From Armatimonadota bacterium (GTDB lineage: Bacteria > Armatimonadota > SYMT01), in contig JAWLHY010000005.1 of assembly GCA_041690135.1 (NCBI GenBank), forward strand, positions 340,106 through 404,105: a stretch of 64,000 nucleotides of DNA. Reading direction: 5' to 3'. A program made the position numbers and the translations under genes. The notes below the pieces were generated by a model. It worked only from the letters and a program-made list of their open reading frames with translations. It was not told the DNA's origin and searched no databases. This document shows, one piece after another, positions 1 through 64,000 of this stretch; the first letter of the stretch is position 1, and the number at the start of each line of letters is the position of its first letter.

Positions 1-320
1 GTGCGGTTTTCCACCTCGACGTGGGATTTGGCGCCACGAAGCCTGTGGGTTCCGCACCTGCTGGCAAAGGACCGTTCGGTACTGTGGACCAGGCCGGCGG
101 CGTGTTCGAGTGGTGTTCCGACTGGTACGCTTCCGGTTACTACGCCAGTAGCCCGCGAGAGAATCCTACCGGGCCGGAATCCGGAGAGATGCGAGTGATT
201 CGGGGCGGAGGCTGGCTGAGTCTCCCCGATGCCCTGGCCGCCTGGGCTCGCGAGAAGTACCCTCCCGAAAGCCGCAGTACTCTCATCGGCTTTCGGGTCG
301 CGCGCGATATTCCATCTTGA
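1..320 (+). CDS. Formylglycine-generating enzyme (FGE/SUMF1) domain protein, C-terminal fragment (5' end outside window)
   Basis: ORF 21..320 translation contains the C-terminal FGE-sulfatase signature ...FEWCSDWY..YYASSPRENPTGPESGEMRVIRGGGWLS...GFRVARD. There is no upstream start in the window, so the gene begins before position 1. Confidence 0.6.
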   Translation, partial: AVFHLDVGFGATKPVGSAPAGKGPFGTVDQAGGVFEWCSDWYASGYYASSPRENPTGPESGEMRVIRGGGWLSLPDALAAWAREKYPPESRSTLIGFRVARDIPS

Positions 321-365
321 GTTCCTCCTGCCCCCGGTCGAAGGATCCTCCAGGTAGGCCCTTCG

Positions 366-2387
366 GTGCCGCTGGGCAGGGTAGGAACACAGATGTCGAT
401 CAGTCGAGGCGAAACACCCCATTGGTTCGGGCCGGCGCTCTTCCGCGCGGTTCCGGAGATCCCTCCCCCACCGGCAGCCGCGGTCACCCCGCAAGCGCCG
501 GTGGCTCCCGGTGAGAACGGGGCTCGCAAACCCGGACGGGTGCCCGGGCGGCCGAATGTCGGCCACCTTCTGCTCAAGAACGGCATCATCAGCCAGGCAC
601 AACTCGATGAGGCGATCGCCACGCAGGCGGAGCGCGGCTGCCGCCTGGGCGAGGCGTTGGTGGGGCTCGACTTCTGCTCCGACGCGCAGATCGCGCAGGT
701 CCTGGCGGAGCAGTTGGAAATTCCATACATCGATCTCCATCAGCACCCGCCTTCCCCCGAATGCGTGGCCCTGATCTCCCGGGAGACGGCGCTGGAACAC
801 GGCGTGTTGCCGGTCCGTCTCGACGGCGACCGGTTGCTCGTCGCGGTGCGCGATCCCTACGACATCCGGGTAGACGAGGTCCTCCGGCGCGCCACGGACC
901 ACCAGATCGTACTGGGCGCCGCGCCGGAGAGCCAGATTCGCGACCTGCTGTACCAGTTCTACAGCGTCAATACGTTTGAGGAAGCCCGTACGACCATCGC
1001 CGACGCGGACCTGGACCTCGAGGACCCGTCGCAGAGCACCGTGGATCGCCTCCTGGTCGCTGGGGAGGACATGTCCGCCACTCGCGTCGTGAGCACCCTG
1101 ATTGCCGATGCCGTGCGACGCAATGCGAGCGATCTGCACATCGAACCAGACGAAACCCACGTCCGCGTCCGGTACCGGATCGACGGCAAGATGTGCTCTG
1201 TACTGACGCTGCCGACCTCCCTTCTGTCCAGCGTGGCGGCGCGCATCAAGATTGTGTGCTCGATGGATATCTCCGAGTCGCGCAAGCCCCAGGACGGAGG
1301 CTGTCGCGTGCGGGTACACGGGCAGAACATTGAGATCCGCGCGTCGACGCTCCCCGGAGTTTATGGCGAGATCGTGGTCCTTCGGCTTCAGACGCAGCAG
1401 GCACACCTCTTCAGCCTGGATGCGCTGGGGATGGATGAGCGGACCCTGCGCGACTTCCGCCGCCTGCTCAGCGTGCGACAGGGAATGATCCTGATCACCG
1501 GCCCGACCGGGTCCGGCAAGACCACCACCCTTTACGGGGCGCTCTCCCACCTCAACCGGGACGATGTCAACATTCTCACGGTCGAAGATCCGGTGGAGCG
1601 GAAGCTCCCGGGCCTGAACCAGGTGCAGGTGAACGATCGTGCGGGTCGATCCTTTGCGGCAACGCTCCGCTCGATGCTCCGCCAGGACCCGGACATCATC
1701 ATGCTGGGAGAGATTCGCGATCTGGAAACTGCCGACATCGCGTGTCGGGCCGCCCTTACCGGTCACCTCGTGCTCTCGACCTTGCACACGACCCACGCCG
1801 TGGGAACCCTGGCCCGGTTGCACGATATGGGGGTTCCCTCCTACATGCTCGCGGCGGCGCTCAACGGGGTCGTCGCGCAGCGTCTCGCGCGCCGCGTGTG
1901 CGAGAAATGCGCCGTGGAGTTTCGTCCTCCCTCCCGTATGCGTCGCGCGCTGGAGGCGCAGTTCGGTTCCCTGGAAGGAGCGCAATTCCGTAAAGGTCGA
2001 GGCTGCCCTTCGTGCCACCACCGTGGAACCCGCGGGCGAGTGGGAATTTACGAGTACGTGCTGGTGGATGAAGATTTGCGGACCTTGCTGGCGGAAGGGG
2101 TGGCGCCCAGCGAGTTGAGGAAGCGGCTCCGCGACCGGGGTTTCCGTTCCATGGAGGAGGATGCGTTCGAAAAGGCATGTCGCGGTATAATACCCCCCGA
2201 AGATGTGGTGAACCTGGGTCTGGCGTTGGTGCCGGCAGCGGATGAACCGGTGTCGCCCGGCGCTGTTGCGACGACGGATCTTCGCCAGCGGTCGTACCGG
2301 GTCTCCGGGGATCCCGGCCTCGCGGTTTCCGGAATGGAGCCGAGTTCACTGGTGGATGGCGGCCGGTTTGCCCCGATGGAAGCATGA
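366..2387 (+). CDS. Type II secretion / type IV pilus assembly ATPase (GspE/PilB family)
   Basis: N-terminal T2SE_N-like domain (LLLKNGIISQAQLDEAIATQAE...). Walker A GPTGSGKTTTLY. MLGEIRD and Asp/His boxes. C-terminal tetracysteine CEKC...CPSCHHRG zinc motif. Start may be 366 or 393. Confidence 0.85.
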   Translation: MPLGRVGTQMSISRGETPHWFGPALFRAVPEIPPPPAAAVTPQAPVAPGENGARKPGRVPGRPNVGHLLLKNGIISQAQLDEAIATQAERGCRLGEALVGLDFCSDAQIAQVLAEQLEIPYIDLHQHPPSPECVALISRETALEHGVLPVRLDGDRLLVAVRDPYDIRVDEVLRRATDHQIVLGAAPESQIRDLLYQFYSVNTFEEARTTIADADLDLEDPSQSTVDRLLVAGEDMSATRVVSTLIADAVRRNASDLHIEPDETHVRVRYRIDGKMCSVLTLPTSLLSSVAARIKIVCSMDISESRKPQDGGCRVRVHGQNIEIRASTLPGVYGEIVVLRLQTQQAHLFSLDALGMDERTLRDFRRLLSVRQGMILITGPTGSGKTTTLYGALSHLNRDDVNILTVEDPVERKLPGLNQVQVNDRAGRSFAATLRSMLRQDPDIIMLGEIRDLETADIACRAALTGHLVLSTLHTTHAVGTLARLHDMGVPSYMLAAALNGVVAQRLARRVCEKCAVEFRPPSRMRRALEAQFGSLEGAQFRKGRGCPSCHHRGTRGRVGIYEYVLVDEDLRTLLAEGVAPSELRKRLRDRGFRSMEEDAFEKACRGIIPPEDVVNLGLALVPAADEPVSPGAVATTDLRQRSYRVSGDPGLAVSGMEPSSLVDGGRFAPMEA

Positions 2388-2396
2388 GGACGGTAG

Positions 2397-2804
2397 ATGA
2401 TTCGCATCCTGTGCGTGGATGACGATCCGCTGATGCGGACCTATCTCGCTACCCGCCTGGCGATTGAGCCGGACATGAAGGTGGTGGGAGTGGTCGGCAG
2501 TGCCGCGGAGGCCATGGCTCACCTGGCTCGCGGCGAAGTGGACGTGGTCGTCCTCGATTACCAGATGGAAGGGATGACGGGTCTGGAGCTTCTCAAGGCG
2601 ATCGCCCCGCGCACCGAGAGTGAGCGGGACCTTCGCAATGCCATCCTGTTCTGCACGGGCTGGGCGGATGAAGTCTTCATGCAGGAAGCGCGAGCGCTCG
2701 GTGCGGCCGGCGTGGTGGCGAAAGAGCAGATGAGCACGGACCTCATCCCCGCCGTGCGCGCGGTTGCGGCCCACGGTACCTGGTTCAAAGAACTCGACGA
2801 CTAG
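2397..2804 (+). CDS. Single-domain response regulator (CheY-like receiver)
   Basis: MIRILCVDDDPLMR...VVVLDYQMEGMTGLELLKAI is a receiver fold with the phospho-acceptor Asp context. It starts 7 nt after the PilB-like stop. Confidence 0.8.
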   Translation: MIRILCVDDDPLMRTYLATRLAIEPDMKVVGVVGSAAEAMAHLARGEVDVVVLDYQMEGMTGLELLKAIAPRTESERDLRNAILFCTGWADEVFMQEARALGAAGVVAKEQMSTDLIPAVRAVAAHGTWFKELDD

Positions 2805-2846
2805 ATTCCTTCTTCCCTTGGATCGGCTGCAGTTGCACTGCGCTCC

Positions 2847-5800
2847 TTAGATTTCTGCCTCTCGCAACGCCATTTCGAGCGCTACCACCGGGTGCACGGC
2901 CTTTCGTCCCGTTGCATCGAGGATCTGGTGCCGGCAGCTCGTCCCCGGAGCCACGAGTAGCGTTTCCTCGCCTGTCTCACGCACCGCCGGGAAGAGGCTC
3001 ATCTCTCCGATTTGCAGCGAGAGTTCATAGTGCTCCTTCTCGTAACCGAAGGAGCCGGCCATCCCGCAGCAACTGGAGGCGATCGGCGTGACGGTGTAGC
3101 CTGGGACCATCCGCAGTGCCTCGAGTGATCGCTGCGTCCCCAGGACGGCTTTCTGGTGGCAATGGCCATGGTACAGCACTCGCCGATCCTGCACGCGAAA
3201 CGGCCACCCTTCCTCGCTGACTCCCTTCCTCCCCGCGGTTCGCTCTCCGGCTCCCGACTCGCCTTCTGCCTTCTGCCCACTGCCTTCTGCCTTCTGCGTT
3301 TCGCCTTCTGACTTCTGGCCCACAGCCCCGGCGCCCAGCCCCCGGCCATGCCGTTCGAAGAGGAAGTCCTCCAGCATCCAGGCGTTGGCCGCCACGTCAT
3401 CCGCGGATGCCCCCAGCCGGAACTCGCGGTACTCATCTCGATAGGTTACAAGGCAACTGGGCTCCAACCCGACCAGGGGGATGCCTCTCCTGGCGGCATC
3501 CGCCAGCGTGGCCACGTTGTGGACCGCGTTCTCACGCGCCTGGGCAAGCATTCCCTTGGAGATCATCGGCCGGCCGCAGCACCGCAGGGCCGGAACCTCG
3601 ACCCGGTAGCCGAAAGCCTCGAGCACCCGGACCGCTGCCTGGCCCACCTCCGGCTCGTAGTAGTTGGTGTACGTATCCGCCAGCAGCATGACGGATCCGT
3701 TCGCGCCGGCCCGCGAGGACGGCTGATGCAAGCGCCACCAGGCCATGAAAGTCTTCTCCGCAAACGGCGGGAGTGGGCGCCGGCGATCGATGCCGATCCA
3801 GCGGTCCATCAGGGAGCGCACCAGCGGCAGCTCCAGCAACCGATTGGCCAGTGGCGCGAGCGCCGACCCAAGCCGACCGGCCTGCGCGGCCTGGGCGAAC
3901 ACCTGCGCGCGGAGCGGCGTGCCGTGGCGCGCGTGGTAGTGGGCCAGGAACTCGTATTTGAGCTTCGCCATGTCCACGTTGGAAGGGCACTCGCTCTTGC
4001 AAGCCTTGCATTCGAGACAGAGGTCGAGCGCCTGGTGGATGCGCGGGTCGGCCAGGTCCGGTTCGCCGGCCTGTCCGGAGAGGACCATCCGGAGCACGTT
4101 GGCCCGGCCCCGGGTGGAGTGCTCTTCTTCCAGGGTGGCGCGGTAGGAGGGACACATTGCCCCATCCAGCTTCTTGCGGCAAGCTCCCACCCCGCTGCAC
4201 ATCTCCACCGCACCCGCAAAACCATGGTCGCGGCTGAAATCGAGGGTGGTTTCCACATGCGCCATGCGGTAACTCGCCTCGCCGCCGCCCAGTACCCGTA
4301 GGTGCGTGTGCATGGGAGGTGCGTCCACGATCTTGCCGGGGTTCAGCAGGCCCTGGGGATCGAAGGCTCGCTTGACTTCGCGGAACGCCTCGTAGACCTC
4401 CGGCCCGAACATCTTTTGCTGCCACTCGGACCGGGCGAGGCCATCGCCGTGCTCGGCGCTGATGGTCCCTCCATACCGCAGCACCAGGTCGGCGACTCCT
4501 TCCGAAATCGCGCGCATGCGGTCCCGGTCCGCGGGCTCCTTGAGGTTGAGAATCGGTCGCACGTGGAGACAGCCCACGCTGGCATGGGCGTAGTAGCAGG
4601 CGGTCAAACCGTGCCCGGCGAGCAGGTCGCGGAAGTCACGGATATAAGCGGCCAGCCCCTCCACCGGCACCGCCGTGTCCTCCACGAACCCGGCCGGCTT
4701 GGCGTCGCCCTTCATCCCCATGAGCAGGCCCAGGCCCCCTTTGCGGATGTCCCACACGTCTTTCTGCCGGGCGGGGTCGGAGAACAGGTGGTGCGCGTGA
4801 CCCACGCCGGACGTTTCCAGCTCGCGCTGCAGTTCCCGGAGGCCGTCCACGGCTTCCTCGGGGGTTTCGCCGAACCCTTCGATTACGAGCAGCGCCTCCG
4901 GATCGCCCTGGAGGAAGGTACGCGCCTTGACCAGTTCCCGGTTGTCGCGGGTGAGATCCAGGATGATCCGGTCGATCAACTCCACGGAAGCCGGGGCGAA
5001 CTCCACGATCCGCGGAACGGCTTCGAGGGCCGCGAGCAGGTCGCGGAACTGGACCACCAGCAGCGCCGTGGCGCGCGGCCGCGGGACCAGGTTCAGCTTG
5101 GCCTCGGTAACGATACCGAGCGTGCCCTCCGACCCGACCATGAGATGCGCCAGGTTGTAACGGCCGTGGCGCACGATCTCGTCGAGGTTGTAACCCCCGA
5201 CGCGCCGCATGATGCGGGGGAAGTGGCGTTCGATGGCTTCCCGGTGATTGCGGCAAATGTTCCAGATCTCCCGGTAGATCCGCCCTTCCAGCGTGTCCGC
5301 CTCTCCGCGCCGCTGCCATTCCTCCGGTGGCACCGCGTGGAAGTGCGCCCGGGAGGCATCCGAAAGAACCACCTGCTGTTCCAGCACGTGGTCGATCGTC
5401 TTGCCGTAGCGGATGGACCGGGCACCGCAGGAGTTGTTGCCCATCATGCCGCCGATACTGGCGCGGTTGCTGGTCGCTACGTCGGGCGCGAACATCAGGC
5501 CATGAGGCCGCAGGAGGGCGTTCAGCTCATCCAGGATGACGCCGGGTTGTACCCGCACCCAGCGCTCCTCGGCGTTCACCTCCAGCACCGCGTGCATGTA
5601 CTTGGTGAAATCCAGCACCAGCGCTGTGCCCACGGTCTGTCCCGCCAGGCTGGTCCCGCTTCCCCGTGGGAGCAAGGGGACGCCGTGGGTGGCCGCAATC
5701 CGCATCGATTCCACCACGTCCTGGGCGTCCCGGGGGCAGATGACCCCTACCGGCATCATCTGGTAGATGCTTGCATCGGTGGCATACATGAGCCGCGAGA

Positions 5801-5927
5801 CGTCGTCGAACCGCACCTCGCCGCGGATCCGGCTCTGGAGATCTGCCTCCAGTGGCTGTCTTTGGTTCGGCCGGCTCACCGTCCCCACTCCCCCCTGTAC
5901 GCCCATCGGCTGTAAGGCCTCTCCCAT
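2847..5927 (-). CDS. FAD-linked oxidase fused to 4Fe-4S and CCG domains (YdiJ-like; D-2-hydroxyacid / glycolate-oxidase-type dehydrogenase), paralog 1
   Basis: 1026 aa. N-terminal FAD-binding PCMH domain (GSGTSLAGQ). Central CLECKACKSECP ferredoxin motif. C-terminal CCG repeats (CCG...). Same architecture as the ORF at 41678..44923. Contains an EG/QK-rich insertion absent from the paralog. Confidence 0.85.
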   Translation of the reverse strand: MGEALQPMGVQGGVGTVSRPNQRQPLEADLQSRIRGEVRFDDVSRLMYATDASIYQMMPVGVICPRDAQDVVESMRIAATHGVPLLPRGSGTSLAGQTVGTALVLDFTKYMHAVLEVNAEERWVRVQPGVILDELNALLRPHGLMFAPDVATSNRASIGGMMGNNSCGARSIRYGKTIDHVLEQQVVLSDASRAHFHAVPPEEWQRRGEADTLEGRIYREIWNICRNHREAIERHFPRIMRRVGGYNLDEIVRHGRYNLAHLMVGSEGTLGIVTEAKLNLVPRPRATALLVVQFRDLLAALEAVPRIVEFAPASVELIDRIILDLTRDNRELVKARTFLQGDPEALLVIEGFGETPEEAVDGLRELQRELETSGVGHAHHLFSDPARQKDVWDIRKGGLGLLMGMKGDAKPAGFVEDTAVPVEGLAAYIRDFRDLLAGHGLTACYYAHASVGCLHVRPILNLKEPADRDRMRAISEGVADLVLRYGGTISAEHGDGLARSEWQQKMFGPEVYEAFREVKRAFDPQGLLNPGKIVDAPPMHTHLRVLGGGEASYRMAHVETTLDFSRDHGFAGAVEMCSGVGACRKKLDGAMCPSYRATLEEEHSTRGRANVLRMVLSGQAGEPDLADPRIHQALDLCLECKACKSECPSNVDMAKLKYEFLAHYHARHGTPLRAQVFAQAAQAGRLGSALAPLANRLLELPLVRSLMDRWIGIDRRRPLPPFAEKTFMAWWRLHQPSSRAGANGSVMLLADTYTNYYEPEVGQAAVRVLEAFGYRVEVPALRCCGRPMISKGMLAQARENAVHNVATLADAARRGIPLVGLEPSCLVTYRDEYREFRLGASADDVAANAWMLEDFLFERHGRGLGAGAVGQKSEGETQKAEGSGQKAEGESGAGERTAGRKGVSEEGWPFRVQDRRVLYHGHCHQKAVLGTQRSLEALRMVPGYTVTPIASSCCGMAGSFGYEKEHYELSLQIGEMSLFPAVRETGEETLLVAPGTSCRHQILDATGRKAVHPVVALEMALREAEI

Positions 5928-6124
5928 ACCTCAAGCTCTCCTACCGGTTCCGGCCGGCTCCAACCTGCCACTCCCTACCAGTCCAGCAAACCGGGTCCCC
6001 CACCGGGTCCCGGCCGCATGCCCGTTCGCCCGGTTGGGGTTTCCTGTGCCGTGTACCGGGTAAAGGCATAGCAAACGCACTTTCCAGGCCTTCCGGTCCT
6101 GTCACGATACGGAGGAAGTCTGCT

Positions 6125-7054
6125 ATGCTGTACCGCGCGCACTCCGCCCGCGCCGTCCTGGCCATCGCCCTGTTTCTGCTCGGTTCCTTCGCGTTGTTCG
6201 CCTCGCCGCGCGTGGAAGCGCAGATCGATCCGGTCCCCCGCCAGGCGCCCGACTTCGTTCCCCCCGAACTGTTCGAAGGCTTCGAGCCGCTCTTCCCCGG
6301 TCCTTCCGGCCTATCCCCTCTCGGACGGTTTCTGGTGGTTCAGGACGTCCGCGGGTTGCGGATCGTACGGGTGGCGAACGGCGAGACCGTGTTTCGCGAG
6401 GCCGCTCCGGAGCGCGCAGAGATCGGCTTCGACTTCTTCGACCGGCGTGCGTACCTTATCGAGAACCAACGCCAGACTTATCGCTTCCGCTTCATCGACC
6501 CGAGCACGGGCTTTGTACTCCTCGACCTGCGCCTGACCGAACGACCGGAAATTCGTCTGAACGTCGACGGTAGTCTCAACGTGCTGCTCCGTCGTTACCG
6601 AAACCGCACTCAAGCCCTGGTATTCAACGGCGCCGGCCTGGTTACCTACCGAAGGTTCAGCACCGGCAGTTTCCAGATCGGCATCAATTTGTTCGCTCCC
6701 GTGGTTGCGTTGGTGGATCGGCGGGCCGGTTCCCGCGCGGAGATCGTTGTGGTCAACGCGGACCTGGGTCGTATTACCTACCGCACATCCACCAGCGACC
6801 AGTTCGAGGCAGGTTTCGAACCGTTCGGGCCCGCTTTCGTGTTTGCGCGTGCCACCAGCCCATCCAGTTTCCGCGTGCGGATGGTCAACGGCCTGAATGG
6901 GCGGTTCCTGACAAACCGAACGTTTTTCGGCCCTCTGAACGCGGGCTTCACTCCCGATTCTACGTTCCTGGGGGTGAAGAGCCGTTCCGGATTCTCCGAC
7001 CGGGTCTACCTTTTCCAGACCGCGACGGGGCGCATCGTGTTTCTCGGCCGCTGA
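6125..7054 (+). CDS. Secreted hypothetical protein (signal peptide)
   Basis: Internal ATG at 6125 preceded by GGAGGAAG. N-terminus MLYRAHSARAVLAIALFLLGSFALFASPRVEAQ is a typical Sec signal. The listed longer ORF from 5852 overlaps the divergent upstream region and is less plausible. Confidence 0.6.
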   Translation: MLYRAHSARAVLAIALFLLGSFALFASPRVEAQIDPVPRQAPDFVPPELFEGFEPLFPGPSGLSPLGRFLVVQDVRGLRIVRVANGETVFREAAPERAEIGFDFFDRRAYLIENQRQTYRFRFIDPSTGFVLLDLRLTERPEIRLNVDGSLNVLLRRYRNRTQALVFNGAGLVTYRRFSTGSFQIGINLFAPVVALVDRRAGSRAEIVVVNADLGRITYRTSTSDQFEAGFEPFGPAFVFARATSPSSFRVRMVNGLNGRFLTNRTFFGPLNAGFTPDSTFLGVKSRSGFSDRVYLFQTATGRIVFLGR

Positions 7055-7364
7055 ACACGAAAATCACTCTAAGGATCGCGTGCCGCACAACCACAATTGT
7101 CGTAATTAATTAACGGAGAGAAAACGGGTCCCCCACCCGTCGGGGTGGAGTGACTTGAAAGAAACCGGCACGCCACTGGCCCTGACAATCAGGAAACACG
7201 TCGCAGTTTGACGTCGACAGGCTTTCGCCGTGGCGCCAACGCTCCCCCGAACGTGGGTGATTCCGGCGGGATGCTGGTTTCAGCAACTCACCGGAGGGGC
7301 AAGCCACAGCGAAGGGCCAGCTCGGATCTCGCTCTTGGGCGGATCCGGAGGGGAACACTGTAAG

Positions 7365-7664
7365 ATGCAAATCTCAACCGAGCAAATAGATGCGATCAAG
7401 AGGACCGTCTCCCAGCCTCGCACGGAGGCCGCAAAAGCCCCGGCAGGCAATGTCGCGGAACTTGCGGCGGCCTACGGCGTGAAGATGGACGAAGTCCGCC
7501 GGTTTACGGAAATGACGCTGGCGGCGGAAGACGATCCGTTTCGCGCGCGCCGTCTCCGGGAAATCGCCCGCAAGGTTCAGGACGGCTCCTACCAGGTGGA
7601 CGCGGACGCCATCGTCGACATGGCAGAGCGCCGCGCGATCGCGGACCGTGCCGCGGATCTCTGA
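7365..7664 (+). CDS. flgM: FlgM-like anti-sigma-28 factor
   Basis: 100-aa product. C-terminus EIARKVQDGSYQVDADAIVDMAER matches the FlgM family C-terminal helix (xAIxxGxYxVDxxxIAD). ATG at 7365 is preceded by GGAGGGGAAC. The long ORF from 7230 has a non-protein-like N-terminus. Confidence 0.6.
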   Translation: MQISTEQIDAIKRTVSQPRTEAAKAPAGNVAELAAAYGVKMDEVRRFTEMTLAAEDDPFRARRLREIARKVQDGSYQVDADAIVDMAERRAIADRAADL

Positions 7665-7909
7665 TCCCGTTGGTCACCTCGCCTCCGTGATGATGCGGGA
7701 GCGGTGAGGCCGATATTGGGGTATTTGACCTCGCATACCACCCGCCGGACTCCGGTCCGGCGGTGAACATACCGGCGGGAAGGCCAAATGGCCTTCCCGT
7801 TTTGCATGGCTGAGACGGCCGGCGGATGATTTGCCGAGGCAGCCGACTCCTATCCGGGTCGCATTCCCGCCGACAAGGTGAGTGACACTCGAACTGGCAG
7901 TGAGGTCGG

Positions 7910-8953
7910 ATGGAAGGCACAAAACCACAGAGCGGACCTGACAGCAGGTATAGAAGATTCTTCAACGGAGCCCTCATTGCGGTGGTGTGGCTCACCGCGG
8001 GGGGATGGCTGCTCAAGGATCGTCTCCAGCCGCGGTTCGTGCTCGTCGATTCCCGCCTCGACCTGGGCCGGGTGAATGCCGGAGCCTCCGCAGAAGCCCG
8101 GTTCCGGGTGGAGAACCGCGGCCTGGCGCCTCTCCGCATCCACCAGGTCGTGGGGAGCTGCGGCTGCCTCACGCCCGAATATCCCGAGTCCATTCCTCCC
8201 TTCGGGAACGCGGAGATCCGCACCCGCTTCGAGCCGCTTCCCCAGTGGAACGGGCCGATGGACAAGGTGCTTACGATCCGCACCAGCGACCCTGCCCACC
8301 GGGAAGTGCAGGCGCATCTGCTCGCGAATGTGCAGGGCCTGGTCCGCCGCGAGCCCCCTGACTTGCCCCCGGTTGCCTATCGCTATGGTGAGACGCGACG
8401 TGAGCAGATTCGGCTCACTCCGCGGCCCGGGAGCGGAGTTCGGCTCACCGGCGCCACTTCCGATGCCGCCTTCATCCGGCCCCGCCTGATTCCCCCGGTC
8501 GCTGGCAAACCGGACGGCGCATCCACCCTGGAGGTGACCGTCGGCCCCTGCAACATGGTGGGTGACTTCAGCCTCCCGGTCCGCGTGACCACTACCGATC
8601 CGCAGATCCCGCACATGGACGTGATGGTGATGGGCATGGCGGCTTCCGGCCCGGTCCTTAACCCCATCCGGATCTTCATGTCCACCGTCCGCCCCGGCAA
8701 CCCCGGCGACGAGATCGTCCAGGCTCGCGTCTTCACCCGCGAGGGTAAGTTGCGGGTACTGGACGCACGCACCACCCTCCCTACCCTCAAGGTGCGAATT
8801 GTTGAAGACGAGCCCGGCCGCACCTTCCTGCTGAACCTCTTCCAGACCGAAACACTCAAGTCGGGTCCCCACGAAGGCCGCCTTATCGTCGAAACCGACG
8901 CCCCCGGCCCCGGCAAGACGCTCTCCGTCCCTATTCACCTCACCGTGAAATAG
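7910..8953 (+). CDS. DUF1573 domain-containing protein (membrane-anchored)
   Basis: N-terminal TM helix (ALIAVVWLTAGGWLL) followed by the DUF1573 hallmark ...RFRVENRGLAPLRIHQVVGSCGCLTPEY. This family is abundant in Planctomycetota and Bacteroidota. Confidence 0.7.
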   Translation: MEGTKPQSGPDSRYRRFFNGALIAVVWLTAGGWLLKDRLQPRFVLVDSRLDLGRVNAGASAEARFRVENRGLAPLRIHQVVGSCGCLTPEYPESIPPFGNAEIRTRFEPLPQWNGPMDKVLTIRTSDPAHREVQAHLLANVQGLVRREPPDLPPVAYRYGETRREQIRLTPRPGSGVRLTGATSDAAFIRPRLIPPVAGKPDGASTLEVTVGPCNMVGDFSLPVRVTTTDPQIPHMDVMVMGMAASGPVLNPIRIFMSTVRPGNPGDEIVQARVFTREGKLRVLDARTTLPTLKVRIVEDEPGRTFLLNLFQTETLKSGPHEGRLIVETDAPGPGKTLSVPIHLTVK

Positions 8954-9123
8954 GTGGTGGCGTGGTGAGGGGTGAAGTGTGAGGAGAGAGGTGCGAGGTG
9001 ATGAAAGGGGTGAAGGGCGGAGGTGCGAGGTTCGAAGGCGGTGCAACGATCTAACCGGTCTCGCAATGACGATCTAAAGCGTCGGGAAGCATAGACGTCG
9101 CTCTTGTAAGCACTTGATCCGTG

Positions 9124-9735
9124 CTATTCGCTTCGGGGCCGGCGCAGTTCCCACAACTGGACCTCTCCCAGATCCCGCATCTGGACCCGCCAGCCGGAGC
9201 GTTCGGCGAGGACGAAGAAGTCGAGGCTCATGGGGCGGCCAGGGTCGGCGATCAGGGCCGCGCCTTCCGGGGCCACGGCCTGGTTCAGCACTTCCAGCAG
9301 GGGGGCATGCGAGGCGCGTTCGTAGGCCAGGTCGCTCCCCAGGACCAGGGGCCAGGGTTCCCGGAAAGGCCACTGGTGCCAGTCGGCGGCGACATGCCGC
9401 ACGTCGGTGAGACCGTTCCGGCGGGAGTTCGCGCGGGCCGCCGCCACCGCTTCGGGAAAGAGATCCGTTTGCGTGACCTTCGCCCCCATCGCCGCCGCCG
9501 CCAGTCCGGCCAGACCGACTCCACAGCCCAGTTCCAATACGCGGGTACCCCTCCAGTCGTCCCGTTCGACGATCCACCGGGCCAGGGCCGGCGCTGCGTC
9601 CCACACCACCGCCCAGAAGGGGATGCGGTCCGGATCGGTCCTGTCCGTCACCAGGCGGTCCAGGCTTGGAGCGGCCGCGATTTCGAGGTTCACCTCGCGA
9701 TGATTGAAGTCATAAGGCTCGGTTGAAAACTCCAT
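9124..9735 (-). CDS. Class I SAM-dependent methyltransferase (protein-lysine / small-domain MTase-like)
   Basis: Motif I VLELGCGVGLAGLAAAAMGAKVTQTD and downstream acidic motif LVLGSDLAY. The overlapping ORF 9074..9604 in another frame lacks motifs. Confidence 0.7.
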   Translation of the reverse strand: MEFSTEPYDFNHREVNLEIAAAPSLDRLVTDRTDPDRIPFWAVVWDAAPALARWIVERDDWRGTRVLELGCGVGLAGLAAAAMGAKVTQTDLFPEAVAAARANSRRNGLTDVRHVAADWHQWPFREPWPLVLGSDLAYERASHAPLLEVLNQAVAPEGAALIADPGRPMSLDFFVLAERSGWRVQMRDLGEVQLWELRRPRSE

Positions 9736-10334
9736 AGCGGCTATTACCTTGCGGCCAATTCTCTCCGGGTGGAATGGATTAGGACTAGATTACGATGAGG
9801 ATGAGGATCCCCGCTTCTCGCCATGACTAACGTGTCTGTTGTTATACGGCCTGAAAGCCTGACGGCCTGAACACCCGATCACCTGCACACCCGAACACCG
9901 CCAATCTTTTACCGTCACCTTTTCCTTCCGACCCCGTTATGTAGCGCATAGCCGGCTGTGTGGAAGGGCGGGGGAACGGAGTTGGCCCCGAGTCCGGAGG
10001 CTGGCCGCCTGAGGGCGGCCTGGGGCGAGAAGCCATGGGTCATCCCTGGGCAGGCTCGCACCTCCGGTCGAATCCGGGGATTTCGGGATAAGTCGAGCCC
10101 CCTGCCCTTCCCGCCGTTCCGACGAAGGGAGGATCGATGGCGCGCTCTTCAACCCTTTCTCCGCCGCAAGGGGCTGGTGAGGGAGCTTCATTGCAAAGCG
10201 AAGTTGCATGGCACTATAATAGGTGGCTGGGGCGGTGGCGTGCGCAGGATAATTCCCCCGCCGCGCGTGAATTCCCGGATGCGGACGGTACCGTGCTCCA
10301 AGCCGTAACCTCCGCGGCGGCTGCAAGGGACGTC

Positions 10335-10967
10335 ATGGCCTTCGACGAGAGCGACCGAACCCTGGTAGAACGCGTGAAGGCCGGCGACGTCCGCGCCTTC
10401 GAGATGCTGCACCGGCGTTACTACGCCCGCATCTACCGCTTCGCCTTGATGCGTATGGGGAACGCCGAGGATGCCGCCGACGTGGCGTCCACCACTTTCA
10501 TCAAGGCGCTGAACCGCCTCGATTCCTTCCAGTTCCGCCGCACCGCATCCATTTACCCCTGGCTCCACCAGATTGCCAGCAATTGCGTCATTGACGCTAT
10601 TAGAACCCGGCCCGCCGGGGGTATGCTGTCTTTGGACGCGCAGGCCGCGGAGGACGTCGACTCCTTCCTCGAGTATCTACCGGCGGATGGGCCTTCCGCC
10701 CAGGAACTGGTGGAACGGGACGAAGTACGTGGGATCGTGCTGCAGGCGATCGATCAGTTGCCGGCAGACCAGGCGCGGGCCGTGGCCCTGAGGTTCCTGG
10801 ACGATCAGTCCATCCGTGAGATCGCACAGGCGCTGGAGCGTTCGGAAGGGGCCGTAAAGAGCCTGCTTCATCGCGCTCTGCAGGGCCTGCGACAACATCT
10901 GAAGTCTACGGTGGCCAACGCGAAAGCCGCAGCCGTCAGCACGCCGCAGAAGACGCGGCGCGGGTAA
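10335..10967 (+). CDS. RNA polymerase ECF-type sigma-70 factor
   Basis: Region 2 (LVERVKAGDVRAFEMLHRRYYARIYRFALMRMGNAEDAADVASTTFIKA) and region 4 HTH (ADQARAVALRFLDDQSIREIAQALERSEGAVKSLLHRALQGLR). Start chosen at the internal ATG to give ~210 aa; the ORF track start 10137 is also possible. Confidence 0.8.
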   Translation: MAFDESDRTLVERVKAGDVRAFEMLHRRYYARIYRFALMRMGNAEDAADVASTTFIKALNRLDSFQFRRTASIYPWLHQIASNCVIDAIRTRPAGGMLSLDAQAAEDVDSFLEYLPADGPSAQELVERDEVRGIVLQAIDQLPADQARAVALRFLDDQSIREIAQALERSEGAVKSLLHRALQGLRQHLKSTVANAKAAAVSTPQKTRRG

Positions 10968-10974
10968 CTCGAAA

Positions 10975-11286
10975 ATGTCCCAGAAGTCATCCACCTTTAT
11001 CCAGGCGACTCGTGAGCGCGAGACGTGGCTGCCCTCGACCCTGGAAAGGGAACAGGGGAATGCGAACGACGCCGAACCACTGATCGCCACCGCGGCCCTG
11101 CTGCGGGGCGTGATGGAGTCGATCCCCGTGCCTGAAGAGGCCGAGGAGCAGTCGCGGGCGGCGGCCGTGGCGCACATGCAGCGGATGTTGATCGAGCGCG
11201 GGCGAAGCACCCAGGCCCAGGCTCCGTGGTATCTCCGCCTCGGACACTTCATGCGCTACGTTTTCACCCTCGGGCGCAGGCGGTGA
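10975..11286 (+). CDS. Hypothetical protein, possible cognate anti-sigma factor
   Basis: 103-aa ORF starting 8 nt after the ECF sigma stop (operon position typical of anti-sigma factors). No recognisable motif, no TM segment. Confidence 0.35.
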   Translation: MSQKSSTFIQATRERETWLPSTLEREQGNANDAEPLIATAALLRGVMESIPVPEEAEEQSRAAAVAHMQRMLIERGRSTQAQAPWYLRLGHFMRYVFTLGRRR

Positions 11287-11293
11287 TAGACGC

Positions 11294-12190
11294 GTGCCGG
11301 TAGTAGTTGGCGTCAGTTTCAGACCGGCGGGCCGAATCTACTCATTCGACCCAGGAGATCTCCAACTCTCCCGCGGCGATCGGGTGATCACGGAGACGGC
11401 GCGTGGCGTCGAATTCGCGGAAGTCAAGCACGCCCCACGGGAAGTCCGGGATGATCAGGTCATCTTGCCACTGAAGCGGATCGTGCGCCTCGCCACCCCG
11501 GAGGATCTGGCGCAGGTGGAAGCGAACCGGTTGGAAGCGGAAGCGGCCCTGGAAGCGGCGCGAGAACGCGTCGCCATCCACGCGCTGCCGATGAAGTTGC
11601 TGCGCTCCGAGTACACCTTCGATCGGTCGCAGATCACCATCTACTTCGCCGCGGAGGGCCGCATCGACTTCCGGGAACTGGTCAAAGACCTGGCCGCCGC
11701 GCTCCGCACCCGGATTCAGTTGCACCAACTGGGGGCCCGGGACGTGGCCAAGCTCGTGGGCGGCATTGGCCCCTGTGGCCGGGCTCTCTGCTGCAGCACC
11801 TGGTTGACTTCCTTCGAGCCCGTCTCCATGAAGATGGCGAAGGAGCAGAGCCTGTTCCTCAATCCCTCCAAGTTCAGCGGCGTCTGCGGCAAGCTGATGT
11901 GTTGCCTGCGGTACGAGTACGACCACTACCGCGAGACCAAGGCCCAGATGCCGTCGGTCGGCGCCGACGTGAATACCCCGGACGGCCGAGGGAAGGTCGT
12001 CGGCCACAACATCATGAAGGAGGCGGTCATCGTCGGCTTTGGCGATGGGCGCGAGGCGGAATATCCCGCCGGTGAGGTGGAGCGGCCGATCGTCCGCGGC
12101 TGTAACGTGCTGGCCGGTGGATCATGTGTTGGCGGCTGCGGTACCCGGAAACGGAGCCCGGAGCCGGAGCCCGACGAAACGGAAGATTAG
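11294..12190 (+). CDS. ricT: PSP1 C-terminal domain protein (RicT/YaaT family)
   Basis: N-terminus VVVGVSFRPAGRIYSFD and cysteine cluster GPCGRALCCSTWL...CGKLMCCLRYE are characteristic of YaaT/PSP1. GTG start. Confidence 0.8.
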   Translation: MPVVVGVSFRPAGRIYSFDPGDLQLSRGDRVITETARGVEFAEVKHAPREVRDDQVILPLKRIVRLATPEDLAQVEANRLEAEAALEAARERVAIHALPMKLLRSEYTFDRSQITIYFAAEGRIDFRELVKDLAAALRTRIQLHQLGARDVAKLVGGIGPCGRALCCSTWLTSFEPVSMKMAKEQSLFLNPSKFSGVCGKLMCCLRYEYDHYRETKAQMPSVGADVNTPDGRGKVVGHNIMKEAVIVGFGDGREAEYPAGEVERPIVRGCNVLAGGSCVGGCGTRKRSPEPEPDETED

Positions 12191-12416
12191 GTCGGGGCCG
12201 AGGCGGGCGAGACGCCCGCCCCACTCCACCCCTCACCTCACTGGCGGGCGAGACGCCCGCGCTCCTTCCCGCATTGCGGTTCGCGGCGGTAACTGGTAAA
12301 GTTCCCTGCGTAGGGGTCCATTCCGCGGGCGCCGGGCAACCGGCGCCTTTTGCACGCCCCGCCCGAATTCAGGCCAAAACCATCCGGTCGGCCCCAGTCC
12401 ATAGGAGGCAACGGAT

Positions 12417-14420
12417 ATGTCGCGTTTCTACATCACCACCCCGATCTACTACGTCAACGATATCCCGCACATCGGAACCACCTACACGACGGTAGCGGCG
12501 GACATCCTGGCGCGGTTCCATCGGATGCGTGGTGAGGAAGTGCTATTCGCCACGGGGACGGATGAGAACGCCACCAAGGTTGTTCAGGCCGCCGAGCAGC
12601 GAGGTAAGGACCCGCGTACGTTCGTGGACGAGATGGCGGAGAACTTCAAAAAGGCGTGGGCCGACCTGAACATCAACTACGATGTCTTCATCCGGACCAC
12701 CGAAGACCGCCACACCCGCGCCGTGCAGGCCTTCTTTGAGACGGTGCAGCAGCGAGGGGACATTTACAAGGGCCCCTACGAGGGTTGGTACTGCGTCTCC
12801 TGCGAAACGTTCTTCACCGCCGAGGAGGCGCCGGAGGTCAATGGCGAGCGCCGCTGTCCCGACGTGCCCCAGCACGCGCCGCTCAAGCTGGTACAGGAAG
12901 AGAACTACTTCTTTGCGCTTTCCCGCTACGGGGATCGCCTGCTCGAGTGGATCGAGGCGCACCCGGAGTTCCTCCAGCCGGAGTTCCGGAAGAACGAAGT
13001 CATCGCGTTCATCAAGCAGGGGCTCCGGGACGTCTGCATCACCCGCTCCGCCACGAATTGGGGGATCCCGGTTCCCGGCGACCCGTCGCAGGTGGTTTAC
13101 GTCTGGTTCGACGCGCTCATCAACTACATCACGGTCGCCGGGTATCCGGACCGTACCGGGGACCTCGCAAAGTGGTGGCCCGCCGACCTGCACCTGGTGG
13201 GCAAGGACATCTACGTGCGGTTCCACTGCACCCTCTGGCCGGCGATGTTGATGGCGGCGGGGTTGGAGCCTCCCCGGCAGGTGTTCGGGCACGGCTTCTG
13301 GATGAGCGAGGGGATCAAGATCTCCAAGACTCTCGGCAACATGATCGAGCCGCTAAAGCTGGTGAATGCGCTGGCGGAGATCGTCGGTGCCCGGCGGGAG
13401 ATCGCGGTCGATGCCATCCGCTACTACCTGTTTCGGGAGATGCCTTTCGGCGAGGATGGGAATTTCCAGCGCGCCAACCTGCTCCAGCGGTTCAACAGCG
13501 ACCTGGCGAACGACCTGGGGAACGCCCTGAACCGCTCCCTGTCGATGACCCGGCAGAACTTCGAGCTCCGGGTGCCGTCGCCCCAGGAAAGCGAAACACG
13601 ACTGGAAGAACTGGCCCGGGCTACTCATCCGCGGGTGACCGCCGCACTCGAGGCGCTCGATTTTCAGGGGGCTCTAGTGGCCGCGACGGAGTACGTCAGT
13701 GCCATCAACGGCTACCTGGCGGAGCGCGCGCCGTGGATCCTGGCGCGTGAAGGAAAGAGCGAGGAGCTCGGAGGCGTTCTTTATCACGCCCTGGAGGCCC
13801 TCCGGGTGGCTTCCACCTGGTTGGCGCCCTTTATGCCGGAGGCGATGGCGGAGGTGCGCCGCCAGTTGGGCCTGGGTGTGCTGGCTCCGGAGTGGAATTC
13901 GGCGGGGGAATGGGGCCTCCTTCAGCCGGGAGAAGTACTGGAAGAGCCGGCGCCCATCTTCCCGAGGATAGACAAGAAGGTTATGGAAGAAGCACTCAAA
14001 CAACTGGATCAGAAATCCGGCGCGGCGCCGGCCGAGCCGGCGCCTGCGGCGAAGGAGAAGGCAGCCCCCGCACCAGCCGCGGAGCCGGAAGCGCCGGCTA
14101 CGATCAGCATCGACGACTTCATCAAGGTGGAACTCCGTGTCGCGGAGGTCTTGAGCGCCGAGCGGGTACCCAAGTCGGACAAGCTCCTGCACCTGAAGGT
14201 TAGCCTGGGCGATGAGGAGCGTTCCGTGCTTGCCGGGATGGCCGAGTACTACGAGCCGGAGGCGCTGGTCGGCCGGAAAGTGATCATGGTCGCCAACCTG
14301 GCCCCGCGGAAAATGCGCGGCCTGATGTCCGAAGGCATGCTGCTGGCGGCGGAAGCGGACGGGAAGGTGAGCCTGCTCCAGCCGGACCAGGATCTCCCCG
14401 CCGGGGCCCGGATCCGCTAA
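12417..14420 (+). CDS. metG: Methionyl-tRNA synthetase with C-terminal tRNA-binding (EMAP/Trbp111-like) domain
   Basis: FYITTPIYYVNDIPHIGTTYTT (HIGH-type motif), KISKTLGN (KMSKS), Zn knuckle CVSCETF...CPDV. C-terminal ISIDDFIKVELRVAEV...GMLLAA OB-fold tRNA-binding domain. Confidence 0.95.
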   Translation: MSRFYITTPIYYVNDIPHIGTTYTTVAADILARFHRMRGEEVLFATGTDENATKVVQAAEQRGKDPRTFVDEMAENFKKAWADLNINYDVFIRTTEDRHTRAVQAFFETVQQRGDIYKGPYEGWYCVSCETFFTAEEAPEVNGERRCPDVPQHAPLKLVQEENYFFALSRYGDRLLEWIEAHPEFLQPEFRKNEVIAFIKQGLRDVCITRSATNWGIPVPGDPSQVVYVWFDALINYITVAGYPDRTGDLAKWWPADLHLVGKDIYVRFHCTLWPAMLMAAGLEPPRQVFGHGFWMSEGIKISKTLGNMIEPLKLVNALAEIVGARREIAVDAIRYYLFREMPFGEDGNFQRANLLQRFNSDLANDLGNALNRSLSMTRQNFELRVPSPQESETRLEELARATHPRVTAALEALDFQGALVAATEYVSAINGYLAERAPWILAREGKSEELGGVLYHALEALRVASTWLAPFMPEAMAEVRRQLGLGVLAPEWNSAGEWGLLQPGEVLEEPAPIFPRIDKKVMEEALKQLDQKSGAAPAEPAPAAKEKAAPAPAAEPEAPATISIDDFIKVELRVAEVLSAERVPKSDKLLHLKVSLGDEERSVLAGMAEYYEPEALVGRKVIMVANLAPRKMRGLMSEGMLLAAEADGKVSLLQPDQDLPAGARIR

Positions 14421-14516
14421 GGGACCGGATACTCACCACGGAGACACGGAGAAGGACACGGAGCGCCACGGAGTTTGGGGTCGCGAGTTAGAGGCGTCTG
14501 GTAATCGAGGACAAGT

Positions 14517-14551
14517 GAGGATCCTCGGCGGTTCCTTTGCCGAGGATCCTC
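14517..14551. terminator. Bidirectional stem-loop between convergent metG and alcohol dehydrogenase genes
   Basis: Perfect 12-nt inverted repeat GAGGATCCTCGG (N11) CCGAGGATCCTC located ~100 nt after the metG stop and ~170 nt after the stop of the minus-strand ADH gene. Confidence 0.5.
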
Positions 14552-14724
14552 AGGAATTATTCGCGGACGGCGCCGGTTCCACGCGGATTCCGCTTGCTTT
14601 GCTCGCGGCCTCCCCAGGGCACGGATGCCGCGTCTCTCGTCGCAGCTGCGGACAGCGCTAAAACGCCTGGCCACAAGCCAGCGCAAATCTGGTTCCAACC
14701 TGCGGAGCGACTTTCCCCAACCGC

Positions 14725-15930
14725 TCAGTACGCGGCTCGAAGAATCTGTTCGATGTCGTCAACCGTCGCCTGCCGTGGGTTGACCCGTAGGAGGCGCTGG
14801 AAGGCACTGGAGGCCTCCGCAAACCCGCGGAGTTGCTCCTCCCGCACGCCGATATCGCGGAGCCGTTCCGGAATACCGACCTCGCGCCGGAGGTTCCGGA
14901 CGGCTTCAATCGCGGCATCGGCCGCCGCTTCGGGGGTTTTGCCGCGAGTGTCCGCGCCCAGGATCTCGGCGATGCGCCCCATCGTCTCGATCCGCTCGGG
15001 CTTGTTGAACTCCATCACATAGGGGAGCAGCAGGCCATTGCCCCGGCCGTGCGGGCAGTGCGCCGCGGTGCCGATGGGGAACTCCAGGGCGTGGACCAGC
15101 GCCACCCCGATGTTACCGAAGGCGAGCCCCGCCAGCAGGGAGGCCAGGTGCATCCCCTCCCTCGCGGCGAGGTTGCTTCCCTCTTTCACCGCCGTGGGCA
15201 GGTGCTGCCCCACCAGGTGGATGGCCTTCTCCGCCAGGTACTCGCCCAGCGGATGGCGGCCCTGGTAGATCGTCACCTCTCCGGGCGGCAGCGGGAACGT
15301 CTCATTGTCCACCGCGGTGTAGGCTTCGATGGCGTGGGTCAAGGCGTCGATGCCGCTGTCGGCGGTCACGCTCGGCGGGCAGGATAGGGTCAACAATGGG
15401 TCGACGATGGCCACCAGGGGGCGAAGGTAGTTGCTCAGGACCCCGAACTTCACGTTCCGATCGGTGTCTTTGAGCACCGTGGCCGCGGAGACCTCGGAGC
15501 CGGTGCCCGCCGTGGTGCTGATGGCGATCAGCGGCGCGATCGGTCCGGGGATCTTGCTATCCCCCATGTAATCGCCGGGGTGCCCGCCATGGGCCATCAG
15601 GACCGCCACGATCTTCGCGAGGTCCATGTTGCTGCCGCCGCCAAGCCCGATCACCACGTCCGGTTGGGTCTCCGCGGCCAGCGCCCGGCATTCCAGCGCG
15701 GCACGGATGGTCGGTTCCGGTTCTCCACCGTCGTAGAGCGTTACGGCCACTCCGGCAGTCTCCAGCGAGTCCCGGATCGGATCGGCCAGGCCTGCGCCGA
15801 GGAGCACCGGGTCGGTGATCAACAGGGCTCGTGTCGCTCCCTGTGAGCGCGCGATCTCGCCGGTCTGGCCGGCCGCGTGCGCCCCAAACACAATCCGCCC
15901 GGCACTCTGAAAACTCCAGATGGTTCGCAC
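14725..15930 (-). CDS. Iron-containing alcohol dehydrogenase (Fe-ADH family)
   Basis: GGGSNMDLAKIVAV, GTGSEVS, and the His-rich metal site HALE...H are typical of group III Fe-ADH. Confidence 0.85.
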   Translation of the reverse strand: MRTIWSFQSAGRIVFGAHAAGQTGEIARSQGATRALLITDPVLLGAGLADPIRDSLETAGVAVTLYDGGEPEPTIRAALECRALAAETQPDVVIGLGGGSNMDLAKIVAVLMAHGGHPGDYMGDSKIPGPIAPLIAISTTAGTGSEVSAATVLKDTDRNVKFGVLSNYLRPLVAIVDPLLTLSCPPSVTADSGIDALTHAIEAYTAVDNETFPLPPGEVTIYQGRHPLGEYLAEKAIHLVGQHLPTAVKEGSNLAAREGMHLASLLAGLAFGNIGVALVHALEFPIGTAAHCPHGRGNGLLLPYVMEFNKPERIETMGRIAEILGADTRGKTPEAAADAAIEAVRNLRREVGIPERLRDIGVREEQLRGFAEASSAFQRLLRVNPRQATVDDIEQILRAAY

Positions 15931-15972
15931 CCCTTAAGCCCTCCCCTTATCCTTATCTTTATCCTTATCCCC

Positions 15973-16539
15973 TTATCCGCCGGGGCTCGGCACCCATGGG
16001 CTCTCCGCGTGACCGGCCTGGTGGTTGGCGTAGCGGGCGAGGGTGAAGAGGAGATCGGAAAGGCGGTTGAGATAAACGATGGCGTCCGGGTTGATGCTCT
16101 CTTTCCCCGCCGCGGCGACCACGGCACGCTCGGCCCGACGACAGACGCACCGCGCCAGGTGGAGATACGCCGCCAGCGGAGTGCCGCCGGGCAGCACGAA
16201 GTAGGAGAGCTCCGGAACGCCCTCTTCGTGGCGGTCGATCAGGGCCTCCAGTTCCGCGCACATACCTTCCGAAACGCGTTGGACCGGCTTCTTTCCCACC
16301 GTATCTCCCTCTTCGAGCGGAGTGGCGAGGTCGGAGCCGACGACGAACAGTTCGGATTGGAGGCTCTCCAGCAGGGTGCGGAGATGCTCCTCCGCGCAGT
16401 GCGCCACGCAGATCCCGAGGATCGCGTTTAATTCGTCCACATCTCCGTAGGCTTCGACGCGAGGGTGGCTCTTCGCCACCCTCTGTCCGCCGAAAAGGCC
16501 GGTCTCACCCTGGTCACCGGTCCGCGTGTAGATTCGCAT
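15973..16539 (-). CDS. ATP:cob(I)alamin adenosyltransferase, PduO/MMAB type
   Basis: MRIYTRTGDQGETGLFGGQRVAKSHPRVEAYGDVDELNA is the canonical PduO-type N-terminus. Start set at the internal ATG giving MRIYTRTGD; the ORF track start 16593 adds 18 non-conserved residues. Confidence 0.85.
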   Translation of the reverse strand: MRIYTRTGDQGETGLFGGQRVAKSHPRVEAYGDVDELNAILGICVAHCAEEHLRTLLESLQSELFVVGSDLATPLEEGDTVGKKPVQRVSEGMCAELEALIDRHEEGVPELSYFVLPGGTPLAAYLHLARCVCRRAERAVVAAAGKESINPDAIVYLNRLSDLLFTLARYANHQAGHAESPWVPSPGG

Positions 16540-16620
16540 CCGAATACTCCGTCTTGCGCCTGTTCCAGGCGGAATCCTCTCGGAGGTCCACACCCGGCCT
16601 GGTAAGTAGGGTAGGCAGGA

Positions 16621-17061
16621 TCAGTCCTGGACCTCGACGATCATCTCGATCTCGACCGCCGCATTCCCGGGCAGTTGGTACACACCGATCGCGCTGCGTG
16701 CGTGCCAGCCGATCTCCATCCCAAACGCTTCATGCAGGAAGAGCGTCGCCCCGTTGATGACGGGCGGGGTATTGGAGAAGCCTTCGGCGCAGTTCACCAT
16801 ACCCAGAAGCTTCACCACGCGCGTCACCTTATTCAAGTCGCCGATGAGCCACTGCACGGAAGCCAGGCACTTGATGATGGCGTCACGCGCGCCCTCGGCT
16901 GCCTGCTCGACGGTGACATCGTCCCCCACTTTGCCCTCGACCGCCGAGGTTGCGCCGCTGGTGTACACCAGGTTGCCCGTGCGGACTGCCGGCGCGAGGA
17001 TTCCCGGCTTCACCTCCGGGATCTCGACGCCCATCTCCTTCAACTTCTCAACAACTGCCAT
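16621..17061 (-). CDS. RidA/YjgF/TdcF (Rid) family protein
   Basis: 146 aa. Rid-family core ...VVKLLGMVNCAEGF...GWHARSAIGVYQLPGNAAVEIEMIV. Co-oriented with the adjacent PduO and Fe-ADH genes. Confidence 0.7.
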   Translation of the reverse strand: MAVVEKLKEMGVEIPEVKPGILAPAVRTGNLVYTSGATSAVEGKVGDDVTVEQAAEGARDAIIKCLASVQWLIGDLNKVTRVVKLLGMVNCAEGFSNTPPVINGATLFLHEAFGMEIGWHARSAIGVYQLPGNAAVEIEMIVEVQD

Positions 17062-17248
17062 CCGTTACTCCTCTCAAAACGATTGCGAAGGATCCCCGGC
17101 GGCGCGTTCGGAATGAGGCCGACCGGCCACCCGGGTGACCCGCCTCTCATATTACGCGCGGGGCGCTCCGGCTTCCTACGCAATCTGGGCCAAAAGTCCC
17201 GAACCCGGCTCCTACCGCCATTCGTCTCTCCAGATCGGGGTTGTGTAG

Positions 17249-18211
17249 ATGCACGATTTGAACCAACCGGAAATCACGAGTGGACGCGCCAACGCCTCTT
17301 TGCTTGCGCAGGCATGGGTTTATTGGGGCGGACGCCGCCTCTGGCTGTGGCTGCTTCTGGCCACGGGATGCGAGGCCTGGCTGGTGTTTGCTCCGGAAGT
17401 TGGGCTCTCCAGTCCGGCATTTCAGACGGCTTGCGCGGTTTCATGCTGGATTCCGGCCTGGGTGTGCGCGGATCTGCTATCGGTGCGGAAACCGGATAAT
17501 CCGGCCCCGCACCGGGAGTGGCGGCCCCGAGCATTTCTCCTGATCGCGGTCGGACGGCTTGTTCCACTGCTGGCAGTTCTCACCGTTTGGTGCGGAACAT
17601 ACGTGGCCCGCTCGCTGCTGGACGAGTTGCACTCCTCTCCCGCCCCCTTCTTCCAGGCGATTCAGGAATGGAGAGACTTTCCCGCAGTGTGGCTGGCGTG
17701 GACCCTTGTGTTTGTTGTGAGCGCACTGACCTATGCGGCCGCTTCGGCTCTGTGCAGTTCCCTCTTCCGCCGGCCACGGAGGTGGCTGGTCACCTCGGCC
17801 ATCGTGGTGCCGGCGAGCGTGATCGTTGCGGGTGTCGCGGAACTGATGTTCCTGCCCTATTTGGATCGGGGCGGCTGGGCTGGGTCCAGCCTGGCGAATC
17901 CTCCCTTTGCCGCTACCCTGGCCCTGCTGACGCCCAACTACCTGGTGGGTTCCACCCTGGCGGCCGGCACTCTCGGTTGGCTGGAGAAACACGGAGTGGA
18001 GTTGGACTGGTTCGCGCGTATCGTCCCGCCAGGAATTGCGATCTTTTGCTGGATCGCCACGCTGTTCTTCCTCTGTGGCACGCTGGCGCTGGTGTTGGCG
18101 ACCGGCTGGGTGGCACGCCAACGTTACCTGCGCCACCCCTACACGGCGACGACACCGGCGGACTCCGACGAACCGGTGCCGGATACCGCTCCAAGACCTG
18201 TTGAGGGGTAG
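17249..18211 (+). CDS. Polytopic membrane protein, hypothetical
   Basis: 320-aa ORF with at least 7 hydrophobic segments. Protein-like composition, no assignable family. Confidence 0.5.
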   Translation: MHDLNQPEITSGRANASLLAQAWVYWGGRRLWLWLLLATGCEAWLVFAPEVGLSSPAFQTACAVSCWIPAWVCADLLSVRKPDNPAPHREWRPRAFLLIAVGRLVPLLAVLTVWCGTYVARSLLDELHSSPAPFFQAIQEWRDFPAVWLAWTLVFVVSALTYAAASALCSSLFRRPRRWLVTSAIVVPASVIVAGVAELMFLPYLDRGGWAGSSLANPPFAATLALLTPNYLVGSTLAAGTLGWLEKHGVELDWFARIVPPGIAIFCWIATLFFLCGTLALVLATGWVARQRYLRHPYTATTPADSDEPVPDTAPRPVEG

Positions 18212-18494
18212 TGTCCGAAGTGCGGAATACGCTCGCTGTTCGTTTGCGAGCACGCCGCTATTTAGGGACGGCCACTAACGACCGTAAAGGATGGCGCCTT
18301 TGGCCGGGTGCTTGTCGACGACGGCTTTGCTCGCCGCATTCTCGAAGAAGTAGTGGGCCATTCAGGCCTATCCCGGGTGGGCAGCATGGAGCTCATGGCC
18401 AATCTCATATAATGGTGCCTTACTGCTTGCCTGCTTGTAAAACCAATGAAATCAACAAATCGGGGCGCCGCCCACGATCCACACAGGAGTACCT

Positions 18495-19238
18495 ATGCGC
18501 CAGCCGACTCGCGGCTTTACGCTGATCGAACTACTCGTCGTCATTGCCATTATCGCTATCCTCGCCGCCCTCCTCTTTCCGGTGTTCGCCCGCGCCCGCG
18601 AAGCCGCGCGTGCTACCGCCTGCCGCTCCAACCTGAAGCAAATCGGAGCTGCCATCCAGATGTACACGCAGGACTACGACGAAAACTGGTTCGCCGCGGG
18701 CGGCTGCGGTACCACCGGCGTCAATGCTATCCAGGGGCAGTCCTTCGGTGCCTGGCCCGATAGTTCACCCATGTGGGGTTATTGGAATGCCTCTGTCCAA
18801 CCGTACGTCAAGAATGCCCAGGTATTCCGTTGCCCGAGCGAGACGGCCCCTCACAAGTGGACGGCATGTGATGGCCGTTCGCAGGCGTACTGGGGGGACT
18901 ACGCAATGAACGCCTTCGCATTTGGGCAGAGCCTCGCGGGATTCGAATCGCCGGCGAGTACCGCGGCGGTCGTCGAGGCGCGGAATAACTTCTACCGGGT
19001 CTGTTGCAACACCGACCTGTACCAGTGCTGTGGTGGCTCGCCGAGTGGCAACCCGAATGGCCAGCACCCCCTCCCGCGTCACAGCGAAGGGTCGAATGTG
19101 CTGTTCGCGGACGGGCACGTCAAGTTCTTCCAACGGATGAAGAGTTCCATGGGCACCGCCGACTACCACTTCCATCTCCAGTACCACCAGCCGGGTCTCA
19201 ATCAGCCGTGTCGCAGTGCGACGCAGACGGACGCTTGA
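18495..19238 (+). CDS. DUF1559 (H-X9-DG) protein with prepilin-type N-terminal cleavage/methylation domain
   Basis: N-terminus [30 protein letters not shown] (class III signal / N-methylation site). C-terminal [17 protein letters not shown] matches the H-X9-DG motif of DUF1559, a family expanded in Planctomycetota/Verrucomicrobiota. Confidence 0.85.
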
Positions 19239-19468
19239 GCTTTCAGGCTCACCAGCATCGCCAACCGGACGCTCCACAATCGTGAGATCTTCGCTTCGCG
19301 GGGGCCGCGATTGTGGTTGCGTTGTCCTCCCGTATGAATTCTTCAGCTCATCGCCATCCTGTGAGGCGGCTGTTTAACCCGGCCCTCGCCGGGTAAACAG
19401 GGCGCGGTGGTTCCCTTTGGTATCAAGGATGGGCCACCCAGCGTTTCGAGAGCAGCGAAGGAACACGG

Positions 19469-20800
19469 ATGGCGACGACACAGGAATCCCAGCCCCACAG
19501 GGGTAAGGACGGCAGGCGCCGGTCCTACGGCCGGTTCTATCCGCAGGTTTGTCCGCACAACCCTACAACCCAGCGGTTCATGTTCGCCACGGGCATCGAA
19601 TGCAGCTATCCCACCATCGAGACGAAGGAGGGGCGACGCAAGCGCATCGATGAGTTGGAGAAGACGCGGCACTACGACTACTGGAAAGAGGACCTACAAC
19701 TTACCCGCGAACTCGGGATCCGTTACTTGCGTTACGGGCCCCCTTACTACCGCATGCACGTGGGGCCGGACCGCTATGACTGGTTCTGGACCGACATGGT
19801 TTTTCCGGAGATGCGCCGATTGGGGATCGTGCCCATCATCGATCTCTGTCACTTCGGCGTGCCGGACTGGCTTGGAGATTTCCAGAACCCGGATTTCCCC
19901 GGACATTTCGCGCAGTTTGCCCGCGCATTTGCCGAGCGCTACCCGTGGGTCCGCTTTTACACCCCGGTGAACGAGATGTACGTGGCGGCCGAGCACAGCG
20001 CTCTGCTTGGCTGGTGGAACGAGCGTATGACCTCGGACCGGGGCTTTGTGACGGCCCTCAAACACCTCGCGCGGGCCAATGTCGAGGCAATGCTCGCGAT
20101 TGTGGAAGTTAGGGATGACGCGCTATTTATCCAGAGCGAGTCCTCGGAGTACACGCATGCGCGCCACCCGGACCTCCTGGATGAGGCGGAGATGCACAAT
20201 GAGCGGCGCTTTCTGTCCCTCGACCTTAACTACGGACGACGGGTGAGTTCCGGAATGTACGAGTACTTGCTCGACAACGGCATGTCGGCCGAGGAGTATG
20301 ATTTCTTTTTGCAGCATAACCTCCGCGAGCACTGCCTGATGGGCAACGACTACTACGTAACCAATGAGCACTTGCTGGTGGAAGAGGACCGCTACGTCTG
20401 CGCCGGTGAGATCTTTGGCTACTATGTGGTGACCAAGGATTACTACGACCGTTACAACCTGCCGGTGATGCACACCGAAACCAACCAGGACGAGCCGGAC
20501 GCCGAACGGTGGCTTTGGAAGACCTGGACCAACATTCAGCGCCTGCGCCACGACGGGGTCCCGGTGGTCGGCATGACCTGGTACAGCTTGCAGGACCAGG
20601 TGGACTGGGATACGGCGCTGCGGGAAGACAACGGCACGGTGAACCCGCGCGGTCTTTGCGATCTGGATCGCAACCTTCGCGCGGTGGGAAGGGCCTACCA
20701 GGAATTGATCGAGGCCTGGGACTTCATTCCGCTGCTGCCGAATGGTCCGCTCACCCTCGTCGGCAACTGGAGCGAGTCTGGGCACCTTGCGCAAGAGTAG
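19469..20800 (+). CDS. Glycoside hydrolase family 1-like TIM-barrel protein
   Basis: 443 aa. Motifs F.FATGIECSYP..E, YTPVNEMYV (NEP-like acid/base) and MHTETNQ (TENG-like nucleophile). RBS AAGGA 7 nt upstream. Family assignment is by motif resemblance only. Confidence 0.55.
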   Translation: MATTQESQPHRGKDGRRRSYGRFYPQVCPHNPTTQRFMFATGIECSYPTIETKEGRRKRIDELEKTRHYDYWKEDLQLTRELGIRYLRYGPPYYRMHVGPDRYDWFWTDMVFPEMRRLGIVPIIDLCHFGVPDWLGDFQNPDFPGHFAQFARAFAERYPWVRFYTPVNEMYVAAEHSALLGWWNERMTSDRGFVTALKHLARANVEAMLAIVEVRDDALFIQSESSEYTHARHPDLLDEAEMHNERRFLSLDLNYGRRVSSGMYEYLLDNGMSAEEYDFFLQHNLREHCLMGNDYYVTNEHLLVEEDRYVCAGEIFGYYVVTKDYYDRYNLPVMHTETNQDEPDAERWLWKTWTNIQRLRHDGVPVVGMTWYSLQDQVDWDTALREDNGTVNPRGLCDLDRNLRAVGRAYQELIEAWDFIPLLPNGPLTLVGNWSESGHLAQE

Positions 20801-20958
20801 GAGTTTCCTCGTTCCGTTTCTTTCCGGGCGCATCTGGCTATGTCCTGAGAAATAGCCGGACGAATCTTTCCGAACACCGGACCACGGATCCCGCTGGAAA
20901 GGCCACCTGCGCGGAGCCTGCGGTGAGCTGGGTGCGGTACAGATAAAGGAGGCCAGGA

Positions 20959-21648
20959 ATGGCGAGAAGACGCCGAAATCGCAGTGAGAACCCGCCACCG
21001 GTGGAACTCTCCGAGAGCAGGGACAGGGTGGTGATCGAACCCGCGGAAGCCGGTGAGCCCACCGAGGCCGGTCGGAAAGGCGGCGCAGTGATTGCGACCC
21101 ATCCAGCGGCCGGCATCCACATCGCTCGCGCCGAGAGAGAACGCGTGGGCGAGCGTACGGGTCTGGTCAACTGGGGCGCCGCGCTGCTGGCGGGGCTGGC
21201 GGCTGGGATCCTGCTGTTGCTTCTGGAAGTGCTCCTCGTTCCGATTGCGTTCCGGGAGAGCCCCTGGGCGCCGATCCGGATGATGGCGTCCGTGATCTTT
21301 GGAGAGTCGCTGATCACCTCCGCAGCGCCGCTCGGCCTGGGAGCCATTGTGGTGGGCCTGCTGGTCCACTTCGCGGTCTCCCTCTTGTTTGCGGTGGTGC
21401 TGGGCATGCTGGTTCGCTGGTTCGACTGGGGCCCCGCGGCGCTCTTCGGCGCGGGCTTCGGACTGGTGATGTACATGATCCTGTTCCACGCGACCTGGAC
21501 CTGGCTCGGCTGGTTCGCGGCGGGGAGAACAGCGGTTAACATCCTGCTCCATGTGCTCTTCGGCATCACCGCGGCCCTGGTCTACCGCGCCGTGGCGGGC
21601 CCTCCGGAACCCGTGGCGGACTACGCCCAGCCGGATCTGGGTAACTAA
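20959..21648 (+). CDS. Membrane protein, hypothetical
   Basis: 229-aa ORF with a charged N-terminal region followed by ~5 TM helices (LLAGLAAGILLLLLEVLLVPIAF..., GLLVHFAVSLLFAVVLGMLV...). Confidence 0.5.
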   Translation: MARRRRNRSENPPPVELSESRDRVVIEPAEAGEPTEAGRKGGAVIATHPAAGIHIARAERERVGERTGLVNWGAALLAGLAAGILLLLLEVLLVPIAFRESPWAPIRMMASVIFGESLITSAAPLGLGAIVVGLLVHFAVSLLFAVVLGMLVRWFDWGPAALFGAGFGLVMYMILFHATWTWLGWFAAGRTAVNILLHVLFGITAALVYRAVAGPPEPVADYAQPDLGN

Positions 21649-21693
21649 GGCCTGCCGGGGCGCCGGAGACTCGCGCCCGGCAGGAGGTAAGAA

Positions 21694-21945
21694 ATGCCGA
21701 GACAGGTGAGCGTCTTTACGCAGCCCGGGTGACCCCCGTGCAGCCAGGTGAAGGAGTTTCTTTCACGCAATAACGTACCGTTCGCGGAACGGGACGTCCG
21801 CACGGATCCACAAGCCATCGACGAACTGCGCCGGTTGGGCGCCATGATGACGCCGGTCACCGTGATCGACGGTCAGCAGGTGCTCGGTTTCGATGAGCCG
21901 CAGTTGCGCAATCTGCTGGGGCTGAACCAGCAAAAAGCCGCCTGA
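21694..21945 (+). CDS. Candidate selenocysteine-containing glutaredoxin-like (thioredoxin-fold) protein; in-frame TGA at 21730-21732 read as Sec
   Basis: The ORF track begins at GTG 21748 and gives a Grx-like protein lacking its active site. Extending the same frame upstream gives TGA(21730) and then ATG 21694 preceded by AGGAGG (spacing 6). Reading TGA as Sec gives MPRQVSVFTQPG-U-PPC-SQVKEFLSRNNVPFAERDV..., which is the beta1-CxxC-alpha1 architecture of glutaredoxin/NrdH with U replacing the first Cys. Confidence 0.6.
21748..21766 (+). promoter_or_regulatory. Candidate bacterial SECIS-like hairpin downstream of the in-frame UGA
   Basis: 7-bp stem GUGAAGG/CUUUCAC (one G-U) with apical loop AGUUU. 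It begins 16 nt after the UGA. The loop G/U lie ~25 nt from the UGA, within the range reported for bacterial SECIS elements. Confidence 0.4.
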
Positions 21946-22022
21946 GAAGCCAGATCCGCTGGAGCTTGGAGGGAGAGGTGTGGGAGCGAGCCTCGCACAC
22001 CTCTCCTACTCGTTCCGGGTAA

Positions 22023-25031
<3,009 letters not shown>

Positions 25032-25133
25032 TGCCGGCATTACGGCAGCGGGCGAACAAAGTCCAGTTTGCTTGCTACGTTCCGCGGGTAAGGGGGACGT
25101 GTCGTCTCACCGATGAGATTGGAGACCGCAACC

Positions 25134-25640
25134 ATGAACTCACTCACCGATGCCTATGTGGAAACACTGCAGGACCTGTATGACGCGGAACGCCAGATCA
25201 CCCAGGCGCTTCCGCAGTTGGCCCAGGCGGCGGCCCACTCCGATTTGAAGCAGGCGCTGCAGGAGCACCTCCAGCAGACGCAGGGCCAGATCGCGCGACT
25301 GGACCAGATCTTCCAGCGTCTGGGCCGGCAGCCGGGCGGGAAGACCTGTCGCGGCGTGCAGGCACTGATTCAGGAGACCCAGGAGAAAATCCAGGGCGGC
25401 GGCGACCCTGATACCCTGGATGCCGTGCTGATCGCCGCGCAGCAAAAGATCGAACACTATGAGCTGGCGGGTTACGGGACCGCCCGCACCTGGGCGGTCC
25501 ATCTCAACCAGATGGATGCCGCCGAACTGCTGCAGCAGACGGCGGACGAGGAGGGTGAGACCGACAAACGGCTGACGCGGCTGGCCGAGGCGCACATCAA
25601 CCGCGAAGCCATGCAGAACCCGCAGGCCGCCGCAGCCTGA
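25134..25640 (+). CDS. Ferritin-like DUF892 (YciE/YciF family) protein
   Basis: Four-helix-bundle ferritin-like pattern (TLQDLYDAERQITQALPQLA..., EHYELAGYGTARTWA). Start set at the internal ATG MNSLTD. Confidence 0.65.
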   Translation: MNSLTDAYVETLQDLYDAERQITQALPQLAQAAAHSDLKQALQEHLQQTQGQIARLDQIFQRLGRQPGGKTCRGVQALIQETQEKIQGGGDPDTLDAVLIAAQQKIEHYELAGYGTARTWAVHLNQMDAAELLQQTADEEGETDKRLTRLAEAHINREAMQNPQAAAA

Positions 25641-25727
25641 TCGGGACAGATGCCGTGGGAGGGCGGGTCATATACATGGAGGCCACCCGCCCTCCCACGG
25701 CGCCAAACCCAGAGGGCACGGAGGGCG

Positions 25728-27239
25728 TCAGGCGAGCAGGTCCCGAACGATGTGCCCGTGCACGTCCGTCAGACGGAAATCGCGGCCGGCGTACCGGTAA
25801 GTCAGCCGCTCGTGATCCAGCCCCAGCAGGTGCAGAATCGTCGCCTGCAGGTCGTGCACGTGGACCGGCTTTTCGACCACGTTAAAGCCGAGCTCGTCCG
25901 TGGCGCCGTAGGTGATGCCGGGCTTGATCCCCCCGCCCGCCAGCCACATGGTGTAGGCCTGGGGATGATGGTCTCGACCGAGGCTGCGGCCCAGGGCGGC
26001 ATTCGTTTCCACCATGGGGGTGCGTCCGAACTCCCCACCCCAGATCACCAGCGTAGAATCGAGGAGACCGCGCTGCTTCAGGTCCTGGATCAGCGCCGCG
26101 GAGGCCTGGTCGGTGGCGCCGCAGTTCCGCTTCAGATTGCCCGCCACATCGGAGTGCGCGTCCCATCCTTCGTGGTAGATGTTGATGAAGCGCACCCCGC
26201 GCTCCACCATCCGGCGGGCCAGCAGGCAGGCGCGGGCGAAACTAGGTTTGGCGGGGTCGACGCCGTACAGGTCCAGCGTCTCCTTGGACTCGCCCTTCAG
26301 ATCCATCAGGTCGGGAGCGGAGGACTGCAGGCGATAGGCCAACTCGTAGCTGGCGATGCGGGTGGCGATCTCCGGGTCCCCCTCCCGCTCCAGGCGTCTC
26401 CGGTTCAGGGACCCGATGAGGTCGAGTGAGTCCCGTTGGAGCTGAGAGTCGATGCCGTCCGGGCTCGTGACGTTGAGGATGGGATCCCCCTGGTTGCGGA
26501 ACCGCACGCCGGAGTAGACCGTGGGGAGGAAGCCGCTCGACCAATTGGCGGCACCACCGCTGATCCCGGCCCCCGTGGACATGACGATAAAGGCCGGCAG
26601 GTCCCGTGTTACCGCACCCAGACCATAGGTGACCCACGATCCCATGCTGGGGCGGCCCGGCTGTGAGAAGCCGGTGTTGAAGAAAATCTGCGCCGGCGCG
26701 TGGTTGAACTGGTCCGTCTTGACGGACTTGATGAGGCAGATGTCATCCACCACTTTCGCGAGATGGGGCAGCATCTCCGAGAGCTCGGCGCCGGACTGGC
26801 CGTGTTTGGCGAATTTGAAGCGGGGTCCCAGCGCCGCCGCATCCGAACGGATGAAGGCGTAGCGCTGCCCGCCGATCACTTCCGGAGGGATCGGCTTACC
26901 CTCGTATTTGGTCAGCACCGGCTTGTAGTCGAAGAGGTCGAGCTGGCTCGGCGCTCCGGACATGAAGAGATGGATGACCGCCTTCGCCTTGGGGGTGAAG
27001 TGGGGCTCGCGCGGCGCCAGGGTGTTGAGGGTTGGCGCCGGCGCTCCGGCCGGGGGCGCGGCGGAGGCACCTCGTGGGGCGAAAGCATCCGCGACGAGCG
27101 AGGCCAGCGCGATCTTGCCGACCCCCACCCCACACTCCTGGAAGAAATGCCGGCGCGTCAACGCCAGGGCTTCTTCCGGTGAGCCGGGTTTGCGTCTGTT
27201 ACAGGAATGAGCCATGGGTCGTTTCCTCTTTTCCCACAC
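25728..27239 (-). CDS. DUF1501 (sulfatase-like) protein with Tat signal
   Basis: Twin-arginine motif [14 protein letters not shown] followed by the DUF1501 core. The gene overlaps the stop of the upstream DUF1549/DUF1553 gene, the classical Planctomycete PSD1/DUF1501 pair. Confidence 0.8.
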
Positions 27240-30200
27240 TACTGCTTGACGATCGCCTCGTCCAGATTCAACAGGCTCCGCGCTACCAGAGTCCAGGCGG
27301 CCCGTTCCGCCACATCGCCCTCTCCCGAACCGGCGATCTTCGCCCCGTCCAGCTCTTTCTTGCGCAGGCGCGCCAACTGCGCCTGGTAGTAACGGAGGAT
27401 GGCAACCTGCTCCTGGGCGTCCGGCGGACGGGTCAGGCAGCGCTGGAAGAGATAGGTGAGCCGCTCTTCCGGCGTTCCGGCCTTGGCCGCCAGCATCCGG
27501 CCGAGCGCCTGTGCCGCCTCCAGGAAGACCGTGTCATTGAGCAATGTCAGCGCCTGGAGTGGTGTGTTGGAGACCTCCCGGCGGGCTACGCAGGCCTCCC
27601 CACTGGGGCCATCGAAGGTGGTGAACATCGCATAGGGCGCGGTCCGCTTGGCGAAGGTGTACATCCCGCGGCGATAGCGGTCTTCACCGGTGCTGACGTT
27701 CCACGCCAGCGGGCCGTACGTGCCCTCCGAGGTCACCCCCGGCGGCTGCGGCGGGAAGACGCTGGGCCCACCGATCTTCGTCGACAGGAGCTCGCTCGCC
27801 TTCAGTGCATAATCGCGGATCAGCTCCGCCTCCAGTCGCACCCGGGGAGCCCGCGCCAGCCACCGGTTCTGCGGGTCCTTCGCCAGCAGTTCCGGGGTCA
27901 CCCGCGAGGACTGCTGGTACGTGGCGCTGGTAACGATGAGCTTATGCAGGCGCTTTAAACTCCAGCCTAGACCTTGCTCGTGAGTGCGCGGTTTTGGGGA
28001 ATTGACAATTGGCAATTGTCCCTGGCTCCCCTGCTGCCCACTGCCTGCTGCCTGCTGCCTACTCTCCCGGCCCCTGACCCCTGGCCCCTGACCCCTGGCA
28101 TCGGTCGTGAACAGGACGGCGAGGTAGTCGAGCAACTCGGGGTGGCTGGGCGGTTCGCCCTGGAAGCCGAAGTCTTCCGTGGTGCGGACGATCCCCTGGC
28201 CGAATAGCGCAGCCCAATGGCGGTTGACGACCACGCGGCCGACGAGGGGGTTTTGGGGATCGACCAGCCAGCGCGCGAAGGTGAGACGGTTGCGGGGTGC
28301 TTCCCTGGGGAGTGGCGGCAAGAAAGAAAGGACGCCGGGCTCCACGCGCTCGCGCGGTTGCAGGAACTCACCCCGGTTGTGGATGAAGGTCGGGCGCGGG
28401 TTGTTATCCGGCTGCTCCGTGAACACCAGCGTGGTGGGGAAGGACGGCAACTGCGCCCGCAGCTTGCGGATCTCCTCCCGCTCGCCCGCCAACTCCAGGG
28501 CCACGGAAAGGAAATGCCGGAGGAGTTGCTCCCGCTGGGCCGCAGTCCGCTTCCCTCCGGGCACGAGCAGCAGTTCCTCGATCTCGACCGGGAGACCCGC
28601 GCGGGCGGGACGCGGGTCTGTGGTAACCGAGACCCGGAAGCGCCCCATCCCGCAGGCGTAGTACCGCTCAAACAGCAGGCCCAGGTCTAGCTTTCCGGCG
28701 GGGTCGAGTGGTTGTTTCAGGTTGAAGACGGCAGTGTGGGGCCTCCCCTGCCCGCCGTTGATCGACCACCCCGTCTGTGGGTCGCCGTCGATCGCTGCTT
28801 GCGCCGTGCTGCCGCCGTTGGCGAAGCTGTGGCTTGCAGAAGCGATCGGGACTTTGGTGCCGCCGGCGGCAACCGTCACCTCGCTGAGGAAGAAGTCCCC
28901 AATCGGCCCCTCGTAGTAGACCCGCCCCGGACCGAACCGCGGCAGGCGCTCGTCCGGCACGGTCTCGATGCGGACCGCGGTGATGCCGCGCAGGTCCGTA
29001 GGGAACGAAAGATCGTAGACGTCCCGCTTGCTCTGGTCGCCGCTCGAGAGAACGGAGCCGTCCTCCAGGATCGTCAGCAGCGGCAGGTTGCTCTTCGCGC
29101 TGGCCGGGCGGAGGCGCGTCCACCTCACGGCCCGAGCGCTCTCGGCAGAGAGCCAGGCCTGGAACTTCCTGTCCCGGTGCTCCCGGCGGCGCACCTCCAG
29201 GGGACGGCCGTCACTCGCGCGCTGCCCCAGGCTGATCCGGAACCGTCCCAGGGTGTGCTGGGACCCGTGCTGCTGCTCCAGCTTGATCGTCCAGCGTGTC
29301 CCTCCGGCGATGCTCACCGGCTTCGGGAGGGCCAGGGTGAGGGACCGGTTGACGTTCCAGGGCTCCTTGCCGTGGATCGCCCAACCGGTTTTCGGATTGC
29401 CGTCAATCACCCCACCGGCCGCGAACCCGTCCTGCGAGAAGTCGGCCGTAGCCGAGGTGAACTTGACGGCCTGTGCCTCTCCAGGTGCGTTGCGAGGGGT
29501 AACGGTGGCGGTGAGCTCACTCAGGACGAAGTTGCCGTGCGGCGTGCGGCCCGGCCCGTTTCCGCCGAGCGAGGAGTCCGTCAGGGCCTCCAGGCGGAGG
29601 GCTTCCACATCGGGATGCTCCGTCTCCAGGATCAGGGTGTAGGTGTTCCGTTCCGGGTTCGGCCCGGAGATGCGGACGGAAGCGTCGGGAAGCGTATGGG
29701 GCTGGGCGCCTCCCTCCGCCGTCACCTTTACAGGAGCGACCGAATGCCAGCGGATCTCGCCTTCCGGCGGGAAACGTTCGGCCAGGTCGGCTTCCCGGGC
29801 CGCGATCTGTTTCTCCAGTTCAGCGCGTCGGGCCTGGATGTCGGGGAGCGGAACTTCGATCTCCGGCTCATCGGCGTTGTTCAGGAACGCCATGAACTGA
29901 TAGTACTCGCGATGCGGGATCGGGTCGTACTTGTGGGTGTGGCACTGCGCGCAGCCGATGGTCAGGCCGAGCCAGGTGGTCCCAGTGGTGCTGACACGAT
30001 CGGTCATCGCGTGGAAGCGGAACTCGAGGGGGTCGATGCCGCCCTCTTCGTTCAGCATCGTGTTGCGGTGGAAGCCGGTGGCGATCCGCTGCTGGAGCGT
30101 GGGGCCTCCTCCGGGACCTCCCAGCATGTCGCCCGCGAGTTGCTCCACCGTGAACTGGTTGAACGGCATGTCCGCGTTGAGGGCGTTGATGACCCAGTCG

Positions 30201-30979
30201 CGGTAAGGCCAGACGGAGCGGGGCCGGTCCTTTTCGTAGCCGTTGGTGTCCGCGTAGCGGGCCAGGTCCAGCCATTTGCGCGCCCACCGCTCGCCGTAGT
30301 GGGGAGAGGCGAGGAGGCGGTCTACCACCTTCTCATAGGCGTTCGGGCTCGGGTCCTTGATGAAAGCGACGGTTTCTTCCGGCGTGGGCGGGATGCCGAT
30401 CAGGTCGAGGTAGACACGGCGGATCAGCGTGTATCGATCCGCGGGCGGCGATGGCTGGAGACCCTGCTTTTCCATCCGCGCCAGCACGAAGTGGTCGATG
30501 CCGCTGCGCGGCCAGTCTTTCCGCTTCACCGGAGGCAGCGCGGGAAGTTTTGGCGCCACGAACGCCCAGTGGGGCCGGTACTCCGCGCCTTCCGCTATCC
30601 ATCGGCGTAGAACCTCCTTGTCTCGCTCCGAGAGGGGGTTCTTGGTGGCCGGCGGAGGCATAACAAGGGCCTCGTCCTTCGACAGGATCCGCTCTACCAG
30701 GCTGCTCTGGTGCGGCTTTCCCGGGACGATGGCCTTGAGCGCGAGGGCGGAGGTGCGGTCATCCAGCCGAAGGCCGGCCTCGCGGGTCTTGTCGTCGGGG
30801 CCATGGCATTTGAAGCAGTGGCGGGAGAGGACGGGCCGCACGTCCCGGTTGAAGTCGACGCCGGGTGTGGCCGGCTTCTTGGGCGCCCCCTGCGGCACTC
30901 CTTTCGGCGCCCCCAGGGTCGGAACCGTTGCCACTGCCGCCAAACCGACCAACGCACCGGCAATCCACGCTCGCATCAT
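27239..30979 (-). CDS. PSCyt/DUF1549/DUF1553 (PSD1) large secreted protein
   Basis: 1246 aa. Signal peptide, cytochrome-like [19 protein letters not shown] (PSCyt) motif, [11 protein letters not shown] (DUF1549) and the long C-terminal DUF1553 region. Confidence 0.8.
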
Positions 30980-31029
30980 CAGGCCTTTCCGCTCATCGCC
31001 TTCGTCGCCGACCTTTTATACTCCACCCC

Positions 31030-32589
31030 TTATGGCGGTCCTCCCTCCGTCGTGCCGGGGAGGCTGAGAAACTTTCGGACCCGGGCAAGGATGTCGCCGC
31101 GGGCTTCCGAGAGGCGCGCCGCACGGGCGTCGGCGTCCAGGGTCTGCAGGACGGTATCCAGTTCCGCCCGCCGGCGGGCTAAAACCTGCGCGATCTCTTC
31201 CGCAAGGGCGGGCCGCGCCAGCAGCACTTCGCGGAAGGCTGCTTTTTCCAGGCGAAGGCACACGACGTCGGTGGCTGCGCGGACGGTGGCGCTGCGCGGC
31301 TCACCGGTCATCAGGCCCATTTCCCCAAAGAAACTGCCCGGAGCAAGCTCCGCCACACGACTGGCATCCCCTGCGACACTGGAGACCAGAACATCGGCAG
31401 TGCCGGAAACCAGGATAAACAGACAGTCCGCCGTCTCTCCTTGCCGGGCGATGATTTCCCCACTTCGGAAGGGAGAGGATTGGAGCCGCGCGGCCAGCCC
31501 CTGCAGTTCTTCGAGATGTAGACCAGTGAAGAGCTCCACGGAGCGGAGGGCGTGGAGACGTTCCTCGATTTCCTTCGCCGCCTTATCGCTCTTCCGTTCC
31601 GGGGTCTCCTGTGTCAGAAAGACGGCCTGGGCGGGGATGGAGAGCCCAATACCCGCCCGCCGCAGCGCGAAGTAGACGTGGGTGCGGACCTCCGAGTCGA
31701 CCGCGTCGTCCCCGGTGAGGTCCGTGAGCCAGTAGCGGGCGGCGTAACACCCGAAGCTATGTTCGAAGCTCAGGAGAAGGCAGTTGGGCGGAGGCTCGGT
31801 GGCCACGGCCCGGATGCGCGCGTTTTGTAGAGCCCTGCTCACGACCTCCATCACCTGGCTGGGCGGAACGCGGTAATCGACGTTGAACCGGACGGTCCTT
31901 CGCAACTGCACGGGTTGTCCCTGGCGCCGGCCCAGCACCAGGAAACGGTTCTTGACCAGTACGCCGTTCGGGATGACCACCGTTTCCCAATCGCGCGTCT
32001 CCAGCGAGGTATGGCGCCAGCGGATCTCGACAACGCGGCCCACGAGATCGTCCACCTGGATCCAGTCTCCCACCCGGATCGACTGGTCGAACTGAATGGC
32101 TACTCCGCCCAGGATGTTGCCGAGAGTGTCCTGGAGGGAGAGCCCGATGACGGCGGTGACCACCGCGGAGGTAGCGACCAAGCCGGCAACATTGACCCCG
32201 TTTTCCCGGAGCCAGATGAAGGACCACACGACGGCCGCGGTGGCGACGACCACCTCTTCCACGATCCGGGGTAGGGTCATCCGCGCCGCCGGAAGGGTCA
32301 CGCGGAATATGGCCACTCCCAGCAGCCGAATGATGCAGAACCCTTCCAGGAAGACGCAGGTCCAGCGCAGATAGCGAGCCGTGGACGATCCGGACCCGAA
32401 GAGGGGGTTCGCGGCCTCCAAACCGGCAATTGCCAGCAAGAATGCAGCCGCGATCATGGGCAGGGTGCGGTCGCCGGACTTTCGAGTCATCCCCCACAGC
32501 AGGGCCGCCAGAAGCAGGACGCCGACCACCATCGGCAGCCGGCCATCGGACAGCGCACCAGGGACACCATTTGCGGCGGCGAGTGGCAT
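31030..32589 (-). CDS. Mechanosensitive channel (MscS family) fused to a C-terminal cyclic-nucleotide-binding domain
   Basis: MscS TM3/beta-domain (VVTAVIGLSLQDTLGNILGGVAIQFDQSIRVGDWIQVDDLVGRVVEIRWRHTSLETRDWETVVIPNGVL). C-terminal cNMP-binding fold (FRSGEIIARQGETADCLFILVSGTADV...FFGEMGLMTGEPRSATVRAATDVVC). Confidence 0.8.
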   Translation of the reverse strand: MPLAAANGVPGALSDGRLPMVVGVLLLAALLWGMTRKSGDRTLPMIAAAFLLAIAGLEAANPLFGSGSSTARYLRWTCVFLEGFCIIRLLGVAIFRVTLPAARMTLPRIVEEVVVATAAVVWSFIWLRENGVNVAGLVATSAVVTAVIGLSLQDTLGNILGGVAIQFDQSIRVGDWIQVDDLVGRVVEIRWRHTSLETRDWETVVIPNGVLVKNRFLVLGRRQGQPVQLRRTVRFNVDYRVPPSQVMEVVSRALQNARIRAVATEPPPNCLLLSFEHSFGCYAARYWLTDLTGDDAVDSEVRTHVYFALRRAGIGLSIPAQAVFLTQETPERKSDKAAKEIEERLHALRSVELFTGLHLEELQGLAARLQSSPFRSGEIIARQGETADCLFILVSGTADVLVSSVAGDASRVAELAPGSFFGEMGLMTGEPRSATVRAATDVVCLRLEKAAFREVLLARPALAEEIAQVLARRRAELDTVLQTLDADARAARLSEARGDILARVRKFLSLPGTTEGGPP

Positions 32590-32751
32590 CGGTTACCTTT
32601 GCTATGGAAGAGGACGAGGGGCTGCTCTGCCCCGCGAGCGGTGTCCGTGTAGTGCGCGATCGCGGCGCCGGTGGAGGTTGAGGGACGCTCCCTCCGGGTA
32701 CAGCCAGGAGGAAATTGCCACAAACAGAAGGGCAGACCACGGGTTAATACG

Positions 32752-33555
32752 ATGGGAACTCACAGGGAGTATGCGCGGTCGGGAGTGATGGAGCAAACGG
32801 AGGCCGCAGAGCTTTCGCAAGACTGTCCGGACACGGAGAGGCTTCCCGGGCGCGAGGGGGCATTGGGACCAAGCCTACCCTCCAGGGAACTCTATCTCCC
32901 TGGAGCGCCGGAGGTCGAGGAGTGGGTACGCTGGGCGCTTGACAGTCGCTCTCCTGGGCTGATGGTGGGCCGGTTCCGGCAGTCGGGAGCGATCGCCGAA
33001 TATCCGGAGATCGCGGCCCTCATTGACGTGCCGCAGGACCCGGAGTGGCACCCGGAGGGTCCGGTCGACGTGCATACCTGCCATGTCCTCAATGCCGCCG
33101 CGGAGATCGCGTCGCGCGAGGGCCTGGAGCGTGAGGAGCGCCTCATCCTGGTTCTTTCCGCCTTGAGCCACGATTTCGGCAAGGCACACACCACCCAGCT
33201 TCGGCGCAAGGGACACCAGATGCGCTGGACCTCCTACGGTCACGAAGCCGTAGGTGGACCCATCGCCGCGCGTTTCCTGCGCCGCATCGGGTTCACCGAG
33301 GAATTAATCGGGATCATCGTGCCGCTGGTCAAGAACCACATGGCCTACCGGGACTACCGGGAAACGCATACGGGCGCCAGGACGGTGCGGCGGCTAGCGC
33401 AGCGGTTGGCACCCGCCACACTGCGCCAGTTGGGTTACCTGATCGAGGCCGACCATTCGGGGCGCCCTCCCCTGCCCAAGCAGCTTCCGGATGCGGCGAA
33501 ACGGATGTTGAAGTTGGCGGAGAAGAGCGGCGTTCTGGACGGGGTTGGGAGTTAA
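32752..33555 (+). CDS. HD-domain phosphohydrolase
   Basis: HD motif LSALSHDFGKAHT and downstream His/Asp residues. Resembles the HD domain of CCA-adding/tRNA-NT type enzymes. Start chosen at ATG 32752 (MGTHRE...). Confidence 0.6.
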   Translation: MGTHREYARSGVMEQTEAAELSQDCPDTERLPGREGALGPSLPSRELYLPGAPEVEEWVRWALDSRSPGLMVGRFRQSGAIAEYPEIAALIDVPQDPEWHPEGPVDVHTCHVLNAAAEIASREGLEREERLILVLSALSHDFGKAHTTQLRRKGHQMRWTSYGHEAVGGPIAARFLRRIGFTEELIGIIVPLVKNHMAYRDYRETHTGARTVRRLAQRLAPATLRQLGYLIEADHSGRPPLPKQLPDAAKRMLKLAEKSGVLDGVGS

Positions 33556-34268
33556 AGGGTTGCATTCGGCAAGTATGGTTCAAATTTCGTGTGCGGCATC
33601 GCAGACAGCGCTGGAATGGTTCGGATCCAAGACGAACATCTGAAGACCCGGATGGTAGGGAATGCGACGTACACCCGGCGCAGCTAGGGCCGCTTCATTC
33701 CGCAGTCGACAAATAAGACCCCGTCCTGCCAAACCGGAACCACATCGGAGTTCGTGCCACCACGATTTGGCAGAACGGGATTAGCCACAGGGCGGCGGAA
33801 CGCTACGGCGAGACGTTCCCTACCGATATACGGGCGCCCGTGAGTTCTCAACCACGCACCCCGTGTTTGCTCGTTATCGAAAAAGCGTCAAATCACGGCC
33901 CGGCTGAGCGGGCACGCTGAAGCAAAGACACCACGAATGTGGAGGGAACCATGGAACAGCGTATCGTTCAGCCTACACCTGTCGTCGTTTCCGGGCGCAC
34001 CGCCGTGCCCACGAAGGAAGAAGCTCGGGCCGCACATCAGTCCCACGTGATGGACTGGATACTCGGAATTGCCGCCATCGTTACCGGGTGGGTCATCGTC
34101 GTCAGTTGGCTCGTCTTGTTCCTCTGGGCCTGTGGCGGCTGGAGAATCCTGACCGGCTCCTGGCTTCGCTAAGTGCTTCGGAGCCGGCGCTTGGGGTACA
34201 GTGCGCCTAACGCCGGCTCCGAACCCGGCTCGGCAGGCGGGTTCCCGTCTGCCTGTTGTATGGAGCGT

Positions 34269-34862
34269 TTACCGCGCCGGTTGGCCGTCCGTTGCCGGCT
34301 TCCGCATGCGTGGCGTGGTACCCATCCTTTCCACCATGAGAACGGGCTTGCCCTCCCAGGCCACGAACTCCGTGCCGGTCAGGTTCGCCGCCGGTACGTC
34401 CTGGGCGAAGTCCATCCGGACCAGCCGGCGGACCGTTCCCGTAACCTGCACGATGTCGTCATCGACGAGGTACTCGTTCTCCGGCCGGTTCGGCATACTC
34501 GGAAAGCCCTTGGGGCTGATGACCAGTAGTTCTCCCGGTGGCAGGAACTCCTCGCCGCCGAGGGTGAAGGCGTGCGCATTGATCACGTCGTTGACTTCGC
34601 CGGCGATCGTCACTACTCGCCCCTCGTACTGCTCGGGATTATCGAGCAACTCGCCCAGACCCACGCTCAGCGGCGCAGTACCCGGAGGCGCCTGACCGAT
34701 CTGGCTCTCGGCCTCGACGGGGGTTTCGCGGGGCTGGCAGGCACTCAGCATGAGGGGGCACAGGGCCAGTGCCGTTGTAACCAGCCCACGGTGGAGCCAC
34801 GTCCCGCGTACGCCTCGTTTTCGGTAACCCAACCGCTCTCCGCCCCTCATCCTCGACAACAT
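34269..34862 (-). CDS. Lipoprotein, hypothetical
   Basis: Signal peptide with lipobox LMLSAC. 197 aa, no family assignment. Confidence 0.45.
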   Translation of the reverse strand: MLSRMRGGERLGYRKRGVRGTWLHRGLVTTALALCPLMLSACQPRETPVEAESQIGQAPPGTAPLSVGLGELLDNPEQYEGRVVTIAGEVNDVINAHAFTLGGEEFLPPGELLVISPKGFPSMPNRPENEYLVDDDIVQVTGTVRRLVRMDFAQDVPAANLTGTEFVAWEGKPVLMVERMGTTPRMRKPATDGQPAR

Positions 34863-34913
34863 CTCTTCACTTCCTCCTGCTTCGCGTGGTTTGCCCTTTG
34901 CTTTTCTGCACCG

Positions 34914-35903
34914 CTATTCCGTGAGTGTGATGACCTCGTCCGCGACGTAGTTGCCGTTTTCGAGCGCCGTGACGAACATTCCCCGCACCACGTAGCGTCC
35001 CGGTTGGACCGGCTGCCCCGCGTTGTTCCGCATGTTCCAGAGCGCGGTGTAGATGATCTCCTCGTCCGGCTCCAGCGTGCGCTGCTGCAGGATCTGGATA
35101 AATGCCTTCTCGTGCGCCCAGTTCCAGACCAGTTCGCCGTTGCGATAGATGCGGAAGTCGAACTGCTGGCCGCCCATGGGGATCTGCAGCGTTCGGTTAC
35201 TCGTGTTCCGCACCACGACCCGCAGTGGAATGCCGCGGCCGCGGTCCAGGTCGTAAGTGTCGCTGCGCAGCTCCGTCTCCACCTGGATAGCCTGGGCCAA
35301 CTGGCGCGAGGTCAGCGGAGCGTTCGCGTTCGGCTGCGGTTCTGCCTGGGGTTGGCGCGGCTGTGCGGGCTGCGGCGTCTCCGGGGTTTCCGGGGCCGCA
35401 GGCTGCGTTTGCTCCTGTCGCGTGCCCGCGACCCGCTCCGATTGGATATAGACCGCCGGTGTGGTGGCAGAATAGCGGACGTCCGCCTTGAGCGCTTCGG
35501 AGGCGAAACGCAGCGGCACGAACACGCGCCCGTCCGCGATGAGCGAAGGTACGTCGAGCGTGTAGGTGCCTGTTATGCTTCCCCAGTTTCCGGGGCCCGG
35601 CGCGGCGCTCATATCCATGGTCTGCGCGCGGGCAGCCCCCACGGGAAGCCGGACTCCGGTGCCGTCGGGTTGCCATGCATAGACGGCGCGCTGTTCGGGG
35701 TCCCACTCCACTCGCGCGCCGATCGACTCGAAGAGGGCGCGCATCGGTACCACCGTGCGGGCGACTTCGTTGACCATCTGGGCGTTCGTCGAGAGCCGCT
35801 CTCCGTTTACGAAGACCGGAATGGTTTGCGCGCTGGAGGCCTGTCCGCTCCCCAGGGCCAGCGCGACACCAGCGGCGAGGGCCCATTGCGTTTGCGTTTG
35901 CAT
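34914..35903 (-). CDS. Secreted protein with copper-amine-oxidase N-terminal-like domain and BsuPI (proteinase-inhibitor) like domain
   Basis: Start set at the ATG giving signal peptide MQTQTQWALAAGVALALGSGQASSAQ. VFVNGERLSTNAQMVNEVARTVVPMRALFESIGARVEWD matches the Cu_amine_oxidN1 fold. The C-terminal beta-sandwich (QFDFRIYRNGELVWNWAHEKAFIQILQQRTLEPDEEI) resembles BsuPI. Confidence 0.55.
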   Translation of the reverse strand: MQTQTQWALAAGVALALGSGQASSAQTIPVFVNGERLSTNAQMVNEVARTVVPMRALFESIGARVEWDPEQRAVYAWQPDGTGVRLPVGAARAQTMDMSAAPGPGNWGSITGTYTLDVPSLIADGRVFVPLRFASEALKADVRYSATTPAVYIQSERVAGTRQEQTQPAAPETPETPQPAQPRQPQAEPQPNANAPLTSRQLAQAIQVETELRSDTYDLDRGRGIPLRVVVRNTSNRTLQIPMGGQQFDFRIYRNGELVWNWAHEKAFIQILQQRTLEPDEEIIYTALWNMRNNAGQPVQPGRYVVRGMFVTALENGNYVADEVITLTE

Positions 35904-36169
35904 CACTTTCACTCCCTGCGCCGCTTCGCTGCTTCCGAGCAGTAACAACCTTCTCGGATGGACGGCGCTCCGGTCCCGTTTACCCAGGAGTGTCCCGACC
36001 GAAGCTTCGCCGACTTTTAGACCCATCGGTAGACGGCATAGGGCCTGGAGGATTGGCGGCCAGGAGGCGGGAAGTGTATGAAACGACAGGTTGAGGGTTC
36101 CGGTCCGCACCGGCGCGGGCCGAGGCGATTCGGTGGGCGTCCGTTGACGCCGGACACAGGAGAGCACGG

Positions 36170-37573
36170 ATGAGTGAGCGAGTGACGCGGCGGGAGTTGC
36201 TGGGCCAGGCGGGTCGCTCCGCGGCGACCGTGGGTGTGGTGGGTGTGGCGGGCGCGGTTACGGCCTCCGCGGCGCATGCCCAGGGTGCGGGCGGCGCACG
36301 TGAAGTGAAGAACGGCAAGCTCCAGGCGGCCCTGATTGGGTGCGGCGGCATGGGGCGCGGCAACATGAACAACTTGATCTCCCACAGGGGCGAGATCGTG
36401 GCCGTGTGCGACGTCGACTCCGAGAACATGGCGCGAGCCGCCGCCGATGCGGAGAAGCGCCAGGGACGCCGGCCGGCGGAGATCAAGGACTTCCGGAAGC
36501 TGCTGGAGCGGAAGGACATCGACGCGGTGATCATCGCCACGCCGGACCACTGGCACGCGCTGCCCTTTATCTATGCGTGCGAGGCCGGCAAGGACATCCT
36601 GTGCGAAAAGCCGATCTCCCACAACATCGAGGAAGGGCGCGCCATGGTGGCCGCGGCCCGGAAGTACGGCCGGATCTGCCAGGTGAACACCTGGCAGCGC
36701 AGCAACAAGGACTTCGTGGACGCCGTCCACTACATCCGCTCCGGCAAGCTGGGCAAAGTGACCACGGTCCGCGCCTGGAAGACCGACTGGTTTTCGATGG
36801 GCAAGAACACGCCCCAACCGGTTCCCTCCAACCTGGACTGGGACTTCTACCTCGGTCCGGCGGAAAAGGTCCCCTATACCGGCAAGAACGGCCACTTTAA
36901 CTGGCGCTGGTACTTCAACACCGCGGGCGGCAATACCGGCGACTGGGGCGTGCATATGATCGACATCGGGCTCCTCGCCATGAGCCCGGATACCGACCTG
37001 GTGATGCCGACGCACGTCTCCAGCTTCGGCGGCAAGTTCACCTCCGGGGCGGATGACGACCGCACAACGCCCGACACCCAGGTGGCCATTTTCCAGTTCC
37101 CGGAGTTCGTGCTGCACTGGCAGACCGGTCGCCGCGGCCTGGAGTACGGCTACGGAAAGCACGTCCCGGCGGGGGATGGCGGTCCGAAGCGAGACGCCCA
37201 GGACATCCTGGATAACGGCACGGCCTTCATCGCCGCCGACGGGAAGAGCCTGGTCGTCTGGCGCGGCGGCTGGATGGTCCGGGACGCGCAGGGCAACGAG
37301 CTGCCGAAGGTTTACGACGAGAGCTTCCCCCACCACGACCACATGCGCGACTGGATGGAGTGCATCCAATCCCGGAAGCAACCACGCAGCAACATCTACT
37401 CCATGTACCAGACCACGGCGGTCTGCCACCTGGCGAACGCCGCCTTCGTCTCCGGCGAAGTCGTCCGCTGGGACAAGGCCAAGGACGACATCGTCGGCAA
37501 AGCCGGCAAGAATACCCTCCCCTACGCCCGCGAATACCGCAAACCCTGGAAACTCCCCCTGCATCGGGGTTAG
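36170..37573 (+). CDS. Gfo/Idh/MocA family oxidoreductase with Tat signal
   Basis: Tat motif TRRELLGQAGRSAATVGVV. Rossmann motif ALIGCGGMGRGN. Shares a conserved C-terminal block with the paralog at 48722..50002. Confidence 0.85.
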   Translation: MSERVTRRELLGQAGRSAATVGVVGVAGAVTASAAHAQGAGGAREVKNGKLQAALIGCGGMGRGNMNNLISHRGEIVAVCDVDSENMARAAADAEKRQGRRPAEIKDFRKLLERKDIDAVIIATPDHWHALPFIYACEAGKDILCEKPISHNIEEGRAMVAAARKYGRICQVNTWQRSNKDFVDAVHYIRSGKLGKVTTVRAWKTDWFSMGKNTPQPVPSNLDWDFYLGPAEKVPYTGKNGHFNWRWYFNTAGGNTGDWGVHMIDIGLLAMSPDTDLVMPTHVSSFGGKFTSGADDDRTTPDTQVAIFQFPEFVLHWQTGRRGLEYGYGKHVPAGDGGPKRDAQDILDNGTAFIAADGKSLVVWRGGWMVRDAQGNELPKVYDESFPHHDHMRDWMECIQSRKQPRSNIYSMYQTTAVCHLANAAFVSGEVVRWDKAKDDIVGKAGKNTLPYAREYRKPWKLPLHRG

Positions 37574-38134
37574 GGGACACGGATTCACCGCGGAGATGGC
37601 CCAAAGGGCACCCCAGGACGCAGAGCCGACGCAGAGGGGCGGAGAGGTTCTCGGGGCGGAGAATAGCAAGTTAGGTTCGCTGGGTCCAGTTCTGACTGAA
37701 CGCTAAACTCAAGACGCCTTCTGCTCGCAACTGGCACCCTGAACAAACAGAGTGGGAAGCCGCTGGCGGCCACGCTCCAAGCGCAAGTAACGCTGGTGGC
37801 GTGGCCGCTTTCGTGCTTGGTCCCAAACTGGCGTGGACATGTTCACTAGGCAGCACGTCGAAAAACTCCACCCCCTGAATTACTCGCGCTCCTCCGTCTT
37901 CTCAAGTCGCTTTCCGCGTGTTCTCACGCGGAAATAGAAGGTTCCTCAATTCCGCGATCTTGTGCAGCGCTCAGCCAATTCCCTCAATTTCCCCTCTGCG
38001 TCCCCTCTGCGCACTCTGCGTCTCTGCGGTTGAGACTGCCGGGAGCCCACAGCGAGTTTCATTGCCGAGGGGGGCCGGGAACAGTGGAACGACGGACGCA
38101 CTGACTACGGCTGCCCACGCTGTCGCCGGCCTGA

Positions 38135-38704
38135 TTGCCGGAGAAGAAGACTCGCGTCCGCTCTTTCCATCCGGCGCGGGCGAAGGAGTGGAGATACGTG
38201 CGGTACCAGCGATTCGGCAACCAGTACGTGCTGCGACTGATGCCTGGTGAAGAGGTGATGGCCACGTTGTGCGACTTCGTGGAGCGCGAAGAGATCCCCG
38301 GCGGCTACTTCGTGGCGTTCGGCGCGTTCGAGCGGGTCTGCCTGCAGTACTTCGACATCCAGCAGAAGCAGTACCACGATAACCCCATCGATCGGCAGGT
38401 CGAGGTGGTGAGCCTGATGGGCAATATCGCCTGGCAGGACGCTCGCCCGAAGCTCCATATCCACGGAGCGTTTGGTGACGGACAGGCCAATACCTGTAGC
38501 GGACACGTTGCCTCGGGGATCGTCCGGCCCACCCTGGAGGTCTTCCTGACCCGGTTCGACGGCCAGGTGCGGCGTGAGAAGGATCGGGAGACCGGGCTGG
38601 ACCTCCTCGCCCTGCCGCGCGATACCTCGGAACGCGACGGTCAGGAAACGGATGAGGAAAGCGAGTCGATCACCCTGACCGGCCTGGGGCCCTACAGCCC
38701 ATAG
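38135..38704 (+). CDS. PPC/DUF296 domain protein (PCC-type putative DNA-binding)
   Basis: YVLRLMPGEEVMATLCDFVEREEIPGGYFVAFGAFERVCLQYF...LHIHGAFGDGQANTCSGHV matches the DUF296/PPC beta-fold. The start is uncertain; internal ATGs are possible. Confidence 0.55.
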   Translation: MPEKKTRVRSFHPARAKEWRYVRYQRFGNQYVLRLMPGEEVMATLCDFVEREEIPGGYFVAFGAFERVCLQYFDIQQKQYHDNPIDRQVEVVSLMGNIAWQDARPKLHIHGAFGDGQANTCSGHVASGIVRPTLEVFLTRFDGQVRREKDRETGLDLLALPRDTSERDGQETDEESESITLTGLGPYSP

Positions 38705-38816
38705 GGGGTGTGGGGGTGTGGAAGTTCGGATGTAGGGGCAAGGGGTGGATGGAGCCATCCGATCGGGGTGAGCCGGTGGCGGACGCGTGGTGAGAGTTTT
38801 TGCAAAGGAGAGAGAG

Positions 38817-40571
38817 ATGGCGAAGACGGCGGCGGATGTGATGGTCGAGGCCCTCCACGATTGGGGAGTGGAAGTGATTTTCGGGCTTCCGGGGGACGGG
38901 ATCAACGGGCTCATGGAGGCGCTGCGCACGCGTCAGGACAAGATTCGGTTCGTCCAGGTGCGGCATGAAGAGTCGGCGGCGTTCATGGCGTGCGGGTACG
39001 CCAAGTACACCGGGAAGCTGGGCTGCTGCCTGGCGACCTCCGGTCCCGGCGGCATCCACCTGATGAACGGCCTTTATGATGCCAAGATGGACGGGCAGCC
39101 GGTGCTGGCGATCACCGGGCATCACTACCACGACCTGATCGACACGCATGCGCAGCAGGATATCAACCTCGACCAGGTGCTTCAGGACTGTTGTGTCTAC
39201 AGCACCCGGGTGATGGGTCCGGCCCATGTACCGCACGTGACCGACATCGCCTGCCGGGCTGCGCTCACGAAGCGGCAGCCTGCCCATATCAACTTCCCGG
39301 TCGACTTCCAGGACATGGCGTGCGACCAGGGCGAGCCATCCAAGCGCGGCAAGCAGTACCAGACCTCGGACGTGCTGGCGTGCAAGGCGGGCCAGCCCGC
39401 GGATGAGGACTTGAAGCGCGCCGCCGAGATCATCAACAAGGGCAAGAAGATTGTGATCCTGGCGGGGCGTGGGGCGCTCGGGGCGGGCGATGAGCTGGAG
39501 CGCCTGGCGGACCTGCTGGCGGCCCCGATCGTAAAGGCGCTGCTGGGAAAGAACGTGGTCCCGGACGACAGCGAGTACACGACCGGCGGTCTCGGCTTGC
39601 TCGGCACGGCCCCCTCCCAGGAAGCCATCGAGAAATGCGATCTGCTCCTGATGGTGGGCACGTCGTTCCCGTACATCGAGTACTACCCGAAGCCCGACCA
39701 GGCCAAGGCGGTCCAGATCGACATCGATCCGCTCCGGATCGGCCTCCGGTACCCCGTGGATGCCGGCCTGGTGGGCGACGCCAAGATAACGCTCCAGAGG
39801 CTCATTCCGCTCCTCAAGCGCAACCGCAACCGGCGCTTCCTGGAGGAAGCCCAGGACGGCATGGCGCAGTGGTGGAAGCTGATGGACGAGCGCGCCAGCC
39901 ACATGGGCAAGCCGATGAAGCCGCAGGTGGTGGCGGCCGAATTGAGCAAGCGCCTGCGAGACGACGCCATCGTCTCCTCGGACAGCGGCACCATCGCCAC
40001 CTGGTTCGCGCGCCACATCAAAGCCCGCAAGGGGCAGATGTATTCCCTATCGGGAACCCTGGCCTCGATGGCGAACGGGCTTCCCTACACGATCGCCGCG
40101 CAGATCGCCTATCCCGAGCGGCAGTGCGTGGCCTTCGTGGGAGACGGCGGCTTCTCCATGCTGATGGCCGACTTCGTGACGGCGGTGAAGTACCAGCTCC
40201 CGATCAAGGTCGTCATCATCAAGAACAATAGCCTGGGCCAGATCAAGTGGGAGCAGATGGTCTTCCTGGGCAACCCGGAGTACGGCTGCGAGCTCCAGCC
40301 GATCGACTTCGCCGGCTTTGCCCGGGTGTGCGGCGGCAGCGGATTCACGATCGAGGATCCCAAGCAGTGCGGCGATATTCTCGATCAGGCTCTCGCCGTA
40401 CCGGGCCCGGTGGTGATCGAGGCGGTAGTCGACCCGTTCGAGCCGCCGATGCCCGGAAAGATCGAGCCGGAGCAGGCGCTCAAGTTCGGCCAGTCGCTCC
40501 TGCGGGGCGAGCCCAACCGCGAGAAGATCGCGATGACCGTCCTCGCGGACAAGGTGCGCGAGCTGGTCTAG
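38817..40571 (+). CDS. Thiamine-diphosphate-dependent pyruvate oxidase/dehydrogenase (PoxB-like)
   Basis: MAKTAADVMVEALHDWGVEVIFGLPGDGINGLMEAL...CLATSGPGGIHLMNGLYDAKMDGQPVLAITG is the TPP Pyr domain. Central FAD-binding domain. C-terminal TPP-binding GDGGFSMLM. RBS AAGGAG. Confidence 0.85.
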   Translation: MAKTAADVMVEALHDWGVEVIFGLPGDGINGLMEALRTRQDKIRFVQVRHEESAAFMACGYAKYTGKLGCCLATSGPGGIHLMNGLYDAKMDGQPVLAITGHHYHDLIDTHAQQDINLDQVLQDCCVYSTRVMGPAHVPHVTDIACRAALTKRQPAHINFPVDFQDMACDQGEPSKRGKQYQTSDVLACKAGQPADEDLKRAAEIINKGKKIVILAGRGALGAGDELERLADLLAAPIVKALLGKNVVPDDSEYTTGGLGLLGTAPSQEAIEKCDLLLMVGTSFPYIEYYPKPDQAKAVQIDIDPLRIGLRYPVDAGLVGDAKITLQRLIPLLKRNRNRRFLEEAQDGMAQWWKLMDERASHMGKPMKPQVVAAELSKRLRDDAIVSSDSGTIATWFARHIKARKGQMYSLSGTLASMANGLPYTIAAQIAYPERQCVAFVGDGGFSMLMADFVTAVKYQLPIKVVIIKNNSLGQIKWEQMVFLGNPEYGCELQPIDFAGFARVCGGSGFTIEDPKQCGDILDQALAVPGPVVIEAVVDPFEPPMPGKIEPEQALKFGQSLLRGEPNREKIAMTVLADKVRELV

Positions 40572-40779
40572 GGATTGCGGAAGTTAAGGGAACCGTGTTT
40601 TGCCCGCGGAACACGCGGAATTACGCGGAAAAAGACGCAGGAAGGTCGGTTGGCATCGAGGGGGGAGTATCCGGCAAACTCCTTGGCGGATACTCCCTCC
40701 CTCTCCCCTTCGAACGGGTAAGGTCAGTCAGTGGTCAGCACCAGTTCTGGATGGACCGCAGAGCGAAGGGGTCATTACG

Positions 40780-41400
40780 GAGTCCCGCTGCGAGGCGGGC
40801 CTTCGCGATGGGGGTGTGCGGATCCCGTGAGGGTGAGTGGATTAACGCTTGGCCCTATTCAGGGTGTAGTTTTAACGGTCAGCCTGGGGGGCGCATCGCA
40901 TTGGTGGCGCGGAGGCCCACACGGCCCTGTCCCGTACTCCGTCAACGGGATCCGGACGCGGTGGGCGCGAAGGCCCGCCTCCCAGCGGGACTCCGTCAGG
41001 GGGCGCGACTGGTCACCAACGGCAAGACGGGCAGCGGGTTCAGGTATCGCCAGTGGGGGAGCCGGTGTTGGGTCGCTGGTGGTGCTTGGGAGGCAGGACG
41101 GGATCCGGAGTATAGGTTCGCGAGGGCCCGCCTCCCAGCGGGACTCCGTTAGGGGGCGCGACAAGGCACCAACGGCCAAACGGGCAGCGGGTTTGGGTAG
41201 CGCCGCTTGGGGATCCGGTGGCAGTTTGTTGGTGGCGGTCGGGAGGCAGGACCTGATCCGGGGCGATGGGCGCGAAGGCCCACGTCCACATTCAGGGGTA
41301 CCCGGCACCCGGCAGCGAGACTCCGCAACAGGGCACCAACTGTCGGGACTGGTGCAGGCGCCCACCGTCGCAAACCGGAAGGCGGGCGCTTGACGTGCTC
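40780..41400. repeat. Non-coding array of ~150-bp degenerate tandem repeats (2 full copies plus partial/inverted fragments)
   Basis: The unit GCGCGAAGGCCCGCCTCCCAGCGGGACTCCGTCAGGGGGCGCGAC...GGGAGGCAGGAC...GATCCGG recurs at ~40966 and ~41116, with a partial third copy at ~41267. An inverted fragment GAGGCGGGCCTTCGCG lies at ~40790. No ORF with coding character. Confidence 0.7.
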
Positions 41401-41423
41401 TGAACGCGGACAGAGGATCTGTC

Positions 41424-41552
41424 CTAAAAGATGACCGTGAGCAGGTAAATCAAACCGAAGAGGACCACCGCGGCCAGCAGGCCGAGGAGGGCGATCCGGT
41501 AGCCGATTCCGCGGCCCGGCATCTGGTCTTCCGGCGGTCGTATCTGGCTCAT
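41424..41552 (-). CDS. Possible small membrane protein (42 aa)
   Basis: ATG preceded by GGAAGGAACACCT. Product MSQIRPPEDQMPGRGIGYRIALLGLLAAVVLFGLIYLLTVIF has a single TM helix. It is below the ORF-track length cutoff. Confidence 0.3.
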   Translation of the reverse strand: MSQIRPPEDQMPGRGIGYRIALLGLLAAVVLFGLIYLLTVIF

Positions 41553-41677
41553 AGGTGTTCCTTCCTTTCCCTCTTGACCCCGTGGTGGGGTCCATTGCGT
41601 TCGGGACTCCCCTCACGGGAGCCCCGTTGTTTCCGGTGGGTTTTCCCCGGCGCGGGAGGACCGCAAACGGAGGGCGG

Positions 41678-44600
41678 TTACTTCCTGCGCCGTTGTAGGG
41701 CCCATACCAGCCCCGCGCCCAATACGGCGCCGGTTCCCACGATGGCGGCGGTGCGGAGGGTAGCGGCCGCCTTGTCCGCCGCGTCCTCTTCGAGGCGGTC
41801 GAATGCGCTTTCCGGGTAGTCGCGGGGCACCGGCTCGTCCTGGCGCAACGCCATCCGGAGCACCTGGGCCAGGTGGAGGGCCTCGCGATCCGTGGTCTGC
41901 CGGATCTGCTCGTGGCAACTGAATCCGTCGGTGATGATCAGCGCGTCCTTGGGGGCTTCCCGGACCGCCGGTAACAGTACCCGCTCGCCGCATTGCATGG
42001 AGACCTCGTACTTGTCGCCCGGTTCGAAACCGAAGGCGCCGGCCATCCCGCAGCAGCCGGAGTTGAGGACCTGGAAATCGAGGCCCATCGCCTCGAACAG
42101 CTCCCGGTCTGCATCCAATCCGGCCGTGGCCTTGTGGTGGCAATGGCCATGCACGACCGCCTGGCGCGTCAGGTCCGGCAGCTCGAAGTCGGGAGCCCTC
42201 TCGCGCAGGAACTCACCGAGGAGGAAGGTCTGCCGCTGCAGTCGCATGGCGTCCTCGTGGTTCGGGAACAGGTTCGTCAGCTCTTCGCGGAAGACGGACA
42301 TGCAGCTCGGTTCCAGGCAGACCACGGGGACACCGGCCTGGATCTCGGGCTGCAGCTCCGTGAGGATCTGTCGCAGCCACTGCTTGGCGGTGTCGAGGAA
42401 CCCCCAGTCGTAGAGGGGCCGGCCGCAGCAGAAATCGCGCTGCGGCACGCGGACCTCGAACCCGGCCGCCTCCAGTACCTCCACGGCGGCCTGTGCGATC
42501 TCCGGGTGGAAGTGGTTGTTGAAGGTGTCCGGCCAGAGGATGACGGGACCGCGCCTGGAGTCTCGGCCCCGGGCCGACGCCTGGTTCCTGGCCCCAGCGC
42601 GTTTCTGGAACCACTGCTTGAACGTTTGGGGCGCGAAGGCGGGCAGTTCCCGGTCCGGGGCGATGCCGCCGGCGCGTTTCATCAGGTCGCGGAGACCGGG
42701 CGCGTGAGCGACGAAGTTGGCCATTCCCGGAAGCAGCGAAGCGAGACGCGCCCACCAGTGGATGAACCCGAAGATATAGGCCTGGCGGGGGCGCCGCTTG
42801 CCCTCGAAGTAGTGGGCGAGGAATTCCGCCTTGTAGGTCGCCATGTCCACCTGCACGGGACACTCCTGCTTGCAGCCTTTACAGGAGAGGCAGAGCTCCA
42901 GCGATTCCTTGACGTGCTCGCTCTGCCAGCCGTGCTCAAGCGGATCGCCCTGCAGCATCTCGAAGAGCAGCCGCGCCCGTCCGCGGGTGGTGTGCATCTC
43001 CTCGCGGGTGGCCATGTAGCTGGGGCACATCGTCCCCACATCTTCCTTGCGGCACTTCCCCACCCCCACGCAGCGCTCCATGGCGTAGCCGAAACTGAAG
43101 TGATCGCTGGGGAACTGGAAGTGGGTTTTCAACTCCGGCTGTAGGTAGGCGGCTCCGTAGCGCAGGTTGGTCGTGATGGGGTCGGCGTTGATGACCTTGC
43201 CGGGGTTCATCTTTCCCTCGGGGTCCCAGATCGCCTTGAACTCCCGGAACGCCTCCATCAATTCCTCGCCGAAGAGCTTCGGCAGCAGCTCGCCGCGCGC
43301 CTGGCCGTCGCCGTGCTCTCCCGAAAGGGAGCCGCCATACCCAATGACCAGGTCCGAGGCTTCGTCCAGGAAGCTGCGCCATTTGCGGATGCCCTCCGCT
43401 GTTTTCAGGTCGAAGTCGATGCGGGCGTGGATGCAGCCGTCGCCGAAATGCCCGTACACGGAGGTGTGATAGTCGTATCTCTCCAGGAGCTTGTGCAAAT
43501 CCCGGAGGTAGTGGCCGACCCTCTCCGGAGGGACCGCTGAGTCCTCCCAACCTTCCCAGTTTTCCCTTTCGCCCGGAACGTGGGAGGTTGCACCCAGGCC
43601 GTTCTCCCGGACATCCCAGATCATCTCCTGCTGTTCCGGGTCGTCGAACAGCTTTACACTGGGAGCATCCTCCCGGTCGCGCAGCTTCTCCATCAGGCGG
43701 CAGGCGCGTTCCCGGGCCTCCTCCACGGTATTCCCGCCGAACTCCGCAAGCAGCCAGCCGTTGCCTTCCGGAAAAAGGCAGATCTCCTTCCGGTTGAGGT
43801 CCTTCTTCCGCAGGTCCTCGATGAACTTGCCGTCGATCCCTTCCAGGCCCGTCGGCTGAAACTCCAGCACCTCCGTGACGTGGTCCGCGGCCTGGTACAC
43901 GTCCGGATAGCCCAGGAGCAGCAGCACCCGCTCGCGAGGGAGCGGAATGAGGTGGGTGGTGACCTCCAGCACGACCACGCAGGTGCTTTCCGTGCCGGTC
44001 AGCGCCCGCGCCACGTTGAAGCCGTTTTCCGGGAGCAGTTCGTCCAGGTTGTAGCCGGAGACCCGGCGCGGGAGCTTCGGAAATCGCTCGCGGATGAGGT
44101 CCGCGTAGCGGTCGCGGAGCGCCTTCAGGCGTCCGTAGATCTCCCCTTTTCGACCGCCCTCACGGATGATCCGCTCCAACTCCTCTTCCGAGGTGGGGCC
44201 GACCCGCATCCGGACGCCGTCGTAGGTGAGGATCTCCATCTCGTGGATGTTGTCGCTGGTCCGCGAGCCCAGTCCCGCCATCCGCGCCATCACGGAGTGC
44301 ACCCCGCAGGAGTTGTTCCCGACCATCCCTCCAAGCGTGCACCAGCGGTGCGTGGCCGGGTCCGGCCCGAACGTAAGGTCGTGCTCCCGCGCCGCCTTGC
44401 GCAGGGTATCGAGTACGCAACCTGCCTGGACCCGCGCCAGGCGCCGCTCCGGATCGATCTCCAGTACCCCGTTCAGGTACTTGGAGAAGTCCATCAGCAC
44501 GGCCACGTTGCAGCACTGGCCGGCGATGCTGGTTCCCCCGCCCCGCGCCAGGAGCGGCGCCCCGTACCTGCGGGCCGCGCCCACGGTCGCCACGACATCC

Positions 44601-44923
44601 TCCACGTTGCGGGGAATCACCACGCCGATGGGCACCTGGCGGTAGTTCGAGGCGTCCGTGGCGTAGAGCGCGCGGCTGCCCGGATCGAACCGCAATTCTC
44701 CGTCCAGCAGCGATTCCAACTCTTGCTCCAGGCGGTCGGCGGCGATCTCACGCCGGCTCGAGCGATTGGCGGGGGCCGTGGAAGCGTTCGGCAGGACGGG
44801 AAGCGGTTCCGGAGCGGTGGTTCCGGATTCCTGGCGGGTGGTGGCGGACATGCTCTCTCCCTTCGCGCGCGCCAGCCACTCGCCCGGGCGGACCCGTCGC
44901 GGTGGCCGGCGGTGGTTCGTCAC
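41678..44923 (-). CDS. FAD-linked oxidase fused to 4Fe-4S and CCG domains (YdiJ-like), paralog 2
   Basis: 1081 aa, same domain order as 2847..5927: FAD PCMH domain (GGGTSIAGQ), CLSCKGCKQECP, C-terminal CCG motifs. Lacks the EG/QK-rich insertion. Confidence 0.85.
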   Translation of the reverse strand: MTNHRRPPRRVRPGEWLARAKGESMSATTRQESGTTAPEPLPVLPNASTAPANRSSRREIAADRLEQELESLLDGELRFDPGSRALYATDASNYRQVPIGVVIPRNVEDVVATVGAARRYGAPLLARGGGTSIAGQCCNVAVLMDFSKYLNGVLEIDPERRLARVQAGCVLDTLRKAAREHDLTFGPDPATHRWCTLGGMVGNNSCGVHSVMARMAGLGSRTSDNIHEMEILTYDGVRMRVGPTSEEELERIIREGGRKGEIYGRLKALRDRYADLIRERFPKLPRRVSGYNLDELLPENGFNVARALTGTESTCVVVLEVTTHLIPLPRERVLLLLGYPDVYQAADHVTEVLEFQPTGLEGIDGKFIEDLRKKDLNRKEICLFPEGNGWLLAEFGGNTVEEARERACRLMEKLRDREDAPSVKLFDDPEQQEMIWDVRENGLGATSHVPGERENWEGWEDSAVPPERVGHYLRDLHKLLERYDYHTSVYGHFGDGCIHARIDFDLKTAEGIRKWRSFLDEASDLVIGYGGSLSGEHGDGQARGELLPKLFGEELMEAFREFKAIWDPEGKMNPGKVINADPITTNLRYGAAYLQPELKTHFQFPSDHFSFGYAMERCVGVGKCRKEDVGTMCPSYMATREEMHTTRGRARLLFEMLQGDPLEHGWQSEHVKESLELCLSCKGCKQECPVQVDMATYKAEFLAHYFEGKRRPRQAYIFGFIHWWARLASLLPGMANFVAHAPGLRDLMKRAGGIAPDRELPAFAPQTFKQWFQKRAGARNQASARGRDSRRGPVILWPDTFNNHFHPEIAQAAVEVLEAAGFEVRVPQRDFCCGRPLYDWGFLDTAKQWLRQILTELQPEIQAGVPVVCLEPSCMSVFREELTNLFPNHEDAMRLQRQTFLLGEFLRERAPDFELPDLTRQAVVHGHCHHKATAGLDADRELFEAMGLDFQVLNSGCCGMAGAFGFEPGDKYEVSMQCGERVLLPAVREAPKDALIITDGFSCHEQIRQTTDREALHLAQVLRMALRQDEPVPRDYPESAFDRLEEDAADKAAATLRTAAIVGTGAVLGAGLVWALQRRRK

Positions 44924-45006
44924 ACGGCGAGCGTGCTACTACGCGCATTCCCGTCGAGCCGGAGGGCCAAACCCGGGCGGGTGAGGAGGGCATGTGCGTG
45001 AACTAC

Positions 45007-45136
45007 GGCGGGGACGGTGCCCAGGGTGCCCTCACCTCCCTTGCCCTATGTGCGTTTACTTTGGCGAGTGCGGCGACCAGGGTGAACCCGGCCGCAAGTA
45101 CGTTACCCTCGGCGGGTACGGTGACCAGGGTAACCT
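45007..45136. promoter_or_regulatory. Triplicated ~30-nt motif containing GGTNACC half-sites in a divergent promoter region
   Basis: GGCGGGGACGGTGCCCAGGGTGCCCTCACC, GGCGAGTGCGGCGACCAGGGTGAACCC and GGCGGGTACGGTGACCAGGGTAACCTCACC lie between the divergently transcribed YdiJ-like gene and the desaturase gene. Each copy falls in a different reading frame, so it is not coding. Confidence 0.45.
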
Positions 45137-45707
45137 CACCCCCCTGCCCCCTCTCCGACACAGAGAGGGGGAGCCGACGCTCAAACCAAGGTGGTGGACA
45201 TAGATCGCGTTCGACGCAGCGGAGGTTGTAGCGCCGCAAAGTTTACGCGCATGCCCCTATCCCACCGCCTCGGGGCGCAAGCACCCCCTCGGGGCCTAAA
45301 CCTCTCGCACGCAGAGAGCGGGAAACCACGCGCGAAAGCACAGGGGAGTACGGTTCTGAACTACCGATCCACGCTCAGGTCGAGGCAAGGTAGCGGTTGT
45401 GGGATGGGCGGGTGAAGGTGAATCGTTGAGGGTCACTCTCCAGGGGCTTATGCCGTTGCGGCAACCGCCGTGAAAATTGGCGGTCCGCAGGCGAATCGAT
45501 GGCGGACGGATGCGATAGAATTCGCACTTGGAGAGCGACGACGGTTCCCTACCTCGCACGGGCCGACGGCGGGCTTGCCCTGCGTTGTCCGAAGGGTAGA
45601 GGGAACGGCGTTTCTGCCGTAGAATTAGGGACGGGTTGCCGGGTGTTCGTCCTGGCGCCTCCCTGTTGGTTGAACTACCCCTTGCCGCAAGTACGGAGAT
45701 CCCCTGG

Positions 45708-46505
45708 ATGAGTCTGGAGATCATGCGCGACCCGCGCATCCGCTCGGTCGAGTGGAAGGACCTCCTGGAGCTGAGCACCTGGGAAGTGGTTAAAGAACTG
45801 CTTCTGGTGTTCCCCTGGTTGATCACCTCCCTCGTTCTTGCCTATCACGGTCATTATATTTTCGCCCTGGGATTCTCGTTCATCTTCTTCCTCACCGGCC
45901 TTCGGGTGGTCCACAACGCGTATCATTACGCGATGGGAATCCCGCGCTGGGCCACCGAGTGGGTGATGTACGTTCTCAGCGTGTTGATGCTGAGCGCCAT
46001 GCACGCGCTGCAGCAGACCCACCTGCACCACCACAAGCACTGCATGGGCGACGACGACGCGGAAGCCGCCAGCGCCCAGATGCCGGGCTGGAAGGCCATT
46101 GTGTTCGGGCCGCGCTTCTACATCCTGATCCAGACCAAGGGGATCGAGCTGGCGAACGCCCGGCAGAAGCGGTGGATCATCGGCGAGTACATCTCCATGG
46201 CCATCTGGGTGCCGCTGGCGCTGTTCGTGCTCGACATCCCGCTGCTGAAGTACCACATCGTGGCGATGCTCATCGGCCAGTGCCTCACCGCGTTCTTCGC
46301 CGTGTGGACGGTCCACCACGACTGCGACCGCTCGCACTTCATCGCCCGGACGCTGCGCAGCCCGCTGAAGAGCTTCATCGCCTTCGACATGTTCTTCCAC
46401 GTGGAGCACCACCTGTTCCCCAAGGTGCCCACCTGCAAGCTCTCCACCCTGTCGAAGCGCCTGGACGCCGCCGCCCCCGAGCTCCAGCAGTATCAGGTGT
46501 ACTGA
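45708..46505 (+). CDS. Membrane fatty-acid desaturase family protein
   Basis: Histidine boxes HNAYHY, HLHHHKHC and HVEHHLF with intervening TM helices. Start at ATG 45708 (MSLEIM); the ORF-track start 45636 is an alternative. Confidence 0.75.
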   Translation: MSLEIMRDPRIRSVEWKDLLELSTWEVVKELLLVFPWLITSLVLAYHGHYIFALGFSFIFFLTGLRVVHNAYHYAMGIPRWATEWVMYVLSVLMLSAMHALQQTHLHHHKHCMGDDDAEAASAQMPGWKAIVFGPRFYILIQTKGIELANARQKRWIIGEYISMAIWVPLALFVLDIPLLKYHIVAMLIGQCLTAFFAVWTVHHDCDRSHFIARTLRSPLKSFIAFDMFFHVEHHLFPKVPTCKLSTLSKRLDAAAPELQQYQVY

Positions 46506-46899
46506 TCCGGCTCTCACCACGGAGACACAGAGGGCGTACGGAGGGGAAGGAACCGAACGTGACTCACCGCAGAGACGCAGAGCACGCTGAGGTAACGCAG
46601 AGAGGAAAATGAGGTTGGGTGGGTGCGTGAAGTCACGGGAAGGTGCTTTCTGACAGGGTTGCCAACTCGGAAACTGCTCTTCACGCAACGCCCAACTCGG
46701 TACTCAATTCATTCTCGCGGCGCCCCTCGTGGCAAGCGAGTTTCTGTGTATGGGGATCGAAGTCCAAGGCGACTGCAGATCGAATCGGCAGTCAGGACTT
46801 TATTTCCCTAATTCCGCTCTTTCTCTCTCTGCGCCGGCTCAGCGTCCTCAGCGTCTCTGCGGTGAATCCGGTCGGTCCGGTTCGGGGTTCGGAATCACG

Positions 46900-47781
46900 A
46901 TGAGTAGTAAGCTGGTTCTGGTGGGTGGGGCGAGTGGTCGGCTGGGGGTGGAGGTTTGCCGGGAGCTGCGGGAGCGCGGGAACCGGGTGCGGGCGATGGT
47001 CCGCAGTCCCCGGAAGGCGGCGGCGCTGCGGGGAGTGGCGGACGAGATCTGCGTGGCGGACGCGATGGACCCGCGCACGCTGCCGAGCGCGCTGGAGGGG
47101 GTGGACCGTGTCTTCTCGTGCCTCGGGGCCAGCGTGATCCCGATGCCGAAGTATGGGGGGAAGACGTTTACCCAGATCGACTACCCCGCCAACCGGAACC
47201 TGGTGGATGCGGCCGTGGCGGCGAAGGTGGAGAAGTTCGTCTACGTCTCCGTCTACGGCGCGCACAAGCTGCCCAAGGCCGACTTCATCCGCGGGCATGA
47301 ACTGGTGGTGGAAGCGCTGCGGAAGAGCGGCCTTAGCTACTCCGTCCTGCGCCCGACCGGCTTCTTCTCCGCGATGGACGAGATCCTGCTGGTTGCCAGC
47401 CGCGGCCTGCTGCCGGAGTTCAACGGCGGAACGGCCCGGACCAACCCGATCCACGAGGCCGACCTGGCCGTGGTTTGCGCGGACGCCTTCGACCAGCCCT
47501 CCGGCTGGGAGCAGGACGTGGGCGGCCCGGATCCCCTCACCCGCAAGGAGATCGCCGCGCTCGCCTGGCAGGCGCTCGGGAAAGAAGCCCGCGCCGTCCG
47601 CGTGCCGGTGACGGTGCTGAAAACGGCCGGCTACCTCTTCCGCCCCTTCTATCCCCGCGTCGGGCACCTGTTCGACTTCATCGCCGATATCCTGGTCGAC
47701 GACTTCGTGGCCCCCTGCTACGGCACCCGGCACATCGCGGACTACTTCAAGGAGCGCTACGCCGAAATGCGAACCGGTTAG
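46900..47781 (+). CDS. NAD(P)H-binding NmrA-like / atypical SDR family protein
   Basis: LVLVGGASGRLGVEVCRELRERGNRVRAMVRS is the Rossmann GxxGxxG motif of NmrA/epimerase-like proteins. ATG 46900 follows GGAATCACG. Confidence 0.75.
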   Translation: MSSKLVLVGGASGRLGVEVCRELRERGNRVRAMVRSPRKAAALRGVADEICVADAMDPRTLPSALEGVDRVFSCLGASVIPMPKYGGKTFTQIDYPANRNLVDAAVAAKVEKFVYVSVYGAHKLPKADFIRGHELVVEALRKSGLSYSVLRPTGFFSAMDEILLVASRGLLPEFNGGTARTNPIHEADLAVVCADAFDQPSGWEQDVGGPDPLTRKEIAALAWQALGKEARAVRVPVTVLKTAGYLFRPFYPRVGHLFDFIADILVDDFVAPCYGTRHIADYFKERYAEMRTG

Positions 47782-48003
47782 GGATCGCTTTAACCGCAGA
47801 GGCACAGAGGACGCAGAGGGCGCGCAGAGAGGAAAAGAGGGGGAGAGGGTAGCGGTCACCGGGCGCTTGCAGGAATCTCCATGGCGCGTGGGCCGTTCGC
47901 GACATTTGCAATCGAACCTTGTACCGGGAAACCCGGACAACGTGCTGGATCCTGCCCGGAGTCCGCGAGATATCTCGGCACGGCGGTCGTCAGGGTCGCT
48001 GCA

Positions 48004-48237
48004 GGGTGCGTTCTTCTACCCTTTCGGCCCCCGGGCTGCGCGGATAAGGATAACGATAAGGATTCGGAAGCTGAAGCCATAAACGAGCATCCATTCGCCT
48101 TGTCAGGGTGCGGGCTTCGGCCTTCTCGGCCCCCCAAGCTGCGCGGATAAGGATAATGATAAGGATTAGGATGCTGAAGCCATAAACGGGCATCCGTTTA
48201 CCTTGTTTGGGTGCGTGCTTCTGCCCTTTGGGACTCC
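48004..48237. repeat. ~104-bp tandem repeat, 2.3 copies, intergenic
   Basis: Unit ...GGGTGCG(T/G)(T/G)CTTC..GGCCCCC..GCTGCGCGGATAAGGATAA(C/T)GATAAGGATT(C/A)GGA(A/T)GCTGAAGCCATAAACG(A/G)GCATCC(A/G)TT... begins at 48004 and 48105, with a partial copy at 48210. It contains a GGATAAGGATAA core whose reverse complement (CCTTATCCTTATC) recurs at 15945-15978. Confidence 0.7.
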
Positions 48238-48721
48238 AATCATCCCACCCAGGAGGTATCTGTAAGCCCAGGACTGAGGGCTTTGTCCAGCAATGTGCGC
48301 CGGCAACTGCCCTCGTCAGCCCTGATCTCTGCAGACTCGCAGGGCGCTGGCGCCGCTTTCAGCGATTTCGCGTCTCGCAACTCCGTACGTTCTCGCGAAT
48401 AGGGCAGCACCTGCTCGGGGGACGCGGTGCGTATACTCATGCGTCCCCTCACCCCCAACCCCATGCCCCACGTCTTTCCTACTCCTACTCCTACTCCTAC
48501 TCCCCTCCCCATGCCCGCAGCCCCAACCCCAACCCTCTGCGTCCCCACTCCCCTACTTCGCTAACATCCACATCCTCATCGGCGAAGCCTGGGCAGGCAG
48601 AACGGGCACTTGCGCTGAATAGGTAATCAGAACGGGCGGAGACGGGCCCCTCCCGGGCGATCCCTCCCCCACTTCCGTTTTCATATCCGAGATCGAGAGA
48701 GTCCGAGGCAAAGGAACGAAG

Positions 48722-50002
48722 ATGAACCGACGAGAGTTCGTGAAGAATACGGCAGTCGGTGCCGGGATCATGTCGCTGGGCGCGGAGGCGTTCCAGCCGA
48801 GGTCGGTCCGCGGCGCCAACGAGAAGGTGGTGATGGCGGTCGTGGGGCTCAACATCCGCGGCGGCCAGCTCTGCTCCAGCCTGGTGAAGCTGGACCAGGC
48901 GGAGATCGGCTACCTCTGCGAGGTGGACGAGAAGGTCCTGGGCCGGGTGACCGGGCAGGTCGAGAAGAGCGGTCGCCGCCGGCCCGAGGGGGTCCGTGAT
49001 ATCCGCAAGCTGCTGGAGATCCCCGGCCTGGACGCCATCCTCGTGGCGATGCCGAACCACTGGCACGGCCCCGCCACCATTATGGGGGTGCAGGCCGGGA
49101 AGCATGTCTACTGCGAAAAGCCCGCCTGCCAGACCCCCGAGGAAGGCGAGATGATGATCGCCGCGGCCCGGAAGTACAATAAGGTGGTCCAGATCGGCAT
49201 GCAGCGCCGCAGCATGCCGGGCGTGCAGGAGGCGGTCCAGAAGCTGCGGGAGGGCGTGATCGGGAACGTCACCTTCGCCCGCGGCTGGTACAACAACCTG
49301 CGCTCCACCATCGGCAACGGCAAGGTCGCGCCCGTGCCCTCGCACCTCGACTTCTCCCTCTGGCAGGGACCCGCGCCCGAGCGGCCGTATAAGGACAACC
49401 TGGTCCACTACAACTGGCACTGGTTCTGGCACTGGGGCAACGGCGAGCTCGGCAACAACGGCATCCACGCGCTGGACGTCTGCCGCTGGGGCCTCGGCGT
49501 GGACTACCCCACCCGCGTCACTTCCGGCGGCGGCAAGTACCGCTTCCCCACCGACGACCAGGAAACGCCGGACACCCACACCGCCACCTTCGACTTCGAC
49601 GGGAAGTCGATCACCTGGGAAGGCCGCAGCTTCCACAAGCGCGGCTTCGAGGGCAACGGCTTCGGCATGGCGTTCTACGGCGACGGCGGCACCCTGCTGA
49701 TCGACGGCGGCGGCTACCGGGTCCTGGACATGAAGGACAAGGAAGTGGCGAAGGTCCCCGGATCCGGCGCCCAGGAGCCGCACCTGCAGAACTTCATGGA
49801 CTGCATCAAGAGCGGGAAGCGCCCGAACGCGGACGTGGAGGACGGCCATAAGAGCACCCTGCTCTGCCACCTGGGCAACATCGCGTGGCGGACCGAGAGC
49901 ACGCTCAAGATCGACCCGAAGACCGGCCACATCCTGAAGAACAAGCCCGCGGCCGCCCTGTGGGGGCGCGAGTACCGCAAGGGCTGGGAGCCGAAGGTCT
50001 GA
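48722..50002 (+). CDS. Gfo/Idh/MocA family oxidoreductase with Tat signal
   Basis: Tat motif NRREFVKNTAVGAGIMSL. MAVVGLNIRGG Rossmann motif. C-terminal block ...FMDCIKSGKRPNADVEDGHKSTLLCHLGNIAWRTESTLKIDPKTGHILKNKPAA. Confidence 0.85.
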   Translation: MNRREFVKNTAVGAGIMSLGAEAFQPRSVRGANEKVVMAVVGLNIRGGQLCSSLVKLDQAEIGYLCEVDEKVLGRVTGQVEKSGRRRPEGVRDIRKLLEIPGLDAILVAMPNHWHGPATIMGVQAGKHVYCEKPACQTPEEGEMMIAAARKYNKVVQIGMQRRSMPGVQEAVQKLREGVIGNVTFARGWYNNLRSTIGNGKVAPVPSHLDFSLWQGPAPERPYKDNLVHYNWHWFWHWGNGELGNNGIHALDVCRWGLGVDYPTRVTSGGGKYRFPTDDQETPDTHTATFDFDGKSITWEGRSFHKRGFEGNGFGMAFYGDGGTLLIDGGGYRVLDMKDKEVAKVPGSGAQEPHLQNFMDCIKSGKRPNADVEDGHKSTLLCHLGNIAWRTESTLKIDPKTGHILKNKPAAALWGREYRKGWEPKV

Positions 50003-50461
50003 TCGGCTCCGGACGAGAGTCCACAGATTACGCAGCGCATGCGTCCGAATGGAATGGGAAAGATGGGAAAGATGGGGCTCCGCGGGTGCGCGGGGCCCCG
50101 CCTTTATCCCGTTCGGGTGCGTTCAGGCCGGTAGCTTTCGCAGAGTGGCCGCGTCGTGGGGAGTGGAGCAGGACATGAAGAGTGACCGTCGCTATCCGAC
50201 GCCGATAGAGACCGGTGAAAAAGTGCTGCGGAAACTTCGGGAGATGTCCCGAGAGGAGATCGAGGAGGCGATTGACCGGGAAGGTCGCCGCCTACAGGAA
50301 GCGGCGGCGCGGGGGTGTGCCCAACGCCGCGAAGAGCTCGCCCGCCGCTGAGTGCCACTCGGATTCCCAAGCCGTAGCCGGCCCCAAGCGCTTTGTGCTC
50401 AAGAATGACTGGGCGGCGGCGAAGCTCGTGGGCTGCTTTGCCCACGAGTCGCACCTGGAGA

Positions 50462-50648
50462 ACTTCACGGATGCATCAAGAGCGGCAAGCGCCCGAACGC
50501 GGGCGTCGAAGACGGCCACAAGTGCACGCTCCTGTGTTTATTAGGAAACATCGCTTACCGCCCCGAGAGCACGCTGAAGATCGACCCGAAGACCGGTCAC
50601 CTCCTGAAGAGCAAGCCCGCCGCCCTCTGGGGGGCGCGAGGACCCTAA
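50462..50648 (+). pseudogene. Remnant of the 3' end of a Gfo/Idh/MocA oxidoreductase gene
   Basis: Translates to CIKSGKRPNAGVEDGHKCTLLCLLGNIAYRPESTLKIDPKTGHLLKSKPAALWGARGP. This matches the last ~60 residues of the intact gene at 48722..50002 (nucleotide identity roughly 80%). It has no N-terminal body and no start codon. Confidence 0.7.
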
Positions 50649-50972
50649 GGGCTGTGCGCCCAAGGGCTAAGCAGCAAGGCCGCCTAGTCAACCAAGTAAG
50701 CCTATTAATAGCCACTTGCTGCCAGGTCTTTGCATTGGAATGAAGCCTTCGGGGATTTCGTTGGACACGATCATCCGCCAATCCATTTCTACACAAGTGC
50801 AGGCCAGATGACGCGTACTGCACAGGGTCGATGATCCAAATGATAGTCCGCAAGGAATACATTACTTATTCACCCCGGTCGGTATCTGGCCCTGCTGACG
50901 TTAGGTAGGCGCCTCCATTGACTTGGCGTGCATCGAGCCGCCGTGTATTTCAGGCGCGGGTTTTGCAACAGA

Positions 50973-53777
50973 TCATGTGGGCAATGCGCCCGGCGCGAGA
51001 AGCCAATTCCAGTCCGTCTGGGTGAAGGAACCAGTGCGGAACCGTTCTCGCAGAGCGTGGACGTCGGGAGCGAGGTTGGGGACCGCTTCCTCTGCGGCGA
51101 CCGCTTCGGCGTGGGGCATGGCGTCGGCGGCGAGGTCTGCGAGCGTCAGCACAGGAAGGCTACAGGTACCGCTGCGTACGAGCTGCTGCACGGCAGTGAT
51201 GACTGCAATCTCCTGGGGCAGCTCGGCATGGAGGTTGCGTGCGAGGAAACGGCCGCCGACCTCAGGAGCGTTTACGGCGCCAGCGGAGCGGAGCGGAACC
51301 GTGCCGTCTCCGCGAGTGTTGGCGGTGCCAAATAGGTTGGCGACGGTGGGGTGCCGTTGGCTGACGACCAGGTAGGCACGCGTCAGCAGCGGACTGCCGC
51401 TGATCTTGCCCTTCAGCGCGCGGCTGCGCTTGAGGTGCAACTCGGAGGGCGCCAACTGTGGATCCGGCCAGCCGTTGGTGCGGTAGAGGGGGTGCGCGTC
51501 CCCGAAAACGGCGGGGTCTGGCAGCATGTCGAGCAGGCCGGAGAGCGAGCAGGCCATCAGCTGGAAATCGCGAACGGTATCGTTCCGTGATAGGAACGCG
51601 AGCTTCTTGAGGGTATCGTAGGTGCCGAGCACGGCCTGCATCGACGCATAGCTCCCGTGCAGGGGGGAGCCCAGCAGCACTGCGCTCTCCACCCGATCGC
51701 TCCATTCCCGGTGCCGGGCCGCGTAGAGGCAGGCCACCAGACCACCCATCGAGTGGGCGACGAGCGCGAACCTTTTGTGCGGACGCTGGGCGGCGAGTTC
51801 CTCGATGAACCGGTGGAGACTGTCCGCCAGTGCTTCGATCGGCTTGCGCCAATCGTAGGAGAACTCGTTGACTACGAACCCGGCGTTGCGCCAAGTTCGG
51901 GAGGCGCGGGCGTAGGTGAGCCGGAGCATGCCGTCCGGCTTGAGCACCTGCCCCGAGGTGGCTTCGCGCACGCCGTCCGGATCGAGCGAGAGGCGCTCGG
52001 CCAGATCGCCCGCGAAGAACGCCAGGGGGTTGATCCAGAGCCGCCCGCCCATGCCGGCGGTGCGGGCTAGGTGCCCGCCGAGGATGCCGTGGATGAAGAC
52101 GATCTCCGGCAGCGCGGGATCGGCGCGGCGCCCGAAGAGCCCTGACAGGAACGATTCCTCCAGGGCGACGGACTCCACCGTGGGCTCCCCGAGCGATACC
52201 AGGGTCAGTTCCCGGATGAGGGCATCAGCCTCCGCGGGCGGCAGCACCGCGTAGAGGCGCCGGGCCGTTTCGGCGGGATGGTCCTGCAGCTCGGCGGCGA
52301 TGGCCGCATCATCGGTCTGCTCGTACCAGGCGGTGGGCGAGACCGCTTCCGGCGCTGCTGCCGGGGTCAGCCCGAGGGACGCCGGCGCGGGCAACGGAGG
52401 ACCGGGCGCTGCTGGGGCCGGCGTGCCAGTCTCGCTCGCCGCCGGGTTGGAGCGGGCCGCGCGCCGCGTGTAGACGGTGGGACCGGAGCCGCGGTAGGTG
52501 TCCCAGTAACGGAGCCATTCCGGATCCGGCTGCTCCGGCGCGTCTTCCGGCACAGGGCTGAACCGGAAGCCCAGCGCCCGCAGGTAGGGATCTCGAGCCA
52601 GCTCCCAGGCGGGCACCGCCCAGTTGGTGAGCAGGTACTGCCCCGCGAAGTGGAGGCCGATCACCTCTCCCGTGAGCAGATCGAGGATCGCAGAGCCGGA
52701 GTTACCGGTTAGAGTGGAGCAGTCGTGCGTGAGCGCCTCCACCTCCGGGCGATTGAGGGGCGCAAAGCGGGAGAGCGGCTCCCGGCCGCCGTTCCGCACC
52801 ATGCCCAGGAGCCCGGGGAGGAGCCGCTTGCGGCCGTAGATTCCCCGGAACTCCCGGTCCTGGACCTCTACGTTGGAGAAGGGGTTCCGGTGCGGATAGC
52901 CCACGGTGACCACGTAGCGGCTCTCCAGCGGGCCGGCGGGGCGGACGGAGGCGAGGGTCAACGGGCGGGGCATCGCAGCCCCTAGCGGCGCCCGCACGGC
53001 CAGGACCGCGGCGTCCCAGTATGGGTGGATAAGGGCGACGTCTTCCACCTCCAGCAGCACTGGCGCCGGCTCCGGGGTGCCGGACGGGTGGACCTCACGG
53101 CGGGTGTCCAGAGCCGCCGCTCCGGGCCGGTAGGAGAGCGTACCGCTGCCGGGGTGCCCATGACCCGACGCGAACAGCTGCGCGACGTGCCGATTCGTCA
53201 GCAGCAGCCCCTCCCCCACGAAGAAGGCGGTGCCGCCGAACGGACGGAGCGGGTCCTGCGGCAGTTCCACGCGGCCAATGGCGGGGAGGGCGGCCTCCAG
53301 CAGTTCCCGCTCCCGGGGGCGGCCGAGGAATTCGAAAGGGAAGGCCGGCGTCTGGTACGTACCGCCGGTGACGTCGATGACGGGGCGCTCTCCGGGCAGG
53401 ATCACCTCTTCCAGCACTAACGCTTCCCGGGCGGTGAGTGGGTCCCCGTTCACCAGCTTGGTGACTACGTTCTGCGCGGTGCGGATCGTCTCGTCGGTAA
53501 GCCCTGGCGATGGGAGGGTGAAGGACTCGAAGGCCGCTTCCTCCCGGGCAGCCTGCTGCTGCCGGGACGTCAGCATCCGGGCGACGCTTTCCTCATTGAT
53601 CGGCCGCGCGGGTGGGAGCAGAGCCGGCGCGCTTCCTTCCGCCGGGATCCCCTCTTCTTCTCCCCGCTGGAATCGCTCGTGGAAGGCCTGCGCGGGCCGA
53701 TCCGAAGGGATTTTGCGTACCTGCTCGAAGTAGCGCAGGAGACGCTGCTGGTGGGCAGGAGAGTACGGATCGCTCAT
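50973..53777 (-). CDS. Multidomain putative effector: N-terminal helical adaptor, trypsin-like (S1) serine peptidase domain, Pro/Ala-rich linker, C-terminal alpha/beta-hydrolase (LCAT/PGAP1-like lipase) domain
   Basis: Start set at ATG 53777 (MSDPYSP..., RBS AAAGGA); the ORF track start is 53876. Peptidase region GGTAFFVGEGLLLTNRHV (His) ... TGNSGSAILD (Ser). Lipase region ...FALVAHSMGGLVACLYA (GxSxG nucleophile elbow). Confidence 0.7.
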   Translation of the reverse strand: MSDPYSPAHQQRLLRYFEQVRKIPSDRPAQAFHERFQRGEEEGIPAEGSAPALLPPARPINEESVARMLTSRQQQAAREEAAFESFTLPSPGLTDETIRTAQNVVTKLVNGDPLTAREALVLEEVILPGERPVIDVTGGTYQTPAFPFEFLGRPRERELLEAALPAIGRVELPQDPLRPFGGTAFFVGEGLLLTNRHVAQLFASGHGHPGSGTLSYRPGAAALDTRREVHPSGTPEPAPVLLEVEDVALIHPYWDAAVLAVRAPLGAAMPRPLTLASVRPAGPLESRYVVTVGYPHRNPFSNVEVQDREFRGIYGRKRLLPGLLGMVRNGGREPLSRFAPLNRPEVEALTHDCSTLTGNSGSAILDLLTGEVIGLHFAGQYLLTNWAVPAWELARDPYLRALGFRFSPVPEDAPEQPDPEWLRYWDTYRGSGPTVYTRRAARSNPAASETGTPAPAAPGPPLPAPASLGLTPAAAPEAVSPTAWYEQTDDAAIAAELQDHPAETARRLYAVLPPAEADALIRELTLVSLGEPTVESVALEESFLSGLFGRRADPALPEIVFIHGILGGHLARTAGMGGRLWINPLAFFAGDLAERLSLDPDGVREATSGQVLKPDGMLRLTYARASRTWRNAGFVVNEFSYDWRKPIEALADSLHRFIEELAAQRPHKRFALVAHSMGGLVACLYAARHREWSDRVESAVLLGSPLHGSYASMQAVLGTYDTLKKLAFLSRNDTVRDFQLMACSLSGLLDMLPDPAVFGDAHPLYRTNGWPDPQLAPSELHLKRSRALKGKISGSPLLTRAYLVVSQRHPTVANLFGTANTRGDGTVPLRSAGAVNAPEVGGRFLARNLHAELPQEIAVITAVQQLVRSGTCSLPVLTLADLAADAMPHAEAVAAEEAVPNLAPDVHALRERFRTGSFTQTDWNWLLAPGALPT

Positions 53778-53926
53778 GGATCTATCCTTTAAGTTACAGG
53801 CGAACCGGCGACCGGGCGTGGGGACGGCCTGAGGCGACCGGCAATGCAGGGAACTTTCTACCGGATGGTTGAACAATAGAGGGTGTCATTCCTCGCTCTG
53901 GGGGTAACGAGGCTGCCCGTATTGAG

Positions 53927-54014
53927 ATGAGTGCCGGTTGAGCCTGCGCCTGGTGAGCGAGCTAGGGGCTACAGGGGGCAAAGCCTGCCTGCGCAGGCTG
54001 GGAGTTCCGGCACT
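53927..54014. promoter_or_regulatory. Long interrupted inverted repeat in the divergent promoter region of the two peptidase genes
   Basis: GAGTGCCGG-TTG-AGCCTGCGC ... GCGCAGGCT-GGGAGTT-CCGGCACTC: two 9-bp arm segments on each side with a ~40-nt central region. Located between divergently transcribed genes 50973..53777(-) and 54342..55526(+). Confidence 0.45.
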
Positions 54015-54341
54015 CAACCAACGGTCTTCCCGAGAGGCGGGTACAAGCATGGTCTATTTGTGCTCGCCAGGACCCCGGACGAGAGATCCAATCGGGAGGC
54101 AGGTACCGGTCTGGCCTGGTGCCGAGATCCCTCCTGCAGTTAGGATGACTCCTTATGGGGGGCGACAATGCCCGGGTACGGTATTTTGTAAGTGGAAGCC
54201 GTTCAGTAGTGTTGCGTTCAGGATAACTGGTCCCGCAAGGTGTGAAATGCGTGAATGCCGTTGTTTGAGACCCACTACGACGAACCGGTTTCTGCTTTCG
54301 GTCAGCAATAGGTCAGCATTCGAACTACCTGACTACCGACT

Positions 54342-55526
54342 ATGCCCACACTCACGCGAGCTCAAGAAGATAACCTGATCCGGATCCTCTCCCGGCATCC
54401 GGATTTCCAGACGGCGGAGGACCGGCTGCGGTTGCTGCTGCAGATCATCCCAACCGCGGCGGACGGGGACGAGACCGCGTACCACGTGAACCTGGGAAAG
54501 GATGCCATCCGGGTCGCGGAGGGATTGCTCGCGCAGCTCAAGTTCGAGGGGGTGGGCCCGGACGGGGTCCACCGCCTGCGGCACATGGTAGCCGGTCTGC
54601 GGGAGAAGGTGCGAGACGAGCGGGACCGGGGACGGCTAGCGGGGATGCTCACCTACCTGGACCAGCACACCCCGGCGGTGGCGCCGCCCCCGCCGCCCCC
54701 GGCGCCGCTCCGCCCGGACCCGCAGCCGCGGCTGGACCCCGCGGACTGGCGGGGCAAGAATTCCGACGCACCGCCGTATGAGAAGGTGGTGCGGGTAAAT
54801 ACGCTGCGGCAGTTCTATCTGCTGGAGCGTGCGGTGCCTGCTTCACGCGGGGTGTTCCGCATCGAGGGACGTCCACCCGGCACGGAAGGCGAGCCGGCGG
54901 CTTCCACCGGCTTCCTCATCGCCCGCGGTGTGGAGACGGCCCCCGGCGGACCAAGGGTGGCGCTAGCGATGACGAACCACCACGTGATCGCCACTCTGGA
55001 AGAGTTCCCCGGTTATGAGTGCTGGTTCAATTACCGGCTTGACCTGGACGGCCGCGAGCCGGTGCCCTCGCCGCAAGGGTTCTGCAAGCTGCAGCCGCTG
55101 CCGCTGGCCGAGTGGTTCTTTACGGACGCGGGGCTGGACGTAACGGTGTTTGCGCTCGACGATGCGGTGGTGCCGGCGAATGCGGTGGCTCTGGGGGTGC
55201 GAGAGGCCCGCCCACTGGAGGGGGCGCGGGTGCCGATCATTCAGCACCCGAACGGGGAGTACCTGCAGATCTCGTTCCAGAGCAACTTCATCGCGTACGC
55301 GAACGACGAGATCCTGCAATACACCACTACTACCCTGCCCGGCTCTTCGGGCTCCCCTGTGTTCAATGAGCGGTTCGAGGTGATCGGGATCCACTCAATG
55401 GGCGGGGACCTGCCCCACCCCGGTCAGCCAGGACTGACTACCCTAATCAACCAGGGCACTTCAATCAAGGCGATCCTGGCGGTTCTGCCGGGGGCTATCC
55501 GTGGGCGGGTTATGGTGCTGGGGTAA
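54342..55526 (+). CDS. Trypsin-like (S1) serine peptidase with N-terminal alpha-helical adaptor (EAD-like) domain
   Basis: N-terminal ~110-aa helical region (EDNLIRILSRHPDFQTAEDRLRLLLQIIP...). Pro-rich linker (PPPPPAPLRPDPQPRLDP). Catalytic domain with LAMTNHHVI (His) and TLPGSSGSPVF (Ser). Confidence 0.75.
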   Translation: MPTLTRAQEDNLIRILSRHPDFQTAEDRLRLLLQIIPTAADGDETAYHVNLGKDAIRVAEGLLAQLKFEGVGPDGVHRLRHMVAGLREKVRDERDRGRLAGMLTYLDQHTPAVAPPPPPPAPLRPDPQPRLDPADWRGKNSDAPPYEKVVRVNTLRQFYLLERAVPASRGVFRIEGRPPGTEGEPAASTGFLIARGVETAPGGPRVALAMTNHHVIATLEEFPGYECWFNYRLDLDGREPVPSPQGFCKLQPLPLAEWFFTDAGLDVTVFALDDAVVPANAVALGVREARPLEGARVPIIQHPNGEYLQISFQSNFIAYANDEILQYTTTTLPGSSGSPVFNERFEVIGIHSMGGDLPHPGQPGLTTLINQGTSIKAILAVLPGAIRGRVMVLG

Positions 55527-55728
55527 GGTTGTGGGCTCGGGCAGAGCGGCCCGACGGTCGTAGTCTTGGCGCCGAACTTCGCGAATCGCTCGGATGTCAT
55601 ACCGTTCGTATGGCAGAGGGACAGGAAGCCAGGAAGCCAAGAGTGATGCCAAGCGACTGAACTCGCGGCTATAAAACGCGAAGCGAGCCTTCGCAGGGTG
55701 TAGCACCGACCTATCCACCCGCTCGCCC

Positions 55729-57408
55729 TTGAGTGGAGGGGGAGGTGTTAGCCCGGCTGACGGACAATTAACACTTGGGAGACAGCGGCTAATCCGAATA
55801 AGCCGCGACGAGGCACTGTCGTCTCCGGTACTGGTCTTGAGTTCGAACGTGCTCTTTCCACTGTTACAACCGGCCGACGAACGGCTGCTCCGCGACTATC
55901 TGCTCTCCGTGCTGGCACGAACCGGAGACGAGCCGGAGCGGCGCCGGGCCTTGTGCAAATACTTGCCGGACTCGGTAGCCCAGCTGCCGGCGGAGGCGTG
56001 GCTGACCGAGAGGCGGCTGCGACTGGACCGATCCCACGCTGAGATCCTGGAGCAGTTCTTCGAAGCGCTTCAGAGCCATCCGCCGGCGCTGTTGGCGCAC
56101 TTGGAAGTGCTGAGCCAGAGCGTGAAGGACGGGCCGACACGCGAGGAGTTCGCGCGGATGCGGGACGGGCTGCGGTTGGCCCTCGATCCGCTGACGGAGG
56201 CGCAGCGCCTTCTGGACGCCGCCGCTTCGGCGGACCCGGACGTCCTTCCGGACGCACTGGCCGCCGGTCTCTGGAAGGCGCTGGGGAAGCGCGAGTCGGG
56301 TACGTTCTGGCAGGCGGTGGCGCTGCTGGTGCCGCATCCCGCCCGCACTTACCAGGAGTCGGGACAGGAAGTGCTGCGCCTGCCGCTAGTGGTGGCGCTG
56401 GAGCGAACCGCGGCCCGGGTGGGCTTGTCCGGGCCAGACCGGACCCAGTATGGCGAACTCGTCCAGCAGGCGGTGGAGCGTCTTTACCCGCCGCCTCCCA
56501 AAGCCCCGGAGGCAGACCAAACAGCGCCGGGGCCTACCGCGCCGGCCTTCGATCCGATCACCGTGTACGTGCTGGCACTCGGCTCTAACACCCTGAGCAC
56601 GGCGGACACGCGCTACCGGCTGTGGTACACGGATCCGCAGGGAGACCGCGGCGCCCGAGACCTGACCGGCACCCTGAAGGAACTGCAGGCCGGCTTCTCC
56701 GCCTGGATCAGTGACGTCCTGTTCGAGTGGTCCGGCGATACCCCACTGGTGGAGTTTGTGCTGCCCGAGGAGTGCCTGGAGTGGGACGTGGAGCGTTGGG
56801 AAGTGGCCCTCAACCCGCGCAACCCAGCCACCGGAAAGCCGATTGGCACGGCGTTTCCGGTGGTGCTGCGGAACTGGGGGCGGTACGAAGCTCGGCCGCA
56901 CATCAAGCGCCTGGAGCGCCGCTGCAAGGAGTTGAAGGGCACCGGCACCCTGTACTGGTGCCACGAGCCGGCTCATGAGCCGGGCTTGCCGGTCTACCTG
57001 GACCACTCGGACTGCCGGACGGTGCTCTACCTGGGCGCGGGCTACCCCTTGCAGCGGACCGGCGGTAGAAACCTCTGGCTGGCGGTACTCCGGAACGGGG
57101 TTCCAGTAGTGATCTGGCGCCGCACCGCCGGCAGCGGAGCGGTGCCCATCCCGGACCAACTGGAGAAGCTACTCCATCAGGCACAGCGTCTCCACCCGTT
57201 CAACGAGCTGCCAAGTAAGATCAAGGACTGGCGCAGCCTGGTGATCCAGGAGCCACCGCAGTACGACGACACGGCGGATGAGGTCTCCCTGCTCTGGGAG
57301 AACCCCTACCGGCTCCCCGCCGCCCCACCCCTGCCCGAGGGGGCACCCACCGCACCCGACGAAGCTCGCCCGGCGCCGGCGCCCACCAGCACGGGGCGGA
57401 TCGATTGA
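55729..57408 (+). CDS. VMAP-like protein (vWA-MoxR-associated protein position) with N-terminal EAD-like helical motif
   Basis: 559-aa ORF immediately upstream of and overlapping (4 nt) the MoxR ATPase gene. There is no in-frame ATG near the 5' end, so TTG 55729 or a downstream GTG is the likely start. The N-terminus DERLLRDYLLSVLARTGDEPERRRAL resembles the N-termini of both peptidase effectors. No enzymatic motif recognised. Confidence 0.55.
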   Translation: MSGGGGVSPADGQLTLGRQRLIRISRDEALSSPVLVLSSNVLFPLLQPADERLLRDYLLSVLARTGDEPERRRALCKYLPDSVAQLPAEAWLTERRLRLDRSHAEILEQFFEALQSHPPALLAHLEVLSQSVKDGPTREEFARMRDGLRLALDPLTEAQRLLDAAASADPDVLPDALAAGLWKALGKRESGTFWQAVALLVPHPARTYQESGQEVLRLPLVVALERTAARVGLSGPDRTQYGELVQQAVERLYPPPPKAPEADQTAPGPTAPAFDPITVYVLALGSNTLSTADTRYRLWYTDPQGDRGARDLTGTLKELQAGFSAWISDVLFEWSGDTPLVEFVLPEECLEWDVERWEVALNPRNPATGKPIGTAFPVVLRNWGRYEARPHIKRLERRCKELKGTGTLYWCHEPAHEPGLPVYLDHSDCRTVLYLGAGYPLQRTGGRNLWLAVLRNGVPVVIWRRTAGSGAVPIPDQLEKLLHQAQRLHPFNELPSKIKDWRSLVIQEPPQYDDTADEVSLLWENPYRLPAAPPLPEGAPTAPDEARPAPAPTSTGRID

Positions 57409-57425
57409 AAACACAGGTATCTCCC

Positions 57426-58574
57426 ATGCAGCTCGAGCCCCCTACAGCTACTCCCAATCCGGACGTGCCCGCCGACTGGTGGGCATTCCACGGTGACCGC
57501 AACGCCGATGAGAAGATCGCGGCGGAGCGACGGTCCCGGCTGGGCCCCGCCCCGCCCTGGCGGCCGTCCCGGGCCGTGCCGGACAACACCCTCTACACGC
57601 CCCGTCCGGAGCCGCTGGGAGAGACCTATCGCTGCGGGAAGGCGGTGATCGAGATGGTCAACGCCGCTCTCGTGCTGCGGCGGCCGCTGTTGATCACCGG
57701 TGAGCCGGGCAGCGGGAAGTCGTCCCTGGCGTATGCCGTGGCGCGGGAACTGGGCCTGGGCCGCGTGCTGCGGTGGAACATTACCAGCCGCACCACCCTG
57801 CGGGACGGTCTGTACAGCTACGATGCCCTCGGGCGGTTGCAGGCTTCCGACCTGGGCGGCGACAGTGACCAGGTGGCGGAGATCGGGCAGTTCATCACCC
57901 TGGGGCCGCTGGGCACCGCGCTGCTGCCCTGGTCCACACCGCGGGTGCTGCTGATCGATGAGATCGATAAGAGCGACGTGGACCTCCCGAACGACCTGCT
58001 GCATGTGTTCGAAGAGGGCGAGTTCGAGATCCCGGAACTGGTGCGGCATCCGGATCCGGACGACCGGGGCGTGCGGGTGTGGCCGGACAAGGCGGACCGT
58101 CCGCCCCTGGACCGAACGAACCCGGTGCCGCCGGAGCAGTACCAGGTAACGGTGCACCGGGGCCGGGTGCAGTGCAGCCAGTTCCCCTTCGTGGTGCTGA
58201 CCAGCAACGCCGAGCGAGAGTTTCCGCCGGCGTTCCTGCGCCGGTGCCTGCGCCTGCGGCTGCCCCGACCCGGCCGCGACCAACTGAAGGAGATCGTGCG
58301 GGCCCACTTCTCCAATCCGGAGCGGCCGGTGCCCTCCGAGACGCAGCTCGACGAGCTGATCAGCCGGTTTCTCAAGCGGCGGGACGTGGGCGCCCTGGCC
58401 AACGACCAGCTGCTGCAGGCGCTGTTCCTGCGGCTGCGGGGCGGGGAGGCGATCGACAGCAACCCGGAAGATGACCTCCGGAACCTGATCAACCGGCTGC
58501 TCCATCCCCTGAACCAGCCGGAGGCGGCGGTGGAGCCGGACGAGGACGCGGATGACGGCTGCGGGCGCGGATAA
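57426..58574 (+). CDS. MoxR-family AAA+ ATPase
   Basis: Walker A LLITGEPGSGKSSLAYAVA. Walker B VLLIDEIDKSD. Sensor-1 VVLTSNAEREF. Arg finger PPAFLRRCLRLRL. ATG 57426 is chosen; a TTG at 57405 is the alternative. Confidence 0.85.
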   Translation: MQLEPPTATPNPDVPADWWAFHGDRNADEKIAAERRSRLGPAPPWRPSRAVPDNTLYTPRPEPLGETYRCGKAVIEMVNAALVLRRPLLITGEPGSGKSSLAYAVARELGLGRVLRWNITSRTTLRDGLYSYDALGRLQASDLGGDSDQVAEIGQFITLGPLGTALLPWSTPRVLLIDEIDKSDVDLPNDLLHVFEEGEFEIPELVRHPDPDDRGVRVWPDKADRPPLDRTNPVPPEQYQVTVHRGRVQCSQFPFVVLTSNAEREFPPAFLRRCLRLRLPRPGRDQLKEIVRAHFSNPERPVPSETQLDELISRFLKRRDVGALANDQLLQALFLRLRGGEAIDSNPEDDLRNLINRLLHPLNQPEAAVEPDEDADDGCGRG

Positions 58575-61500
58575 GTCGCCATCGGCGCCGGAATCCCTGA
58601 TCCAGTTGCTCGACTGCCTGAGCGGGCTGGAAACCCGCCTGCTCGCCGCGGAATTGGCGGACGTGCTCTGGCTGGCCCAGCGGCTGCCGGAGCGGCAGGC
58701 ACCTTCCCGGTCCGGGGAGGCGGCCGAGGCACCGGCAACGGAGGAGACGGAGAGCCCCCGGGATTCGGCCCGGTCCGAGGCCGGATCGCCCGACGGCACG
58801 CCTGCCCACACGGACGCCGACTCGGGTACTAACGCGGAGGTCGGACAGGAGAGGGAACGTCCACCGGGATCTGTCCCACCGACGGACGCCGGGCAGCCGG
58901 AGGACGAGCGGATCCGACTATTTCCAGGCCGTCCCAACTCCCCCGAGCAGACGGGCGCGGGCGAGATGCCTTCTTCCTCATTCCAGGGCACGGCAGCCCG
59001 CGCCCTCCCCCGGACCCGGCAGATCCTGCGGGCCCTCCGCCCACTCGCGGGCCGGGTCCCCTCGCCCCGGCGGGACGAGCTGGAGGTGGACGTCGAGGCA
59101 ACGCTCGAGCGGATTACGGAGGGGCTGCTGGCTGCCCGCGCTCGTTCGGAAGCCAGTGGGGCGGCGCGCCGCAACCGTCCCATTCCCCGCACGCCCGTGT
59201 TGCGGCCGGCCGAGGTGCGGCCCTACGAGCTGCACCTGGTGGTGGATACCAGCGCCAGCATGGCGGTGTGGGAGGAGGCTGCGGGAGAGCTGGCACAGCT
59301 GCTGGTGGGCCTGGGCAGCTTCTCGGACGTGCGGGTCTGGTACCTAGACACCCAGTCTGGCGGGGAGCCGCCGCTCTACGCGGGAGTCCGGTGCGGCGGG
59401 GGGACCCAACGCGGGGAGCGGCGGTCCGGTGCCGAGCTGCGGGGCGGGGGCGGCAGCATTCCGGGTGCCGGGGCGCGGCTGGTGCTGGTGCTGACTGACG
59501 GCCTGGGGCCAGCATGGTGGGATGGCCGGGCGCTGGACCTGCTGGCCTCCTGGGCGGACACGGGCCGGGTAACGCTGCTCCAGACGCTGCCGGAGCGGCT
59601 CTGGGGCCGCGCGGTGCACGGTGTACCTCGCTGGCTGGTGGGCGCCCACGAGGCCGGTGTCCCGAACCGGCGGCTGCTCACGGCTCCCCGGCCGGGCGTC
59701 CGCAGCGCGGCGCCGGCGAACGCCCCCCGGTATGATCGAGACCCGGAACGAGTTTACGTTCCGGTGGTCGCGCTAGACCCGGACCCGCTGCACACCTGGG
59801 CGCGACTGATGACCGGACGCGGCGGGGTGTGGCTGCCGGCGTTTCGCATGCGCCTGAAGTCCTCACCGGCCCAAACCGTCGCGCCTCTCGAGCCCGTAGA
59901 CCCGGAGGAGCCGGAAACCGAGGCGGCGCGGGCAGCCCGGATGGTACGCGAGTTCCGGGCTGGCGCCCCCTGGGAGGCACGCCGCCTGGCGGAACTGTTC
60001 GCGGCCGTGGGCACCCTCACCATACCGGTGATGCGCGCCATCCAGGATGCGATGGTGGCCGGCTCCGGGCTGGAGGCACTGGCGGAGGTGCTGGCCAGCG
60101 GCCTGCTGGAAGCCCGCGAAGCTGCGGGCGGGACGGTCTACGCTTTCCGTGGAGAGCAGCACGGGATAGCCCTGCGCCAGCGGCTGTGGCAGCGCGCAAG
60201 CGTTCCGGACACGCTGCGGGCCATGCAGACGGCACTGAACGAGCTCCAGCGGAGCGTGGGGGATTTTCTGGCCGGAATGAACGCCGAAGGTGCAGCCCAG
60301 CCGCTCCAGGTGCTTGATCCACAGGGCCTCCAGCGGCTGTCGGCGGACCACGCCCTGGCGCCGTTCGCGGCGGTGGCGGCGGAGTACCTGGAGTCGCTGG
60401 GCGGGCAGTACGTGCGGAGCGCCCGGACGTGGCAGACAGGCATCGCGTTACCGCCGCATCAAGGAGACGCCGGCGATCCCACGTCGTATTCGCTGAACGA
60501 TCTGATCGCGTTGTCCCGGAACCTGGACGGACAGGGCCCGTGGCTGCAGGGGAAGGTACCGCCCATCCATCTCCTCACCGCAGCGGAGAAGCTCGGGGAG
60601 CCGATCAGCGCGGTAATGCACCGGCTGGGCCGGTTTGAAGCCCGGTTCGAGCTGGAGCTGCCGGTGCTCGACGACCTCGAGCTGACGGCACTTGATGAGC
60701 CGCTGCCTAACGAAGCCGATCGGATCGTGCTGTCCCACGGTCTGGACGGCCAGACGCCCTGGCTGCACGGGCGGGTCGGGAAAGAACACCTCCTGGCAGC
60801 GGCCGTCCAACTGCGAGAGCCCGTGGTGACCGTGCGGCAGCGACTGGAGCGGTTCGCGGCCCTGTTCGAGCTAGAGCTCCCGGCACCCGGCGACCCCTCC
60901 CCCACCCAACCCCTGCGGGTCTTCGTCTCGGCGTCGTTCCGGTATTGCCACCAGGAACGGCGGGCGATCTTGGCGGAGTTGGCCCGGCGCCCGGAGATCG
61001 TGGACACCAGTTGGGAAGCACTGCCGGCGGACCAGCGGGACCGGCAGCACCGGCTGCCGGTGGTGGCCGCATGCGATCTCTTCCTGCTGCTCCCGGGGGA
61101 GGGGCCCAGCGCGGGGCTGGAGGCGGAATACGCCGCAGCATTGGAGCACGGGAAGACCTGCCTCGCATACTTCCACCGGGACGCGGCACCGCTGGACGAA
61201 ACCACGCGGGAGTTCTGGAAGAGACTCCGGGACCGGCACGGCGTTCGGACTTATGGCAGCTCGGAAGAACTGATCCGGCAGGTCTCACTCGACCTCGATT
61301 TTGAGCTGGCGCGGCTGACCGGGAAAGTTCAGGAGCACCCGATGGAGGTGGTGGTCCTGTTCTCGGATGGGCAATGCGCGGCTCTGCCGGTAGGCGTCGG
61401 CGTGTTGGACGCGGCGTTCCACGTGGACCCCGAGCTAGGGCTGCGGATGAACGGCGCGCGCGTGAACGGCGAGGCGGTGCCGCTGAGCTATCAACTCCGT

Positions 61501-64000
61501 CAACGGGATCAGGTGGAGCTGGTCACGACCCCCCACAGTTATCCGTCCCGGGAGTGGCTCGACTGGGTTCAGACCGAGCGGGCGCGGCACGCCATCCGGG
61601 ACTGGCTGCGCCGCTACCAGGTGTATGTGGCTGCCGGCGAGATTCCCGACATCCCGGGCCTACAGTTTGAGTGGGCGGTCCGGTCAGACATCCCCGAGAG
61701 AGAGCGAGCAGCAGTCCTCCGCGAATGCGGCCTCTTCATAGCCACATTCCGGCCGCCTGGGTTTGACTACTGGGAAGGGATCCGGGACGGAGATGTGTCG
61801 GTGGTCCGTGGCGCAGTAGGACAGCACCTTCCAGAGTTCGCTCTGGCCCGGCGGTTGGGACTCCGCTGCCTCATCTACCTGTATGACGATGTGGACGGCC
61901 GCAAACCCGCGGGAATGCTCACAGCGGAAACACTCTATCGCTGCGCTAATGTCTCAGAGTTGCGTGAGGCCATGCGCGGCGACTTCCAGGCGGCTGTGGC
62001 AAACCAATGGCCGCTAGAGGGGATTCGAGACGGACGAGAGCCCTTGCTCCGCGACCTGTACCAAATGCTAGGGCTACCCCCACTACGCAGTGATCTGGAG
62101 ACCTTCGAGCTCTCGAGGTTCGCTGGCGAGCGAGGATGGTTAGTCCAGGACTTGAACCGTCCAAATCTGGCGATGCTGGTGTCCGCCGTGCGGGGTTTGC
62201 AGAAGGCACCCGCGGCCGTATGGGCGTTGCCACTGCCGCGAACGAACGTCGAGAATGAACTTCTAAACCGCCTGGCAGGCTGGCTGCGCCAGGAACCGGC
62301 AAGCTCTCTGCGCGCGCTGCAGCGTTTTTGGGGAATGTGCGGTCGGGCGGCGCAGCAACCCACTGACGGGCGGGCGGTGGCGGGTTACCTTCTAGCGTTG
62401 GTGTGGTTGGGGCAACTAGTAGAGGGGAACTTTGGGAGGGCCGATCCCGCTCTGGTACTGTCCCCGCTGAATCCCCCCAACCTGCGCGATTTCCTCGTTC
62501 TCGTGGGGGGACGGCAGCCGGCGGCGCTCGATTTCCGCATTGCCGTGGATGGTGTGACAGTGGCGCACCTCCCCCGCCTTCGTCTCGACACACCCGAATC
62601 GGAGGTGAGGCGGCAGGCGCTGGAGGTTCCCGAGGTCGTTGAGCGTATCGTGAACCGAAACGTCCGCTCTGTCGAGGTGAGCTTCGGGACTGGGGTGACA
62701 ATTTCCACCGAGCCGGCATCCCACCCATCATTGACTGGATGCCGTGTCCTCTGGTGTGATCCCAAGCAAGACCGTGTCAATAGCAGGGAGATAAGCTGGC
62801 TCCAGCAACACGGCGCCGTGATTGCCCGCGTACCGCCCAGCCACGTTCAGCTAGCATTAGGGAGTGGGCTTCCATACGACGCGCTGATTACGAGCATGGG
62901 CGGCGTGTTGCCAGAGGAAGATAGTCTGGGCCTTCATGTGGTTAGGATCGCGAGGCGGCTACGGCCGGAACTCCCGGTGATCCTGTTTACCCACCGCACC
63001 GTGCCATCGGTTCAGGAGGCCAGAGAGGCGGGAGTTGCGCTGATCACCCCCAAAGTTGAGGTGATCCTGCGGGAACTCCAAACGCTGGTCGACCGCCGAA
63101 CCCCGACCCTGCCCGAGGATTCGGAGGGGTTCTACACGGAGCGCGGTCTTTGCGACGTGATCGACCGGTACCAACTCCGGAGTGGGCGCCAGGAAGCCGA
63201 CGCGGTGCTCACCCTGCTGCTGCTGTTCCGGACGGAGACGCAGCGGACGTGGTTGGCAACCACCCACCGGCATCTCTACATCTTGCTGGATGATGCGGAG
63301 ACGCGCGCTACGGGACCGGATACGGAGCGCGTGATCCAGGAAGAACTGACGCTGAAGGAGGCCCAGCCCGTCTTCAGCAGCGAAGCACGGGAGTGGCTGG
63401 AAACGCGTCTTCTCCACATCGGCCGGGCGCGGAACTGGCATTACACGCTCTCCCTCCACCCGCGTGCGCAGGACCTCGAGGTGACTGTCCGCGAGTTGAT
63501 TCTTAATGCGAGACACGGTGATCTTAACCCAACATACCGGCAGCTCTTGCTGCTGGCTGCCGAATACGAGGCCATCCAAGCGACACAAGAGGCCGGTGGC
63601 GAGCGCTCACGCCGTTCGGTATCGGTCTACAAGAGGATGCAGCGATCCAGCCAGGCAGCTGACAGGGCACTGCTTTCCCGCCTAGCTACCAGCGAGAGCC
63701 CGGGCGAACGGTTGGCGGCGGTAGCCATCCTTCAGGAGAAGCCAGCTTCGGAGTATCTGCACTGGCTAGCTGCCCGCGTGCATGAGGACCAGGCGTTTAT
63801 CGGGTATCAGGCCGCGCTGGCCCTAACCACGGCGGCCGAGGAACTCAATTCGGTCTACCTGGAAGAGGTAGGCACAAGCATCCGCTCGGCTCGGGATACA
63901 CTGACCTCAGAGGTGAAGGCCGGCACTGACACGGATCGCTACCGCGTACTCGAGCGAGGACTCGAGGTCCTCGTACAGCGCGAGCGGCAGGATGAGGCGC
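58552..64000 (+). CDS. Giant vWA-domain protein (>1816 aa, 3' end outside window) with DUF4062/TIR-like, TGS, receiver-like and HEAT-like modules; vWA partner of the MoxR ATPase
   Basis: A frame-1 ORF opens after TGA 58510-12. The first ATG is 58552, overlapping the MoxR stop by 23 nt. I found no stop codon through position 64000; it is absent from the ORF track because it is open-ended. MIDAS-type vWA motif LHLVVDTSASMAVW at ~59233-59274. DUF4062-like RVFVSASFRYCHQERRAILAEL (~60913). TGS-like VVVLFSDGQCAALPVGVGVLDAAFHV...ARVNGEAVPLSYQLRQRDQVELVT (~61342-61530). CheY-like CRVLWCDPKQD...PVILFTH (~62740-63000). HEAT-like C-terminal repeats. Confidence 0.75.
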   Translation, partial: MTAAGADKSPSAPESLIQLLDCLSGLETRLLAAELADVLWLAQRLPERQAPSRSGEAAEAPATEETESPRDSARSEAGSPDGTPAHTDADSGTNAEVGQERERPPGSVPPTDAGQPEDERIRLFPGRPNSPEQTGAGEMPSSSFQGTAARALPRTRQILRALRPLAGRVPSPRRDELEVDVEATLERITEGLLAARARSEASGAARRNRPIPRTPVLRPAEVRPYELHLVVDTSASMAVWEEAAGELAQLLVGLGSFSDVRVWYLDTQSGGEPPLYAGVRCGGGTQRGERRSGAELRGGGGSIPGAGARLVLVLTDGLGPAWWDGRALDLLASWADTGRVTLLQTLPERLWGRAVHGVPRWLVGAHEAGVPNRRLLTAPRPGVRSAAPANAPRYDRDPERVYVPVVALDPDPLHTWARLMTGRGGVWLPAFRMRLKSSPAQTVAPLEPVDPEEPETEAARAARMVREFRAGAPWEARRLAELFAAVGTLTIPVMRAIQDAMVAGSGLEALAEVLASGLLEAREAAGGTVYAFRGEQHGIALRQRLWQRASVPDTLRAMQTALNELQRSVGDFLAGMNAEGAAQPLQVLDPQGLQRLSADHALAPFAAVAAEYLESLGGQYVRSARTWQTGIALPPHQGDAGDPTSYSLNDLIALSRNLDGQGPWLQGKVPPIHLLTAAEKLGEPISAVMHRLGRFEARFELELPVLDDLELTALDEPLPNEADRIVLSHGLDGQTPWLHGRVGKEHLLAAAVQLREPVVTVRQRLERFAALFELELPAPGDPSPTQPLRVFVSASFRYCHQERRAILAELARRPEIVDTSWEALPADQRDRQHRLPVVAACDLFLLLPGEGPSAGLEAEYAAALEHGKTCLAYFHRDAAPLDETTREFWKRLRDRHGVRTYGSSEELIRQVSLDLDFELARLTGKVQEHPMEVVVLFSDGQCAALPVGVGVLDAAFHVDPELGLRMNGARVNGEAVPLSYQLRQRDQVELVTTPHSYPSREWLDWVQTERARHAIRDWLRRYQVYVAAGEIPDIPGLQFEWAVRSDIPERERAAVLRECGLFIATFRPPGFDYWEGIRDGDVSVVRGAVGQHLPEFALARRLGLRCLIYLYDDVDGRKPAGMLTAETLYRCANVSELREAMRGDFQAAVANQWPLEGIRDGREPLLRDLYQMLGLPPLRSDLETFELSRFAGERGWLVQDLNRPNLAMLVSAVRGLQKAPAAVWALPLPRTNVENELLNRLAGWLRQEPASSLRALQRFWGMCGRAAQQPTDGRAVAGYLLALVWLGQLVEGNFGRADPALVLSPLNPPNLRDFLVLVGGRQPAALDFRIAVDGVTVAHLPRLRLDTPESEVRRQALEVPEVVERIVNRNVRSVEVSFGTGVTISTEPASHPSLTGCRVLWCDPKQDRVNSREISWLQQHGAVIARVPPSHVQLALGSGLPYDALITSMGGVLPEEDSLGLHVVRIARRLRPELPVILFTHRTVPSVQEAREAGVALITPKVEVILRELQTLVDRRTPTLPEDSEGFYTERGLCDVIDRYQLRSGRQEADAVLTLLLLFRTETQRTWLATTHRHLYILLDDAETRATGPDTERVIQEELTLKEAQPVFSSEAREWLETRLLHIGRARNWHYTLSLHPRAQDLEVTVRELILNARHGDLNPTYRQLLLLAAEYEAIQATQEAGGERSRRSVSVYKRMQRSSQAADRALLSRLATSESPGERLAAVAILQEKPASEYLHWLAARVHEDQAFIGYQAALALTTAAEELNSVYLEEVGTSIRSARDTLTSEVKAGTDTDRYRVLERGLEVLVQRERQDEA

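Follow-up and report, generated by a model that had tools for sequence, protein, structure and literature searches.

What a single bacterial protein might do with a trypsin-like peptidase at one end and a lipase-like hydrolase at the other is the question raised by a gene in the 64-kb stretch of DNA analysed here as a whole (the window; Table 1). A preliminary description had proposed a 930-aa fusion of the two enzymes on a single ORF. On the minus strand the frame is open over 50973..53876, and the ATG at 53777, supported as the start by a Shine-Dalgarno-like AAGGA ~9 nt upstream and by the N-terminal alignment with the closest homologue (P0002), corrects the length to 934 aa, with the single ORF standing as proposed. 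GC by codon position (0.73/0.52/0.83) is as expected of a coding sequence and agrees with that of the neighbouring genes. No signal peptide or transmembrane segment was found in the product (maximum 19-residue Kyte-Doolittle score of 1.34), nor was a Pfam trafficking or delivery domain matched in its N-terminal 180 aa, and the fusion protein is predicted from its sequence to be cytoplasmic. With a probability of roughly 0.6, we read it as a protease-gated phospholipase that serves as executioner of the adjacent VMAP-MoxR-vWA NTP-dependent conflict system.

Table 1. Features of the trypsin-lipase gene and the adjoining system, in window coordinates.
Feature	Coordinates	Strand	Evidence and remarks
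Target gene, trypsin-LCAT-like lipase fusion	50973..53777	-	ORF, translation, Pfam, 100% identical database protein P0001
C-terminal two-helix tail, aa 905-927	50997..51065	-	RxRFxxGxxTxxDWxWLL; R912, G916, D922, W925 conserved
LCAT/lysosomal-PLA2-like alpha/beta-hydrolase core, aa 556-885	51123..52112	-	Pfam, Foldseek, triad S676/D824/H850
Helical mini-domain, aa 478-528	52194..52346	-	WYE motif; pLDDT 86-94; W484, E486 invariant
Disordered Pro/Ala/Thr-rich linker, aa 430-477	52347..52490	-	pLDDT ~30; 11 P + 12 A of 48; poorly conserved
Constant protease module, aa 100-430	52488..53480	-	Pre-protease segment (E123, R131, P132) and S1 fold with H197, D255, S360
Divergent intergenic region, 564 bp	53778..54341		GC 0.58 vs ~0.65 for the window; presumed promoters
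EAD8-trypsin, partner protease, 394 aa	54342..55526	+	Trypsin_2 E 1.7e-15; EAD8 below cut-off
VMAP protein, VMAP-C at aa 296-526	55729..57408	+	PF20028 E 3.3e-26, 93.1 bits vs 27
MoxR-like AAA+ ATPase	57405..58574	+	AAA, AAA_5 above cut-offs; bpMoxR 26.0 bits vs cut-off 27
Giant vWA-component protein, >1816 aa	58552..63999	+	Runs past window end; vWA motifs, two wHTH, DUF4062 (weak), TGS

Both catalytic domains claimed in the preliminary description are real and intact, with Pfam scores above cut-offs, conserved triads and fold matches, and their motifs are not degenerate in an alignment of 19 family members that includes P0002. The triad codons were confirmed at nt 53187, 53013 and 52698 for the protease (H197, D255 and S360) and at nt 51750, 51306 and 51228 for the hydrolase (S676, D824 and H850); both triads are kept in 18/19 relatives spanning several phyla, the exception being P0002, which has its hydrolase core deleted. 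The Trypsin_2 profile of S1/PA-clan peptidases (PF13365) aligns to aa 182-375 over 144/144 positions (E 2.7e-12, 48.1 bits against a cut-off of 27.6), H197 (TNRHV), D255 (WDAAV) and S360 (GNSGS) are invariant in the 19 aligned sequences and occur in the canonical His-Asp-Ser order, and the protease part of the AlphaFold model matches SplA and HtrA in Foldseek searches. The module is 36-66% identical among relatives, and it is common to NucA, Endonuclease_1, PLD, Lipase_3 and metallophosphatase fusions at 35-49% identity; approximately 80 fusions with NucA, PLD or Lipase_3 align over residues ~60-430 of the query, the homology to NucA-trypsin proteins giving E values of 1e-75 to 1e-40. The target is no more distant from the NucA-fused P0025/26 (48% identity) than from other lipase-fused members (36-47%). 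These comparisons indicate that the protease module is a constant scaffold with swappable C-terminal effectors.

The C-terminus of the target returned no endonuclease match in the Pfam search and carries an LCAT-like hydrolase instead, so it represents a sister architecture and not a NucA-trypsin protein. The LCAT profile (PF02450) matches aa 630-754 (E 2.5e-10, 40.6 bits against a cut-off of 21), and Abhydrolase_1, PGAP1, Hydrolase_4 and Abhydrolase_8 are likewise above their cut-offs. S676, located in a GxSxG elbow (AHSMGG), is invariant in the 19 aligned members, and D824 (GDGTVP) and H850 are nearly invariant (>=90%), being absent only in P0002. The hydrolase is modelled with pLDDT >90, and its best Foldseek matches are to lysosomal phospholipase A2 (4x92, E 1.6e-9, TM 0.65) and LCAT (6mvd, E 1.3e-8), with 4r1d also matched. 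The alpha/beta-hydrolase fold, Ser-Asp-His triad and GxSxG elbow are thus shared with the LCAT/lysosomal PLA2 family, but identity is only 15-17% and, unlike those enzymes, the target is cytoplasmic by prediction, adds a mini-domain before the hydrolase core and a tail after it, and forms a single chain with a protease. Profile and fold make the hydrolase a candidate phospholipase A or acyltransferase for glycerophospholipids, working by hydrolysis or by transacylation.

Pro and Ala make up 33% of the 146 aa between the two domains (aa 411-556), a stretch that had been described as a linker of ~150 aa; however, disorder there is limited to aa 430-477 and 528-549 in the AlphaFold model. Because aa 478-528 fold as a conserved helical mini-domain, the Pro/Ala linker is ~48 aa and not ~150. 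The mini-domain forms the N-terminal part of the lipase module and is also the N-terminus of stand-alone lipase homologues. The C-terminal tail is likewise kept in stand-alone lipases, and in P0002 despite the lost hydrolase core; it is preceded by disordered residues (aa 888-902) in which 16/19 sequences keep E891 and 15/19 keep E897.

Mini-domain, core and tail also travel together as a lipase module, which elsewhere forms fusions with cysteine proteases of the CHAT or C25 type and also adjoins a CHAT-nSTAND1 protein. Among the best 150 representatives of lipase-module clusters at 50% identity, 43 are trypsin fusions and 33 have other long extensions, including CHAT and C25. Occurring in fusions with trypsin, CHAT and C25, the lipase module is coupled to proteases of two unrelated clans, and the database matches indicate that the trypsin-lipase family is not rare. 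An apparent 'split' lipase (P0237, 61% identity) was rejected as a contig-end fragment and not a separate gene.

Immediately upstream of the target, on the other strand, four genes are transcribed divergently from it, the first (EAD8-trypsin) beginning 565 bp away, a setting that the preliminary description, in part supported here, had overlooked although it is the key context. The partner protease has an N-terminal EAD8 that scores below the cut-off of 27 (23.6 bits and E 8.8e-5 for the full protein; 25.6 bits and E 2.1e-5 for the N-terminal fragment); it is modelled as a six-helix bundle (pLDDT 86.8), and of its 530 homologues most of the 120 listed are annotated with PF19961. The ATPase, whose assignment specifically to MoxR comes from context, is homologous to that of the operon around P0002 (L002), as is the N-terminal part of the giant protein to the giant protein of the same operon. 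The giant protein has a DTSAS MIDAS motif (DxSxS) at nt 59245 and LTDG at nt 59491, with the spacing expected of a vWA domain, and no Pfam vWA match; its Pfam matches are wHTH-Hsp90_Na-assoc (twice), TGS and a weak DUF4062. Judged by their sequences, the EAD8-trypsin, VMAP-C, MoxR and giant vWA proteins together form a putative VMAP ternary conflict system. No second EAD8 was found in the window by profile search of all six frames, which leaves EAD8 only on the partner protease, and no EAD was found at the N-terminus of VMAP or of the target (BLASTP, Pfam at E up to 1, hhalign probability <1%). The arrangement in which a core component and a recruited effector carry one and the same EAD is therefore not seen within the window; a partner EAD8 could lie in the portion of the vWA protein beyond the window end. 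No STAND/NLR-like ATPase gene occurs near the target in the window, though such genes are found in homologue loci L004-L011. PADLOC-DB v2.0.0 gave no match for VMAP, vWA, STAND or small ATPase, only weak protease-domain matches to RT-Protease_XI (E 3e-4), and NCBIfam gave no useful name for the components. The divergent intergenic region has no match to the sigma-70 consensus, so a promoter function can only be presumed, and a promoter and terminator scan around the target gene returned no sites. Planctomycete-type PSCyt1/PSCyt2/PSD1 genes are also present.

The homologous loci repeat much of this arrangement. P0002 (59% identity) opens a co-directional operon (L002/L003) that continues with EAD1/7-trypsin, VMAP-C, AAA and giant protein genes, and in it the protease module is intact. 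A second recurrent cassette, found in Acidobacteriota, Cytophagales and Solibacteraceae, consists of the homologue, a P-loop ATPase, a STAND NTPase and an EAD5-trypsin, while in a marine Verrucomicrobiales locus the genes are arranged divergently in the same way, with a trypsin gene and, in addition, TIR genes. Tight operons with ATPase or EAD-trypsin genes, separated by gaps of 4-30 bp or overlapping, occur in L002, L004, L006, L008, L010 and L011. A second trypsin-family ORF lies within 10 kb in 13 of 18 dereplicated lipase-type loci and within 4.5 kb in 11 of them, and the corresponding figure for NucA-type loci within 10 kb is 20/37. Comparison of these loci shows a conserved linkage of the gene family, as recognised by homology, to a second trypsin protease and NTPases.

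Several described systems resemble this one in part. The NucA-trypsin systems ('System 3'), for which a proteolytic cascade was predicted (Kaur, Burroughs, Iyer, Aravind, eLife 2020; PMC7159879), have a homologous N-terminal trypsin-like module including the pre-protease segment, a C-terminal toxic enzyme and, often nearby, a paralogous EAD-bearing trypsin gene. They differ in that the effector is NucA (Endonuclease_NS) and not an LCAT/PLA2-like lipase, and in that they stand alone or with a STAND NTPase, whereas the target adjoins a VMAP-MoxR-vWA ternary system. CARD-NLR-like defence operons have 'effector proteins fused to trypsin-like proteases' and include phospholipase effectors (Wein et al., bioRxiv 2023; PMC10312443), and the protease activity of LypC is essential in Caulobacter LypABC (Nat Microbiol 2026; PMC13236601). 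Both share with the target a trypsin-like peptidase, a flexible linker and an effector domain, together with an adaptor-bearing second protease and an NTPase, the likeness of LypC being one of architecture and not of direct sequence comparison. Cassettes of the CARD-NLR type, with effector-trypsin, ATPase(s) and EAD5-trypsin, hold homologues of the target; in the window, however, the sensor consists of MoxR, VMAP and vWA in place of a STAND/NLR-like ATPase, and the adaptor is EAD8. The VMAP ternary systems (Kaur et al. 2020) match the window in their VMAP-C and MoxR components and EAD-trypsin, and in a vWA component that is putative here. As published, they pair the hydrolase with caspases and trypsin with Trypco1/2; lipase-CHAT fusions and stand-alone lipases beside CHAT-nSTAND1 that are homologous to the target lipase resemble this 'alpha/beta-hydrolase-caspase pairing', but in the target a trypsin-type protease shares the chain with the hydrolase, and the gene is an extra one outside the core operon. 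In trypsin-MBL, a pro-nuclease is activated by a partner trypsin-like protease (Tuck et al., Science 2025; PMC12799240). As proposed here for the target, this pro-nuclease and the bacterial gasdermins are death effectors that stay inactive until cut by an associated protease, and the conserved C-terminal tail recalls the gasdermin inhibitory peptide, with disordered segments containing conserved residues flanking the effector core; however, neither MBL nucleases nor gasdermins are homologous to the target, which carries protease and effector on one chain.

In the mechanism that we favour, the ternary sensor (giant vWA protein, MoxR ATPase and VMAP) would sense an invader and switch on EAD8-trypsin as an adaptor-bearing initiator protease. 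This protease would then cut the 934-aa pro-enzyme in a disordered segment (aa 430-477, 528-549 or 888-902), and the cut would activate the pro-enzyme's own trypsin module and/or release the LCAT/PLA2-like lipase module. The lipase would break down membrane phospholipids, and the infected cell would die by abortive infection. The order in which the proteases act, the sites that are cut, the lipid that is attacked and the outcome in defence are all inferred. The preliminary description had judged the protein not to be a housekeeping enzyme, and the conserved gene neighbourhoods agree with a role in abortive infection or as a conflict effector. It had also proposed a dual effector degrading protein and lipid: the two domains hold, but not their use as parallel, independent weapons, since a protease scaffold with varied effectors and a lipase with varied proteases point to regulatory coupling of the zymogen or cascade kind. 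Counted against the executioner reading are the divergent orientation of the target outside the operon, which together with the missing promoter consensus makes co-regulation with the system a presumption, the lack of a recognisable EAD in the target and of a second EAD8 in the window that could pair with the partner protease, the dispensable catalysis of the effector fused in LypC, the one relative of this architecture that has been put to the test, the lost hydrolase core of P0002 and the missing PADLOC match, as well as the 5 of 18 lipase-type loci in which no second protease was detected with the seeds used and the ordinary gene contexts of the nearest stand-alone lipase homologues.

More tentatively, the lipase module may act quite generally as a membrane executioner, 'caged' in the manner of gasdermins, that has been wired repeatedly to unrelated protease clans, to trypsin here and to CHAT and C25 elsewhere. 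The conserved tail and/or the mini-domain would hold the lipase active site shut until cleavage at conserved Glu-Ala/Gly sites in the flanking disordered segments releases it. At this locus it would stand at the end of a two-tier cascade, running from an initiator EAD8-trypsin to an executioner trypsin-lipase and driven by the MoxR-vWA-VMAP sensor. If true, bacteria would have a counterpart of the caspase cascade of initiators and executioners, with the destruction of lipids and not the formation of pores as its last step.

The protease module could instead be the real output, a second-tier protease that activates or destroys other targets in the cell, with the lipase as an accessory for stability, membrane targeting or back-up effector function and not the killer. 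This is rather improbable, although it draws on Caulobacter LypC, in which S296A abolished lysis and endonuclease active-site mutants did not, on a LypC homologue entirely without endonuclease (PMC13236601), and on P0002, whose protease module and tail outlast its hydrolase core. Weighing against it, the lipase triad persists in 18/19 family members across several phyla, and the recurrence of the lipase module as a partner of unrelated proteases argues for selection on lipase activity; the Pedobacter CARD system needs the active sites of both its phospholipase and its endonuclease (PMC10312443), though that phospholipase effector is a different protein and not trypsin-fused. Less probable again is a self-contained, single-gene suicide or stress effector that processes itself in cis at the linker, with the VMAP system as an independent neighbour in a conflict-gene cluster. 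The divergent orientation here and in L093, the lack of an EAD adaptor, the three sensor types that adjoin the gene (VMAP-MoxR-vWA, STAND plus small ATPase, and TIR proteins) and the several loci without detectable partner would suit such an effector, but the six tight operons would not, nor would the second adaptor-bearing trypsin protease, which stays constant from one sensor type to the next.

That the enzyme is secreted or delivered, whether as a polymorphic toxin used between bacteria or as a digestive exo-enzyme directed at foreign protein and lipid, is very improbable. Its two degradative domains on one chain resemble some toxins, and the T6SS phospholipase effector Tle4 is among the closest folds of the hydrolase in Foldseek; against this, the protein has none of the export or delivery signals sought, no secretion-system, Rhs/PAAR or immunity-like conserved ORF lies nearby, and the conserved neighbours are cytoplasmic NTPases and adaptor-proteases. 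The 970 bp downstream contain no small conserved ORF for an immunity protein or inhibitor, and their GC3 is not coding-like. The earlier analogy with polymorphic toxins was rejected on these grounds, and protease gating of a phospholipase executioner remains the preferred reading.

Protease-triggered cell death is an emerging theme in bacterial and animal immunity, exemplified by gasdermins, pro-nucleases and CARD-NLR systems. Trypsin-effector fusions are known in the form of NucA-trypsin, LypC and CARD-NLR effectors; on our best reading the variant with an LCAT-like lipase is new, though the supplementary tables of Wein 2023 or Kaur 2020 may list the architecture. The family adds a predicted lipid-degrading executioner to the swappable trypsin scaffold of the NucA and LypC proteins and links this scaffold with a second class of sensor, VMAP-MoxR-vWA, for which we found no biochemically shown effector in the literature. 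Since the family is not rare, one biochemical study could account for many unannotated genes of the 'alpha/beta hydrolase' or 'trypsin-like peptidase' kind, and the family could serve as a direct test of two-step protease cascades in bacteria.

The start of the trypsin-lipase gene, an ATG at 53777 with an AAGGA about 9 nt on its 5' side, agrees with the N-terminus of the closest homologue (P0002) in the alignment. Pfam searches identify Trypsin_2 over its full length at aa 182-375 (E 2.7e-12) and, at aa ~630-754, matches to LCAT, Abhydrolase_1, PGAP1, Hydrolase_4 and Abhydrolase_8, all above gathering scores. When 19 full-length relatives (35-59% identity) are aligned, neither the triad of the protease (H197/D255/S360) nor the nucleophile of the lipase (S676) varies, and D824 (in the motif GDGTVP) and H850 are absent only from a single member with a deleted hydrolase core. 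The AlphaFold model has a mean pLDDT of 73.5, rising above 90 in the hydrolase; when compared with the PDB, it resembles SplA, HtrA and enteropeptidase in its N-terminal half, and its C-terminal half is best matched by lysosomal phospholipase A2 (4x92, E 1.6e-9, TM 0.65), LCAT and the T6SS phospholipase Tle4. The Pfam matches, conserved triads and structural matches thus confirm the preliminary description of an S1 peptidase and a GxSxG hydrolase in one chain, and neither catalytic centre is degenerate in the 19-sequence alignment. The proposed linker of ~150 aa rich in Pro and Ala is borne out in part: the inter-domain stretch has 146 aa with 33% Pro+Ala, but its disorder is restricted to aa 430-477 and 528-549.

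The protein is built of two self-contained modules, a protease and a lipase. Between the two disordered segments, aa 478-528 form a confidently modelled helical mini-domain in which W484 and E486 are invariant in the alignment, while the C-terminus carries a conserved two-helix tail (RxRFxxGxxTxxDWxWLL), separated from the lipase core by a further disordered segment. Stand-alone lipase homologues (367-490 aa) retain both the mini-domain and the tail, indicating that these elements are part of the lipase and not of the linker. Conserved Glu residues occur in the disordered segments on both sides of the lipase core among the 19 sequences, including an E-G/A pair N-terminal to the core in 16 of them and, ahead of the tail, E891 (16/19) and E897 (15/19). 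Scanning of the 934 aa revealed neither a transmembrane segment nor a signal peptide, and the N-terminal 180 aa have no Pfam family match.

Coordinates and properties of the trypsin-lipase gene, its modules and other features of the window
Feature	Position	Strand	Size	Remarks
Trypsin-lipase ORF	open 53876 to 50973	-	934 aa	from ATG at 53777
Protease module	~aa 100-430 of trypsin-lipase			conserved pre-protease segment (E123, R131, P132) and S1 fold
Lipase module	~aa 478-934 of trypsin-lipase			helical mini-domain, alpha/beta core and C-terminal two-helix tail
EAD8 + Trypsin_2 protein	54342-55526	+	394 aa	upstream gene 1; EAD8 adaptor domain at 54342-54671
VMAP-C protein		+	559 aa	upstream gene 2
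MoxR-like AAA+ ATPase		+	389 aa	upstream gene 3
Giant protein, putative vWA component	58552-63999	+	>1816 aa	upstream gene 4; runs past window end
Intergenic region	50003-50972		970 bp	trypsin-lipase stop to next gene; GC 0.61, lower
PSCyt1, PSCyt2 (DUF1549), PSD1 (DUF1553) protein	27239-31015	-	1258 aa
FAD-linked oxidase + 4Fe-4S dicluster + CCG fusion	2847-5930	-	1027 aa	paralogous pair with following, same layout
FAD-linked oxidase + 4Fe-4S dicluster + CCG fusion	41678-44923	-	1081 aa	paralogous pair with preceding, same layout

Upstream, 564 bp separate the trypsin-lipase gene from four genes on the opposite strand, which together match the "VMAP ternary system" described by Kaur et al. 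2020 (PMC7159879). The catalytic Ser of the EAD8-trypsin among them lies in the motif GSSGSP. The giant protein of this set carries the vWA motifs DTSAS and LTDG, two wHTH-Hsp90_Na-associated domains, a TGS domain and a weak match to DUF4062 (E 0.016). DUF4062 is reported in a 2026 preprint to be a TIR-like NADase, and the system may therefore possess its own NAD-depleting effector in addition to the lipase. Downstream neighbours are ordinary oxidoreductase genes, and the remainder of the window consists of chromosomal housekeeping genes (MetRS, aconitase) together with a Planctomycete-type PSCyt/PSD1 gene. The PSCyt1/PSCyt2/PSD1 combination is characteristic of Planctomycetota and the PVC group; a gene of this type is also found two genes downstream of the trypsin-lipase homologue in a Verrucomicrobiales locus (L093). 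The paralogous 1027- and 1081-aa fusions are similar to dehydrogenases of glycolate or D-lactate. The intergenic region downstream of the stop yielded no ORF with coding-like GC3, no Pfam match and no cross-locus homologue; it could contain a regulatory RNA, a 3' UTR or the remains of a gene. A scan around the trypsin-lipase gene found no promoter consensus.

A database search returned 116 relatives, approximately 23 of which have the full protease-lipase architecture, and approximately 80 of which have just the protease module in common with it (35-49% identity) and carry other C-terminal domains: Endonuclease_NS (NucA) in the majority, and Endonuclease_1, Lipase_3, PLD, metallophosphatase or others. 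The protease module is 48% identical to that of NucA-fused proteins, compared with 36-47% for other lipase-fused members except P0002 (66%); since the NucA-fused relatives are as close as the lipase-fused ones, the protease is a modular scaffold upon which toxic effector domains have been exchanged. Scanning one genome per species detected at least 587 relatives in many phyla, and 15 of 80 retrieved loci match the protein over nearly its full length and are of the lipase type. A search of 1.84 billion cluster representatives with just the lipase module yielded 85 matches at E ≤1e-30 and 666 at ≤1e-10, the best 150 comprising 43 trypsin fusions, 33 proteins with a long C-terminal extension, 66 stand-alone proteins or fragments and 8 others. 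The extensions sampled are CHAT caspase-like proteases, a C25 protease or a second lipase. The module is joined directly to CHAT, with a Peptidase_M17_N-like domain between them, or to C25, so that lipase-protease coupling recurs across two unrelated protease clans; P0392, P0399, P0417, P0116 and P0386 represent such pairings with other proteases, together with the stand-alone form of L090/L091.

Among the homologues, P0002 opens a co-directional operon followed by an EAD1/7-trypsin, VMAP-C, an AAA protein and a giant beta-propeller protein, while in several loci of Acidobacteriota, Solibacteraceae and Cytophagales the homologue comes first in another cassette, ahead of a small P-loop ATPase, a STAND NTPase (~900-1000 aa) and an EAD5-trypsin. 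The divergent layout of the window is repeated in the marine L093 locus, where a trypsin gene and genes for two TIR proteins lie opposite. Among 18 dereplicated lipase-type loci, a second trypsin-family ORF lies within 10 kb in 13 and within 4.5 kb in 11, and a recognisable NTPase is present in at least seven, a lower bound set by the search seeds. Linkage to an adaptor-bearing second trypsin and to NTPase sensors is recurrent. The nearest stand-alone lipase homologues are found in ordinary gene contexts, and more distant ones, among them one of 434 aa (L090/L091 8001-13299), lie two genes upstream of the gene for a CHAT-nSTAND1 protein. In a Candidatus Sulfopaludibacter locus (L062), the gene for a 424-aa stand-alone lipase-module protein precedes those for a 427-aa trypsin protease, a protein of 320 aa and a MoxR-like ATPase, an order that is a "split" version of the window arrangement. 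In three Solibacteraceae-type loci (L004 6629-10004, L005 266-3641 and L011), genes for a 270-aa bacterial gasdermin and an 847-aa caspase-like protein (Peptidase_C14) directly precede the trypsin-lipase homologue and overlap at their ends, a cluster predicted to stack two different membrane-killing effectors.

Under the "EAD principle", a matching EAD8 is expected on a core component, however the EAD8 of the EAD8-trypsin is the only one detectable in the 64-kb window; no homotypic partner was seen in the trypsin-lipase, the VMAP protein, the part of the vWA protein inside the window or elsewhere. AlphaFold models this EAD8 with confidence as a bundle of six helices, which has no significant neighbour in the PDB. 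No PADLOC model matches any component of the locus.

Homology of its protease module groups the protein with the trypsin-effector fusions of NucA-trypsin "System 3" and CARD-NLR effectors, although the defining NucA domain of the former is missing. It probably also belongs with Caulobacter LypC, in which trypsin, linker and effector are laid out in the same way. By profile and fold the lipase is a member of the LCAT/LPLA2 superfamily, and it is homologous to the caspase-paired hydrolases of Kaur et al. The protein is proposed to be a pro-enzyme executioner: a sensor would switch on the EAD8-trypsin, which would cleave the 934-aa protein within a disordered segment, activating its own protease and/or uncaging the lipase, and the freed lipase would break down membrane phospholipid, leading to cell death. 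The cuts are predicted to fall in aa 430-477, 528-549 or 888-902, possibly on the C-terminal side of the conserved E540/E541, E891 or E897, and the cleaved or tail-deleted protein would be active where the full-length form is not. Each element is supported by literature analogy, including the proteolytic cascade predicted for NucA-trypsin systems (PMC7159879), a pro-nuclease switched on via site-specific cleavage by a partner trypsin-like protease (PMC12799240), LypC, whose protease serine is essential (PMC13236601), and MoxR-vWA modules, for which a part in sensing threats has been shown.

The chief caveat is an alternative, judged unlikely, in which the protease provides the essential output and the lipase is accessory, as suggested by the dispensable activity of the fused endonuclease of LypC (PMC13236601) and by P0002. 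This homologue (733 aa, 59%; L002 10001-12202 / L003 4227-6428) has an internal deletion of the hydrolase core past the nucleophile, removing the catalytic Asp and His; its retained protease module and C-terminal tail motif suggest either a tail role independent of lipase catalysis or a decaying gene. The logic of the executioner mechanism is known to specialists, but the candidate effector, its pairing with this sensor and the putative "cage" of tail and mini-domain appear to be undescribed; no description of a trypsin-LCAT-like fusion or its VMAP link was found in the literature outside the supplementary tables of the two papers closest to the subject. The trypsin-lipase fusion beside a VMAP system is less a surprise than a well-founded lead that can be tested.

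What the first reader, a model, noticed from the sequence alone, without database searches (positions are those of the whole stretch)
58552..64000. Giant open-ended ORF missing from the ORF track: vWA + DUF4062/TIR-like + TGS + receiver-like + HEAT architecture
Translating frame 1 from ATG 58552 gave no stop codon through the window end, i.e. more than 1816 codons, with protein-like composition throughout. The ORF track shows only short GC-artifact ORFs here. The architecture combines an N-terminal Pro/Glu/Ala-rich low-complexity region and a vWA MIDAS domain (DTSASM). It then has a tandemly duplicated ~65-aa module, a DUF4062-like Rossmannoid (VFVSASFRYxxQER; this family is related to TIR/nucleoside-deoxyribosyltransferase folds) and a TGS domain (otherwise typical of RelA/SpoT, ThrRS and Obg-type GTPases). 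It also has a second Rossmann-like region, a CheY-like pseudo-receiver and HEAT-like repeats. A TGS domain fused to a vWA and a TIR-like module within a MoxR system is, to my knowledge, not a described combination.
Basis: seen in the sequence. Interest (0 to 1): 0.85.

Follow-up and report, generated by a model that had tools for sequence, protein, structure and literature searches.

The report
Giant vWA effector of VMAP system
The open reading frame is real and is the first two thirds of a 2771-residue protein, the vWA component of a MoxR-vWA-VMAP conflict (probable anti-phage) system of a kind described in 2020; it is unusually long and carries a domain array not seen in the relatives retrieved, but it is not a new kind of system.

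Summary
Frame 1 from ATG 58552 is open for 1816 codons to the window end, with a chance probability of about 3e-19. It is identical to the first 1816 residues of a 2771-aa protein predicted on a 461-kb NCBI contig.

The locus is a classical VMAP ternary system (Kaur et al. 2020). The operon runs VMAP-C protein, MoxR-like AAA+, then a SAV_2336-type vWA protein. An EAD8-trypsin gene and a divergent trypsin/alpha-beta-hydrolase gene sit beside it.

- The tandem modules are two wHTH-HSP90_Na-assoc domains.
- The TGS domain is RelA/SpoT-type.
- The HEAT-like module is real.
- The DUF4062-like module has moderate support and keeps the catalytic Glu-Tyr motif.
- The second Rossmann-like region is unresolved.

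The TGS has Asp at the tRNA-CCA-stacking His. Beyond the window lie HEAT repeats, a catalytically dead caspase domain, a TIR domain and a second HEAT-like module.

The claim that this combination is undescribed fails at the level of kind. The 2020 paper lists TGS, TIR/DRHyd/SLOG, receiver, HEAT and caspase among the vWA-fused domains. The exact architecture and the length are unmatched among the relatives retrieved. Verdict: a new member of a known kind, of modest interest.

The parts
58552..64000 (+). Giant ORF, open at the window end. It is the first 1816 of 2771 codons of the vWA component of a VMAP ternary system.
58645..60234 (+). SAV_2336 N-terminal domain (aa 32-561). It includes the vWA core (about aa 225-400), DTSAS at aa 232-236 and the second MIDAS Asp, D316.
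   Evidence: NCBIfam NF041121 at 312 bits. 111 family members at 28-36% identity. D232 is D/E in 19 of 19 sequences and D316 is invariant in 19 of 19. No vWA hit in PDB by sequence or profile.
60484..60882 (+). Two tandem wHTH-HSP90_Na-assoc domains (aa 645-703 and 719-777)
   Evidence: Pfam PF24410, E 1.2e-22, two stretches; pairwise alignment
60913..61326 (+). Module 1 (aa 788-925): a divergent DUF4062/NIR-type TIR-like domain. It has VFVSASF at the N-terminus and the candidate catalytic Glu E859 in GLEAEY.
   Evidence: Pfam DUF4062 at 18.7 bits, E 0.002, below the gathering score. hhalign against nine DUF4062 domains gives z 5.3 over shuffles. The best PDB hit is the CMP N-glycosidase 4jen at E 0.42, which is not significant. 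Motifs are taken from the 2026 preprints.
61342..61617 (+). RelA/SpoT-type TGS domain plus the first helix of the helical domain (aa 931-1022). Asp959 sits at the position of the CCA-stacking His432 of RelA.
   Evidence: Pfam TGS, E 3e-9, above the gathering score. TIGR00691, E 1.5e-16, partial match. PDB 5iqr RelA, E 4e-13. His to Asp substitution shown; role of H432 from PMC7797070.
61618..62031 (+). Module 2 (aa 1023-1160): unassigned alpha/beta region, possibly a degenerate duplicate of module 1, with an E-F motif at E1095
   Evidence: BLASTP against module 1, E 0.02 over the motif. hhalign z 3.6 against module 1 but z 1.0 against DUF4062. No Pfam hit. The best PDB hit is a SPOUT methyltransferase at E 0.08, not significant.
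62032..62736 (+). Unassigned region (aa 1161-1395), mostly helical. No homologue other than the protein itself appears among the 150 listed hits of the exhaustive search.
62743..63093 (+). Pseudo-receiver domain (aa 1398-1514). The fold is CheY-like. The acceptor Asp is replaced by Ser (ITSMGG) and the acidic pair DD is replaced by CD.
63139..63516 (+). Uncharacterised domain (aa 1530-1655): a helix, a seven-strand beta sandwich and a C-terminal helix (PH-like topology). It belongs to a conserved family also found in small membrane-anchored proteins, in a KAP NTPase and in another vWA protein.
63529..64000 (+). HEAT-like helical module (aa 1660-1816 and beyond). This widespread ~150-aa module occurs again at aa ~2462-2620 of the full protein.
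57405..58574 (+). MoxR-like AAA+ ATPase with Walker A GEPGSGKSS and Walker B LLIDEIDK
   Evidence: Pfam AAA, AAA_5 and bpMoxR; NCBIfam MadB_ATPase partial match; motifs
55729..57408 (+). VMAP protein. The VMAP-C domain lies at aa 296-526 and the N-terminal 295 aa are unassigned. The start codon is uncertain.
   Evidence: Pfam PF20028, E 3.3e-26
54342..55526 (+). EAD8 adaptor plus trypsin-like serine peptidase, with His, Asp and Ser all present
   Evidence: Pfam Trypsin_2, E 1.7e-15. EAD8 at 26.2 bits, just under the gathering score of 27.
50973..53876 (-). Divergently transcribed protein that fuses a trypsin-like peptidase to an alpha/beta hydrolase (AHSMGG nucleophile). It is probably an accessory peptidase of the system.
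   Evidence: Pfam Trypsin_2, E 3e-12; LCAT, Abhydrolase_1 and PGAP1; motifs. Its link to the system is inferred from adjacency and from the peptidase pairings described by Kaur et al..

Best explanation
The ORF encodes the vWA ('effector-carrying') subunit of a classical vWA-MoxR-VMAP ternary conflict system. The host is probably a planctomycete.

Shown: the operon VMAP-C protein, then MoxR-like AAA+ ATPase, then SAV_2336-type vWA protein, with overlapping stop and start codons. An EAD8-trypsin gene and a trypsin/alpha-beta-hydrolase gene flank it.

Shown: the vWA protein carries a very long accreted array of modules, in this order:
- two wHTH domains;
- a DUF4062-like TIR-like module that keeps the catalytic Glu;
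- a RelA-type TGS whose CCA-stacking His is Asp;
- an unresolved alpha/beta module;
- a helical region;
- a receiver domain without its acceptor Asp;
- a PH-like domain;
- a HEAT-like module;
- beyond the window, HEAT repeats, a caspase domain with both catalytic residues replaced, a TIR domain that keeps its Glu, a second HEAT-like module and a small C-terminal domain.

Inferred, following Kaur et al. 2020: in the resting state the MIDAS site of the vWA domain holds a peptide of the complex, and the array is inert. On infection the VMAP and its variable middle region sense an invader. The MoxR hexamer uses ATP to remodel the complex, and the associated trypsin-like peptidases cut linkers.

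The array then acts in two ways. The NADase-type modules (DUF4062-like and TIR) oligomerise on the HEAT-like scaffolds and deplete NAD+, giving abortive infection. The catalytically or functionally disabled copies of host modules (TGS, receiver, caspase) act as decoys or dominant-negative binders for invader proteins.
For: - Gene order and domains. Kaur et al. give the same strict gene order and the same list of fused domains.
- The family of the N-terminal region has diverse C-terminal effectors.
- Full-length protein and extra domains.
- Inactive caspase dyad, His to Arg and Cys to Ser, shown against 3bij and 4afr.
- Pseudo-receiver.
- TGS His432 to Asp.
- DUF4062-like module with the E-Y motif. 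DUF4062 was shown to be a Glu-dependent NADase in phage defence in three 2026 preprints.
- The TIR Glu column is conserved.
- The HEAT-like module is a recurrent partner of DUF4062, TIR_2 and SLOG heads. Of 84 proteins, 9, 8 and 3 respectively carry these heads.
Against: - No VMAP ternary system has been shown experimentally to defend against phage in the papers I read. The mechanism is a comparative-genomics proposal.
- The DUF4062 match is below Pfam's gathering score, and no confident structure could be obtained for aa 780-1395 (pLDDT 38.8).
- The vWA fold itself was not recovered from PDB by sequence or by profile.
- No cognate EAD8 was found on the VMAP, so the proposed EAD coupling of the trypsin is incomplete.
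- The locus lies among housekeeping genes (aconitase, MetRS), not in an evident defence island.
- PADLOC has no model that matches the giant protein or the VMAP.
Confidence: 0.6

Rival explanations
1. Same system, opposite wiring (the model of Dore et al. for DGR-linked VMAP systems). The C-terminal array of the vWA protein is the sensor, a string of baits: TGS, pseudo-receiver, dead caspase and HEAT repeats. Binding of an invader protein is relayed through MoxR to the VMAP and the trypsin and alpha/beta-hydrolase enzymes, and those enzymes are the real effectors.
For: - Three modules are disabled copies of host domains, which suits baits better than weapons.
- Both trypsin domains and the hydrolase keep their catalytic residues.
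- The alternative model is stated in the Dore et al. preprint 10.1101/2023.09.22.558884, also held as PMC10907252.
Against: - The array also holds two NADase-type modules that keep the catalytic Glu. These are classic outputs, not sensors.
- The VMAP here has no recognisable enzymatic N-terminal domain.
Confidence: 0.25
2. A ribosome- or tRNA-directed system. The RelA-type TGS brings the flanking TIR/NDT-like modules to the tRNA 3' end or to the ribosome, where they act on RNA or on NAD+ locally.
For: - The TGS plus first helix is clearly derived from a long RelA/SpoT protein.
- It is sandwiched between module 1 and module 2.
- Kaur et al. class TGS with the RNA-binding effector domains.
Against: - The His that stacks on the CCA end is Asp here, and the H432E mutant of RelA is not activated by deacylated tRNA.
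- In B. subtilis Rel, specific tRNA binding was seen with the TGS-Helical fragment and not with TGS alone. Only about 30 residues of the helical domain are kept here.
- Module 2 is not demonstrably a TIR-like domain.
Confidence: 0.07
3. A housekeeping MoxR-vWA chaperone pair of the RavA-ViaA or CoxD-CoxE type, or a decaying mosaic gene with no current function.
For: - MoxR-vWA pairs have many non-defence roles.
- The neighbouring genes are metabolic.
- Several modules are catalytically dead.
Against: - VMAP-C, EAD8, TIR, caspase and DUF4062-like domains are hallmarks of conflict systems.
- A 2771-codon frame kept open in 65-73% GC DNA, with a coding GC3 pattern, argues for selection.
- The motifs of MoxR and of the peptidases are intact.
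Confidence: 0.05

Closest known systems
vWA-MoxR-VMAP ('classical') ternary conflict systems, Kaur, Burroughs, Iyer and Aravind, eLife 2020 (PMC7159879)
   Same: The gene order VMAP, MoxR, vWA is the same. So are the VMAP-C domain, the SAV_2336-type vWA with both MIDAS aspartates, and the associated trypsin peptidases and EAD adaptor. The vWA C-terminus carries an accreted array that mixes nucleotide/NAD+ domains, RNA-binding domains, inactive enzymes and HEAT-type scaffolds.
   Different: At 2771 aa it is about twice the modal lengths reported (850-1450), and longer than all 111 relatives retrieved here, which are at most 1356 aa. None of those relatives carries DUF4062, TGS or wHTH-HSP90_Na-assoc. 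The caspase domain on the vWA protein is not matched by a recognisable caspase on the VMAP, and the alpha/beta hydrolase is fused to a trypsin in a divergent gene.
DUF4062/NIR TIR-like NADase defence proteins (Swarozyc, Evangelion, Vulcan, Vesta, Avs2; human TEP1), 2026 preprints
   Same: Module 1 shares the N-terminal VF-x-S-x-SF strand motif, the colinear domain layout and the Glu-Tyr catalytic motif. As in many stand-alone DUF4062 proteins, a HEAT-like module is present in the same polypeptide.
   Different: The match is below Pfam's threshold. The domain is internal to a giant vWA protein rather than an N-terminal head with its own sensor (AUX) domain. Activity is untested.
Long RelA/SpoT homologues (TGS domain)
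   Same: The TGS and the following conserved SRDWL...R..I..W helix align to E. coli RelA 406-499 (about 40% identity to the RelA/SpoT hits).
   Different: There are no hydrolase, synthetase, zinc-finger or ACT/RRM domains. The CCA-stacking His432 is Asp.
Polyvalent effector proteins and integrated-decoy immune receptors (analogy only)
   Same: Many unrelated modules sit in one polypeptide, and several are disabled copies of host proteins.
   Different: There is no STAND NTPase in this protein. Control is by a MoxR AAA+ and peptidases.

Membership tests
VMAP ternary system (Kaur et al. 2020) | Strict gene order: VMAP, then MoxR, then vWA | tested here: met
   55729-57408 (VMAP-C), 57405-58574 (AAA+) and 58552 onward (SAV_2336 N-terminal domain) lie on the same strand, with overlaps of 4 and 23 nt.
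VMAP ternary system (Kaur et al. 2020) | Third component with a VMAP-C domain | tested here: met
   PF20028, 93.1 bits against a cutoff of 27, E 3.3e-26
VMAP ternary system (Kaur et al. 2020) | MoxR-clade AAA+ ATPase | tested here: inconclusive
   AAA and AAA_5 score above cutoff. bpMoxR scores 26 against a cutoff of 27. Walker A and B are present. The clade-defining helix-2 insert and the arginine finger were not examined.
VMAP ternary system (Kaur et al. 2020) | vWA component with the two MIDAS aspartates | tested here: met
   NF041121 at 312 bits against a cutoff of 200. D232 and D316 are conserved. The vWA fold itself was not confirmed, as no PDB hit was found.
VMAP ternary system (Kaur et al. 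2020) | Variable C-terminal effector array on the vWA protein | tested here: met
VMAP ternary system (Kaur et al. 2020) | EAD coupling: the same EAD on a core component and on the adjacent effector or peptidase | tested here: not met
   EAD8 was found only on the trypsin protein, at 26.2 bits against a cutoff of 27. None was detected on the VMAP or on the other proteins. This is an optional feature of the family, not a defining one.
DUF4062 / NIR TIR-like NADase | Match to the Pfam PF13271 model at the gathering score | tested here: not met
   13.9 bits for the whole protein and 18.7 bits for the segment, against a cutoff of 24.7
DUF4062 / NIR TIR-like NADase | Colinear similarity over the whole domain to bona fide members | tested here: met
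   hhalign score 26.1 over 131 columns. 80 shuffles gave 12.8 +/- 2.5 with a maximum of 23.2. Simple shuffles overstate significance.
DUF4062 / NIR TIR-like NADase | Catalytic Glu in the E-Y motif | tested here: met
   E859-Y860 aligns with GTEEEY/F of the references. The motif is defined.
DUF4062 / NIR TIR-like NADase | TIR-like fold and NAD+ hydrolysis | not testable with these tools
   The single-sequence AF2 model was unusable at pLDDT 38.8. Activity needs an experiment.
TGS domain (RelA/SpoT type) | Pfam TGS at the gathering score, and similarity to RelA TGS | tested here: met
   37.1 bits against a cutoff of 22.2. PDB RelA chains, E 4e-13.
TGS domain (RelA/SpoT type) | His that stacks on the tRNA 3' CCA end (E. 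coli RelA H432) | tested here: not met
   Asp959 in the window protein, His in 5 of 5 RelA/SpoT references.
Long RelA/SpoT homologue | HD hydrolase and/or (p)ppGpp synthetase domains | tested here: not met
   Only positions 360-452 of TIGR00691 are matched, at 59.9 bits against a cutoff of 499. There are no RelA_SpoT or HD Pfam hits.
Response-regulator receiver domain | CheY-like (beta-alpha)5 fold | tested here: met
Response-regulator receiver domain | Phospho-acceptor Asp and the acidic pair | tested here: not met
   ITSMGG against ISDMG, and LWCDP against LWVDD, in the homologue P0020, whose domain matches Pfam Response_reg. It is therefore a pseudo-receiver.
Caspase (Peptidase_C14), outside the window | Catalytic His-Cys dyad | tested here: not met
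   Pfam C14, E 1.9e-14. However SGHG is AGRG and (S/C)CHSG is CSHSG in alignments to 3bij and 4afr.
TIR domain, outside the window | Pfam TIR_2 match and catalytic Glu | tested here: met
   TIR_2 at 53 bits against a cutoff of 28. The Glu column is conserved (NAEITY against RLEIAT, AQEITY). Activity is untested.

The most novel reading that the evidence does not exclude
The protein is a bacterial 'integrated-decoy array'. Disabled copies of central host modules serve as baits for phage proteins that target those hubs: the RelA TGS with its CCA-stacking His replaced, a receiver without its acceptor Asp, and a caspase without its dyad. Engagement of any bait is converted, through MoxR remodelling and trypsin cleavage, into NAD+ depletion by the DUF4062-like and TIR modules. 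This would be a single polypeptide that guards several host pathways at once.
Probability: 0.2. Interest if true: 0.6.

Novelty: new member of a known kind. Interest (0 to 1): 0.3.

Why it matters
If the reading is right, the locus is an extreme example of effector accretion in MoxR-vWA-VMAP systems. It has at least a dozen modules and is about twice the usual length.

It places a probable DUF4062-type TIR-like module, from a family shown only in 2026 to be an NADase, inside such a system and next to a canonical TIR. It also shows cleanly how host modules are taken up in disabled form: TGS His to Asp, receiver Asp to Ser, caspase His/Cys to Arg/Ser. That pattern supports the decoy idea of the 2020 paper and gives concrete point mutants to test.

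It does not open a new class of system. VMAP systems remain experimentally uncharacterised in the papers I read, so any single well-dissected example would be useful, but this one is large and comes from an unidentified, probably planctomycete, genome.

Tried and rejected
1. The word-index homology search with aa 780-1816 returned only four RelA/SpoT proteins, through the TGS. It did not return the protein itself. The search with module 1 alone returned nothing.
2. The source genome could not be found. The search for related loci and an exact 50-mer search of the GTDB representative genomes both found nothing. JGI metagenome contigs gave no relatives of aa 780-1395. The look-up of encoding contigs failed for the MoxR gene, for P0005 and for the EAD8-trypsin gene. 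The DNA downstream of the window was therefore not obtained, and the full protein sequence comes from P0005.
3. The AF2 single-sequence model of aa 780-1395 had pLDDT 38.8 and was not used for fold search.
4. An HMM built from nine closely related DUF4062 domains gave no score for module 1, because that subfamily is too narrow. hhalign with shuffle controls was used instead.
5. PDB sequence searches gave nothing useful here. Module 1 gave only CMP N-glycosidase at E 0.42. Module 2 gave only SPOUT methyltransferases at E of about 0.1. The vWA region gave nothing. A family profile hit only the FGS domains of cyanobacterial relatives. The SPOUT lead was rejected as not significant.
6. BLASTP of the EAD8-trypsin protein against the VMAP, run to look for a shared EAD, found nothing significant.
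8. PADLOC has no model for the giant protein or for the VMAP. Rfam and the tRNA scan of the window were empty. The held supplement of the 2020 paper has no TGS or DRHyd entries.
Full report
**Observation**

Frame 1 from ATG 58552 is open for 1816 codons to the end of the window. With the local base composition a stop is expected every 43 codons, so the chance of such a frame is about 3e-19. GC at codon position 3 (0.70-0.84) and at position 2 (0.44-0.60) is coding-like throughout.

An exhaustive HMMER search of 1.84 billion representative proteins with aa 1020-1816 returned P0005, a 2771-aa protein. Its first 1816 residues are identical to the window ORF. It is a singleton cluster from one NCBI contig of 461,486 bp, and eight other proteins of the window map to a contig of the same length. 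The gene is therefore real, has been called in public data, and runs about 2.9 kb past the window.

The ORF was missing from the ORF list only because ORFs that run off an end are not listed.

**Context**

Three genes lie on the same strand immediately upstream:
- an EAD8 plus trypsin-like peptidase (54342-55526);
- a protein with a VMAP-C domain (55729-57408; PF20028, E 3e-26);
- a MoxR-like AAA+ ATPase (57405-58574), with Walker A and B intact.

The last two overlap their downstream neighbours by 4 and 23 nt. A divergently transcribed 967-aa protein fuses a trypsin-like peptidase to an alpha/beta hydrolase (50973-53876).

The N-terminal 561 residues of the giant protein match NCBIfam SAV_2336_NTERM at 312 bits, against a cutoff of 200.

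This is the classical vWA-MoxR-VMAP ternary system of Kaur et al. 2020. That system is defined by the strict gene order VMAP, MoxR, vWA, and by a hypervariable C-terminal effector array on the vWA protein.

The rest of the window holds housekeeping genes (aconitase, MetRS). It also holds a PSCyt1/PSCyt2/PSD1 protein typical of planctomycetes, and Planctomycetes are one of the phyla in which these systems were reported.

**Anatomy inside the window**

*vWA region.* DTSAS is at aa 232-236 and the second MIDAS Asp at aa 316. In an alignment with 18 relatives, position 232 is Asp or Glu in all 19 sequences and position 316 is Asp in all 19. The vWA fold itself was not recovered from PDB by sequence or by profile. 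That assignment therefore rests on the family and on the 2020 paper.

*Tandem repeats.* The two ~60-aa repeats (aa 645-703 and 719-777) are Pfam wHTH-HSP90_Na-assoc domains (E 1e-22).

*Module 1 (aa 788-925).*
- It matches Pfam DUF4062 only below threshold: 18.7 bits, E 0.002, against a cutoff of 24.7.
- Nine bona fide DUF4062 proteins turned up among the homologues of the HEAT-like module. hhalign of module 1 against these aligns the whole domain colinearly: VFVSAS with VFVASP, CDLFLLL with YDIFIGI, GLEAEY with GTEEEY/F, and CLAYF with IMFYF. The score is 26.1, while 80 shuffles gave 12.8 +/- 2.5 with a maximum of 23.2.
- Three 2026 preprints show that DUF4062 is a TIR-like NADase whose activity and phage defence depend on the Glu of this E-Y motif. 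That residue is E859 here.

I regard module 1 as a probable, divergent DUF4062 domain.

*TGS (aa 931-1022).*
- It is above Pfam's cutoff and is specifically RelA/SpoT-like, including the first conserved helix after the domain.
- The residue that corresponds to RelA His432 is Asp959 here, and it is His in all five RelA/SpoT references. That His stacks on the tRNA CCA end, and the H432E mutant is not activated by deacylated tRNA.

*Module 2 (aa 1023-1160).* It has only weak colinear similarity to module 1 (BLASTP E 0.02; hhalign z 3.6). It has none to DUF4062 (z 1.0) and no family or PDB hit. It remains unassigned, as does aa 1161-1395.

*AF2 model of aa 1390-1816.* With a 43-row alignment the model reached pLDDT 91.7 and pTM 0.80. 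It shows three domains:
- A helix, a seven-strand sandwich and a C-terminal helix at aa 1530-1655. This is a PH-like topology, and the fold was not matched.
- A helical HEAT-like module from aa 1660.

**Beyond the window (from P0005)**

- HEAT_2 repeats at aa 1920-2005.
- A Peptidase_C14 domain (E 2e-14) in which the catalytic His is Arg and the Cys is Ser, in alignments to 3bij and 4afr.
- A TIR_2 domain (E 6e-14) that keeps the Glu column.
- A second copy of the HEAT-like module.
- An unassigned C-terminal domain.

**How common is this?**

The N-terminal 780 residues find 111 SAV_2336-family proteins at 28-36% identity. All are 1356 aa or shorter. They carry kinase, FGS, TIR, caspase, AAA, NB-ARC/TPR and other domains, but none carries DUF4062, TGS or wHTH-HSP90_Na-assoc.

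The region aa 1020-1395 has no relative other than the protein itself among the 150 listed hits of the exhaustive search. No relatives were found in GTDB representative genomes or in JGI metagenome contigs. The exact architecture is therefore unmatched among the relatives retrieved.

Such idiosyncratic accretion is the stated rule for this kind of system: 163 architectures and 86 domains among 1482 systems, most of them rare. The 2020 paper names TGS, TIR, DRHyd, SLOG, receiver, HEAT and mostly inactive caspases among them.

The length is unusual. The reported modes are 850-1450 residues.

**Mechanism**

Shown: the parts list, the intact motifs of MoxR and of both trypsins, the retained Glu in module 1 and in the TIR, and the disabled TGS, receiver and caspase.

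Inferred, following Kaur et al.: MoxR remodels a vWA-VMAP complex in response to sensing of an invader. The associated peptidases process the vWA protein. The array then acts through NAD+ depletion and through decoy or dominant-negative binding.

The HEAT-like module is a recurrent partner of DUF4062, TIR_2 and SLOG heads in stand-alone proteins. This fits a scaffold or oligomerisation role for NADase activation.

The main rival keeps the same parts but reverses the flow. The array senses and the peptidases execute. A tRNA- or ribosome-directed reading is weakened by the His-to-Asp change in the TGS.

In the papers I read, none of these models has experimental support for any VMAP system.

**Verdict**

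The domain reading is largely right, with two soft spots (module 1 moderate, module 2 unresolved). The novelty claim is wrong at the level of kind. This is a new, unusually large member of a known kind, and the interest is modest.

Noticed in passing
window 63529-64000 (aa 1660-1816) and aa ~2462-2620 of P0005; homologues P0006-P0154: The ~150-aa HEAT-like module has the consensus LA.EYE..R..M..G..RT..ME....MR.LA...SPG.RLAA...LQ..P...YL.WLA.R...EKPF.GYHAA.AL and belongs to a large family (227 representative proteins at E below 1e-10). It has no dedicated Pfam model. In stand-alone proteins it follows DUF4062 (9 of 84), TIR_2 (8 of 84), SLOG (3 of 84) or a membrane domain with the motif NTNLE.ISDWLTKIIVGLGL. 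It looks like a common partner of NADase-type heads.
   Followed up: partly
window 63139-63516 (aa 1530-1655); P0032, P0087, P0090, P0091, P0020 and others: This is a conserved uncharacterised domain with the motifs LLLFRT..QRTWL..T...L.C.LDD..TR and IGPR.NWLYS..LHPD. It is predicted with high confidence as a seven-strand sandwich with a C-terminal helix. It occurs in ~200-aa proteins with an N-terminal membrane helix, at the C-terminus of a KAP-type P-loop NTPase (P0091), and after a receiver domain in another SAV_2336-type vWA protein (P0020). No Pfam model matches it.
   Followed up: partly
window 27239-30979 (-): A 1246-aa protein carries PSCyt1, PSCyt2 (DUF1549) and PSD1 (DUF1553), a combination typical of Planctomycetota. 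Nearly all window proteins are singletons at 90% identity, so the source is probably a poorly sampled planctomycete.
   Followed up: no
window 2847-5927 (-) and 41678-44923 (-): Two paralogous proteins of about 1000-1080 aa each combine an FAD-linked oxidase, a 4Fe-4S dicluster domain and CCG cysteine-rich domains. These are fused glycolate or D-lactate oxidase-like enzymes.
   Followed up: no
window 57306-59192 (-): A 628-aa antisense ORF overlaps the MoxR gene and the start of the giant gene. Together with many other ORFs of 100-300 aa on both strands, it is a high-GC artefact and not a gene.
   Followed up: no
window 31030-32589 (-): A mechanosensitive-channel domain is fused to a cyclic-nucleotide-binding domain. 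It is unrelated to the finding.
   Followed up: no
aa 16-42 and 152-185 of the giant protein (window about 58597-59106): The SAV_2336 family has two strongly conserved short motifs on either side of the Pro/Glu/Ala-rich low-complexity linker. One is an N-terminal helix (EE.AD.LWLA). The other is RALRPL.RRVPS....LDE.ATV, with invariant L152, L162, R163, P164, L165, D180 and T184. These could be docking or cleavage sites for MoxR, the VMAP or the peptidases.
   Followed up: no
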